A stretch of 57,378 nucleotides of DNA, counting the filler, from Streblomastix strix (Eukaryota): NCBI GenBank assembly GCA_008636045.1. It is 2 parts of 2 records of this genome, joined end to end, with 100 filler letters (N's around TTAATTAATTAA, not from the genome) between each part and the next. Parts side by side here need not be neighbours in the genome. Positions count along the whole stretch, not along the records: positions 28,747 to 57,378 come from SNRW01000118.1; 1 more part is not named here. One strand, given 5' to 3'. Both the position numbers and the translations under genes were made by a program. The notes beneath the pieces are model-generated. The model was not told where the DNA came from, did not search any database, and saw only the letters and a list, made by a program, of their open reading frames with translations. Positions 1-57,378 of the stretch are shown here, one piece after another; within the stretch, counting starts at the first letter, position 1, and every line of letters starts with the position of its first letter.

Positions 1-1980
1 ACTCTTATTCGGCATATGTATCTTAAACATTCTTAAAGTTTATTTCTTTATTTCCAACCATTTATAAATTTTATTCTCATTTTCATTTTCTTTCTGAGTA
101 GAAACAAAATTTATATGCCCAATACCAGGATGTGGAATTTTATTCACGAATATTGTTGAACTTGGTGTACATTAGAAAGAAACACATAATTTAAGAAATC
201 CATTGACTGAGTATAATAATGAAATTGGAGATAAAGAATTGAACTCCTCAAATTGTAATTAAGAGTTATAATAGAATTTTGATGTTTTCTAAGAAGAAAT
301 TGATAGAAATTCTGATATTATTACAAACTCAAGTGATGAATAGTACGAAGTTAGTGATTATTTATTTAAAGAAAACGAAATATAAACAAAAGATGTTATT
401 GATTCCTTATTTATTATAAATAAAGATCGATCAGTATTTGATAATGATAATAAAACAAACAAACATGATAATGAAAATGGATAAAACGAAGAAGAAATCA
501 ATAATGTAGATTCTCAAATAGTTTCATCATCGAAAAGAACGTTTCTTTGTTCATGGACTGATTGTGAAAAATCATTTTCTTCAGTTTATTTTTATTTTAA
601 TTAACTAATAATTATTTTATTTTATTTTATTTTATTTTATTTTATTTTATATTAATATTAATATTATATTATATTATATTAATATTAATATTAATATTAA
701 TATTAATATTAATATTTTATTTTATTTAGCGATCCAATCTTCGGTAACATGTTCGTTCAGTACATCAAAAACGTCTTCCTTTTCTTTGTCTTTCAATTAA
801 TTGCTTTTTCAGATCCAACACAAAACATGAATTAATCAAACACACGAGAGATAAACATAGTATTTATTCTTTGAAAAGTCAGATGAAAAGAAATCGAAAA
901 AGAAAAGAAAAAATTTCTGAGAAAATTGCCAGCAGTTTAATATCAAATGAAAACAACCCAGAAGGAACAATAAATCATGAATATTCTTCTGATAAATCAG
1001 ATTAAAATCATATAGAAATAAATGGATTAGAAAATAATAGGATGACAAAGTAAAAAAGAAAAAAATAAAACGAAGAGATAAGCTAATAAAATGAAAATTA
1101 AGATTCCGATTAGATTTGTAATCTCAATGATATCTGATTTAGAAATTAATCAGAAATAATTTTGTCTCCATAACAGTATGCAAATACATTCATTCAAAAA
1201 TTGAACAGTCTCTGCAAACAGAATATATATTAAAAGTAGGATATTGAAACAGATTCACCAAGAACAGAAATTTAATAATGTCCTTCAGTTGAAATGCCCA
1301 TTACTGATTAATCTGAAAATTATACTTTTATTGAGTGCGAATGTGGAGGATCGTGGAATGAAATGCCCCCGCCAGCATTTTTAGTTAATTTCCACAAAAT
1401 TAGTCACTCATTTGTATTCAGTATGAATTCTCATTATATGAAGGATATTATTTCTTCATAATCATCATCTTTAGTAAATCAAACAGATATTTCTTCTTCA
1501 TTAATAAATACTCCACTACTTTCTTCATAAAATATAAGTAATAACATTAAAAATATTGATATTAACTTTTTCATTCATATTAGTCCTTAATTTGGAATGG
1601 GTTTAATTGAAGCAGGAAATGATAGATTGGTTCCAAAGAGATAATAAACAACAGTAAAATCACAAATTAAGAGAATAGATGATATTTGTACTTGCGAAAG
1701 AGATTAAGAATAAGATAATATTATCAACCTGAATAAGTTTGAAAATGAAATAGAAAAAGATAATTATTTAATTGACGATTAATTAATAACAAATTCTATA
1801 AATGAGTAAGAATTAGTTTTAAATAATGATTTAATTTAGACTAATAAAGATCTTGAAAGATAAAAAGTGATTGAATCACACTTTTTCCTCTGCCATATTC
1901 TTCCTTTACTAACAAACAATCATAATACAAATGATGAAATGAAATCCAAAGTCAATAAAAGAAAAAGAAGACGCATTTGA
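1..1980 (+). CDS. C2H2 zinc-finger protein, TFIIIA-like fingers (5'-partial, multi-exon)
   Basis: With TAR=Gln: CPIPGC..HQKETH, FLCSWTDCEKSFSS|RSNLRQHVRSVH..PFLCLSINC..HTRDKH. Introns at about 39-100 and 584-729. The frame continues through an in-frame TGA at 1135 to TGA 1978-1980 (next TGA 2077-2079), so the true end is uncertain. Confidence 0.75.
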
Positions 1981-2157
1981 TTGGATGAGCACAATTCTAT
2001 TCATAAGGTTTACTTTACATAATTAAACACTGAGTAATAAACATCACTTATCATGTAATTCTCAACCAATTTTTAATGAATTTTTTGTGATCCAACAATA
2101 TAAAAACTAATTCGTAGTTATTTTAATTGTGAAATAAAGTTTAATTACAAATAAATA

Positions 2158-2680
2158 AATTCATAATGTCAATTTACAAAATAATCAGCCTTGAATTGGT
2201 TCTTCTCGAGATCTCTGACAGAAAATTTCTCGGTCAGGGGCGTGATCGTCCTTCGAACTCGTTTTTCTTGCGCATATACTTTCGTACCTATCACAAATCA
2301 TAAAGCACAACCATTAAATAATACTTTTGAATTATTCCCTGATATTTTTCATGTTTCGCCGCTGTAAAACAAATATTTACTTGCTCATCGTTTTCCTGTG
2401 TTTATAGCCACCTTATGAAGTATTGGAGTTATTATTTCAATTATATTATAATAATATAATTTATTAATTTCTATCAATATTTATTTATTTCATTTCAACT
2501 TCCGATTTCACACTTTTTATTTTTTTATTTTGTTTTTCATTTCTGCTCTGAGCAATACATATGATTAATTCCAATTATGTATTTTTTTATCCTCCGGCAC
2601 ATTCATATTATTTATTTTATAATTCAATGTTTTATTCCTTCTATTCATCATTTCTCATCATTAAATAATTCTCATTACTT
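2158..2680 (+). repeat. Intergenic cassette A, copy 1 (upstream of RPS16)
   Basis: Near-identical reverse complement of 4853-5423 and 22905-23473. Core CTGACAGAAAATTTCTCGGTCAGGGGCGTGATCGTCCTTCGAACTCG. Confidence 0.92.
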
Positions 2681-2870
2681 TATGGCTTTAAATACCATTT
2701 ATAATACAAATTTTTATTTATTTTGTATTATATTAACTATGCAATAGTATTTTTCAAACTTTACACTCAGATTTTAGATTTACTTATAATTTGATAATCT
2801 ATTTTTAAAGAAATTAAATATAAAATTTTAAATAATAATGTAATTTTATTGTTTTAATTATAGATTGTAG

Positions 2871-3434
2871 ATGCCAAAGTCTCTCAGCCGCCAGGAAGTG
2901 TATGTGCATGGTCGGAAGGTATGATAGACACATAATCAATAAAGTAATAACATTTTAATTATTTTCTCATTTAATTATTAATGATAAGAAAACTGCAGTG
3001 GCAGTTGCACGTGTAACGAAAGGTGTTGGGTTAATAAAACTGAATGGTTGCCCTATTGAACTAATAGAACCACAGATTCTCAGATATAAAGTATTCGAGC
3101 CATTGTTGTTACTTGGAAAGGAAAAATTCTCAAAAGTCGACATCCGTTTGAGATGCAATGGAGGAGGTTATGTTTCATAGATATATGCAATAAGGCAGGC
3201 CATAGCTAAGGGTCTTGTAGCTTATTTCCAGAAATGTATGAATAATACTTATTATTATTATCTAGTAATGACTGAAATATAAAATCAGATGTGGATGAAG
3301 TATAAAAGAAGGAAATCAAGAATGTGATAATCAAATATGATCGTTCACTTCTTGTTGCTGATCCAAGACGATGCGAGGCCAAACAATACGGTGGAAAAGG
3401 AGCTCGTTCAAAGCGCGCAAAGTCTTATCGTTGA
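2871..3434 (+). CDS. RPS16: 40S ribosomal protein S16 (uS9), 3 exons
   Basis: Exons 2871-2918, 2989-3235, 3289-3434. [16 protein letters not shown][TAG=Q][45 protein letters not shown] stop. Confidence 0.97.
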
Positions 3435-3615
3435 AGGGACTAATTATTCATTTACACTTTCGAGGGACGAAATTGGCAAAATAAATTCACGTACACGTTG
3501 CATAATTTTATAATAAACAAATAGCACGAGTCCAAATATAAATGTAATGATTTACTCCATGATTATCTTCATATTCCTATTTCCCAACTCTTCAATATCC
3601 CAATAGTCTTGATCT

Positions 3616-4737
3616 TCATTTAGGATATCCACCTCTGCGTTGTGAACCTCGTGCAAAATCCATCATTCCACCTGGCCTGTGCTATTTATGATCATCATCT
3701 GAGACTAATTATGTTTGTAAATGAATAATAAATAAGGTAATAGTAAATAATAAATAAGGTAATAGTAAATAATGAATTGTAGTCATACAATTATCCTTCA
3801 TCTTACTGAGATCTCCATCAAACTTCTCAAATTTCTTTCTTACTTACTCCATTTAATTAAGAGTCATAATAAGTGCTGCTAGAGATGCAGATGTTGATGC
3901 ATCACTGAATTCATGGAGAAAAGTGGAGCTTAGAATTGATGATTGTTATCTACGTTGTAATTCAACCTAACTCTACTTAACTCTTTAATCAGCTGTTGTT
4001 GCTTTAGTTACATCAATCAGATCAGGTAATCTCCTTCCAAGTAAAGCAATAGCTGTATCAATCATACGAATAATCTATCTATTTGATTTATATCTCTAAG
4101 ATCCTTACTAAGATGATGATTAGATATTTGAAGATGATGTTTCTGAATGTATGTATGTGAGTATGGCTATTATACTTTCACTCAGTTTCTCCAATAACTG
4201 CGTCAATGATCCTAAATTTGTTTCATATTGATTGGTTACTCTAAGTTCTTTTTCACTTGAAGGCTTAACAATCTCATTCAAAGCAATTCTTTCTGCTTCA
4301 CTTGCTTCTGTCTTGAAATGAAGAATGGAGAAATTATCATCTACAAGTTCATATAGAGTGAAAGTTCTCTCATCATCTGTATTCCCTGGTTTAAATGCAA
4401 GAAATAAAAGACTCTTTCCAGTTGCTGTACGTAATTAATTATGAAGCATAATTTCACGCTGACCATGTTAATCACAGACACAATACCATCCTACTATACT
4501 GTAATCAGGAAATACTTCTTTGATCTATTCCGCTCTGGCTTTAAGAGTTTCCACATCTACTCTCCCATCTTTGAAGATTATCTCAAATCCAGTCTGAATA
4601 TCAAGGTGAGTGCCTATCTATGAGCCCATGAGTCCACCTACAACTATTTCTTAAGTAGAATCGGCAGAACGAAGAAGTGCACGCGCATAATGATCGCTTA
4701 TTCCAAGCACAGCTAATGGATGCACAAAACAATCCAT
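3616..4737 (-). CDS. CSN6: COP9 signalosome subunit 6 (MPN domain)
   Basis: HPLAVLGISDHYAR, VVGGLMGSQIG, EQIKEVFPDYSIVGWY, EASEAERIAL. One intron near 3706-3788. Confidence 0.8.
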
Positions 4738-4852
4738 TTGATGTTTCTACAATAAATAAAAATCATATGTTAAGTTCAAAAATTGATATAATATAATTAA
4801 TATAGCACAAAATAAATAAATAAAAGTATTATTAATAATTAATGGAAGCTAA

Positions 4853-5423
4853 AAAGCAATGAGAATGAATTTATGATGAGAAATGTTAGATAGAAGGAAT
4901 AAAGCTATGAATAATAAAATCAATGATATAAATATGCCGGAAATTGAAAAATTGTATAATTGGAATTAATCATATGTATTGCTCAGAGCAGAAATGAAAA
5001 ACAAAATAAAAAAATAAAAAGTGTGAAATCGGGAGTTGAATTGAAATAAATAAATATTGATAGAAATTAATAAATTATATTATTATAATATAATTGAAAT
5101 AATAACTCCAATACTTCATAAGGTCTCTATAAACACAGGAAAACGATGAGCAAGTAAATATTTGTTTTACTGCGGTGAAACATGCAAAATATCAGGGAAT
5201 AATTCAAAAATATTATTTAATGGTTGTGCTTTATGATTTGTGATAGGTACGAAAGTATATGCGCAAGAAAAACGAGTTCGAAGGACGATCACGCCCCTGA
5301 CCGAGAAATTTTCTGTCAGAGATCTCGAGAAGAACCAATTCGAGGCTGGATAATTTGTAAATTGTCTTAACGAATTATTAATAATTTAATAATTATAACT
5401 ATTTTTATTTAAGTTAGTTATTA
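4853..5423 (-). repeat. Intergenic cassette A, copy 2 (upstream of CSN6, divergent from acylphosphatase)
   Basis: Direct near-identity with 22905-23473, inverted relative to 2158-2680. Confidence 0.92.
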
Positions 5424-5466
5424 TTGTTTTGATTTTTAATTCAGAAGTAGTCATTTCATTATAAAA

Positions 5467-6008
5467 ATGGAAACTCATACATATCATATTCGAGGAAAAG
5501 TCTAAAATGTTATGTTTAGATAGACACTAATTCGTGCAGCTTTGAATAGAGGGCTACGAGGAGGTTTTAATTTTTTTTTTAAAAACTTTATTATCATTAT
5601 ATTCAGGAGCAACAAATGAGAAACCTGATAAACATTTGGTTTCATTAACATTGAGTGGATAAAAGGTATTTATTAAATTATTAATTTTATATTATTTTTT
5701 TTCAATTCAGAATAAAATAGATGAAATTATTAATTTTCTTAAATCAGGATAGAGTCTAAATAGGTTTCTTCTTCTTTTTTTATTTTAAATTTTCTATATT
5801 ATTTATTACTCAGTTGGCATGCGCAAGCTCAATCTGTGAATGAACTTCCAAACGTTATTCCTATTGAGCAGCACCAAGTAACAACTGGTATGAATTAGTT
5901 TTATTTACATTTTATTTATTCATTAATATATAACTCTGATTTGAAATATTAATAGATAATGTGGATTAATTTCATTGGAATCCTTCAGTGCAATTCTATT
6001 TGAACTGA
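5467..6008 (+). CDS. Acylphosphatase-family protein, 5 exons
   Basis: IRGKV[TAA=Q]NVMFRQTLIRAA..GGATN matches the acylphosphatase GxVQGVxFR loop. Four short GT-AG introns. Confidence 0.75.
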
Positions 6009-6105
6009 TTTAATATTAATATTAAATAAATAATAAATAATATATATTTTATTAGGAAATCTTTTTTGAATATCTTTTGTGAGTGTTGTGAGTAAATATG
6101 AATAT

Positions 6106-7845
6106 TCAATTTATCCATTTCACTTCAATTGAACCAGGAAGTTTATTGGCAACTGTTGGAGCTGTCAATTTTCTAAGAGAGAGAACAGTTACTTAATCCC
6201 CTTCATGATAAATATGAAACTATTCCAGAAAAAAGAGTTATTTAATATTACAAAATAACTTAAGAAATAGATTGCAAACATAGAATTATATTGATTTTGG
6301 CAGTTGACTGATAAAAACTTGTTACTGAATTCCATTGACAAATAGATAAGCTGTTCTCATGTTTGAATTCATATTAACTTCAATCGATATCAAATCATTT
6401 CCTTTCATTTCTTAATTTCCTTCAGTCGATTTTCCGTTTTAATAAACATTGCCACTATTTATCAATATAAAAAATAGAAATAATTAGTTAAAGAGAATAA
6501 TTCAAAAGTAATTCACAAACTCGGTATAAAAGAAAGCATTATTCTTATTATCTATAAAAAATAAACGTGAATTTAGATAAATAAAAACAAAAGAATTATT
6601 TAAATGTTTTCATACAAGAAGGATTTCCAGGGAATATTCCAAATGGAATAATCAATTCAGATTTTATAATACCAATGCCTACAACAATAACAATAATATA
6701 TAAATATAATAAATAAGTTGAAATATTATTTGACAAACAAGGATAAATTACTTAATTTAGTTTAATCTCGCATTTGTATATGCCTTAACTGATAATTGGA
6801 AGAATTGAGAATATTTTGCATTAATCCCGTGTTGAAATATATGTTTATTCATCATCTTTCTTAATATATGATCCAGCAGGAGATGCAATCGAAAAGGGGA
6901 TTTGACTTGCATTTTCTCTGGCATTTCTAACAATTTCTTCCAATTCTGCAATCTTCCTGCTTTTATCCGCATCTTTAATCTCTAAATCTGATATTTTCGA
7001 CTTTTGAATTTCGATTTCTCTAAACAACGAAGCACATTTTCTCATTTGGTTTTCAATCTCAATTTCTTTTTCTTTGTTTTCATCTTCTAATTATGTTATA
7101 TTTCTTGCTTCTGGTAATCCATGTACTCCTTAACTCGATAGAATAGTTAAAATCAATTTTGCTTTCTAATAAATTTCTTTTTTTCCTTCTTCATCTTCCT
7201 CATATTCTACTTCTTCTTCTTCTTCTTCTTCTTCAATTATTTATTTTAGTAATGAAACAAATCTACCCATTTCTATTGGATTTGCTCCATTGAATAATAA
7301 TTGATGAATAAGATCAAGAAGATTAGATTTTTCATAGATTGGAGTTTTTATATCAATCAATATATTCAGAATAAAATCTAAATATCCATTTTTCATTATT
7401 ATACTTTTCATTCTTGCATTTCTACTCATTAATTTGATAAGTGCATTAGAAGCAGCAATCGAAATATCTATTTTGGCAGAAAGAAGAGCAAATAGATGTG
7501 AAATGAAAAGATATGATAAGATTTCTTCATTATTTGATTCTAATAGTAAATATAAAGTAGAATAAAAAGTAGATAAATGAAAATATAGTAATAAATAATT
7601 TTCAATAATACCACGAAGTGAAATTGACCCAAGTTTTTATACTGCATTTGCCTAGTGAAATTTATTGTCTAATAAAAATTAGTTGGTAATAAAGTCTATT
7701 TCTTCAATCTAAATAAAAAATTAAAGAAATTAAATATTAATAATAAATAAATAAATCAAAATTTCAATACATTTTCGTTTTCATTTTCATCTTCTAAATG
7801 CAGTAAATCAAGAGGATTCAATGAATTTTCAGCTTATTTTTACAT
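6106..7845 (-). CDS. ARM-like/coiled-coil protein with C-terminal SPRY/B30.2-like domain (multi-exon)
   Basis: Spliced reading gives ..GIYKCEIK..GIGIIKS..GNQEMKGNDLISIEVNMNSNMRTAYLFVNGIQQQVFISQLPKSIQFY..EVKWIN*. Start approximate. Confidence 0.65.
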
Positions 7846-7931
7846 TGAAATTTACTATTATTTAATTAAATGCTGTATTGAAATAATAAAAAAATAAATA
7901 GATTTTATTTTTGGAAAAAAGAAACGAAATT

Positions 7932-8996
7932 AAATAATTATTTTAAATATTAGATAAAATAATGATTTAATCATAAAAATAATTTTGAATTATGAGTGAT
8001 TAATTAAAGAAAAAGAATATATCTATAAAATAATTATGAATAATTTATTGGAATAATAAAAGAAATTGAAATTGTTCGAATATTTGTAAATAAGAAAATT
8101 TGTTTTGTATTTTGTTCAATGCTACAAGATATTTTTTTGGATTTATGAAATTTTTATAATTATCATATATATTTGGTTAAATTATAAGCATTTCTATTAT
8201 ATTTCAAAGTGAAAATTAAATTAAGAACGAGAAATTGGAGATTGAAAGCAAAATTGAAAATATCATGCTTAGAAACTTTAAATATATTAAATAATTGTTG
8301 AAAGTTGTACAATATAAAGAATCTTTATTTGAGAAATAAAACTGGAATTATTTTGAGATTTGGTTCGTGTGGAATTAAGAAATTAATTTCAAGATTGGTA
8401 ATAGGTCAAAATAATGTATTGGACTCATTTTTCAGGATAGGCATGCATTTAATTGAATACTTTTGCAAATTCAAAATAATGAATAATTATATGGAAAGAA
8501 GATTGAATTACAAAGCAGAAATCCTCATTATTGGTAACTGATTAATATTATCTATCCAATTAAATACCAAAAACATACATTTAAAATGGATGTAATACAA
8601 ATTCATTGATTAACTCACCATATATTGCAATAATGTAAAATTGCGAATTCTCTCTCGATAATAACTTTCTTACTTATTCAAACTGAAATTTATAACGCAT
8701 TTTAATCTTTTAATTTAATATGCTTTCAAAAGACAAAATTGTGAGATTATCACCCTAAAATGAAGCTTAAATTTATTTTTCGCTATAAATGCATATTTCA
8801 TCTGTTCCTATTTGTTTGACAATAAATAACATATTTAGATATGAAATAAATCTTTAATTAGACATATTTTAATTATTTATGTTTAAATTTATTTCTTAAA
8901 TACATTTTATGAAACAATAATAACTAAAATTAATAATTAACTATATATTTGTATTTGCATCTTATCTAATCAATTTATTTTTATATATTTTTTTCT
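7932..8996 (+). repeat. Intergenic cassette B, copy 1 (fills the divergent SPRY / CWF19L2 spacer)
   Basis: About 1.06 kb, colinear and highly similar to 24602-25672. Confidence 0.93.
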
Positions 8997-9023
8997 TTTT
9001 AACTAAATTTTCATTAGATCTTG

Positions 9024-11573
9024 ATGTTCGAAATAGGCGAAGATATTTTCTAAAATATATTTTCTTTAAAAAAGCCTGAAAAGATTGTCTAAACTCCTAA
9101 AGATGATGATGTTTGCGATTAATTTTGATTATTATTTATTTATAATACCATTATTTTAGGAGGATATTATTCTTTCGCGAGAATTGAATCTTGATTTTAA
9201 AGCTCGTGCTTAAATACGAAGTTTATTATTTTGCCATTTTTCATTTATATTATTTTACTAATTTTTTCAGAGCGTGAATCTGAAACTATCGCAGATTCAG
9301 ATAAAGAAATTGCTGGGAATAAAAGAAGGAGATTAAATGACGATGAAGATTCTTAACTTATGAAAACTTTTGAGGACAAAATATAAAATAAGAAAATTAA
9401 GAATTCTTCTGATGAATCTGAGAAACAATAATCATAAAAGATTAATAATGATTCTTCACATAAACATCATCATCATCATCATCATGAGAAAGACTTAAAT
9501 AAAGAAGATAAATTTAAATCATAATAAATTTTAACATCAATAAATTAATCTATACCTTCATCTGAAATGGCTTAATTACCTAAATAGGATGAGTAATTAA
9601 AGTCAATTTCTGTTCCATTACAAGATGCTAATAAGAATTATGCTGCACTACTTCGATCTCAATTATAAAAACCAACTGTTTAAAAATAGATTTAAAATAA
9701 CTCATCATCTTCAATGATGCAGAATTTCAATCTTAACTTTCCAATGTAAGATAATTAATACAATATGTAAAACAAGAAGATGAATTACAATCCTTCATCT
9801 TATCTTAGACCTGAGACACAAGCTCGTTTATCTAAGACAGACTAATTAGAAGAAGAATAAATACTTGAAAATAGAATAAGCTCATAAAGTAATGATGGTA
9901 AGAGAATAGCAATAATGCCATAACTTGACTATAGAGGAATGCCAATCAAAGCTCCATAATAACTATAACCTCATTAATCAACATATTCAACATAATTCCA
10001 TAATTAATAATCAACTGATCTTGCATTAATAGAAAGATTAGGAAGAGGTTCATATGGAGAAGGTCATTTAATTGGAATGGGAAGAATCAAAGAAGATGAT
10101 GAGAGCTATGACACCCAAGGATCTACATATGGTTAGTGGGGGAATGGAGATGATCTAGATCTGAATACAGATGAATAAGACAATGAAAATGAATTTGGGA
10201 TAAGTGTAGGAGTGGATAAATAGAATATTAGGAGAAATAAGGGGAAAATAAAAGATAAGAAGAGGGAATAAAACAAAGAAAAGAAAATGAAGAAATCTCA
10301 AATAGGATTAAATGAAGAATAAGATAATAATGAATCAAATGAAAAGTATAAATAGAATAATGAGATTAAACTTGCCAGATAAGGTTTAATTATTCTTGGT
10401 TTAGTTTATTATATTTATAATTCTATATAATATTTATCTTATTATAATTCTTAGTTCATAAAATGGATGAATTAATAGACTCAAATTGTTATTTATGCTC
10501 TGATTCTTAATACTTTAGAAGAGATCTTGTAATTGCATTAGGTAATTATGCATATCTTGCTCTTCCTGGAAAAGATAAGCTTGTAGATGGTGTAAATTAA
10601 TGTAATAATATTTATTTTCGATATACTAATATTTCTCTTTATCTTTATTTAGGTCACTGCATCATTAGTCCAATTACTCATTTCAATTCTTCATTATAAT
10701 CTGATTAAGAATGTTAATCAGAAATTGAGAAGTTTAAATCTTCAATTAGAAACCTTTTTAGAAATTGGGGCTAACGTGAATGTCTATTTATGGAATGTTG
10801 TGTTAACACGTCATCAAATATGCCAACATCTTTCAATCAATCTAAGACATAATAATAAATAAGATCAGCAATTTCTATGAATCATTGTGTAATTGATTGT
10901 ATTCCAATAGATCCTTCATTCTCTAAACAAGCTCCAGCATATTACAAGAAAGAACTTTCAGAAGCTGAATCTGATTGGACTGATAATAAATCTATTATTA
11001 ATATACCCAAAGGGAAACTATTAAGGAATTGCAGTATGATTTGGATTGAAATGAATTGTAAATGTAAATGTAACAAAAAATATTTTATTATTTCATATTA
11101 TTTTATAATTAATTTTTTGTATTATTTTATTAACTACAGTTCCAAAATAACTTCCATTCTTTCATGTAGAATTTGCAGATGGAACTGGATATGGTCATAT
11201 TATTGAAGATAAGTATAAAATTCGTAGAGATTTTGGAAAAGAAATTTTGATTGGAGCTATGAATCTCACACAAGGAACAAAAAAAAAACTTTATTCTGCA
11301 TAACAAATAAATATAGAAGATAATTTTGATTAAGAAAATGATTTGAATACAATCATTGGAAAACCCTCTAAATCTTAACAACAATATTAATCTTCTAAAA
11401 TATATACCCAAGATGATGTAAAAGAATTTATCAGAAGATTTAAACCTTTTGACTGGACAACAACTTTAGATGATTAAACAACATAAAATCACACACCTTC
11501 AAATTAATATCTTTAACATTCAGTCGTACTCAGTAATAGATTTTCTTAAGCTTCATCTAAAAAATATGAGTGA
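9024..11573 (+). CDS. CWF19L2: CWF19-like protein 2 (CwfJ C-terminal domains), multi-exon
   Basis: CYLC..IALGNYAYLALP..GHCIISPITH, HCVIDCIP..APAYYKKELSEAESDW, LPFFHVEF..GYGHIIED..FGKEIL, FKPFDWT. Confidence 0.85.
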
Positions 11574-12185
11574 AAAGTAATACATTTTTATTTATATTTG
11601 ATTATATTTTATGAATGTAAGTAATGTACTTTTTTATATAATTAAATAAAAATAGGCTCTAAATAATATATCAAGATCAATTTATTCTGACTTAGAATTA
11701 TTTTTTTTTCCATAAAATTGTATTTTAATCACTGTTTATAATTGGAGATTGACCATGGATAATTTTTTAAAAAGTTTTATTTTAATTCTTATAACTATCT
11801 ACTATTTTTAAAACTATTTTAATTTTATTTATAAATATTAAAATATAAAAATATATATTATTTATCATTTTAGGCTCAAATTGATAAAAACAATTATTTT
11901 TGATTTTAAACACTGTTTTTTTGTATCAATGAAGATATTTAACTTGTTTTTATTATTTTTTCATAAATTACAATTCGTATTTTTGATAGTTTTGTATAAT
12001 TTTTAAACAATTAAATTTAAATCAGCAATACATTTATTTTTATCACAAATTTTACGCAATTATTACTATATTTTTATTTATTTTTTATTTTTAACCAAAT
12101 TTCATTATAAAACTTAAATTTTTTATACTAATTTTACAAAATTATTATTGCTTATATCAATATTTTAGATCATTTTTTATAGTTT

Positions 12186-14807
12186 ATGACAAGGATCTTT
12201 CAATGTTTTGCTCTTATTGGCTTCAAGTATGAGAGATCACTGAAAGCAACTGTAATTTATGAGTATTTGATTGAATTATATAATTTAATACTTACTTCTT
12301 TCATTCTAGTTATAGAGAGTTAGATTTCTTATACCCTGACCACTTTTTAAAGACATGCGTTGAAGATTACTCTTTCAAAACAACAAATTTAATATGGTAA
12401 GTTTATTTCCTTTAAAATTAATTTTTAATGTCAATTTAATAACAGAGCATTATCCGTTATACCAATGCCTGGTAGGAAGACAATTTTATACAAACTCTGC
12501 TTCCTTTCTCCAAATTCTAAAATTCCTCGATATCCACTTTGTTTTTGTTTTGTATCAGAATTGTCTGCGTTTATTTTTATTTTCTGCTCAAAAATGTTGG
12601 TATTTAAATGATTTATTTTCATTAGAATATGGTATAAAATGTTTGATAACACCTGCACATTACTTTACAACAAATTCTGTTAGAATATAAAGACATTATA
12701 TCCATCTAATTCATAACTAAATAATCTTCCAATTAATTGTAATCTTATTTTTTCTTAATTTTTAGATGATCTTGTATGTCAAGTTTAATATTATTTACTC
12801 GTTTAATTTATCTTCTTATTTATTTTTAATTCATATCAATGCTTTTTCAGTATAATACTCCTGTACCTCCAATTGAAATAGATAACAATGAATAAATTGA
12901 ATAAGACAATAATGAAGATGAATATAATGAAGATGAAAATAACAGCATATAATAGAAAGACAATAATCATCTTAGATAATCATCTTAAAGTCAATCAACA
13001 TTCACATCATCATCTTCTTCATCCTCTTCATCTTTTTCTTCTTCATCCTCTTCATCATCATCAGCATCTGGATCATCTTCTTCATCATCTCAATATTCAA
13101 AGACTTCATAATAATCTTTGGTTTAATAAAATCATTAATCATAAAATAAAACAAACTAAAATCCAGTTTTAAATTCTTCTAAGGAAAAAGATAAGAAAGA
13201 GGATTAAAGTAAATCTATTCATATATCAAATTAGTAAAGCAAAATAAACAAATATTAAAATATAGAAAATGGGAAATTAAAAGATAATAAAGGAAATATA
13301 AGAAAAGAATCAATCATAAATATAGAAAATAGTTCAGTGAAAGAAAAGGATTAAAAATATGAATTGTTAATTGATTAATAGTTATGAAACAATAATAATG
13401 AAAAGAATATTAATACAGATGATAAAATTATGTAAGTTAGTTTTGATGATGAAAATGGAAATATCAGTAAATAAATTAATAAAATAAATAAAACAAAATC
13501 AGAATTATTACAAAATCAATTGAAAAGCATTGAACAACAACACCAATAATAATAACAATAGTTATAATAATAACAATAGTTATAATAATAACAACAGCAA
13601 TAATAATAATAAATTTAATAACAATAAATTTAATAATAATAACAATAATAATCTATAAGTTTCCCTAAATTAAATATTTAAGAGCTTTCTTAACTTCATT
13701 AAACTAGAAGTGTAGAACTAAGAAAACATATCAATTATGGTGCCTTGGATAATATAAGAAGAATTGAACTTGATTTTTAAAACTAAAAACGAAAAGAATA
13801 AAAACATCATCATCATCAAAATAATACTTCACATTCAAATCATAACAAATAATCACAAATTTCTTAACAAATAAAAATAATAAACAATTTATAATATGAT
13901 TAAGAAAAATATGAAAAAGAAAAGCATTTAGTTAAATAGTCAGAATAAGAAAAGTAAAAAGTAGATAATAGCTAAATTGGAGAAATAACTAAGGATAATA
14001 AGAATATTAATGAATATTAAAATTAAATTTCTGATAGTTAATTAGTATAAAATAGTATTGATAGAAATGAAAATGAAGAATAAAATGATGTATAAGAATA
14101 ATCATCAGATGATAAAGAATAATATAATGTAATTCATTCAGAAGATAGATCATTAAATTAGAAAACTGATATTAAAGGGAAAATAATACAAAATTACAAT
14201 AATAAAGAGAATGACAAAACTTCAGATCATTAAACTTCGCATTAATCAAATTATTCATCAGAAAAAGAGAAAATTTAGCGTATTAACATTCAGTATTAAT
14301 AATAACCTTCATATTCACCAATTCAAACTCCTCACAGTGAAGATACATCAAATAAATATAATTAAAATTAGACAAATTAATTTGACATAGAGGTTGATAT
14401 TTCAAAAGAAAATGAATTATATAATCAGAATGAAGTGGATAAATAAATGTTAGTAAGTCCAACGTAGCTGTTTCCAATTATTTAATATGACTAATCTATT
14501 TAATAACAGATATTAATCCCCACAGCAGATTCATTGACTCTTAATATTCCAAATATTTCTGTATAATCTTCACAATCTTCTTCAAAAATGTCTTAATTCT
14601 TCTTACCATATTCATATTCTCCAACATCTCCTTAATCTTATTAATCTCAATAAAATAATTAATAGGATAAAGAAATTAATTCATAAATGATGAAGTAAAT
14701 AGAACTTATTTAATACTCCCCATGTCAATAATAAAATGACATATCATAAATTGAATTAAATTCACCAATATAACCTTAATAATAATCTTCATTAACTCTT
14801 CCTACAC

Positions 14808-14838
<31 letters not shown>

Positions 14839-17800
14839 TCCCTGATTAGATATGAATATGTTTAATAGCAACTTGTAAGTAAAGGAAGGAGAAAATAAGA
14901 ATATTAATGATACGCAATAATATACTTAATTATTGACATAGTCATAATTATAAGATGATTTAATACCTTAAAATTAATTATTATAATCTAATTTACCATT
15001 AAATTCTTCTGAATTAGATTCTTAAACCTCTAATTAATCACTTTCAAGTAATAACAACTATTAAATACAATTATAATAATAAGAATTGATGGATAACTTA
15101 TAATAATAATCATAACATAACAATCTTCCTTAATCTGCTCCTTCTTCTCCGAGCAAATATGTTAGTTAATCTCCTGGTAATATTCATTCTGATTAATAAG
15201 TTAGATAATATTTGTATAATAGTAATTTTAATAAAATGATCTAATAGAAACAAAAATCTAAATTACAGATTAAAAGTGGTCTTGGTATTTAATAATCAAA
15301 ATAGAATGCATTAGGATAAGATTAATAATTGAATGATGAAGTAAGTGGATTAATACCATAATATGGAGTATATTCACATTCCCCTTAATCTTCTTTCTCA
15401 TTAACTCTCTCTGAATCATCAGCTGCATCTACTGCTTCTACAATGCAATCATCATCATCATCCTGAACATCATTGTCTATTTAGTAGTAATTGGGGTCTT
15501 AGCTTGGAGTTGGAATATCATAACCCACTCCTATGGAAATTACATTGCACCCAAAAAGTTAAATTATTGATAACAAGTAATTTTAGACATCACTTTCTAA
15601 TTTATCAACTTTACGAATTGATTAATAATAACATGGGCATCACAAAGAAGATATAATGAAGTTAAGATTGTCTTAACCTTAAACTGCAAAAGAGAAAACA
15701 AGAGCAGTTCACAAGAATGTTATGTCTCCATTAAAGTAACAATAAAATGATTATTTCCCTAACATGAAATTGAATAATGAAAATAAATGATTACTTGACA
15801 ATAAGAATAATAAAGAAATTATAAATATATAAAATCATATTGAAATCAAAGAAGAATCAAAAAAGAAGATTGGAAGATATAGTACAGATGAAGATTCTGG
15901 AACAGGAAGCTCTGAGAATAGTTAAGAGAAAAGCAATGGAAATGAAATTCATTAAAATTAATTAAAAGATGAAGAAAAAAATAAAGAATAATAATAAAAC
16001 GAACAATAAAGTAAGAAATAGTACTAATAAAGATAGAATTATGAAGAATAAAGAACACAAGCATTAAATATTCAACATCATTAGTCTGTTGATGAATTAG
16101 TGTAAAAATAAGAAGTGATATAAGTTGCTAAAAGATATAGAAGTGACTTTGATGTCATTTAGAAAACTTTATCAAAAGAGAAGAATATTAGCTCTGAATA
16201 ATAGAAAGAATAAGATATTAATAATATTACAGATAATAATCACATAAATGAAAACCAAGAATCATAATTAGATTAATTCAAACACTCTTTTCCGATATTA
16301 CATTATATTGAATCACAAACGGATCCTTTCTCAAATTCATCTCATTCATCATAATCTGATCCAACACCACATTCTTAGGAACATACATAGAACACATCTT
16401 CATCATCATTATATGCAATGTCATAATCATCATCATCATCATTGGATAAGATAATAGATGAAACATAGCCTATATAACAAAATAAAAAAGAAATATAAAC
16501 ATAGTAGCAAAATAGTGAAGAAATAATAGAAACTCCTCCTAAACAATTTATTTCTTATTAATAAAATAAATTATAATTCTAATAATTACCTTCATAAACA
16601 CTCCAATCATTATCACATAAATCAGAAAGTGAATCTTAATAAGTATAAATTAATACTCCATTTTAAAATCCAAATATCAATTAATCAAAATAAAAGACAC
16701 TTCCTCCATTAGAACAATCAGTCCAATCTCCATTTAAAATTAAAGAAAGATAATTAATTGTTTAAGGAAATAATAATAATATAAATAGAAATAAGAATTA
16801 AGAACGAATAATTTAAGATAGTTAAAGAATAGGATAAAACTAAGAATTTTAAGAAATTAACAAGAATAATGAGAAGATAAATTCATCCTTCTTGACAAAT
16901 ACATTTGGAGATAGTTATCATGATAATAGAATTAAAGATGAAGATGTAAGTTAATTAAAAAACAAGAAATTTATAAATAATTAAACTAAGAATAAAACGG
17001 AATTAATTAGTTAATATTCAGATGGTGTATAATAATAAATATAATAGAATGAATAAGACGATTTACAATATGAAGATCCAGTTCCATTTTCAAAGACACA
17101 ATTAAGGCCTCCTCATCCGCCATATAGTTAAAGAACTCCAAAGAAAGACAGAAACATGAATATTTAGATTTCTCCTAATTAATAATTGAAGATTAGCTCA
17201 AACTTTGAAAATACGTATGAATGGAATTAATTGTTTGATTAAAAAAAATTTTCAATTAGTTACGATGGATTTAATTTCCAATAAAGTTTATTTTATGGAA
17301 ATTAATCATATAATTTTTAAAGAAGATCTAAAGATAGTGAAAATGGAAATTTGATAAATAACAAAGATATTCTGAGAAGAATAAGAAATTAAAGAAGACA
17401 CATTGGAAAATTTGCAATCAAAGTAGACAATGGAGAAGAATATATATTCATACGCTATAAAAATGAAGAGTAAAATAGAAAAAGCTTAATTTAAGAAAAA
17501 TTCGAATAAAAAAATAAGTAGATGAAATTGCCTTCTAACAATCAGGCAAAGAAATAAGCTGATACAACACAAGACAATAATTAATTATTTGAATTAAATT
17601 CTATGAATGATTCTGGAAATAAAGAGAAAGTATTAACCAATTCAGAAGATGGAGATATTAGTAGCAGTAATAGCAGTAGTTCACATATTTAATCAATGCA
17701 AGACATACAAGGACGTTTCTTATTCCCAAGAGGTCTTCCTAAACCAATTTAATATATTTAATATGTATAATATTATCCTCTTTAATCTCCATCAATATCA

Positions 17801-19213
17801 ACATATGGATCTCCAATTCTATCTTAAGCTTCATCTCCTTCTTAATCATAAACTCCTTCTTCTTCATCATAACAGGGAATATACACTTCTACTCAATCTC
17901 CACAATCTAATTCATCTAATTCTTCCATTACTGAGACTCCAGGATCAGTTAAATATTAGGGATTACAGCACTAGAAGGAATCTGAATAAAAAGAAAAGGA
18001 AAAACAATCTAATTAAAATGTGCCAATTCCATATAACATTTACATAAAAGAGAATTTTCAATTTTCACCAGAAGATTTATTTGAGAATCTTCTTAATGCA
18101 AATTAGTTTAATTAAATAGGAAGAGAGAGAACAAATAGTGAAAATGAAATCCTTGAATCATCTCAAAATAAAAATAAATAAGATCAAGATACTAAAGATT
18201 CAAAACTGTAATTTTTCTCAGACCAATAACATTCTAATACTTCTGACAAAGTATAGAATATTAGCCATTCTCCAATATTGAAAGAACATTCGTTGGGCTT
18301 ACAAACATAAAACCTTGTATTTACTTAATATAATAAATCATAATCAACGCAATTACCTACATAATCTTCTCTTAATATACCATCTAATGAGAAAATCCCT
18401 ACAATTTTATCTTCTTTAAATTAAAACTATAATTAATAAAAGTTCCCTTCTGTTCAATCTATTCTTTTCTAAATGCCTAATGATAACATTAACAACACAA
18501 CTCATATGCAATAATAATAATATCCTCCATTTTCTTATCCATTAAATCTGGCTCAATCTCCACCAATATCACCAATTGGAGACTAAACACCTTTAATGTC
18601 TCCCATTATTTCTCTTACTATATAATCAGCTCCAATTTTATAGGCTCCATAAAGTCTATTAATGAGAATGCGTGAATCACAGCAATCAATTGAAAGAATG
18701 CCAATATACAGCGAATTAAGATCTCCAGAAGTTATACGGAATAAATTAGCAATGCGATCATCCTCATAAATGTCAATGCGATTATCTGATGCATATTCTT
18801 CACCTTAAGATGCATTTCGATCTTCGAATTCAAGTGTTTGGAATTAGCAACATCCTGAAATAGCGCCAATATAGCTCACATCATCTATCTAGCTTCTTCA
18901 TGGGCTGAGAGATCTTGCAAGTCCTCCTATTGGAAACGCACCAGGAGGAAATGGAGTGAACATGGGAGCATAAGTACATCTTCTTGCATCTACTATGGCA
19001 AAGCTCAGACAATTAATGGATGCACAGATCGAGCATTTGACTAGCAGTTCAAATGAAAGCGATAATCCTGTAACTGAAAGTAGTACATAGCAGACAACGG
19101 ATGGGCATGATAGTAATTCGAGTAGTTTTGAACCTAGCGGAAATTCAAGCAATGATTTAATGTAAAGTAAAAAAGAAATAGAAGAAAGATCTTGGAACTT
19201 CCTCACTTAGTGA
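12186..19213 (+). CDS. Very large low-complexity (Q/N/S-rich) hypothetical protein
   Basis: Several small 5' exons (structure uncertain), then one frame 12851-19213 (2120 codons before the terminal TGA) with polyQ and polyS tracts and no frameshift. Four internal in-frame TGA (13385, 14843, 15464, 15788). Confidence 0.7.
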
Positions 19214-19318
19214 CACATTTCAAAACTAAAAATATATTTATATATTAATTTAATTCTGTATTTATATTGCCAATATATTAATAAATTAACCAATACTAAA
19301 AATAAATTATGTTGATCC

Positions 19319-22124
19319 TCAATATTCACCTGAAGTAAGTTTGTATGTTTTGTTTCCTTTAAGAAGAAGTTGACCACTTTAGTTCATTTTATCAATTAAA
19401 GCAGTTATATCTTTGGTTATGGCACATGCTCGTGCTGCACTGAATATTTCTGACTTTGTGAACAAACTGTTACCACGTTACTGAGCAAGAGAATTGAGTG
19501 CTCTCATCAGACGTTATGAATCTTTCTGTCTGCTCATCCCAGATGCTCGTGTTACATCAACCAATCCAGTCTCAGTAGCAAGATTCTCATATAAGGACTT
19601 CTTCATCAGATCAATAGCTTCCTAAGCATCAGATTCAGTAACTTCCTCTCTCAATTCACATTTTGCCCTAGCTTCAGCCAATCTAACAAGTGACTCAAGT
19701 TATCTAGCAGTAACAACAGCAGCATCAGAGGTATGATGTATTCGTCTAAGCTCAATGAAGTAATCTCTTAGTTTCCTTCTTGCAGGACCAGTAAGATGAG
19801 GATGACAATGTGCACGAGCATATGCAATATACCTTCTTAAGTGTTAGCAAGGAACAAGATCTAGTAATGGTTGATCAATAAGGGATGCTGCCCCCATTGA
19901 TGCTTGTGATTGTGAAATTGGAACAAGAGGACTGGATTATTAAGAGAAGTTATGTTGAGTATGTTATATCCTTGGAGTACTTAGTGTAGATGGAATATGT
20001 GGAACTAGAGGTGAAGGAGAAGATATAAATTAGCTATTAAATGCAGACTCCTACATATTCCTATATCCAACTTTATCAGCAAATTGTGCAGGTGCTGGAA
20101 TAGAGAATGGAATTTGTACTCCATTAGAATATTCAATCTTTTAACTTCTCTAACTTTCAGATAGACTACTCTATATTATACTATTATCACGTGTACTTGT
20201 TGTGCTATCAAACCATCTGTCTTCTTCATGTGTACGACGTCTATCAAATTCTTCTGGATTCTCTGCGCGTTATGCATGCATTCTGACAAGATGATCAGAT
20301 AATCTACTATCTATATCTACATCTGGCTTGTCCATCATTACAAATACAAGATCAAATCGTGAGAGTATCATTGGAGATAAACGAAGATTCTCACTCACTG
20401 TCTTTGTTAAATCATAATGTCCACCACTTGGATTCGCAGCTGCTAAAACAGAAGTTCTTGCTTAAAGAGAGCAAACCATCCCACCTTTAGCTATTGAGAT
20501 GCTTTATTGTTCCATGGCTTCAAGTAGTGACTAATGTTCATGACCCATCTTATCAAATTCATCTATACAGCATGTTCCTCTATCTCCAAGAATCAGTGCT
20601 CCAGCTTCCAATGCAAAATCACCTCCTTCTTTTACAACAGTCACAGTGAGTCCAGAACTTGTAGTAGTGTTGCCACAGACATAAACACCTCGAGGCGTGG
20701 CTGATGCAACTGCTCTGAGCATCTAACTCTTACCCATTCCAGGATCACCAACAATTAATACATGAATACTGCTTCTAATTGGACTGTATGCTGTGTTAAC
20801 CATTGATTCTCCACTTGATTGTGCAATTGCATTTCCTTATGCATTCATTTGAGCAGGCATTGCATTGGATGAAGATCCTTTTAAGTTTCCTTATCCAATA
20901 CGAACTGTTCCTCCAAAGAGAGCTAAAAGAAATCCTTGTTTGATTTGGTGATGCCCATATATATTAGGAGCTAGCGAGTTAGTTAAGAATGTAAACAAGT
21001 TCGGACGAAGTACCACTTTCCTTATTAGAGCAACATCACGAGCTGTAGAAAATGGACTAGTAGTAGAAGGATCAGGAATAGCAATTCCATCTCTGGATGT
21101 AGTTATATTATTAGCAAATATGTACAATAAGAAGAGCGTCTATGGCTTCCTTACAACTTATGCAGAACCACGTCCCCCACGTCCTCTCCAATTATTATAT
21201 CCTCTTTAATTACCTCCTCCCCTGTTAGATTATTGATTCCCACCACTGTTGGATGTACCTTCTGAATCAATTGATACTATTCTAGCTGCACCACTGACTG
21301 TAGCTATATCTCCAGGTATACAAGATCCAACTAATTCTTCAGTGAGTTCACATTCAATAGTTCTGGGTACACGTCCACTATCTTTATAGTCAGTTATTAT
21401 CTCTTATATTCTAATCTTCTGCCAATCAACAGCTTGTATAGAGCGTTTGTCAATGTTGAATATATGACTCTTACATCCATCAGTGTAGCATTTAGAAGGT
21501 GATCTATAGCGTCCTTCAGGAAAAGCCATCGTAATTCGAGCTTCACATCGCAAACAGACGAATGTTGCTTCAATAACAAGCGGTCTTACTGGTCCAACAC
21601 GTACAACGGTTCCTTTGATGCTGACAAATCGGTTAATATAGTTTGATTTAATGTCTCTTAAAGATAGTATTCGATAGTTCGATATACGAACAGCAACAGT
21701 ACGGTCTGAATAAGGAAGCCCAATAAAACCACCATCTCTGAAGATAACTTGATGAGCAGCAAGTCCAATAATTCTTACAATAGTATCATGTTCTTATTCC
21801 ATATTTGTCATAAAGTTAGACAGTGCTGGACCTTAGAGCAATTTAGATTCTGGTGGAATTGTTCGCAGGACTAGAGCATCGAAATTGATAATGAACCTGC
21901 GCGTCTAATCATTCTGTAAATACAACATAAAAATATAAATTACAAATATTAAAATGGTTGTAACTAACCTATGAGAGTGCTAAAGCGTACTTGGATGAGA
22001 AGAAATCAATCCATTTTTCGATATCAACTTTGATGCCAGCATTCTCTTCAAACGACTCTCCAGGAAAGTACATACTCCATCCAATATATGGACAAGTATG
22101 CATATCTCCCTTTCCATGTTTCAT
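19319..22124 (-). CDS. MCM8: DNA helicase MCM8
   Basis: [101 protein letters not shown]. One intron about 21915-21969. Confidence 0.93.
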
Positions 22125-22408
22125 TTCTACTAAAAAAAATATTTTCATTAAGAAAATGATGAATTGTGAAAAATAATTTCTTTTTGTTAATTCGTCGAAG
22201 TACAATTTTAAAATAGTTGTCCATTAATGTAAACATGTTATATATTATTTCATTTAGTTGGACTATACACCATAGTTAAAAATAGGGGGTTTGTATTACA
22301 CAAAACAACTAAAATTGTCAAAACATACAATAGAAAGGATGTAAAAAGTTGATTATTTTAGATTTTTATTTAAGCTGCTGGATACGCTCAATACTGAGGT
22401 GAAACTGC

Positions 22409-22765
22409 TCATTTAGCCTTCTTTTGCTCGGATTGATAGGTCGCTCCACATTTTCCACAGTAAACACGGTCCTTGTGCTGCGCCATGAAAACACCAGCAC
22501 CACAGGTTGGTGATTTGCATTCTACGCGGTTGTGAATCACAGTGCCATCATTTTATATACTGTAGTACTTCAGAACGGCTAACTTAACCTTCTTTTTCTT
22601 GTGCTTAATTTTCTTTGGCTAAGTATAGACCTTTTTCTTGTGTTTCTTGCCTCCACCACGTAAGCGAAGCACATCATCATATTCAAATTCCGCTTCAATT
22701 CAAATATAGCAATTATATATTGAAAAACATATATATGGGCAAAAATTATATCACATACGCGCCAT
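22409..22765 (-). CDS. RPS27A: 40S ribosomal protein S27a (eS31) with a 16-aa vestigial ubiquitin leader
   Basis: Exons 22765-22759 and 22692-22409: [66 protein letters not shown]. Confidence 0.93.
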
Positions 22766-22904
22766 TCCCTGAAATATATATAAAAAAATGATTGATTAGC
22801 TAAAAATTAAACCAAAATCTATTTGTTAAGTTCAAAAAATTGTACAACAAAGTTAATATAACACTATATAAACAATTGAATTATGAGAGACTAATACAAA
22901 TTAT

Positions 22905-23473
22905 AAAGTAATTAGAATTATTTAATGATGAGAAATGATGGATAGAAGGAATAAAGCTATAAATAATAAAATCAATGATATAAATATGCCGGAAATTGAA
23001 AATTTGTATAATTGGAATTAATCATATGTATTGCTCAGAGCAGAAATGAAAAACAAAATAAAAAAATAAAAAGTGTGAAATCGGGAGTTGACTTGAAATA
23101 AATAAATGTTGATAGAAATTAATAAATTATATTATTATAATATAATTGAAATAATAACTCCAATACTTCATAAGGTGGCTATAAACACAGGAAAACGATG
23201 CGCAAGTAAATATTTGTTTTACTGCGGTGAAACATGAAAAATTTCAGGTAATAATTCAAAAATATTATTTAATGGTTGTGCTTTATGATTTGTGATAGGT
23301 ACGAAAGTATATGCGCAAGAAAAACGAGTTCGAAGGACGATCACGCCCCTGACCGAGAAATTTTCTGTCAGATCTCGAGTAGGACCAATTTGGGGTTGAA
23401 TAATTTGTAAATTGACATTATGAATTATTAATAATTTATTAATTATAACTATTTTTATTTAAGTTAGTTATTA
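22905..23473 (-). repeat. Intergenic cassette A, copy 3 (upstream of RPS27A)
   Basis: Near-identical to 4853-5423. Confidence 0.92.
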
Positions 23474-23483
23474 TAAAATTAGT

Positions 23484-24573
23484 TCATTGATATGAGTATA
23501 AAATTAGCTGAGACATGTCTGCACAAATTTCTGTGAGATGCTTATGCGCTTTCTTCAAAAGAGATGATGACAATTTTTCAGCTTTGTTCTCAGATGTTGA
23601 TAAAATAGCAAGTGATACAAGATAATCATCATTAATGAGTATTTTCTTCTGCTCTTCTATAATATTGTGCTCTAAAATGTTTTTCTTATCTTAAAAGTAA
23701 GGTATTCTTGATCGTGCAATGGGAGCAAACTCTCCTTGAGCTGAAAGAGATTTAAATAGCAGTTTCAAACTCCCTGGCAAAGATCTTTCATTACTAATGT
23801 TGTGTGAAGTTAATATATTTATCAACTATTTCTGCTATTATACTGGTTCTACAAGAGATAATGTCTTATTAATATATAATGAGAAATTATTTAGAGAAAA
23901 TTATAAATAAAAAAGTAAATATACTGAATCTTAACTGTCAGTATAAACTTTCAATATGAATTCTAATTTCAAATAATCTATTTCATCGCGAGGAATGTCT
24001 AAATTAAGACAGAAAAGAATACTAAGAATAGTTTTGTTGTTTGTCTAAACTGGATTTTCAATCTGGATGTCTAAAATAGTTAAACCCACAAGTTATTCCC
24101 AAATATCAGTTATTTTAAATGATTAATGTTTTAGAATAATTTGTTCTTTTGCATTCAAGGCTTGTTAGTCTTGTAAAGTGGATTTTTAGGTCAGTAAAGA
24201 AGTTTATTCTACAGATGAAGCTTCAAGAGCAACTTTCTTGAGATCAGAAAGTTAATTCTTCAAATCTAAAATATTCTTATTCTTCTCTTCAAGAAATTAC
24301 TTACAATCATTTTCTTCAGATTCAAAGTCTGTACATCCTTAGAGAACTGAATCAAAGAATTCTTCCCCATATTCAATTGATATATCTTACATTACATCTT
24401 CTGCAAAATTAATCTCTGTTTTATATTGTTCCAAAATTTTCTGAAAAAAACAATATTCCTGAAAATGAAAAAATTGAGTTTGTTTAAAGTTAAAAAACCT
24501 CAAGTTCACTTTATAACAGTTCTTCCTCCTTATCCAATGGCAATACTTATAATATTTAACTAAAATTATCCAT
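23484..24573 (-). CDS. Hypothetical coiled-coil protein (multi-exon)
   Basis: Open spliced frame MDNFSQILQVLPLDKEEELLQSELE..LTEICADMSQLILYSYQ* with TAR=Gln. No family recognised. Confidence 0.6.
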
Positions 24574-24601
24574 TCAAATTCCTGAAAAAAGAGAGGATAT
24601 A

Positions 24602-25672
24602 AAATAATTATTTTAAAAATTAGATCAAATAGTGATTTAATCATAAAAATAATTTTGAATTATGAGTGATTGATTAAAGAAAAAGAATATATCTATAAAA
24701 TAATTATGAATAATTTATTGGAATAATAAAAGAAATTGAAATTGTTCGAATATTTGTCGATAATAAATTTTGTTTTGTTTTTTGTTCAATGTTTCAAGAT
24801 ATTTTATTGGATTTATGAAAAGTTTAGAATTATCATATATATTTGGTTAAATTATAAACATTTTTATTATATTTCAAAGTGAAATATTAAATTAAGAACG
24901 AAAATTTGGAGATTGTAAACAAAATTGAACATATCATGCTTTGAAACTTTAAATATATTAAATAATTGTTGAAAGTTGTACAATATAAAGTATCTTTATT
25001 TGAGAAATAAATATTGAATAATTTTGAGATTTGGTTCGTGTGGAATTAAGAAATTAGTTTCAAGATTGGTAATAGGTCAAAATAATGTATTGGACACATT
25101 TTTGGATATGAATGCATTTAATTGAACGCTTTTGCAAATTCAAAATAATGAATAATTATATGGAAAGAAGATTGAATTACAAAGCAGAAATCCTCATTAT
25201 TGGTTACTGATTAATATTATCTTTCCAATTAAATATTCAAAAACATACATTTAATATGAATGTAATATAGATTCATTGATTAACTCACCATATATTGCAA
25301 TAATGTAAAATTGCGAATTCTCTCTCGATAATAATTTTCTTACTTATTCAAACTGAAATTTATAACGCATTTTAATCTTTTAATTTAATCTGCTATCAAA
25401 CCACATAATTATGATTCCCTTACCCTAAAATGAAGCATAAATTTATTTTTCGCTATAAATGCATATTTCATCTGTTCCTATTTGTTTGACAATAAATAAC
25501 ATATTTAGATATGAAATAAATCTTTAATTAGACATATTTTAATTATTTATTTTTGAAATTTCATCGTAAATACATTTTATGAAACAGAAATAATAACTAA
25601 AATTAATAATAATATACTAAATATTTGTATATGCATCATATCTAATCAATTTATTTTTATATTTTTTTTCTT
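24602..25672 (+). repeat. Intergenic cassette B, copy 2 (fills the divergent hypothetical / HAD spacer)
   Basis: Colinear with 7932-8996. Confidence 0.93.
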
Positions 25673-25723
25673 ATTATCTTAATATTTTTATTTGATTTAA
25701 ATAAATTATGAAAATTATAGAAG

Positions 25724-26983
25724 ATGGATTAAATACCAATAAACTTGTCAAAAGTTAAAGTATTTTGCTCAGATTTAGATGATACCCTTTTAGATGATAA
25801 TTAGAAGATACAGCCTTATACAAAAATGATGCTATAATTACTTCTTAAAAGTGGAATTCATGTTGTATTTGCAAGTGGGAGATCACCTGATAGTGTGAGT
25901 AAATACACAAGAGAGATTCAAAGCTAAGAAATTCCATCTGATAATTAAGACATTCCAATTATTGCACTCAATGGGGGCTTTGCTTCTGTTTAGGGAATCA
26001 AACCTTATAAAGCAACTTTGAAGGAAGACATCATATTAAAATCGTTAGAGTATTGTGAGAAAAACAACTATTGCATTGGTATATCAATTGATAATTTAAT
26101 TCATATATCTTCAAAAACATAATAACTTATTTAATTTTCAAATATTCTTTTGTTTATACTTGAAGAATTCTACTCTGATGAAAATGTGATAATCAGTACT
26201 AAAGATTCATAATATCATCAATACCATAAAAATTTAGTGGGAGTTGATGTTTAACTTATTTTTTTACTATTAATTTTTATACTAATTATTGTATTGTAAT
26301 TATTGTATTCTAAAATAGGGTATTTTGATGAGTTATTTTGAAATGAGATAATTTTGCCTTTCAAAACCACCAGCAAAATTTCTTATTTGTGAAGATCCAC
26401 CTTTGATTTAAAACAAGTATAAATATTTGTTTTGATTTTATTAATTAAAAAAATATGAAACCTTTTTTAAGGATTATTCCCGACCTATCAAAATATCTTC
26501 CTTCAACATCTCGTATATTAGTAACTAAACCTTGTTTCTTAGAAGTATTGCCATCTGATACTACAAAAGCAAATGCATTAGAATGGGTTTGTAAGTATGC
26601 AGAAATATTTATTATTTGGTTTCATTTATATTAATTTATAAAAATGTATGTTATTATTTGGATAAGAAATAAATTTAAATGTAGTTTAGATTAAGTCTGT
26701 TCAATTGGTGATGGTGTTAATGACATCGAATTAGTATATTTCATAATTTCAAAATTTTACATTCGCCTTATAATTATTATTTTATTTATTTCAATATTTA
26801 TTATTATAGCTTCAAAAATGTGGACTATCATATTGTCCTGCTAATGCAAATGAAGCTGCAAAACATGCTGCATAACACATACTTAGTTGGACAAATACTT
26901 AGGACTGCGTCGGCAAATTAATAAACTAGATATTCTTTGATAACAAATATGACATTGGATCGCTCTCAAAAACAATTCTTTGA
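25724..26983 (+). CDS. Cof-like HAD-superfamily hydrolase (multi-exon)
   Basis: VFCSDLDDTLL, VVFASGRS, IALNGG, LEVLPSDTTKANAL, SIGDGVNDIE, PANANEAAK. Confidence 0.88.
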
Positions 26984-27121
26984 AAGTAGAATTTTCATTT
27001 ATTAAACAAATTATCCATCTCTTTTTAGAAATAATAAAACTTACAACTACTGTTACATTTTTTATTTATATAATTTAATAATACAAAATAACTTAAGAAA
27101 TAGATTGCAAACATAGAATTA

Positions 27122-28646
27122 CCGTAGGAGACAAAAGGGGCAATGGTGATACAAAAGGGGTAATATTGGTTATATTAATAAAACATTGAAGTAAACATTG
27201 TTAGTTAAGGTGCAATAAATTAAAATATATTGTCAAATATATTAAATTAAGTATAACGTTCAAAAAATGAATTTTTATATTTTCTTGTTTGTTTGGCTTT
27301 AATATGGTGTATTGATAATTTTATATAAGTTTGGTTGTTAAATAAATTATATTTTTCATAAATTTACAAAGATTAAAACCTGCTCTAGAAAATCAAGAAA
27401 ATAGACTTTTACGAATATTTCCTAATTTACTAACCTATACTTAATGATTGCACTGAAGAAATGGTATTATTTTCTTTCATATATTACTATAGTAGCTATG
27501 ACATTACACTTGAAACAAATAAATATCGTCCGAACGAGAAAACCAGCATTTTAAATAAAACCTAATTTCTTTACTATTCATTTTTTTAATTTTGATTATT
27601 TTTATTTTATTCACATTATTTTATTATTTATATTTAAATTTAATTGCATTTCAACGTAATTTAAGTTTATTTTATATGTTATGTAAAAATAAATAAGAAA
27701 TCAGATTGACATTTATTAAAACGAACATTTTTGTTTGATTTACTTTATAGATATTGTTATAAAATGTCTCAAATAATTTAAAATAACAAATATATCATAA
27801 GAAACGATTATAGTAACTAAATAGTAACTAATTGCTCTATAAAAAGTCTATAAATCATCACTTTTTTGTTCCTTATCAGTTTTATCGAAGTTAAATGCTT
27901 TATGAATTAATTATATAATAAAAATAAATAAATAAAATAATAATTATTCCAATACAATTAATAAAATCAAACTTTTAATCCATCTTGTGATAAAATGTAT
28001 GAAATGCTATGAAGTACTCTTAATTGGTTGTTCAGATCAAGTGTATTTCGTATATATGCGCTGATTAGACATTGATTTCTTAAATGTAATAATATTCGTT
28101 ATATGGTTATATATTTGTTTATGTTGTTTTATACTTAGGTTCCTGTAGTGGATATAAAGAAAAGAGAGAATTATAAAAAAAAGTCAAAATTTTTGATTTT
28201 TTTAAATCAATTAACCTCACATATGTGAAGCTGTAATATATGAAAATAAAACAAATACATATTGAAAAATAAAAAAATTTCCATAAAACAAAATTTAAAG
28301 TGTAGATGCGATGCAGAACTTAATTTATTTTAAACAAATTTTCACAAATTATAAAAGTAGTTTTCATATGAAATATTCAAAATTAATGATTGAATACCAA
28401 ATAAACTTATACAAAATGGAGATACATTAAATTAATAAACAATAATAATATTTATGTAATAAGTAAGTTATATAAAAAACCAGCAAAGAAACCAAACATA
28501 ATGTATAGTTGTTCAAGAACCAGAAAAGTAAAGTTGGTAAATATTAATAACACAATTGCCTTATATATGTATATGCAAAATTAAAATAATAAAAATTAAA
28601 TAAAATTATTTTCATTCTAAAGACTAAATGAAATTTTATTAAAATG
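27122..28646. mobile_element. Probable left end of a TA-flanked DNA transposon, cut by the contig end
   Basis: TA|CCGTAGGAGACAAAAGGGG followed by a sub-terminal repeat GATACAAAAGGGG. It begins exactly where a 40-bp match to 6249-6288 stops. No transposase seen. Confidence 0.35.
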
Positions 28647-28746
28647 NNNNNNNNNNNNNNNNNNNNNNNNNNNNNNNNNNNNNNNNNNNNTTAATTAATT
28701 AANNNNNNNNNNNNNNNNNNNNNNNNNNNNNNNNNNNNNNNNNNNN
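28647..28746. other. Artificial contig linker
   Basis: 44 N + TTAATTAATTAA (standard-code stops in all six frames) + 44 N. Confidence 0.97.
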
Positions 28747-28749
28747 AAT

Positions 28750-29208
28750 ACAATAATGTTCATCACTAATCTACTTCAACATCCATATTCATTAATCATT
28801 ATCAATATTGCAATCAATAATTTTATTTCAAGTGTTTATTTTCTTTTACATTATTTATATTATCATATTTATTATTATTATTTATTATTATTATTTATTT
28901 AACATTAATTTATTTTATTTTTCAATGTGGGGCACTCTCCTTTTTCACATAACTACTAAGGAGAGTGCCCCACATTGAAAAATAAAATAAAATAATATAA
29001 AATAAATAATAATAAATAATAATAATAATAAATAATATAAAATAATAATAATAATAAATAATATAAATGAAAATAAACATTTTAAATAAGATTATTGATT
29101 AAAATATTGAATATGATGAATGAATATCGACATTGAAGTAGATTAGTGATGTACATTATTGAATGATACTCTTGAAATGCATGGCACTTTCCTTTTTCAC
29201 ATAACTAC
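28750..29208. repeat. Large inverted repeat with Polinton-type AGTAGT terminus motif
   Basis: Perfect 34-bp arms 28909-28942 / 28958-28991 inside imperfect ~200-bp arms. GGCACTYTCCTTTTTCACATAACTAC occurs at 28931-28956 and 29183-29208. Confidence 0.8.
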
Positions 29209-29708
29209 ATGACAGAGCTTATAGAAATTGTATCATAATAAATCTCACTGAAGATTTTCTTCTGAAATAATATATTTAAATATTAATGCATTTATTAAAT
29301 TTTATAGTCGTTAATCTATTTTAAACATTTATTCAATAGTTTCAGATTATTTTTCTAACTTCAATTCTTTAGGTCATAATCTTAATGATATTTTACCTTT
29401 GAGTCTTGTAATTCTGTAACCACCTTTAATTTTATAATACATGTTCAATTTAAGCATTGATATCTTTTCCATTTCATCTTTATCCAAAAAAAAAAATATT
29501 ACCTGAATTCGTTCAAATTTTCAAACGTTATTGGAACTGGATTAAATTTCTCCATAATTTATATCTTTGGAATGTTTTCAACGATGGTTTTTTGTGGAGT
29601 CCTTGAGCGACTTCCTGATCGTTTATCAAAGATTAAACGTGTCATCTCGTCTCACTGCGTGTCACAACATTTCATTCAATGAAAATTAACACTAATGCTA
29701 AAATTTAT

Positions 29709-30215
29709 TCAATATATTAGCTCCAACTCTAATATAAAGTCCATATGGTTAGTATCAAGTAGATTTCCGTCTTAATCTTTGAACCAAAAGTACATTAATG
29801 GAGCATGATTCATTTATTGAAATATTTTTTAAGTTCTTTATTCATCACAGATTCAAAAATTATAATCATTGTATTATTCTTCCTGGACAATCGTTGAATG
29901 TAAGGATATTTTTCTATGCTCTTTTGGAGTTATATCAGGATCATTTTATGCAAGAAAATCATGATAATATATTTCAATCATCCATGGAATTATATATTAA
30001 TCAAATGTTATTCTTCTGTTATTCTAAAAATTAACAAAGTCTACAGGAAATCTTCTTACAAATGATCGATCTTAGATTAAGTTACGTTCATAGGTAACAA
30101 TAAAATGTTTTTTATTTGATGCTACTCATCATATATTTGATTTACTGCAAAAATATTCACTTCGTGATTAAGCCGATTTTATCGGCATAAATTTAATACT
30201 CCATAATTTATTCAT
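29709..30215 (-). pseudogene. Minor capsid (penton)-like protein
   Basis: C-terminus SLHSTIVQ..MYFWFKDQDGNLLDTNHMDFILELELIY* resembles polinton/virophage penton ends (xDQxGxxxD..FxLxL). Internal TGAs. Confidence 0.6.
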
Positions 30216-30223
30216 TATTTTTT

Positions 30224-32747
30224 TCATGCTCCAATTTCATTAACTATTTCGTCAAAAGAATGTATTGTGCCATAATGGCATGATCTACCTTGATTTAGAC
30301 TAAATAACCAGAAAGTGATTTGAACTATAAACAGAATTGGAGGTTATCGTTTTCCATTAGTATCAATAATATAATAACAATCAGTAACCCCTTGATAAAT
30401 TTGAGCTCAACGAAGTTCGACAGAAATATTTTTATTTATTGTATAAAGTCCATAAAAAGTTAGAGTACCATTGCAATTTCTCTGACATTGTAACGAAACC
30501 ATGAAAGAAGTTAAATCAGTATATACATTAAGTCTTCATGTTACAGTTTTTCTTGGAGTTGTCAACGTATCTTCAAATTCATCTGTTGCTTCAAATAATT
30601 AATCTAAATAACTTGATTTGAGCTACAATTAAAAGAATTATCAATCATTAGTATTTATAGGCTTATCTGGGAAGTTTCTTTCGCAAGTTGTCAATTACAT
30701 ATTTTAATAACATGGATTTTCGAAACAAGTGGTACATCTAGCATCTTTATGAAATAACAACAGAAAGTCAGTAACATGAGATAATGGAATATTTTAAGAA
30801 GTTCTGATTCCAGTAAGTGTTGCAGAAGTTGGGAATGGCCATATTTCAACTCTCTAAGCTGGAAGTACAAACCCTCTAGTACTGAAGAGTTCCCTAACTC
30901 TTACAATGCATGTATCAATTGGTTTATATCCAGTCATATTTGGGTGTGTCCATTCAGTAGGATCATATTTTTTTTTATTTAAAAATATTTTAAATAATTT
31001 TAATAATAATATCTGAAGTTACAATTTTTTGAAATTATGCGGCGTTGCTGAAACTGCCAAAAAATATAACTTAGATTTTTCGCAATCAAAATGGAATCAT
31101 TATCACTTTAATTATATTGTAAACTTTTTAAAATTATTTTAAAAATAGGTATAACTATAAATATTGCAGATTCCACCGCGAGTGTTATAAAATAGATTTT
31201 TTTATTGTTTTCATTTTTTACTCAATCTATTATTTCAAATGATTAATTTTTTTTTAATTTTTTAATAATAAATAATAAAATTTAAGTATATAAGTTAATA
31301 AGTTCAACTTTCCTTTCTATGACAGATACAAATTCTCAAAAAAAAATAAAATCAATTTTGCTCCAAAATTACTGATAAAATTTTAATTTTTATTAAATTT
31401 AAAAATATTAAATAATTAACAATAATGTACTTCACTATAAAAATTGGAGATTAATTTAAATTGAGCCGTAAAACTGAAAAAGTAAAAAAAAATTGTAATC
31501 TCAGAAGCGTGCCGCTGAAAATTCACCAACTGCCAATAATTATACCTGAAAAATAATTTTATATATTTTAAATAAAATTAAAACGATAGTGATATCATTT
31601 CCATTGCAAAAAAGCGAAGTTATATTTTTTGACCTTTTCCACAACGCCGCACTATTACGAAAACTATAACTCCAGATATTGTTATTAAAATTATTATAAA
31701 TATTTTTAAATATTAAAAAATAAAGGTGTTGTTTGTAAATGGAAACACTCATTTGCGAATACTTCAGTTACAACATAATTCTTTATTGAAACTGTTACTG
31801 GAGCAATAACACAAACAAGATTCTTCAAGTCACTTGGAGTATATTATTCCGTTATATTGCAAATTTTCAAATCAACCATATATCCAAGCAATGTAAATTA
31901 TTTTGCATATTTGAATGTTAGGCTCCAATTACGGAAGAAGAGGTCAATATCCATCAACTTCTGCTATCTAGAACTTAGCATTTCATTCTTATTCATTGAA
32001 TAATATTTAACCAATGGAACTGTTGGATTAACATATCCAAACACAAATCCGTTAGGATTGATCTTGAATTTAATCTTAAGATCTCCAAACATTCCATTTA
32101 GATAATATTTGAAAGTAGAGAATATCAGCAATTCATTTAAAAGTACTGAAAAAAGATGAATCTAATAGGTATCAAGTATAGAATATTTATTTAAGTTCCA
32201 ATTGCTTCTTCAAACTCTATCTTTGTAATATAAGTTCCACACGCTGAAGTATATAACTTATGGATATTTTCATATAACGAATGAATAAGTTTTCTAATAT
32301 TTTTCTTTGATTTTGGCTTAACATGTTATAGATGAATGATTCAGTTGTTGCAACATTCTACAAGCTTCCATCAATAGTTCTGCTACGATTATAAACTGTG
32401 TATTCACAAATAATATTGCTTCCTGACTTCAGTCCAAATAATAATAATACTCCATCCTTGTACGAATCATCAAATTATTCGAACTTATTATCAAATTATA
32501 GTTTCACAGATAATACAATAGATATGAATGAATTTTTTATAAGAGTTATGTCATGATCACTGTTAGATAAACTAATGATGATCTCTTTATCAAACAACGC
32601 TGGCATCTATGATTCAGGTTTAATATCTTTAATTGAATAATGATGTTCTCCGTCATTTTTGAATGGAACTACCGCGTTTGATTCAAGTTATGATTCAATT
32701 GTATTTAATCCTTGAACTTAGGTTGCTTTTGCAAGAAAACGATTCAT
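30224..32747 (-). pseudogene. Probable double-jelly-roll major capsid protein, interrupted by a MITE
   Basis: About 570 codons after removing 30942-31750. Beta-rich (..MFGDLKIKFKINP.., ..PAQRVEIWPFPT..NIPLSHVTDFLLLF..) and lies between the pVI-like and penton-like genes. Identity inferred from size and synteny. Confidence 0.6.
30942..31750. mobile_element. 809-bp MITE with long imperfect TIRs, GRG termini and 4-bp TSD (Sola2-like)
   Basis: Ends GGGTGTGTCCATT / AATGGAAACACTC, ~210-bp imperfect TIRs, ATTT duplicated at 30938-30941 and 31751-31754. Excision restores the frame EVFAN|MTGYK. Confidence 0.85.
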
Positions 32748-32842
32748 GCTGATTTGTGAAAGAACAAAAATAATTACTTTAAATTATGTTATTACACCAG
32801 TCCAAATCGTTTCCGATTTGGCGACGAGCTTTGTGCAGTCTC

Positions 32843-33157
32843 TCACGATTGACCTCCACGAAGTTTAATTAATCTACTTAACGATTCTATTGGCAAATTC
32901 TGCAAATATGGATCATACATTAAATAGTTAAATTTATCTTTCGCATCTTATTTAGATCCTTATCCATTATCTGCATCAAGAGCAGATGAACCAGCTTCAA
33001 TTCCTTTCATAATTAAGCCACCACCAGGTATGAAGCCAGTAAGTTGCTTTGCTGCAGGAAGTACGATTGGTTTCACTATCTTATCATTAACACACGACAA
33101 ACCTTTGCCAACTTTAGATACTAATGATTTGATTTTAGAGAATATTCCGACTGCCAT
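32843..33157 (-). CDS. Small amphipathic virion protein, adenovirus pVI-like
   Basis: MAVGIFSKIKSLVSKVGKGLS..KIVKP..FIPGGG..IKLRGGQS*. Lies immediately upstream of the capsid-like gene. Confidence 0.55.
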
Positions 33158-33221
33158 ATTATTGAATGATAATCTAATTTGGATTAAACAAAAATAAACA
33201 ACATCCTTTTAGTTTACCTTA

Positions 33222-36200
33222 TCAATCGACATAAAATAATCCACTAACGTAATAGTAAAGTACATTAGATGATTATGGCGGTATAACTACGAGTCTATCA
33301 ACAGAAAATGAATATTATTTTGTAGAACCATTCGCTATAAAACATCACACAAAAGTATCTGTTTGATATGAATCACCAACAGTTATCATTACTGTTGCTG
33401 GAAACACTAACTAATTATTATTTATAGGAATAAATTCTTCAGGAATTGGTGAAACTGGTAAATATTATTGGTAGAATCCATTAATCTCAAGTAATAAGTT
33501 GAATACGAACACTTTACATGGATCATCGTCAACAATGTAAAAAGAATTGTGAAAAGATTCTAAATTAAAACCTTTGTATAAGTTTCAATTTTTGTGTAAT
33601 AATCATCAAGTATTGCATTATTTATTTTTTCATCAAATAATACATCTGTTTCATTTTTACTATATGTTGCACTTTTATCAGCTTTAACGTTTATAATTCG
33701 TCTGCTTCAATTCTTGAATATACATCTGGTGCTGGAGCATTATTAATATTATTGATTTAATTGCTTATTTTAGTGATTTAATCAACTAAATCTACAACGT
33801 TATAAAGAGATGATCCATACAATACCTTATCATGTTTCAAGACAACATCAAGCATATGCAAATCACCGCCAATTTTAATTATATTTCTAACAAAAACAAA
33901 CTCTTTAAAAAATATTATTATCTTACCTTAGAAAGAACTTACATTAGTCCAGATGATACAGCTCTCATTATTCTTGACGAAATACAGAAAATATTGGTTA
34001 ATTCGACGATCGCTGCGCCAAAAAATTACATCGTCGAATTAAGTATAATTCGGCGACTATTAAAGTTTTCTTTAAAAAAAATTTATTAATTTTTATTTAG
34101 AAACAATTCAAATGTATTATAAATTTTTATTATTTATATATTGAAATATATGATTTTATTTTAGTAACAATTAATTTTGATAAGTAAAATTTTTTTAAAT
34201 TTTTCTGATTTCAAATTCATTGTACAAAAACTTCAATTAGATCTGTTCTGATGGTAGCATGCTTTTTAGCTTGAATGATTGTACGAGTCACGTAACTGAA
34301 TGTTTCTAACAAAAATTTTTTAAAGATTTCTATTATTTATTAACAAATATCACAATAATAAATAATGAAATAATTTAAATTTTTTTAAAAAATTTTATTT
34401 TAATAATAAAAATTTGAATATAAAATTTTATAAATTAAATTTATAAAAAAATTTTTTAATTGATAAATAAATTAAATTTTTTATTTTACTTAATATATAT
34501 TTATATAATTTAGGATTTATCTATAAATTTTATTAAATTATTGTAATCAATTAATATTATAATAATTATTATGATTTATATCCAAAGGCCAATATGAATA
34601 CAACCGTAGACTGAAACCATTGAAACTGTCCCGTTACTGTTCATTTTATTGATCATCAATATTTTTCATGTGTACTTCAACATCAAGTGCCAATTTAATA
34701 TTGGCACTGAATAATCAGAATTCTTATTGGAATAAAGATGAAAATTAAAATAATCATCCAGATTCAATTGGAGTGCTGGTTTAAAAGACAGTACTTTTAT
34801 TTTTTAAATTATAATCTATTTATATTAAAACTTTTTTGGTAAAATTTTAATGATTTTCAATGAATAATCTGATAGTTAGAATTTTACTATTAAAGACGCT
34901 GCTAGGCTTTAAGGCGGAATTGTTCAAAGCATTCAAGGTATAATTATTCAACAACCATAGTTTGAACCGGAGGAAGATAAGAGTCAAAGTGAGCTAATTT
35001 TCTAAATTGCAGACTCTGAGCTACAAGATATAAAATGTACAATATGTCGCATTTTCTCATTCGCGTTGAATTATTCTAATTATTTGTATGTATTATTTAA
35101 TTTTTTATTAAAATTAACTGAAATTTATAAATTAAACGTTTTTTAGAATTGTTAGATAAAAATTCTTGGGACATTATTGAAGTTTACCTCATATATAAAT
35201 ATATAAATTGAGCGAAAGATAAATAACACCACAAGTTATTCGTAAATATTAGAAGATACATATGAATTTAAATATGATGAGGGAAGATAAGTTAGTCCCT
35301 TCGCGATTAAAAGTACATCATATTTTAATTTTCTATTACTTAATTTAAATTTAAATTTTATATTTTTTTTAATTAAATTATTTTTATAAATATAGGAATT
35401 TAACCAACAAAAGATAATATTGAAGCTGATATTTATTCTGAATTTCATGACCTCCATCTTTATGTCGATTTCATAAAGTAATTTGATTTTTTGATATAAA
35501 ATTTAAAAGTATTTCTAATTTTTATTAAATACATTTTTCAGTAATTTAGTTATTTTAAAAATATTATTTAAGATTCACATCAACATCCAAATTGTTAGTC
35601 TATTTTTGAGATATACTGATTTAAAAGTTAAAAAGAAGCCAAAAAGTTTTATTTTAAAAGATATTTAACTTCTTATGTGAAATTCAAAAGATATATAAAT
35701 AAAGTATTTAATAAAATTAAAATAATTATTTTAGTTCTAATCATTTTCCGCTTTTGTTTAATTATATTATAAATGAAGAAGTTATTATCCTATCATGTTA
35801 TGAAGAAATAAACAAAATAAATATATTTATTATTTTAGATTTTTTTTATTATAAACTGATTTTCTAATTTATATTTTAATATAGTTTAATTTATATTTAT
35901 TATATTATATTTAAGTTACGCATCAATTAGCAAAGACTGCAATTCAGTATCAAATGTGAAAGTGATTTTTTGTTAAATTCGAAATTTAATTGAATAAATT
36001 ACCAAATATATATAAAATTAATATTTAATGAAAAATATTTAAAGTATTTCAATATTACTTCAAAAATAAACTATTTTATAACAATTAATTAAAATAAAAT
36101 AAATTATAGTAATTGTAATAATTTATTCAAAATAGAGATATTTTTTATAGAATAAATTTTAACAGTAATAGCTATTAAAGTACCAGTTGAAGTTCAATTC

Positions 36201-37755
36201 GCAATTTCAGTAATTTAAGTAATATTAGTAATAATAATTTTATAACAGTTTTTTATTAGTAATAATAATAATAATAGAAGTAATTGTTATTTTAATTTTA
36301 AAAAAATAGTAGAAATAATATTAATAGCAATTGTAATAGCAGTAATAGTTGTATTAATAGAAGTGATATTAATAGTAGTAGGAGTTGTAATATTAGTAGT
36401 AATTGTAAAAAATGAAATTAATGAAACAGATGTAGTTGTGAAAATTGCAGTAACAATATTGGAAGTAATAGAGGTAGTAGTAGAAATAATAGTAGAATTA
36501 GTAGTAATAATAAAATTTATAATAATATTATTAGTTATAGTAATTATCGTAATAGTAATTGAAGTAATTGTAATTATAAGACTAGTAAAGTAATAATCGT
36601 AATTTTAGTTATAGTTATACTTTTAATATTTATTTTAATAATAATAATAATAATAGTTGAAGTAATATAAGAAATAATAATATTTGTAGTAGATAAAATT
36701 ATAGAAATAATTGTAATAATTCAACTGAAAATAATTGGTAGTAACAGAAATAGAGTGAATAATGATGGTAGTAATAACTTTAATAGTAATAGTTAAAGAA
36801 ATTTTTGTAATAATATTAATTAAGTTATAAATTTTTTTTAATATTAATAAATAATAATGTTAATTATAACTTTAAATATAATAAAATAATTCATGTATAA
36901 ATTTTGATGTAATCTAGAAAAATTATGTCAATAAATTTATAATAAAAATAACTTTTATTTTTAAAGTAAAAATATCTTTAATTTCAAAAATAAATTTAAT
37001 TCGTTTTTTTTTAATTAACATAATAAATTTATAATAATATTTATTAAATTTTTCGACGAATTATCTAAAAAAATTGTCGAATTAATCGAAATAATTTAAT
37101 AGTTTTAATTTAAATTAAGTTTTTATAAATTCAAATAAACGAATTATTATAATTAACGAATTAACCGATAGTCGAATTAACCGGTTTATACTGTATCTCC
37201 TAAATCAATTATTGACGATATTTTTCTAACTTTTTATAGGTATATTTTATAAGAATCTCTAAGCAAATTTACTTTATCAACATATAATGTTATGATATTC
37301 ACATTTGAAATTGTTATATCTGATGTTGTTTCTGTACCTTCATGACAAAATTTACTATAATAAATTTCACCTTCAATAATTATTTCAACTTAACTTTCAG
37401 GAACTTCATATGTATATGCTACTACTCCTACTAATTAAGATCCAAATAATATAAAATATGCAGATTCTTTTGCTATATATTCATCTTCACTTATTACATC
37501 CAATAACCATCAGCAAACAGAAGGATCTAGCATGACTGTTTCTTCAAATATTGATGAACAACGATGAACATATGGTTAAATTGTGATTTATTATTCATTT
37601 TCAAAAGATGAAGCAACTTATACAATTTCTCTTGGTGGTATCATTTATAAGGATAAAATCCTAAAAATTTAACTTTAATTCAATTATTTGGTATTAGTTC
37701 AAGTAGATTAAACCATTTGTTTTTGTTCATTCTCTTCCATGTTTGTTTCACTCAT
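33222..37755 (-). pseudogene. Fibre/spike-like protein split by a TA-flanked insertion
   Basis: YSRIEADEL..KADKSATYSKNETDVLFDEK repeats typical of viral fibres and a beta-rich C-terminal head. The halves rejoin at IDLGD|ISS on removing 33985-37193. Frameshifted. Confidence 0.5.
33985..37193. mobile_element. Non-autonomous Tc1/mariner-pogo-type element (3.2 kb)
   Basis: TA|CAGAAAATATTGGTTAATTCGACGATCG ... CGATAGTCGAATTAACCGGTTTATACTG|TA, with sub-terminal CGAATTA repeats. No transposase recognised. Confidence 0.75.
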
Positions 37756-37876
37756 AGAATTGATTTCGATCATTCATTTTTATTTCGTTATCATAATTAA
37801 AGTTTGCTGAGAGCGTTATATCGCGTCTAAGCAAAATAATTTTTTGATTTTATCTTTCAATCAAAGCATAACAAAT

Positions 37877-39100
37877 ATGATTCAATCATGATAATCATCG
37901 TCATCAACACAAATATTAGGTTTTTTTATTTCAGGTAATTAATTAATTGCAGATATTGGAAATAGAAGGGTGTATGAAAAAATATATAATGAAGGAGCTG
38001 ATCAGTATTTACCATATAATGTAAATAATTAAGCAAGATATATGGGTTTCATTCGAGGCTAACTAAAAAAATTTCCAAGTAAAAACGTAACTTTTGAAAC
38101 TGTTGCAGTTAGAGTCGGAAATGATACATTAGGTGTAAAACGTAGGATATAATAAAAAGAATTAGCTACTTAAGTTGGATCTCTAATAATGCATATTGTT
38201 GGAAGATTAACAAAAAATTTAAAAAAAATAATAGCATTAGTTAATTAACAAAGTTCTTGGAATTTGGTTAAAGATAGAAGTTTGAAAAATTGGAAAGTTT
38301 AGACTAAAGACCTTGATAAAGATCTATATACACCTAAAAATGTTATTATGACCAACCCAAGTGAATTTTATTATATTAATGACTATCATGTTATTGAGCT
38401 AAAATATAATTTCATATTAAGTTAATATTTTGACAAATATCCTACAAAATTATAAAGAACTGATAATAATTATTGATCTTGGTATGATTAAACAATTAAG
38501 CAATTAATTCTAGCAGCAATTGATATATAGTTATTTAATAATGCTGTTCAGATTGTTATTAAGAGTATAAGTCTCTCAGTTGATAAAAACAATAGAAAGA
38601 GGAATCAAGCTCTTCGTCGAAAATAATAATAAACCTTCTTAAGATTAATTTTATTTCTTTAAAAATGTCATTTCATAGGGTTTTATGCAGCGGCGAATGC
38701 TCCCTAATAGGCAAAATACGTATTCGCTTCCGTAAATTACTTCTAAATGTATAAAAATCTTTAAACTAGAAAATAGTGCTAGACGAAAAACAAATAAGCA
38801 ATAAATGTATTTAATATTTTATATGTAGGAAAGCCATTGACGGATTTAACAGAATTATATAACTCAATCAAAGCTTATGTAACAAAAGCAAATATTGATG
38901 TAGAAAAAGGAAATGATTTCGGATTTATATTTAATTTTATTCTTCAAGATCTAAGTTATGAAACAACAAATCATATAATTTCTCATTCAAAACTTGTAAT
39001 GAAAAAGGATAGAGCAGATGAAGTGTAGGATGAAAATGAAGCAAAATTAAAATCATTTGCTAAAAGAGAAAAATTAAAATAAGGTTAAGAATAAATTTGA
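37877..39100 (+). pseudogene. Two degenerate viral ORFs of unknown function
   Basis: Coding-like frames at about 37877-38630 and 38665-39100 with stops and frameshifts. Confidence 0.35.
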
Positions 39101-39539
39101 CAGAGCAAAGAAGATAAGGATTTGTTTCATTTTTATTCATCAGTTTAAGTTGAAATTATATCTTTCAATTTTATAATTCGTTCATAAAACTAATCAATAA
39201 TTTCATGAATTTATATCAATGCTTCGTTACTTACTATTATATTTTGAAGTATATTAATTATTCTGAGTTAAGAATCAGTCGAATGAGATTTGAAATATTA
39301 TTTTATAAAGATTACTTTGCTGCACATATCTTAAATGTTATCTACCAATTGTTTAGCTTTTTCATCAGATAAATATTTCCGTTTGCTTCTACGAGTGTCT
39401 TTTTCCTTTTTGATTGTTAGCATTTTTAAGTTGTTCAATGTTTAAATAATTAATTGCATAATTTCTATTTTTTCCAACTTTAATTTAAAATTAATTAAAA
39501 TTATATAGATAAAAATATAAAATGAAATTAAATATATTA

Positions 39540-40603
39540 AAATAAGATTCGAATTAGAAACATTTATCGATAATCTTTGAATTTTTGGAGTATATAATTC
39601 TTTAATATTTTTATTTACATATTTGCAATAATATATTGGAATTTCTATAGTCTTTAATTCATTAAAGGTCATAATCGTTAACCACAAACGTTTCCGTGGA
39701 CTTATGCAACAAATTCTGCAAGTTTATAAAAATTTCTTCTTTATTTCATGAAAATATGTATTGTACGATAGTAACCAACATGAATCATTATGATATCTCC
39801 ATTCTGAAAGTTATGCAATTTTTCAAATATTTATTTATATTTTGCTTCTAGAAATTCTATATTATGTTTTCTTATGAATATTTCTTCTAGATCTACATTA
39901 TTATTCACTTATTCAGAAGTAAAATAATTATTGAAAGCTTTATGTAGAGTATAATTTTAAATTTCTATCATTTATTACATTAAACCAGGATTTGCAAATG
40001 CTCTTTCATCTAATCCGAATGCATTTCTGATAGTTCTTACAACTGAATCAACAATTTTGTTATGATTTGTAAATGAAATAGAAGATCCATTAATGAAAAA
40101 TGTTTTAAAAAAATTATTATTTGGAGCTCTGTAGAAATTTATTAATAATGGAACAGTAAATCTTTTTTCGCCATCACCTCTAATATATCTTACATTCTGA
40201 TGTTATACTAAATTTTATAGTACTTTTAGAATTTATTCAGTTGATTTTTAAGATAAAAGATATACAACAAGATATTTGATATTGATATTGATACGGAATA
40301 AATAAATTTAACTTACTTTCTTTATTAACGGATTCATTGAGAAAACTAAATTAATTTCACTTGAAATTATATTTCGAGAATAGTAAAATCTTCAAAATTT
40401 CTTATAAAATTAATTAATTTAATAATCTGTAATGTCTACGATGTCATAAGTTCTAAATACATTTTGATCAAATTGAATTCCATGTATTTTCTAAAATGCT
40501 TTTATTTTTGATTTGAATAGGAATTCTACGTCTTTTCTAAATTATTGCTCACGAACTGTCAATTTTTATCCATTATTCTTTCTTTTTCAACTCTATTCGC
40601 CAT
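39540..40603 (-). pseudogene. Retroviral-like (rve) integrase of the Polinton
   Basis: EINLVF..YLFRININIKYLVV..IRGDGEKRF..FTNHNKIVDSVVRTIRNAFG..NYTLHKAF. Frameshifts near both ends. Confidence 0.75.
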
Positions 40604-41021
40604 TTCATAGATATAATCATTAGACCATTATATTATTGATTTTCTACCTACTATTATTATTTTTGCATATTTTTCCATAACTGGAAACTCAGCATCAATA
40701 TAATGTAAATCAAATGCTTCAATGAATTCTAATAAGCTTAAATTTTGCTTTTTTTGAAGTATTTCTTAAATTACAAGAATTTATTATTAACGATATTCCT
40801 CAACGGCACTTAGATTGTTTGATTTATATCTTTCAAGTATTTCGCTTAAAATTTCTTCTTCCGATTTTCTTTTTGGCGGTCATATGTAATGATCTCCTTT
40901 TCTATTAGGTGATAAGTAAGTTGTATTGCATTCATTACTCATTGTAATTTTTAATTAAATCAAAAATAAAACAAAAAATAATGTAGTCTTTAAACATCAA
41001 ACGGAGTTTATACTGACTTCA

Positions 41022-43783
41022 TCAGCTTAGCTCTTAGCATGCATAACTGTTAGCAGTTAGTTAATAAATAAAAGAACAACAACACTAATTTGGTAATGTT
41101 ACCATTTTTGTATGACTTCATGTTATTCTATTTTTAAGAACTTCAATTTAACTCATTTCTCCAGCACGTTATATAAGAGATATATTCTTACTTTTAACTA
41201 CAGTACCAATCTAAATATTTTCTTCAAATGCTTATTTTTTAATTTGTGGATTAAATTTTAAATTAAAACTTTTTAATTTACCCATTTCTGGGTTCTTCTT
41301 ATTAAGATCTTCAAAAAGTCAATAATTCTTAGGTGCAAATGCAATTAATTACGAGCAGCAGTGTTCATATGCAACACTAAGTAATTTCTTTTCGTTATAT
41401 ACATCTTTAATAGGATCTGTGGAAAATTTTTATTATTTTCATCGAAGAATTATTTATCAGAAACTATTGCAGAGAATCCTTAAGTATAATCTTAATTCGG
41501 ATCTCTAACAACAGCTAACATCAGAGAATATGTATCACCATAAACATAATGAAATCGATTTTTATCAAGATATTTACTTAAGAAATTATTATAGAAATTC
41601 ATAACTCAGTATTTTGAACAATCTAGAACAGCAATTGCAGCTTAAATGTAAGTATTTCAATTAAATTTCTACTTTTTAAATTCAACTGCATATATATTTT
41701 CATTTAATATACGATCAGCTTTAAAAATATCCTAGAGATGAGCTCTAAATATTTCATTTTTATCATATATTTTTATATATGAGAAGTGTTCTTAGTTCAT
41801 ATCATCACTACCAAATGAACTATTCATTGAAATCTTACTATATTATTCCAATCCTTTATTCTTTTCTAACTTAGCATATATAAATTATTTACAGAAAAGT
41901 TTTACAAACAGAGCAAATCCTAGATGTTTAGAGAATGACATAACAGATTTAACTTCATCGATTATGATTTGACAATTATCGATAAGAAACTATAGATTAT
42001 ATAAATAAATACTCATAAATTCTCACATTGTTGATGGTGATGAAGTAAGTTTATATTCTTTTTATCAATTGATAATTCATTTTTCTTTTAATGATCATGC
42101 ACATTTTTTCCTATTACTGATTCCAATTCCTTAAATTTATACTTTCTAGCCAATAGTGGAAAGTTAATAAAATCATTGATATATTCTTCATCTATATGTT
42201 CTTTAACTTCTGCAACGAATACTGTTACTTTATATATATCAGATGGTTTAGTGGAAAATCTAAGAGGAAAAATAATAGCTTCAATTGTTTAATTTTTATA
42301 TTTATTAAATTTATAAGTGTTTCGACTGATTTCATTACTAGGTATATATATTTAATTATCAATGTATTTAATGAAATCATGTTTGAGTCCACTAAACATA
42401 GACAGATACAATTAACTCTTATCAACTCCGGATATATGAGTCATAATTTGATTTAAATCATAACTGATGGCCATATTTTCCTCCCATTTCATTTAATTAA
42501 TATGAATTTCGCCTTTAATATTATATCCATGAATAACATTTGCTAATTCTCCTGTAATTCCATTTCTTAAAATGTGATAAGTATCTTCATTAGTAATTGG
42601 CATTGGCAAACTTTTAGCTAAATAGAATCTTTTAAATTATATCTTTAATCAGGTTATTTTATCATCTCTGTTAGCTTTTGCAACATTACAATAAACGCAT
42701 GCTAATCTAACATTATCTTTTGTGTGACTAATTGGGCTATTAATTCTGTCAAGTGTTGGTTGACTTTCATTAGTAAATCTTACCTTTCAAAAACAACAAG
42801 ATCCTTTTTCAATCTCTTATGCAAATTGTTCAAAATCAGATTCTTACAAATTATCAGTGAAGCCTCAATTAGCTTTTAAATCCTATTATTTATATGAATT
42901 TAATTTTTATTACAACTATTCCTCTGTAAGATTAGTTGTAGAGAAACTAGTGAAGGACGAGTCCTTTTGGTATGTATAACGAGCATTCAAATCAAAATCA
43001 TGATAAGCTATTTTATATGATATAGAGTTTGCTCAACTAGCTATTTAAATATAATTAGACATGTCAATTCCATTTTAAAAATTCATTTCAATTAAACTTT
43101 CAATTGGTATAATCATTATACTAGTATCTTGTTCATTATAATATTATAGATAATCCAATCTATTTGTAAATTATGTATCATCTTCCAAATAAATCTGGTA
43201 AGCTTTATCTATCAATATATCTTTTCTAAGTTTATTAATAATATTTTCTTTCGTGAATGGTTCAGATTTTGATAAGATCTCACTATAATTATCTGTATTA
43301 ATAGCATCATAAGGAAATACTCTTTTTAATCATCTTTATTGCCATTATAAAAATCTACAGTAAATTATTTTAATGCTCATTTTGTAACAAATAGTATAGC
43401 ATCTAAAAATTATAATGATACTCTAGTAATTTTATGTTAAACTTCTACACTCATAATGTGAGAAAAATCTCCAAAATAGCATATAATATGCCATAATGGA
43501 TTAGTTAAATATCAGATTACAAATACTATATCGAAATGTGCAGAATTATAACTAAGTACAGGTATTGAAATATTGAAGGGTATTTCAGGATCATCGTATT
43601 GGTGATCTTCTTTCAATTGTTTCGCTTCTTCAAATATTTATTCAAGCTATTTTTCTATAAAATTCTCTTTACATAAATCAAAATATATTATCTTAATTCC
43701 AGCTTTTGATTTAATAGTTGATGCAACTGATAATGGTTCTAATACAATGTGTTGTTGAGAGATATGAACCTCAATACTATTTA
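41022..43783 (-). pseudogene. Outer pPolB, 3' half (exonuclease, HNH insert, polymerase)
   Basis: LEPLSVAS, GYNSAHFD, KRVFPY, TLDRINSPISHTKDNVRLACVYCN, degenerate motif A GVDKSQLYLS, KISMNSSFG, YGDTYS. Confidence 0.88.
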
Positions 43784-44057
43784 AATAATATATATTGGCT
43801 GTACCACAGTCGACTAATTCTGCCGCGCTATTTGTAACCATAATCTCCGCGTCAAATGACTTTTATAACTAAGGCTCAAATCAGCAATGTGATACACAAA
43901 TGATATTGACAATTCAAAGCAAATATCTATGACACAAATGAGAACAATTCATCAATGTGATGCACAAATGATGTCGATAATTCTAATCAAATTTATATAA
44001 CACAAATGAACTCAATTCATCAATGTGATACACTTATCATCAAAAATAGTGATATCA

Positions 44058-47000
44058 TCATTCAATTAAGTAATGATCTGCATTAATTCCATACATAAAT
44101 GGAGCACAACATCCATTAGATAATACAACCATTTTATTATGAGTACCTGTTAGCGCTGACTTTTCTGTACATATCATAGACATTATCCCCATTTTCATCT
44201 ATAAATTGTTAGTTGTCACATTAATTTTACATCCATCATTCAAACATTTAATGTAATCATTAGTTGTTAAATTAGCCTTCTTTTCACTTACTCCTTTCAT
44301 CCTATTCACTAATGATACTATATCGTCATTATGTTAATTTCCATTGTATAAACTATAACATTTAGGTGCTAGACAAACGATATTTTCTCCTTATGACTCA
44401 GTAGTGATACCCATTAATTTCTTCTCTTCAGCAACAGTACAATCATTCCAAGGAAGCTACTCTTTATAGTGTTAGTCATAGAACCCCTAGTCTTTAATCG
44501 CATACTTCAATCCTTATTTATATCCTTCAATTTATGATCCAGCAATAGCTAAATACATTGAGTCAGTATCCATATTACAGAAGTGAACTCTATCCATATC
44601 AATACATTTATAGAGGAAGTTGTATACAAAATTTAGATACCAAAATTTGCTATTGTCTAGAGTGAATACAGCTTCTTGCAATGGCTTATTACACTTAAAT
44701 TATCTAGGTGATTCACTAACCATATATTATGCCTCTTCACTAAGGCTCCCATCAGGATTGTATGTATCATCACTTAATTTCCTTGTTGCATTATGATCTT
44801 GTATCAATTATTTGAGTGATGCCTGTTGAGCATTGTTAAATGATATCTTATCAAATTTAGCATTATTTTATCCTTCTCCTTCAAAAGCACTATTCAGAAT
44901 TTGCTTGTAATATAACGATTTCGTGTCATTATGTTGGCTAATTGCATCCTACCTGTTGCTCATCATTGTACAGGCAAATGATTCGAAACCTAGATGTTTA
45001 TCGAATAGGGCTATTGAATCAATATCGTCAATTATTAAATTACAATAGTCAATCAAAAACCATAAAATATAACTAGTGAAACACATAAATTGATTGTGTG
45101 TTGATAGCAATGATGTTAGTTTTGTAGTAGGTTTGTCAATAGTTAATCCCTATGCCGTCATCTTGTTATACATAAATTCTCCTATCTGTTCAATTGAATT
45201 GTTATATGTTAATTTCCTCCATATCGGTTCTAAATTTATGTGTGAATTAATATGTTTTTCATCAATATGACCTTTAATACGAACACAGAATAGTTACCCT
45301 TTGCCATTGAATCTATCATCACTCATAATTATATCGCGAGCTTTCTATTTTGAATTATTAGATGTGCACTTGAAGTAGCTAGTCAATCCACCAGCCTAAT
45401 ATATTCGATGATTTGTATAGGGGTTATTTTTGTTGAATATACCACTAAATATTGAGGGATAGAGAGAATTGAAATCTAAATCAAGGATGTGAGTGATTAT
45501 ATGTTATGTGCCATATGATGTTATTGTTTTAGCTACATAATTATATCTAAGTTTGTTGATGTGTGTGATACCTTTCAAATTGCATTAATGATACACATTA
45601 GACAGTCCACCCTACATACATTCCTTTAACATGTTATATACAGATTCATTATTAATTGTCATAGGCAGATGTTCATGGATAGCATATTTCATTAATTGTA
45701 TCTTTAATTTACTAATATCATTATCTTTGTCAGCCTTAACGGTATTACATATTTAACAAGCTAGTTAACAGTTCTATTTTGTATGGCCAATTGAATTATC
45801 AATTCTGTCTAAAGAGGGTTTGTTTTCTTTAGTGAATTTGTTGTGGCATAGATGACATGTTTTACTAGCTACTTTATCCCTAATCCATTCAAAATCATCC
45901 TCATTAACATTATTGGTGGTATCCCTTTTAGCATATTCATCTTGATTAATATATCCTTTGACTTTGTTATTCCACCATTATTAAGTAACTTCGAATTATT
46001 CAAAACCATTAACTATGTTATAACTTGCATTGATATCGAACTTGTCATATCAATATTTATATTTAATTTAACTAGCAATTTGAGCTAGTGATATACATCC
46101 TAACATATCAACTTTCTCTTCCCATGTAATTTGAATAAGATGATTGATTGGGTTAATCATACAATTAACATCCCTGATATTATAGTGCTTTAGATACTCC
46201 AATCTGTCTTGAAACGAAGTGAAATCATTAACATACTATTCATAATCTTCGTCACTAATATTCTTATTATTAAGTTTGTCATAGAAATCTTCCTTTGTAT
46301 ACGCCTCTGATTAACTAAGGACTAATTTATAGTTATCATAATTGAACGAACCATGTGGAAATATACCTTTTGTTAATTTTATACCTTTAGTACCAAATTT
46401 CTCAACAAACTACTTTAATGTGTTGTTTGGTGGAATGAATGATAATATATCGATAAATCTCAAGTCAAAATCATAATCTTAATGTGATACTACAGTCTAT
46501 TTAACTTAAGTTGTTGATCCCATATATTAAATTTTTGTCTTATTTTTAATTAGATGTTTGAGTAATAAATTCATATCAAACTTCTTAGAATTGAATCCAA
46601 TAACTGATACTTGGGGCTTATAAGGAATAACTCCGTGCTAATGCTAACACTTATCATTAATTGTAACATCAGGTATATTTGATTAATTAGCTTCATTAAC
46701 AGTAACGGCGACTTCAAACAGTTAACTTATCCATTATTCAATAAAATCAGATCCGTTTCGTAAATCAAAATATAAAGTAGTAATTTAATCGTTTATTGTC
46801 GCTGCTGACGCTACAGATAATGGTTCTAATTAATCAATTAAGTTATTTATTCCGTTAGTTATATTCTCTACTGTTTCAAAATCAAATGTAATGTAATTAA
46901 GTGTAGGTGTTAATAAATCTGACTAGCCTGTAGATACTAATTTCTATAGTAGCTTATTATTTGATATATGTGGATAATATGGTTTTGGTAAATGATTTAA

Positions 47001-49170
47001 TTTAACTTATTTAGTTGTCTATGGACCTTAACAATACTTCAAAAGTCTCGCAAGAACACGCTTATAATTCTAGTTCTTAGTAACAAATATTTTTTAACAA
47101 TTGAGTGGACTGAGTTTTCAATTAATAACTTCATCAATATTACTAATATACATTGCATGGATTTCATCCACTAATTGCAATGGTACTAATAATACATTAA
47201 CAGTTAGATAGTACTTATCGAAAATATGTTCGTCAAATTTATTAAATTATTCAACATCAGTATTTTTCGTTTTATGTTTCATCTCGTCACATGTGTATGT
47301 AATTACATTTAGTTTGAACATCTGTTGATACTTTTCCAAATCAGTTACATAATTGAATCCATTATATTATTCCATTAACTATTTATTAGATTTATTTAAT
47401 CTCTAGCTTGGGTTAATGTCATGGTATTAGAGGAATTATTTAATAGCATCACTTATCCTACTACAAGTACTATCAATATCAGGGTGTAATGCAAATGATG
47501 CAACTAAAAACCAACAAATTTTTGTAATCACATTCTATATCCCTAGTAATACCTTCTTTATTAAAGTGCTAACATATTTTATCCATTTTAGTGCCTAATG
47601 GCAGTCTATAAACAACAATCAAAAACGAATATAGTGCTACCTTTAATGTTGCTGAATCTTGATGATTTGTGTCTTAATAATCTGATAATAAGTCAACAGC
47701 TTTTTATTTGAAATAGTCGTTAGTTTGTTTATCTCGAACTACTGTGTTAGGTAAAGTCTTGTAACTGTTATCAGCACTAGGTCCAGTGTGAGAATAATGA
47801 TATTCATCTAATGTTTGTTAATGCTTATAGACTTATTTCTTTTTCTACCAGATAGATCCAAAATCAATGTATACTTTATAGGGTTTAGCTTTCTCTAATT
47901 CATATACTTAGTCGATTTTATCTTTCAGTTGCTATAAGTCATAGAAATGATTGTAATAGTATTAAATATACGGTTCTTTATTGAATATATATTTTGACTT
48001 CATTAGTTCATCAGATAGACCATCAATACTGACTTCATTCTTTTCTTAGAATTTCTATCGTGCCTGAGCTAATGCAGCATAATAAGATGATAAATTCTAA
48101 AGTGTGAAGATAACGAATGCATTCTATTCGAGTTCCCTATTCTTATTTAATTATTCTGTTTTTGTAATATTTGGTTCATTAAAGTGATCCTTATGTAATC
48201 CATAATACTCATCATTAAGCTTTTTAACTCTTCTATTGAATTCTTTAGCACCTAATTTTGCTTCTAAGTAACTGAGAATTCTAAATGGTTTTTCACCTTA
48301 TAGCTTATATCTTTAATTAATGAGTATCTATTACAATTATTCATATAGCTTATGTCTCTTTCATTTGTCTTAAATCACTTTAGCAGCATTAATTGACTAC
48401 TTCATTAGTTATTACGCTAAGTGTCTTCGATAATGTTTTTGAATTAGTACAGCTGCTTTATTCTATTTCTCTAATTTATCCTTTAATGCTTGTATCTCTT
48501 ATTGATGTAACTATTCTTATTAATCTAATTCTTATTAATGTTTCAATTATTGTTCAGCTAGCAATTACTTATAATTCTCATTAATCTCTTTTGGCTATTG
48601 AATCTATTCTTCCAAATCAAATTCTTCTCTTAAAATTTCATTAATTGTTTATAGTGACTCTTATAACTAATCTATCTAGTTAGTTATTTATAGCTATGCT
48701 TGTAACAATTATTACATACGCTATCTTCGACCACTTTCTTCAAATTTTAATTTTTAATTAGCTCTGTATTTATCAGGATTGAATATATCATCATCAGTAT
48801 TGTCAGACTAGTTCAATTCATTTATGATCTCATCAATATTTTTGACTAATTGAGGTTATTGTTAATCATTATTCAACTATAATTACTATTCATTAACTGG
48901 TTCTATTAATTGTTCTAATTAAGGTTATTGTTATTGTTAATCATTATTCAACTGTTTTTACTGTTAATCATTTCTTTCAGCAACAATTTGATTTACAAAA
49001 GCTACAATTTCAGTTGTAATAGTTATATGACCTGGATAATGTAATCAACGTAATTCATTAATTAGCATGTTTCTTAATTCAACTGATGTATAATTAGGTA
49101 AATATTGAACTTATAATTGGTCTAGTAAATTTTAAATCTATTATTTATTCATTCTGTATTTCTCGGCCAT
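44058..49170 (-). pseudogene. Protein-primed family B DNA polymerase (~1700 codons) with long N-terminal extension and HNH insert
   Basis: FDFETV, GFNSKKFD, KGIFPH, YNIRDV, CHLC..SLDRIDNSIGHTKQNCQLACQICN, LDFNSLYPS, KQILNSAF, MDTDS. One extra base near 47520. In-frame TGA at 49045, 48361, 47118 and 46050. Confidence 0.92.
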
Positions 49171-49235
49171 TTGTGTGTGGGAAAAAAAGTCAATTTATTA
49201 CTTTGCCAATTTTCTGTATTTTTATTTTATAATAA

Positions 49236-49601
49236 ATGACATATGAAGTGAAGTCGTTATTATTGTAAATCCCGTTAATAAAAATAACTAAAGAATTACG
49301 TTAATTTGTAAAATCGAATCATGATTTGCTATTCCATGCTACAACATTCACTTTAAATAGATATATGGCAATACCACATTTTAGATTTCTTCAAAGACAT
49401 GACTATATTCATGTATATTGTGACCGTAAATGAAGATCTAGTTAACCTGAATTATTGCCTAAAAATATAAACTCTGTTGATAGCATAAATGCTATCAATT
49501 AGTTAAGTGATTAGTCAGAAAGTATTAATGAAAATTCTGATAGCAACTCCGTTGGTGTTATAAATGCTAATGCTTCGCAATCTGACTCGCCGATCAGTTG
49601 A
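49236..49601 (+). CDS. Small ORF of the nested element, divergent from pPolB
   Basis: MTYEVKSLLLQIPLIKITKELRQFVKSNHDLLFH.., 122 codons with one internal TGA. ATG is 65 bp from the pPolB ATG. Confidence 0.45.
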
Positions 49602-50187
49602 TTATATATTATTTTTTATCTATAATATTTTTAATTATTGATACATAAAGTATACCCATATTTGAAATTATTTGAAAAATTTTAGTAATTTATTTCATAC
49701 TATTTTAACACACAACCCTACAACACTATCCTAATTACAATACATATTAGTGAAGCAAGTAGTGATATAGACTATACATATAAGTAATTGATATAATTAG
49801 TCCATTAGTTTGTTAAGAAATTAGTAGTTAAAATTGTTAAATTTTTTCACAAATTTTGAAAATTTCATGTCTATTATTCAAATAATTTTGAACATTTTTG
49901 AATAATTTTTAAATATTAATCCATATCGTTTGTACATCACATTGATCAATTGAGTTCATTTGTGTTATATAAATTTGATTAGAATTATCGACATCATTTG
50001 TGCATCACATTGATGAATTGTTCTCATTTGTGTCATAGATATTTGCTTTGAATTGTCAATATCATTTGTGTATCACATTGCTGATTTGAGCCTTAGTTAT
50101 AAAAGTCATTTGACGCGGAGATTATGGTTACAAATAGCGCGGCAGAATTAGTCGACTGTGGTACAGCCCATATATATTATTCATTTA

Positions 50188-52507
50188 TAACTGATTTACT
50201 ACATTATCCTTAATTAATTAATCTAGAAACAGTTTCAAAATCATATATTGTAAAATAATTTGTTAGATTAAATTCATTTAGCCTTTCATATGCCATAAGA
50301 TATTAATAAGTGTTATTTCCAAATATGTGAGGAGAAAATGGTGAAAGAGATTTTAATAATATTACTTATTTACCTTTATTTTATTAATATTTTGTAATAT
50401 ATCTTTCAAAATCCCTTAAAGAATGTCTATTTTTATTCATTACAGAAACACTATACTGTTTACAAAATGGACAATTACGATAACCTGTCAATGCTTCAGG
50501 ATCAGAAACAAATAAAACATGAGAATTATTTTTTAAGTTGAAGCAATAATAAATTAAAATCTTATAATTAAGATTTGTTTTTTTCATTTTAATATTTTTT
50601 TTCATCATCATCATCACCATCATCTTCTGCTTTGATATTCTAATCTATGTAGAATTAATCATAAGCAGATGTTGTGCTAACTTCATTAGATTAAATTGGA
50701 ATTTCTTTGCATGCACAAATACAAATGTTTATTTGAAATAATTTTGCAAGTTTCTTGTCATCAGTAACAAAATCAAACCCTTAATATTCTTTAATAAATT
50801 TCTATATATATTTACGTTTAGCAGAGCTTCCTTGATGAGAGAAATATTAATTCGTCAATTTAAATCTTTCAGTAATTCTATCCTAATCTTTATGTCGTAT
50901 TTTTTTCGTTTTTATTTGGCAATGATATGAATGACGACGCGTCAAATACACAATTGTTGGGATATTTCTATTCAATATAATGTACCTAACGACGTTTAAT
51001 ATATTTCTTTAAATCTTAAATCGCTTTACTAGTTAGAGAATATCTATAAACAACTATAACCATAGAAAATATTGCAATAAACTTATGATGAGTTGATTCT
51101 AATGTCCTTTCCTAATCATTTATTATAATTGTTGGAACATATTCTTTAAATTCATCCATATCAGCTTGAGAAGTAATTATTTTCTTAATATTTTTTGCAG
51201 AAGTAGTATTTAAATTCTATCTTGGATAATTGATAGTATATTCTGCTGTTTTATTACTTCCATCATTATTAGTAATAGCTTCTTCAACTATATAACCAAA
51301 ATCGATAGCAATCTTAAATGATTAGTTTTTTCCTAATCGAATACGAAGTTTAAATGATTATATATATATATATTCTAATGAAGTAATTCTATTATTATAA
51401 TAGAATATCGTCGGTTCATCTTTAATTCTTCTCTATTCAATTCTAGTTGGATCTTAATATTCAGCATGAGCTTGATGTAATGCTATTATAAATTTTTCAG
51501 AATCAATAGGTTTACATAATAATAATGCATCCACATTTTCTATTGGTTCCACATATTCCAAATCACTATCTATGTACAGTTATATTTTTTTCAAATTTCC
51601 TCATCTAGAAGTCCAAATGTTTACAGTTACAGTTCATTAATGTTATTATGCTATCTTCGTATATTTTTATATTTTTCATCAAGAAATTTTTAAAATTATT
51701 CTTTGCGATTTTAAGTAATTGCTTCTTACTATAGAATATCAACTTACATCGATTTGTCTACTAATTCTTCTTAGTTATCAATTTCATTAACAGAAGATCG
51801 TGCAGGCTTCGGTTTTCTTACTCGTATTCATTCACAAGCTTCTCTTGAAAAAGGTAACAAGAATGAAATATCTTTTGGTTCTTATGGTTCTAATGGAAAA
51901 AATTACTTTAAAAATCTTCTAATTCTTTCTTCGGAAAAAGATTTAGAATCATCATAATCACATTTATCTAATTCAAATGAAAGTATATTTCTAGGATTAC
52001 TAAAAATAAGTTCTTCGACATTCTAGTCATATCCTAGTCTTTTCTGTTATTATTAAAAAATTGCGTCGAAAGATTAGAACTCTATTATGATTATATTGTT
52101 TTGATAGTTTTTTTTAATTCAGACGTTCTTTTTGCTGTTACTCACTTTGTAAGCGCTTTAAGGAATGCTCCTTTTCTTTTTCTTCTTTATCTTTTTACTG
52201 AGTTCACATCGCTAACTTATACAATCTCTCAATTTTGCTTTTCATCCAATTCTAAATATTGTATTAAATTCAATTCTTAATCATATTTTTCAAATTCTTC
52301 CTATTATCGATTCCGAACAGCCTCGACAATTCTTCATTTAAAATCATCGGAATAACTGTATGGGCTTGTTATTTTATATTCTTCAAGTGAGTTTTCTAGA
52401 TATAATCGAACAACTGCTACTATATATGCAGATAAGTCATGTATACCAACAAAACCGGAAAATCTATCCAATGATGATAATTATGCTTTAGTAGGTCTAG
52501 GTACAAT
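50188..52507 (-). pseudogene. Outer pPolB, 5' half (N-terminal extension, Zn finger, Exo I)
   Basis: FKIAIDFGYIVE (homologous to the inner YKVYIDFGSIW), DPEALTGYRNCPFC, TIYDFETV. Multiple stops and frameshifts. Confidence 0.8.
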
Positions 52508-53082
52508 TATTTTTATTGTTGTTTTGTGAAGTTAAACGATGTTTTGCTTTAAAATTTAAATAATTTCAGAAGAGATTTAGAAATGAGATAAATAATAAAA
52601 AATTAAGAAAATATTAAATAATCAATTTAATTTTTAATTTTTATTTTATTAATGTGTCTAATTTATTTTTTTATTAAATTATTTCAATTTTCTTCGAACG
52701 ACACCAAAAAAAGTAATAGCATAAATTATCATTGAAAAAATTCTTCTAAACCGTTTCAAATACGATTATTATGTGGATTTAGACTAAATTCAGAGAAGAA
52801 AAGAGGAGGAAATAAGGAAATAATTTTAGGTCATAAAATAATTACCAGGAATATGGAAATACACAGGCTATATTGATCTTAATGAACCAAAATTATGAGC
52901 TCTTTATGAGCGCAGATTTGTTTATGATGATCATTGGAATGAATATTAGATTGTGTTATATTAAGAATATTTTTAAGAATGCACTTACGAAAATGTAAAT
53001 GTTAAATTGTGACATTAAAATTGAGCAAAAAATTCCGATTTAGAATTATTTTTGTTAATTCCAGTAAAATCAATTCAAAACT

Positions 53083-53434
53083 CCATTGATTTCATCAATG
53101 GTGCGATAAGAATTGACTATCAAAACAAGGCTTGCACCGCGTCATATGTTTTTGAAACAAGGCTTGTACTTCGTCACGAGTTTTCAAAGCAGGCTTACTT
53201 CACATCCTACATTTTCAAAACATGGCTTTCACTATGTCAGGACTTTTTGAAACATGGCTGCACTGATTCACAAGTTTTTAAAACAAGATTGCAACGAATA
53301 CTCTAGTTTCAGAAACGAGCTGCAAACAGACACAACGACGCAAAACAACGCTGTATTTAAGTTTTAAAATACCAAACATGCTCTATAATCTAAAAAACGT
53401 GCACTGCAGCCGTTGATTTCATCAATGGGGCGAT
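53083..53434. repeat. Degenerate 31-32-bp tandem array between two palindromic boxes
   Basis: About 8 units of TTTT-AAACA(A/T)GGCT (GG-equivalent positions 53129, 53161, 53192, 53224, 53256, 53287, 53318, 53349), flanked by CC(A/G)TTGATTTCATCAATGG(T/G)GCGAT. Confidence 0.75.
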
Positions 53435-53637
53435 TGACACCTTTATATATTATTATTAATATAAAATCAGAATAATCAATAAATAATTTTAAATCTTGGA
53501 TTAGTAATATTAAATCCGATTATGAATTTTTGAATAAACATATTTAATAAATAAAAAATTAAAAAAAGTAAGTGTTGACAGTTTTCGAATTTGAAGCAAA
53601 TTAAAACGATCTATGGAGACGATCAGTCAAATCAAAA

Positions 53638-54096
<459 letters not shown>

Positions 54097-54846
54097 AATG
54101 TTATAATAATTATTTAATATGTTTATACACTAGACTGTAGAAATCTGCATATTTTAAAATGTATGCTTAATTCTATTTTATTTATTATTTTTTATTGATT
54201 AAAATGATGATTAATTTTTCGTCCGTGTTTCTGAACCAACCAATTTGTTGGATGACGATCGATTTTTACTGATAAAATTCAATATAATAATTTTTCAAAT
54301 TCATTTTTCTCTTTTGTTTTCATATTAAATATTAAATTTATTTCTTTTTTCTTTATATTTATTTGTAATCAGTTACATAAAATTATGATTTTCCTTCAAC
54401 AGTTACTGTTGAACATGAAATATCTTCTAAAGATTTATATTAGTATAAAAATTTGGGGCTAGATTCTCAAAGTTAATAATTGAAGAGATTGGTATGCAAT
54501 TTTCAATATTACTAATAAAAACATGAATGCTGTGATGATTTGATGATTATTGATTATTTTTTATGATATTTATGATCTGTCTCGTCTGAGCCATCATTTT
54601 TGCTAATTATTTATCTAACAGACTATTATTGATTTGATTTCACTCTTTCATTTTTCTTAATTTATTTTTATTCAGACATTGTATGAGAAGAGCCCAAGAG
54701 GAATGAAATAGCATATAGCACTATTTTGTTTATTTGATTATAATCAAAGAGATGAGAAATAAAAACAAATAAATATCCTCATAATTCATTTATTGATAAT
54801 CTTGTTTTTAAACTTAATTATTTTCCTTAAACTAACAAAATATCAT

Positions 54847-55959
54847 TCATTCATCATCATCTGAGTAATCACGATCATTGCGCCTTGGTAATGGAGAGAG
54901 TGATTTATCTGTGGATTTATCACGGCCTTGTTTCCCAGGTGGTGAGCGGCGTTGAATCCCCTATCCAGATTTAATGGGTCTTTTCCCTTCATATTCATCA
55001 TCATCCAAACTGATTCTCCTCCTCTTCATTCCAGATGCTTATTGTTTATCTCTTCCTCTAATTGGCTCCCTCCTAATACGACCCCTTCTCTTATCTTCTT
55101 CTTCTTCTTCGTCATCATCATCCTCACTCTCATATCTTACTTTGTATCTTATTGGAGGTATCCTCTCTTTATCAATTCTTGTATCAACATCTCTTTTAGT
55201 TACTTTCTCTTATCTTCTTCTTCTATCATCTACACGATCATCTTCATACTCATAGTCATCATCATTCTCACTCTAATATCTCTCTCTCTTACGTTTGATT
55301 GGAATACGAGTGCGTTCTCTGTCACTGTTATCATATTCTATATCTGGATCTTCATGTTTACGTTTGATCTCAACTCTATTACGAACTTCCTTCCCACTTC
55401 TTTCAACACGATGATCATATTCACTTTCATCTGATTCATCTTCTTGGCTGTCATTTCTACGACCTTTGAATCTATCTCTCTCAATATCTCTAATTCTTCC
55501 TCTAAATTTAGGAGTATCCTTATCATATTCATTTCTATGATTCTATGTTCTATCTCTATTATCTCTATATTCAGGTCTTCTTCTTTCTTCTTCCTTATTC
55601 TTATCTTAATCTCTTTCTCTTATTCTTTCTCTCTCTTTATCTTTCTCAATATTTCTATCTCTATCTCTATCAATATCCCTAATCTTATCTCTTTCTCTTT
55701 CCCTGTCATGTTTATGATCATCATTACTGTGGTGGTGGTGATGATGATGATCATGGTCCCTATCTGGATATCCATATTGTTAGTCTCTACTATTGGCACT
55801 TCTATCCCATCCTTCTCTCATTGAATCTTTATTCCAATTACTCTGTTGATTATATCCATATCTCTATTGATATTTGAATTACGGATCTCTTCTAATATGA
55901 TATTGGATTATAAGTTCACGGTTCTTGAATGGCTGTAATTATAAGGACTAATATATTAA

Positions 55960-55994
<35 letters not shown>

Positions 55995-56952
55995 CGAATC
56001 TTTGGTCATAATCATTTAAAGATAAACATCAAACATTAAAAGCTTTCACAGCATCTTCTTATTTTTCAAAATCTACAAATGCAAAGCAATTTTGTCCCTA
56101 AATATAAATTAATTAATAATTTAAATATATACATTCTGATTTCATATTCTAGATATACAACATACATTATTTCTTATTGTTATTTTACTAGTCTTCCCAA
56201 ACGTCTCAAAATGTTCTTTCAAATCACTTTCTTTTGTTTGTAATGGATCAAAATTAACAACAAATAGAGTACTACTGGGTTTTTTAAAGTTTTCATTATC
56301 AAACTGAAATTTCCTATGAAATAATGATTTATTCACCAGTAATGTGTGTATATCAATATAATAATATATATTCATTTGATGTAAATTGTTGATATATAAT
56401 CTGAGAATGAATTAGATTCATACTGCTTATCCGAGATTGTTGCCCTTTCAATCCTTATTTCTTTGTCCAAGAATTTGTACTTTTAGAATATTCTGATGCA
56501 GTCATACATTTATTGCTCAGTTTCAAAATGAATAAATGCAAATCCCTGTTTCATATCAATGCGTCGAGGTGGAGCAACTTTCTCGGATATTTCCCTTTTC
56601 AGCTTGAAATAGCACTCAGAATCAGTTGTGTTCAAGTTTCCTGTTGTATCCATTGTATGGAATAAATATTTATATTGAAGAACGAAGTAGGTAATAATAT
56701 TGCAATAATGTAGTTGTTAATGTAAATATATATGCCAATCAGTAGCTAATATAATGTAGTAAATAATAAAATGTGCATCATAGTCTAACCTACAAAGCAG
56801 ATATTGTGATTTTTGCCAACAACTAATTAATTCGAAATAGAATCTAGTTTTTCACTGTTATTAACATCTCCTTTTCCAGATGAATCTCCTGATCGATTCT
56901 CCTCATTCAGAGTGTCTGTTCCAGTGGATGCAGTGTCAGTCTTCGCGGTCAT
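54847..56952 (-). CDS. SR-type splicing factor, two RRMs plus RS/RD/RE tail (resembles the plant RS31/40/41 subfamily)
   Basis: CFV|GNL, RIDMKQGFAFIHF, KPSSTLFVVNFDPLQTKESDLKEHFETFGK, FAFVDFEKQEDAVKA. Four introns. Confidence 0.85.
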
Positions 56953-57378
56953 TTCTTCTTCGATCAAAAAATTTTTAAAATCGAAATAACAAATAATTAA
57001 CAGTACAAAGTTATAGATTGATAATAATGATTTGGTGTGAAAATTTGCCATTTAAATTCAAATTTTATAGTTATTATCAATAAACATAATAAGGAGTATT
57101 GATTTATGTTTATTAATATTTTCTTTATTAAATTTGCAATAATGGTGAGAATATTTATTTCTTTGCATGCAAGTTCTGATATATATTGGCATAGAATTAT
57201 ATAAAATTGGTGTATATTTCATTTGAAGTTCATTATGGCATGTGTAAAATGCATTTTTGTATAAATTTTGTAAACTGTGATTTTTTGGGGTTGGAACTTT
57301 TGAATATTTGTTAAATTGTATTAGATAAAAAACAACATATAATAGCTGATTTAATAAATATTTAAATATGGATAATAT

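Follow-up and report, generated by a model that had tools for sequence, protein, structure and literature searches.

Genes and repeated blocks on the contig

The stretch of DNA analysed here (the window, 57,378 nt in full length) includes a 28.6-kb contig of the termite-gut protist Streblomastix strix, on which two copies of one block, designated cassette 1, lie 16.7 kb apart and take up nearly all of the DNA between the start codons within two pairs of divergent genes. The features of the two loci are as follows.

6106..7845 (3' end approximate), minus strand: left gene of copy A, hypothetical protein, with a frame-restoring intron
7914..9019, no strand assigned: cassette 1 copy A, putative shared divergent promoter block, 92.1% identical to copy B by BLAST
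9024..11573, plus strand: right gene of copy A, CwfJ/CWF19-family protein (Pfam CwfJ_C_1 and CwfJ_C_2; P0002, 100%)
23484..24573, minus strand: left gene of copy B, hypothetical protein EZS28_001187 (P0001)
24584..25696, no strand assigned: cassette 1 copy B, delimited by BLAST and alignment to copy A, with both ends bridged by contigs of run X1
25724..26983, plus strand: right gene of copy B, Cof-type HAD hydrolase (Pfam Hydrolase_3, E 1.5e-18)

An earlier note on this DNA had placed four start codons at 7845 (minus), 9024 (plus), 24573 (minus) and 25724 (plus), all of which were confirmed. The N-termini of P0001 and P0002 agree letter for letter with the database gene models, the HAD start is backed by a Pfam HAD match beginning 15 residues in, and the sole support for the start at 7845 is the frame-restoring intron of a gene whose product has no Pfam match and no match among longer proteins. 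No paralogy was detected between the two left genes (best E 0.42) or between the two right genes (best E 19), which agrees with the earlier description of the pairs as unrelated; paralogy of the flanking genes was accordingly rejected.

The two copies were aligned by BLAST as colinear and in the same orientation, as previously described, with 92.1% identity over 1116 columns (E=0). Within the limits first proposed (7932-8996 and 24602-25672), 69 substitutions and 5 indels were counted in the alignment; the repeat itself stands, and its ends had been drawn too tightly, the alignable block being 18-24 nt longer at each end and taking in pyrimidine tracts. Identity is 82-100% per 50 columns inside the block and falls to ~40-50% within 50-100 nt beyond each end. 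Copy A occupies 1106 of the 1178 nt (94%) between its flanking ATGs and copy B 1113 of 1150 nt (97%); at both loci the genes stand head to head about 1 kb apart, the spacing looked for in a bidirectional promoter. A third copy of cassette 1 was not found in the window by strict BLAST, and permissive BLAST returned AT-rich noise only (56-72%).

In addition, a second repeat family, missed by the earlier note, is present on the same contig as three ~0.68-kb copies, designated cassette 2:

2132..2806, plus strand: cassette 2 copy a, ending 64 nt before the ATG of RPS16 (2871)
4753..5424, minus strand: cassette 2 copy b, between a JAB/MPN gene (ATG 4737, minus strand) and an acylphosphatase gene (ATG 5467, plus strand)
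22784..23474, minus strand: cassette 2 copy c, 18 nt before the ATG of RPS27a (22765) and 9 nt past the stop codon of P0001

The JAB/MPN and acylphosphatase genes stand back to back around copy b, and copy c provides the only 3'-UTR space of the upstream gene P0001. No sequence relation between the two cassettes was found by strict BLAST in the window. The ends of cassette 2 fray, with variable sites at 15 of 377 positions in the core vs 63 of 196 in the tail, and one stretch (2212-2291) is invariant across all three copies. Among the ten block ends of the five copies of both families, eight lie 4-68 nt before an ATG, and the remaining two come 9 and 151 nt after stop codons. Because cassette 2 adds to cassette 1, 8 of the 11 genes placed on the 28.6-kb contig start no more than 70 nt from a shared block. 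The same placement in an independent family strengthens the promoter reading of cassette 1.

Further copies and the integrity of the assembly

Exact 21-22-nt patterns of both cassettes gave no loci in metagenome_contigs, viral_contigs or genome_contigs, collections that possibly lack this organism. Contigs of run X1 span both ends of copy B, reaching 48 and 33 letters inside. One core contig of this run has a depth of 45.8 vs 13-14 on the flanks and carries a letter absent from both copies, and a loose end at 25673 runs into another YAG with an ATG 8 nt later. These observations hint at further copies of cassette 1; depth was not taken as copy number, and in AT-rich parts a loose end may match by chance. 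Run X3 contained no contigs matching 22300-26500, a zero that can be false.

It is very improbable that the repeats are an assembly or amplification artefact in which one locus was duplicated or cross-joined in a single-cell assembly. Such an origin might be suspected from the make-up of the window (two contigs joined by N runs at 28647-28746), from the 417-nt fold-back at the beginning of the second contig and from the 16.7-kb segment between the copies, which is shaped like an unrolled loop; run X1, moreover, may represent the source sample. However, the substitutions and indels between the copies are evenly spread, unlike those of a collapsed or chimeric copy, the misassembly that had been named as a possible refutation. 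Contigs of run X1 bridge the gene-side end of cassette 2c as well as both ends of copy B, and run X2, from another study, covers 22764-22912 with 6 differences but extends only 20 letters past the block edge. Even with the flanks swapped, four different genes would lie on one block.

Promoter-like anatomy of cassette 1

Two TATA-like boxes matching CGYTATAAAT face outward in the middle of the block:

8688..8697 (copy B 25358-25367), minus strand: leftward TATA-like box CGTTATAAAT
8781..8790 (copy B 25451-25460), plus strand: rightward TATA-like box CGCTATAAAT, which contains the TATAAAT previously pointed out near 8784 and present in both copies

The twin boxes are 84 nt apart in both copies. 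The window holds four matches to CGYTATAAAT, all in cassette 1, where 0.52 would be expected, for a pattern that was picked after it had been seen; copy A has three TATAAA on each strand, close to the number expected from composition. The GC skew is positive left of 8460 (+0.37 to +0.67) and negative right of 8560 (-0.10 to -0.36), with the sign changing near 8500. A bidirectional promoter is favoured by the back-to-back boxes together with this flip of the skew. TATA-like motifs occur in genes of M. exilis, according to the part of PMC6759080 available, and the M. exilis motif RTATTTB, with 9-10 occurrences on one strand of cassette 1, locates nothing.

Coding potential is not apparent. No conserved frame exists in cassette 1, in which 1-2 nt indels occur at three places, codon-position bias is missing in three of four blocks (p 0.014 in the other), and one frame of six, compared with 1.84 billion proteins, gave a single match of 25 residues summed over P0003 repeats; a protein-coding remnant was rejected on these grounds. 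Similarly, a noncoding RNA or tRNA gene was rejected: neither cassette has an Rfam match (E<=5), ARAGORN reported no tRNA, and the cassette cores show no stable fold relative to shuffles (z +0.92, -0.83, -0.37, +0.59). Among the sliding windows, 2 of 56 had a fold z below -2.5.

Taken from its sequence features, cassette 1 probably has promoter activity. In the earlier claim of a bidirectional promoter with leader exons, the promoter part agrees with a noncoding block that lacks terminal inverted repeats (TIRs), fills divergent intervals and carries twin boxes and a skew flip, whereas the splice donor named for it is atypical here.

Splice signals and predicted leader introns

Candidate donors were scored with a model built from the 16 internal introns of local genes, which are 43-76 nt long.

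8573..8578 (copy B 25248), minus strand: best candidate leftward leader donor T|GTATGT, top shared score in the 16-intron model, predicted
8614..8619 (copy B 25284-25289), minus strand: candidate donor G|GTGAGT of the earlier note
8951..9017, 67 nt (copy B 25627-25720, 94 nt), plus strand: candidate rightward 5'-UTR intron GTATTT...TAG, AG-free, T-rich and of typical local size, predicted
8814 (copy B 25484), plus strand: alternative candidate rightward donor GTTTGA, predicted

Local donors comprise 8 GTAT, 7 GTTT, 1 GTTA and no GTGA; the GTGAGT once regarded as canonical is indeed in both copies, is of a type used by 0 of 16 local introns, and is outdone by GTATGT at 8578/25248. Candidate donors are common because local donors are so degenerate (GTWT). 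The GTGAG context recurs at 57134-57149, upstream of an unrelated gene.

Before all four ATGs there are AG-free T-rich runs of 148, 154, 109 and 131 nt with an AG 3-27 nt from the ATG, and the acceptor scores are equalled by 0.000, 0.015, 0.000 and 0.144 of 2402 intergenic windows; an acceptor with pyrimidine tract, as a leader intron would need, is therefore in the top 1.5% of null windows at three genes and at 14% at the fourth. Such a signal is not specific to the cassette, since three of five genes without one also show it (null fraction 0.019 for MCM8, 0.070 for the gene at 12186 and 0.096 for the ZnF gene), the exceptions being tubulin (0.62) and the gene at 56952 (0.22). These AGs could instead belong to a general signature of core promoters, transcription then starting at the edge of the block. 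A gene-specific YAG had been described just outside the cassette at each ATG; not all of them lie outside, since in each copy one acceptor AG lies at the block's edge (9016-9017; 24582-24583). The inner junctions (block to CwfJ, and block to P0001) keep this edge AG, 6 and 8 nt from the ATG. The outer junctions have lost the homologous AG, with TTG and CCA in its place, and another AG is found 26 and 40 nt farther outward.

Splicing of the intron predicted before the HAD gene would take out an out-of-frame ATG that lies at 25708, 16 nt upstream of the HAD start, and the predicted leader exons carry upstream ATGs with any candidate donor. The predicted leftward intron would be ~670-740 nt long vs 43-76 nt in the 16 local introns. 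Printed intron lengths are 46-229 nt (PMC1501061), and one S. strix rps9 intron near the transcript start had an odd 5' boundary (PMC1501061). In the relative Monocercomonoides, the available part of PMC8767320 gives 552 introns in annotated 5'UTRs and 5279 genes with an annotated 5'UTR. With these signals on both sides, leader splicing from cassette 1 is about as plausible as its absence.

It is quite improbable that the blocks are small RNA genes (spliced-leader-like or other) whose leaders would be added in trans at the acceptor before each ATG. This would suit the acceptor-like AGs ahead of most ATGs, whether a cassette is present or not, the invariant stretch of cassette 2, the second GTGAG context and the odd rps9 boundary; however, the blocks have neither an Rfam match nor stably folded cores, no report of spliced leaders in oxymonads was found in the literature covered, and when the cassette 1 core was compared with the upstream region around 57134-57149, the pair did not reach the p<0.1 seen for 6 of 28 pairs.

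Origin of the copies

No TIRs were found when the ends were compared by local alignment with 500 shuffles (p 0.094 and 0.97 for cassette 1; 0.084, 0.47 and 0.99 for cassette 2), and an inverted-repeat search gave only AT-rich arms (71-83%) off the termini, which led to rejection of a TIR DNA transposon or MITE. Target-site duplications (TSDs) of at least 4 nt in both copies were given by 23 of 3060 boundary pairs, none convincing, and the six best candidates consist of A/T runs, in five of which the left limit falls within the shared block; at cassette 1 a TA-type TSD of 2-3 nt may exist. As in the earlier note, neither a TIR nor a convincing TSD was seen. The ends of cassette 1 (GAAAAAAG...TTAGAT) are not the TG...CA of an LTR or solo LTR and have no 4-6 nt TSD, and an ORF scan between copies A and B gave CwfJ, MCM8 and RPS27a, with no gag/pol or other retroelement domain. 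Helitron-type 5'-TC/3'-CTRR ends were not seen on either strand at the BLAST ends, which are fuzzy by 20 nt, and the cassette end windows give no fold better than z -1.7.

An element of Helitron, Crypton or solo-LTR type, mobile but non-autonomous and lacking both TIR and TSD, that inserted into short head-to-head gaps and was exapted as an outward promoter is unlikely. The sharp ends of cassette 1, the run X1 hints of more copies (the depth of the core contig, its novel letter and the loose end) and other mobile DNA in the genome (on the second contig, and in the part of PMC10120064 available) speak for it. On the other hand, besides the lack of a TIR and TSD at the ends, the empty sites would have only 72 and 37 nt between the ATGs and hence no room for an earlier promoter, the ends of cassette 2 fray, no transposase-like remnant appeared in the one frame searched, and the copies lie clustered in 24 kb. 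Likewise, the word portable, in the sense of a self-mobile element, gained no support from copies 16.7 kb apart whose original intergenic DNA is missing rather than displaced.

Cassettes 2b/2c and 1A/1B form interleaved direct repeats in the same order and orientation, with spacings of 18,050 and 16,670 nt and JC divergences of 0.097 and 0.083, and copy 2a is inverted relative to 2b and 2c. The interleaving with similar spacing, divergence, order and orientation might reflect a segment of 17-18 kb that was duplicated in tandem and then lost genes reciprocally, with the promoters kept in both copies and joined to different genes by deletions that ended in leader introns. This is rather improbable: self-comparison of the window revealed no pseudogene remnant, although lost genes should be visible because the copies are only 8-9% diverged, many clean deletions would be needed, and the inverted 2a is unexplained.

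We put forward, with confidence evenly balanced, that cassette 1 may be a copied host bidirectional promoter-leader module, spread by local rearrangement and not by a transposon. The central boxes would launch two outward transcripts, and the block is predicted to provide each gene with a leader exon and almost all of a 5'-UTR intron, which would be spliced to the AG directly before each ATG. A rearrangement origin of the second copy seems somewhat probable. In the favoured model, an ancestral pair (P0001, block, CwfJ) on the 16.7-kb segment would have passed through a circular form and been re-inserted between the 7845 and HAD genes, with the block copied at both junctions; two copies alone do not fix the direction of copying, and further copies, as hinted by run X1, would weaken a single-event circle. 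Breakpoints would fall in T-rich intron ends, where joins spare the acceptor and coding sequence, and selection would keep such joins because every gene needs a promoter. Cassette 2 might result from the same process on a second promoter.

A much wider and doubtful possibility is that a few families of kilobase-sized promoter-leader modules, interchangeable with one another, drive much of the S. strix housekeeping genome, with genes as bare units from the splice acceptor onward and promoters swapped by recombination in T-rich intron ends without a transposon; the arrangement seen for 8 of 11 genes would then be the rule, and the RPS16, RPS27a and JAB/MPN mRNAs would share leader exons. If true, copying of host promoters between unrelated essential genes would be a transposon-free route to rewire expression and gene order. 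Such genes would also form natural reporter sets, with one promoter on several genes, whose conserved parts mark the needs of oxymonad promoters. If the pattern is limited to this contig, it would be a curious local rearrangement.

Comparison with known systems

In eukaryotes a promoter usually serves one gene or its paralogues, and promoters shared more widely are normally transposon-derived. Ordinary bidirectional promoter regions normally belong to a single gene pair or are common only to paralogues. The SIRE/SIDER retroposon remnants of trypanosomatids, Tf1 of fission yeast and Pack-MULEs are enriched at gene 5' ends and lend processing or promoter signals, but, in contrast to the cassettes, all can be recognised as derived from transposons and have defined ends. 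In the literature covered, oxymonads are not described as having cassettes of this kind, although the S. strix genome paper may mention them; the available parts of PMC10703272 and PMC13002328 contain no such description.

As far as the accessible parts of the following sources go, ordinary bidirectional promoters with 5'-UTR introns in M. exilis (PMC6759080, PMC8767320) resemble the cassettes in their head-to-head arrangement over ~1 kb, TATA-like boxes and leader introns. The PeSL cassettes of T4-type phages (PMC2839356) and the HF2 intergenic repeats (PMC8707807) are repeated promoter cassettes before unrelated genes, in which modules are shuffled and circles formed when nearby copies recombine, as likened here to S. 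strix; unlike its blocks, they belong to prokaryotic viruses, measure tens of bases, consist of a sigma-70 promoter and a terminator and involve no splicing. Segmental duplication via circular DNA (PMC7450558) creates new-junction gene order by re-integration of a circle, as proposed here, whereas in S. strix the genes are single-copy in the window, the promoter block alone is doubled and the circle is deduced from junction asymmetry alone. In mammals, LTR-derived promoters and first exons are provided by HERVH, THE1D and MLT2A1 (PMC10616205, in the part available), where one repeat supplies a promoter and a spliced first exon (predicted in S. strix) to many unrelated genes; these LTRs are retroelement ends and mostly alternative promoters, whereas the cassettes have no LTR hallmarks, act in two directions as putative promoters and are apparently the sole upstream DNA of housekeeping genes.

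Repeated blocks at gene starts

A self-BLAST of the window revealed two families of repeated blocks. Cassette 1, a non-coding block of ~1.1 kb, is present as copies A (7914-9019) and B (24584-25696), which have the same orientation and share 92.1% identity over 1116 columns, confirming the earlier note's claim of two colinear copies between unrelated divergent gene pairs. It fills 1106 of the 1178 nt from ATG to ATG at copy A and 1113 of 1150 nt at copy B, and 50-100 nt beyond its ends A and B are no more alike than background. The four flanking genes were unrelated in pairwise comparison; reading frames in the window use TAA/TAG as glutamine.

Genes flanking cassette 1
ATG 7845, minus strand: hypothetical protein, left gene of copy A; start without database support
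ATG 9024, plus strand: CwfJ/CWF19-family protein (P0002), right gene of copy A
ATG 24573, minus strand: hypothetical protein P0001 (EZS28_001187), left gene of copy B
ATG 25724, plus strand: Cof-type HAD hydrolase, right gene of copy B

The placement of shared blocks before unrelated genes extends to a second family, cassette 2, unrelated to cassette 1, with three copies of ~0.68 kb (87-91% identity in the same self-BLAST).

Copies of cassette 2
2132-2806, plus strand: copy 2a, precedes RPS16
4753-5424, minus strand: copy 2b, flanked by a JAB/MPN gene and an acylphosphatase gene
22784-23474, minus strand: copy 2c, precedes RPS27a and begins 9 nt past the P0001 stop codon

Eight of the 11 genes placed on the first contig (a count taking 115-1980 as one gene) have a block end within 70 nt of their start; two (the 12186 gene and MCM8) do not, and the upstream DNA of one more is cut by the contig start. 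The cassette 2 core is far more conserved (15 variable sites in 377) than the gene-side tail (63 in 196), which suggests selection or gene conversion. On the reverse strand of cassette 2, a TATA-like box (2401-2409, 23177-23185), also present in the two copies that lack a gene on that side, faces the invariant GC-rich core and may drive non-coding or antisense RNA. Instead of whole ubiquitin, RPS27a (22409-22765) has at its N-terminus only 16 residues, the last of them LRLRGG.

The earlier note had seen no TIR or TSD; here, no TIR was found in any of the five copies of both cassettes, and the TSD search at block ends returned only A/T-run matches. Rfam and tRNA searches of the cassettes gave no match, and the cores showed no stable fold. 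By their membership tests, the blocks could be assigned neither to TIR or LTR elements nor to ncRNA families. Helitron-type termini were not apparent at the BLAST ends on either strand, where the block limits are fuzzy by 20 nt, and the end windows folded no better than z -1.7. A coding remnant was also rejected: indels of 1-2 nt disrupt the frame, and a protein search with one frame gave a single spurious match. Self-mobility is unsupported; a mobile element without hallmarks is possible, although its empty sites would span just 72 and 37 nt, ATG to ATG.

Authenticity of the copies

Over the span first noticed, A and B differ by 69 substitutions (24 transitions, 45 transversions) and five indels, spread along the block. 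Because they are 8% apart, the copies are neither a collapsed repeat nor an amplification chimera. The former had been raised as a refuting account, and single contigs of sequencing run X1 also speak against it, crossing the gene-side end of 2c and each end of copy B (reaching 48 and 33 letters inside); this junction support is not independent if, as may be the case, X1 is the source sample. Run X2, from a different study, spans 22764-22912 with six differences, reaching only 20 letters past the block edge, below the 31-letter rule. The X1 core contig has a depth of 45.8 versus 13-14 on the flanks and carries copy-A letters plus one letter in neither copy, and a loose X1 end at 25673 continues into a different YAG and ATG. 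Both observations hint at further cassette 1 copies; alternative explanations are a mosaic contig and a chance match in AT-rich sequence.

Candidate promoter and splice signals

Each cassette 1 copy holds two outward-facing CGYTATAAAT boxes (copy A: 8688-8697, minus; 8781-8790, plus). All four matches in the window lie in cassette 1 (0.52 expected), for a pattern picked after the box was seen; bare TATAAA is common. GC skew in copy A changes sign between 8460 and 8560, with positive values to the left and negative values to the right. A promoter role is likely, and leader splicing, as predicted from sequence, is plausible.

Sixteen internal introns on 1-28646, picked because they restore the reading frame, have GTAT (8), GTTT (7) or GTTA (1) donors and CAG (7), TAG (6) or AAG (3) acceptors. 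Published S. strix introns, in the part of PMC1501061 available, have a GTATG-type donor and 46-229 nt; with their AAG acceptors and GTTT donors, the local ones are looser than the published GTATG/YAG consensus. GTGAGT, previously called a canonical donor, is therefore atypical here, and the best leftward candidate common to both copies is T|GTATGT at 8578/25248. GTGAGT stays a possible leader donor, since its context, CTCACCAT-N(0-2)-TATTGCAA, recurs at 57134-57149 upstream of the unrelated 56952 gene and, like its cassette 1 counterpart, is directed away from the gene (three matches, 0 in shuffles; post hoc pattern); the DNA around this site does not align with cassette 1. With the rightward candidate donors GTATTT/GTATAT at 8951/25627, the predicted introns measure 67 and 94 nt.

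Of 2402 overlapping intergenic windows, fractions of 0.000, 0.015, 0.000 and 0.144 matched the respective acceptors at the four cassette 1 ATGs. These acceptors are preceded by AG-free runs of 109-154 nt; null fractions for the four cassette 2 genes were 0.022, 0.071, 0.004 and 0.000. Since three of five genes without a cassette were similar (0.019, 0.070, 0.096; the others 0.22 and 0.62), such acceptors are a common trait of the 5' ends of genes here and weakly support splicing specific to the cassettes. A predicted leftward intron of ~670-740 nt and upstream ATGs in the predicted leaders argue against the leader model; trans-splicing of leaders is possible.

An ATG common to both copies (8909-9023, 25579-25723) would be in frame with CwfJ and HAD if spliced at 8951/25627, and both indels in these stretches are 3 nt (hand count; chance for the frames ~1 in 9). 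Cassette 1 might add a short N-terminal peptide.

Origin of the copies

A YAG just outside the block had been described; instead, cassette 1 continues through the pyrimidine tract rather than stopping short of the predicted intron end, and at the two inner junctions (to CwfJ and to P0001) the block's edge has an AG, 6 and 8 nt away from the ATG. Both outer junctions lack the homologous AG and have another one 26 and 40 nt further out. Closing the 16.7-kb segment between the copies as a circle leaves one block, from which P0001 and CwfJ diverge. From this arrangement and the AG asymmetry we infer P0001-block-CwfJ as the ancestral pair. Its circle would have re-integrated between the 7845 and HAD genes, doubling the block and replacing the promoter of both genes; the breakpoints would lie in the T-rich ends of introns. 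Segmental duplications are known to involve circular intermediates (PMC7450558, in part). Tandem duplication followed by reciprocal gene loss fits spacing and age, in which the 2b/2c and 1A/1B pairs are similar, but self-comparison revealed no pseudogene trace. A 49-nt direct repeat (98%) links 6240-6288, within the 3' portion of the 7845 gene, with 27073-27121, in the gene-free stretch 3' of the HAD gene.

The second contig

The N runs around a 12-nt linker at 28647-28746 join separate contigs, and nothing across this junction is syntenic. At 43784-50181, 246-nt inverted repeats (99.2%) enclose broken ORFs (44058-49044), which resemble a protein-primed DNA polymerase B in motifs read by eye. 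These ORFs had no Pfam match; further decayed element-like ORFs lie at 29-43 kb and 50-52 kb. Endogenous DNA viruses have been reported in S. strix (PMC10120064, in part). The contig starts with a 417-nt imperfect palindrome (28748-29164, 82%; chance miRNA-family matches), which may be an amplification fold-back. At 53638-54900, a beta-tubulin start (read by eye) breaks off near 54110, and 3' of it are a SNORD18-like match (54199-54276; 40.1 bits, gathering 41, E 4.5e-4) and further C/D-box-like motifs.

Comparison with known systems

Searches of the oxymonad literature other than the publication on the S. strix genome, supplement included, returned no report of such blocks, nor do the available parts of PMC6759080, PMC8767320, PMC10703272 and PMC13002328 describe any. 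The cassettes resemble PeSL promoter cassettes, which shuffle T4-type phage genes (PMC2839356, in part). They would also work like LTR promoters, which supply unrelated genes with first exons (PMC10616205, in part), one sequence being the predicted leader source for unrelated genes.

What the first reader, a model, noticed from the sequence alone, without database searches (positions are those of the whole stretch)
43778..50187. Minimal 6.4-kb TIR element carrying only a pPolB, integrated into the polymerase of a Polinton-like virus
Seen: 246-bp TIRs starting AATAATATATAT, a 6-bp TSD (5/6 match), one ~1700-codon pPolB and one small divergent ORF. No integrase, capsid, ATPase or protease. Removing it restores the host pPolB frame (SKSVIN-GIEVHISQ). 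The inner pPolB is homologous to but clearly diverged from the outer one, so this is not a local duplication. Known: long TIRs with short terminal repeats plus pPolB define protein-primed linear replicons, and 6-bp TSDs are typical of Polinton rve integrases. Inference: a linear-plasmid or satellite-like replicon that borrows integrase (perhaps also capsids) in trans and parasitises polintoviruses.
Basis: partly seen in the sequence, partly recalled or inferred. Interest (0 to 1): 0.82.

Follow-up and report, generated by a model that had tools for sequence, protein, structure and literature searches.

The report
Polymerase-only element nested in Polinton-like virus
A 6.4-kb mobile element with mirror-image ends and just one large gene, a self-priming DNA polymerase, sits inside the polymerase gene of an integrated virus in a gut protist and belongs to a multi-copy family that likely copies itself but likely borrows its insertion enzyme from full-size viruses, an unusually stripped-down way to be a mobile element.

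Summary
Observation confirmed, with corrections. The element is 43784-50181: 246-bp TIRs (2 mismatches), a 6-bp TSD (5/6), one pPolB and one small divergent ORF, all in genetic code 6. It splits a Polinton-like pPolB in frame, and a related outer copy shows the empty site. This copy is dead (4 stops, 1 frameshift). It belongs to a family of at least 52 gene models on 51 Streblomastix strix contigs (59-95% aa). Some are near-intact, and the family is only about 31-35% identical to the outer pPolB. Other copies have different flanks. The compact layout (pPolB, small ORF, subterminal block) recurs in several diverged copies, so it is not a one-off deletion. Of 27 S. strix integrase gene models, 9 run into a pPolB piece and none into this family's. 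Best reading (0.55): an integrase-less, capsid-less, protein-primed replicon inserted in trans by Polinton integrases. Not excluded: a larger or complementary partner with the same ends, or insertion by its own HNH domain. Specific parasitism of polintoviruses and a free linear form are not shown. New variant of a known kind.

The parts
43778..43783 (.). Target-site duplication, left copy (TATTTA; 1 mismatch to the right copy)
   Evidence: the empty site with one hexamer
43784..44029 (+). Left terminal inverted repeat, 246 bp, starts AATAAT; inner part holds 2.3 copies of a 68-bp unit
44058..49170 (-). pPolB pseudogene (~1,700 codons, code 6): coiled-coil N-terminus, terminal-protein-like domain, vOTU-like Cys/His motifs, Zn finger, Exo I-III, HNH insert, Pol A-C. 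Broken by 4 TGA stops and 1 frameshift; its stop lies 28 bp from the TIR
   Evidence: start codon inferred from the N-terminal likeness of homologues seen
45726..45860 (-). HNH / endonuclease VII-like domain inserted between exonuclease and palm; best-conserved part among copies (93-96%)
49236..49601 (+). Small divergent ORF, 121 codons, one internal TGA, no family assigned; one homologue (EZS28_000091, 51% aa)
49613..49935 (.). Subterminal AT-rich block shared with other copies
49936..50181 (-). Right terminal inverted repeat, 246 bp
50182..50187 (.). Target-site duplication, right copy (CATTTA)
50188..51600 (-). Target: 5' part of the outer Polinton-like pPolB, up to just after Exo I (DFET); decayed
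41034..43777 (-). Target: 3' part of the outer pPolB; decayed
39600..40942 (-). Outer element's rve-type integrase (candidate donor class for the inner element's insertion)
   Evidence: 74% to EZS28_017921 ('Integrase catalytic domain'), also hits a T. vaginalis integrase-core protein
30200..32747 (-). Outer element's putative major capsid gene, decayed and interrupted by a 757-bp TIR insertion (30966-31722)
   Evidence: E 1e-19 to an ORF of pPolB locus L003; capsid identity is inferred from context and recall, no Pfam match

Best explanation
This is one decayed copy of a multi-copy family of 6.4-kb TIR elements whose only large gene is a Polinton-type protein-primed DNA polymerase; the family likely replicates as a linear molecule from its own ends and is likely inserted in trans by the rve integrases of co-resident Polinton-like viruses. 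Step 1 (shown for the family by motifs and fold; activity inferred): the pPolB carries a terminal-protein-like domain, vOTU-like Cys/His, exonuclease and palm, so it would prime on the AATAAT ends and copy the element. Step 2 (inferred from the 6-bp TSD and the lack of its own integrase): a Polinton integrase would act on the blunt TIR ends and join them to chromosomal DNA. Step 3 (shown): copies landed at different sites, including other repeats such as this Polinton's pPolB, and then decayed separately.
For: Anatomy and empty site. Family size: 28 of 38 hits are S. strix models at 59-89% aa, and 24 more members are listed; together 52 models on 51 contigs. Several are near full length and open (1,443-1,695 aa), one of 1,653 aa on a 6,375-bp contig. 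The fold is phi29-like (E 4e-12), with best viral matches in bidna-like, MELD and adintovirus pPolBs. The N-terminal model's best hit is an adintovirus protein (E 4e-6). Catalytic motifs are kept. Compact layout recurs: gene model EZS28_002371 begins with 24 aa from the antisense of the small-ORF region (83%) and continues into pPolB. An X1 contig links 49288-49473 to 49614-49729 with 133 letters between, against 140 here, and four variant joints run from 49540-43 to 49612-14. At the 3' side, EZS28_006531 reads from pPolB through the TIR to the exact terminus and then into a foreign gene. Different flanks: loose ends at 50177 in 4 X1 contigs (agreement 0.62) and an X4 piece that ends at 50181. 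No integrase link: 9 of 27 S. strix integrase models are fused to a pPolB piece, all at most 42% like this family; 1 of 51 family contigs shares a contig with a listed integrase, and there the integrase is joined to an outer-type pPolB. rve integrases typically make 6-bp TSDs (PMC12220804, passages).
Against: No complete second element was read end to end, because no genome is held and TIR scans of public collections were empty. Summed contig depth over the small-ORF segment is only roughly a tenth to a quarter of that on either side at 80% likeness. This may be divergence (the one protein homologue is 51% alike, and dips also occur inside pPolB), but most copies could carry other or longer cargo there. 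The integrase test has limited power: only 4 of 26 integrase contigs are 9 kb or longer, and a divergent integrase could be missed. Termini are AA..TT, not the AG..CT I recall for Polintons, so recognition by the outer type of integrase is unproven; the outer element's own ends were not found. Only one TSD was seen.
Confidence: 0.55

Rival explanations
1. The element is the replication half, or a successful deletion subfamily, of a larger Polinton lineage with the same TIRs. A sibling with these ends carries the integrase and capsid genes, either as a full-length parent or as a complementary second segment.
For: Distant relatives of this pPolB (27-43%) sit in full Polinton-like loci: L007 has an A32 ATPase, L001 an integrase. 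There is a depth dip over the variable segment. An earlier AI note describes such a split Polinton in a flatworm (e1-8581312; a lead, not evidence). TIR- and TSD-retaining partial elements are known in Halocafeteria (10.64898/2026.07.28.741278, passages).
Against: 0 of 27 integrase models are fused to or match this family's pPolB or TIR. 17 of 18 family contigs of 9 kb or more have no listed integrase. Summed depth on the TIR (both ends pooled, about 12,800-14,800 at the terminus) is only about twice that on pPolB (crude, not a copy number). The family is a long-branched clade far from every integrase-linked pPolB sampled.
Confidence: 0.27
2. The element inserts by itself: the HNH domain inside its pPolB makes a staggered cut, and the polymerase and host repair join the linear element into the break, giving the 6-bp duplication with no integrase.
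For: The HNH motifs are intact and are the best-conserved part among copies (93-96% against 80-92% elsewhere). No integrase is present in the element.
Against: The same HNH insert is in integrase-bearing relatives, including the outer pPolB, and in nematode and oomycete Polinton pPolB2 (PMC10748475, passages). Targets differ between copies, unlike homing. Flush TIR ends with a 6-bp TSD are what rve integrases give.
Confidence: 0.12
3. A one-off internal deletion of a Polinton, or an assembly join of two repeats.
For: The window's own junctions were not seen bridged in the listed contigs.
Against: TSD, exact in-frame split and empty site. The same compact layout appears in diverged copies.
Confidence: 0.04

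Closest known systems
Polintons/Mavericks and Metamonada-group endogenous viruses of S. strix and T. vaginalis (PMC10120064, passages)
   Same: Polinton-type pPolB, TIRs of hundreds of bp, 6-bp TSD, same host group and genetic code; nearest pPolB relatives lie in such viruses
   Different: 6.4 kb against 15-30 kb; no integrase, capsid, ATPase or separate protease
Repeat-bracketed replicase modules nested in Polisuviricotina genomes (bioRxiv 10.64898/2026.10.13.758929, section 13)
   Same: A second replicase with its own repeats sitting inside a PLV or polinton genome; proposed as a mobile module
   Different: [quoted passage not shown] Here there is no integrase, the insertion has a TSD and disrupts the resident pPolB, and a multi-copy family is shown
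Transpovirons (PMC11071308, passages)
   Same: About 7-kb capsid-less linear TIR elements (size recalled) that depend on other viruses and can integrate
   Different: Transpovirons encode pPolB-SF1 helicase fusions without exonuclease and parasitise mimivirids. This pPolB keeps Exo I-III, has an HNH insert, shows no helicase motif or match, and resides in the nuclear genome
Cytoplasmic and mitochondrial linear plasmids (PMC11071308, passages)
   Same: Capsid-less TIR replicons built on pPolB; cytoplasmic ones share the TP-vOTU-Exo-Palm layout
   Different: Those are extrachromosomal and usually carry their own transcription genes (recalled); this family is integrated with a TSD and has none
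Capsid-less pMVREs (PMC13215967, section 7) and partial TIR/TSD elements of Halocafeteria (10.64898/2026.07.28.741278, passages)
   Same: TIR-bounded endogenous pPolB elements without structural genes; nesting of one element in another
   Different: pMVREs have exonuclease-less pPolBs of the mavirus lineage; the text read does not describe an integrase-less, pPolB-only amplified family

Membership tests
Polinton/Maverick | Protein-primed family B polymerase | tested here: met
   Motifs; phi29-like fold E 4e-12; Pfam DNA_pol_B_2 in homologues P0034 and L007
Polinton/Maverick | Own rve integrase | tested here: not met
   Integrase profile finds none in the non-pPolB parts; 0 of 27 integrase models fused to this family
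Polinton/Maverick | TIRs and 6-bp TSD | tested here: met
   (one TSD seen)
Polinton/Maverick | Capsid proteins and packaging ATPase, 15-30 kb | tested here: not met
   6,398 bp, about 5.1 kb of it pPolB; no match to ORFs of full loci outside pPolB. Holds for this copy and the compact siblings, not proven for all copies
Transpoviron | pPolB-SF1 helicase fusion lacking exonuclease | tested here: not met
   Exo I-III present and the protein ends after the palm/thumb
Transpoviron | Propagation with a giant virus | not testable with these tools
   No infection or virion data
Linear plasmid (invertron) | Terminal-protein and vOTU domains at the pPolB N-terminus | tested here: inconclusive
   Cys/His motifs conserved; model hits an adintovirus protein (E 4e-6) and MELD pPolB (E 1e-3), but pLDDT is 57 and the PDB-wide search returned only coiled coils
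Linear plasmid (invertron) | Free linear DNA with protein-capped 5' ends | not testable with these tools
   Only assembled contigs were available; they cannot show molecule ends
Non-autonomous TIR transposon | Multiple insertions at different sites with no own recombinase | tested here: met
   Different flanks; 51 contigs
Non-autonomous TIR transposon | Shares termini with an identified autonomous partner | tested here: inconclusive
   Outer element's ends not found and no TIR likeness at its borders; no genome to search

The most novel reading that the evidence does not exclude
A self-standing class of minimal nuclear replicon: terminal repeats plus one terminal-protein/polymerase/HNH polyprotein, with no partner sharing its ends. 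It multiplies as a free linear molecule and hijacks the integrases (and possibly capsids) of unrelated Polinton-like viruses, landing in and knocking out their replication genes. It would be a living intermediate between polintoviruses and linear plasmids, and a vehicle for the polymerase swaps seen among Polintons.
Probability: 0.3. Interest if true: 0.85.

Novelty: new variant of a known kind. Interest (0 to 1): 0.66.

Why it matters
Linear plasmids and transpovirons are thought to have arisen from Polintons by losing the capsid module (PMC11071308, passages), and Polintons are known to have swapped polymerases (PMC10748475, passages), but the mobile unit behind such swaps is unclear. A 2026 preprint found repeat-bracketed pPolB modules only together with integrases. 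An amplified family that keeps replication but drops integration reverses the usual non-autonomous pattern. It gives a concrete, countable system for testing whether Polinton integrases act in trans on foreign ends, and whether an inserted replicase can replace the resident one.

Tried and rejected
Code 11 gave almost no ORFs; code 6 was adopted. No whole genome is held. TIR patterns found nothing in metagenome, viral or prokaryote collections (the first two used this copy's variant, which differs from the majority at two bases). pPolB scans of viral contigs found no relative. No RNA holder was listed, so there is no evidence on expression. I considered a wider clade of 6-7-kb pPolB-only replicons, because metagenome homologues sit on 5-8-kb contigs. 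I rejected it as support: the AU test rejects their monophyly with this family (p 9e-9), one groups with integrase-linked L001, and a full-length gene needs a contig over 4 kb anyway. A sister relation of inner and outer pPolB is neither shown nor rejected (p-AU 0.45). The tree was a quick LG+G4 run on 26 of 35 rows; 9 redundant or short rows were dropped after the full run timed out. The small ORF has no Pfam or PHROGs family; it was not compared in the Atlas. The target gene of copy EZS28_006531 is a family of 28 clusters with no match in the window, the 12 loci or Pfam, and only unnamed low-count Atlas look-alikes; whether it is a Polinton gene stays open. The PDB-wide fold search of the N-terminal model returned only coiled coils. 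The outer element's ends were not found. Earlier-findings look-ups by place, sequence and first word set were empty.

Full report
Setting. The window is AT-rich and nearly ORF-free in code 11 but opens in code 6. Its left half holds ordinary host genes (MCM8, a JAB/MPN protein, a CwfJ-like protein). Homologues of the element's polymerase at 59-89% identity are all labelled Streblomastix strix, an oxymonad known to use this code, as do its endogenous viruses (PMC10120064, passages). The host is therefore inferred to be S. strix or a close relative. No whole genome was available.

The observation. The element runs 43784-50181 (6,398 bp). Its TIRs are 246 bp and differ at 2 sites. The flanking hexamers match at 5 of 6, which happens by chance in 1.3% of site pairs at this spacing. 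The two outer pPolB halves are in frame across the site, which lies just after the Exo I motif. A contig of run X3 from a related outer copy joins 43739 to 50182 and has the hexamer once: an empty site. Inside are one pPolB on the minus strand (about 49170 to 44058, ending 28 bp from the TIR) and a 121-codon divergent ORF. This copy is a pseudogene: four TGA stops and one frameshift in pPolB, one TGA in the small ORF. The target is a decayed Polinton-like element with pPolB, an rve-type integrase directly downstream (74% to EZS28_017921) and a putative capsid gene (identity inferred, no Pfam match). Inner and outer pPolB share 31-35% amino-acid identity and only two short 68% DNA matches.

The polymerase. 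In an alignment of 15 homologues the vOTU-like Cys and His, a Zn finger, Exo I-III, an HNH insert and Pol A-C are conserved (domain names follow PMC11071308, passages). A model of family member P0043 (pLDDT 71) matches phi29 polymerase best in the PDB (E 4e-12) and bidna-like, MELD and adintovirus pPolBs among viral models. A weaker N-terminal model (pLDDT 57) hits an adintovirus protein (E 4e-6), which fits a terminal-protein domain but does not prove it. The HNH insert matches endonuclease VII/HNH PHROGs (E 7e-11) and is shared with integrase-bearing relatives.

It is a family. 28 of 38 hits and 24 further cluster members (3 clusters opened) make 52 S. strix gene models on 51 contigs. They form one star-like clade on a long stem. 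Ten near-complete copies each carry 1.1-4.9% private substitutions, and some have damaged motifs, as expected for a burst followed by separate decay. Pieces are also present in runs of two other studies (X2, X4); X1 may be the window's source and is not independent. Copies sit at different sites: loose ends at the terminus in 4 X1 contigs agree at only 0.62, and an X4 piece stops at 50181. Gene model EZS28_006531 reads from pPolB through the TIR to the exact last base and then into the middle of an unrelated multi-copy gene.

Is the family compact? At the 3' side pPolB abuts the TIR in other copies too. At the 5' side, model EZS28_002371 starts in the antisense of the small-ORF region and continues into pPolB. 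An X1 contig, about 19% diverged in the small ORF, links it to the subterminal block at nearly the same spacing, and four variant joints do likewise; two more contigs link the pPolB start region to the small ORF. So the layout predates this insertion and was amplified. Against this, summed depth over 49170-49609 is far lower than on either side at 80% likeness (170-1,250 against 1,800-8,000; the tool warns this is no copy number). Fast divergence can explain it (the only protein homologue is 51% alike; similar dips lie inside pPolB), but other cargo in most copies is not excluded.

Is there an integrase of its own? None in this copy. A profile search gave 79 integrase hits, 19 from S. strix, and 8 more members came from 4 opened clusters. 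Nine of these 27 gene models run into a pPolB piece, showing how closely integrase and pPolB are linked in full elements. Every such piece is at most 42% like this family. There (10,935 bp) the integrase is joined to an outer-type pPolB three locus tags from the family pPolB, which looks like a second nesting. The test is limited by short contigs and by the search's word and length filters.

Mechanism. The best fit is a protein-primed linear replicon (AATAAT ends resemble the short terminal repeats used for sliding-back initiation; recalled). It is inserted by an rve integrase supplied in trans, since those typically leave 6-bp TSDs (PMC12220804, passages). Replication by its own enzyme and integration in trans are both inferred. 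One oddity fits traffic in trans or end-to-end repair: the two TIR arms differ at 2 sites where about 9 are expected from this copy's private divergence (P 0.007, assuming neutral decay), so either the arms were homogenised or the copy moved after its polymerase was already damaged. Rivals are a larger or complementary partner with the same ends (0.27), self-insertion by the HNH domain (0.12) and a one-off deletion or misassembly (0.04).

Relation to what is known. Distant relatives of this pPolB lie in full Polinton-like loci (L007 with an A32 ATPase, L001 with an integrase), so the element is Polinton-derived. It works like a linear plasmid or transpoviron that integrates, but fails membership of Polintons (no integrase or capsid) and of transpovirons (exonuclease kept, no helicase fusion). 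The nearest printed case is the set of repeat-bracketed pPolB modules nested in polisuvirus genomes, which are paired with integrases (10.64898/2026.10.13.758929, passages and section 13). Capsid-less pPolB elements (PMC13215967, passages and section 7) and nested or partial TIR/TSD elements (10.64898/2026.07.28.741278, passages) are also known. Eight searches showed no description of an amplified pPolB-only, integrase-less family in an oxymonad. I read passages or single sections only and opened no supplements; the element tables of PMC10120064, PMC13215967 and the two preprints could hold such elements.

Verdict. A real insertion and a real family; a new variant of Polinton-derived replicon. 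Specific parasitism of polintoviruses rests on one clear case, one likely case and one insertion in an unidentified repeat gene, so it is not established. Interest 0.66.

Noticed in passing
window 2138-5400 and 22808-23474: Two ~600-bp inverted repeats (about 90% alike, outer ends AGT..ACT) bracket a JAB/MPN host gene (3616-4737); a third copy lies at 22808-23474. Either two MITE copies in opposite orientation or a TIR element carrying a host gene.
   Followed up: no
window 30966-31722: A 757-bp AT-rich element with ~175-bp inverted ends (81%) interrupts the outer element's putative capsid gene.
   Followed up: no
window 28748-29164: A long hairpin (arms of 111-142 bp around a 15-19-bp spacer) next to an N gap at the left border of the outer element; possibly two repeat ends head to head.
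   Followed up: no
window 7914-9019 and 24584-25696: A 1.1-kb dispersed direct repeat, 92% alike.
   Followed up: no
window 53123-53287; 53782-54100: A 32-bp tandem array and a beta-tubulin fragment lie just right of the outer element; the array may mark its border.
   Followed up: partly
window 43784-44029 and 49936-50181: TIR arms are more alike than this copy's decay predicts and share variants that differ from most other copies.
   Followed up: partly
L004:3-3616: A pPolB C-terminal part on the plus strand faces the N-terminal part of what looks like a second pPolB on the minus strand (judged by eye).
   Followed up: no
proteins P0116, P0117, P0130: Metagenome integrases of 530-600 aa related to the outer integrase recur in clusters of 13-36 members, nearly always on 2-4-kb contigs; possibly integrase-only elements, or just fragmented assemblies.
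   Followed up: no
P0059 residues 1453-1695; P0240-P0266: An unnamed multi-copy basic protein family (28 clusters) is the target of another copy of this element; no Pfam family.
   Followed up: partly
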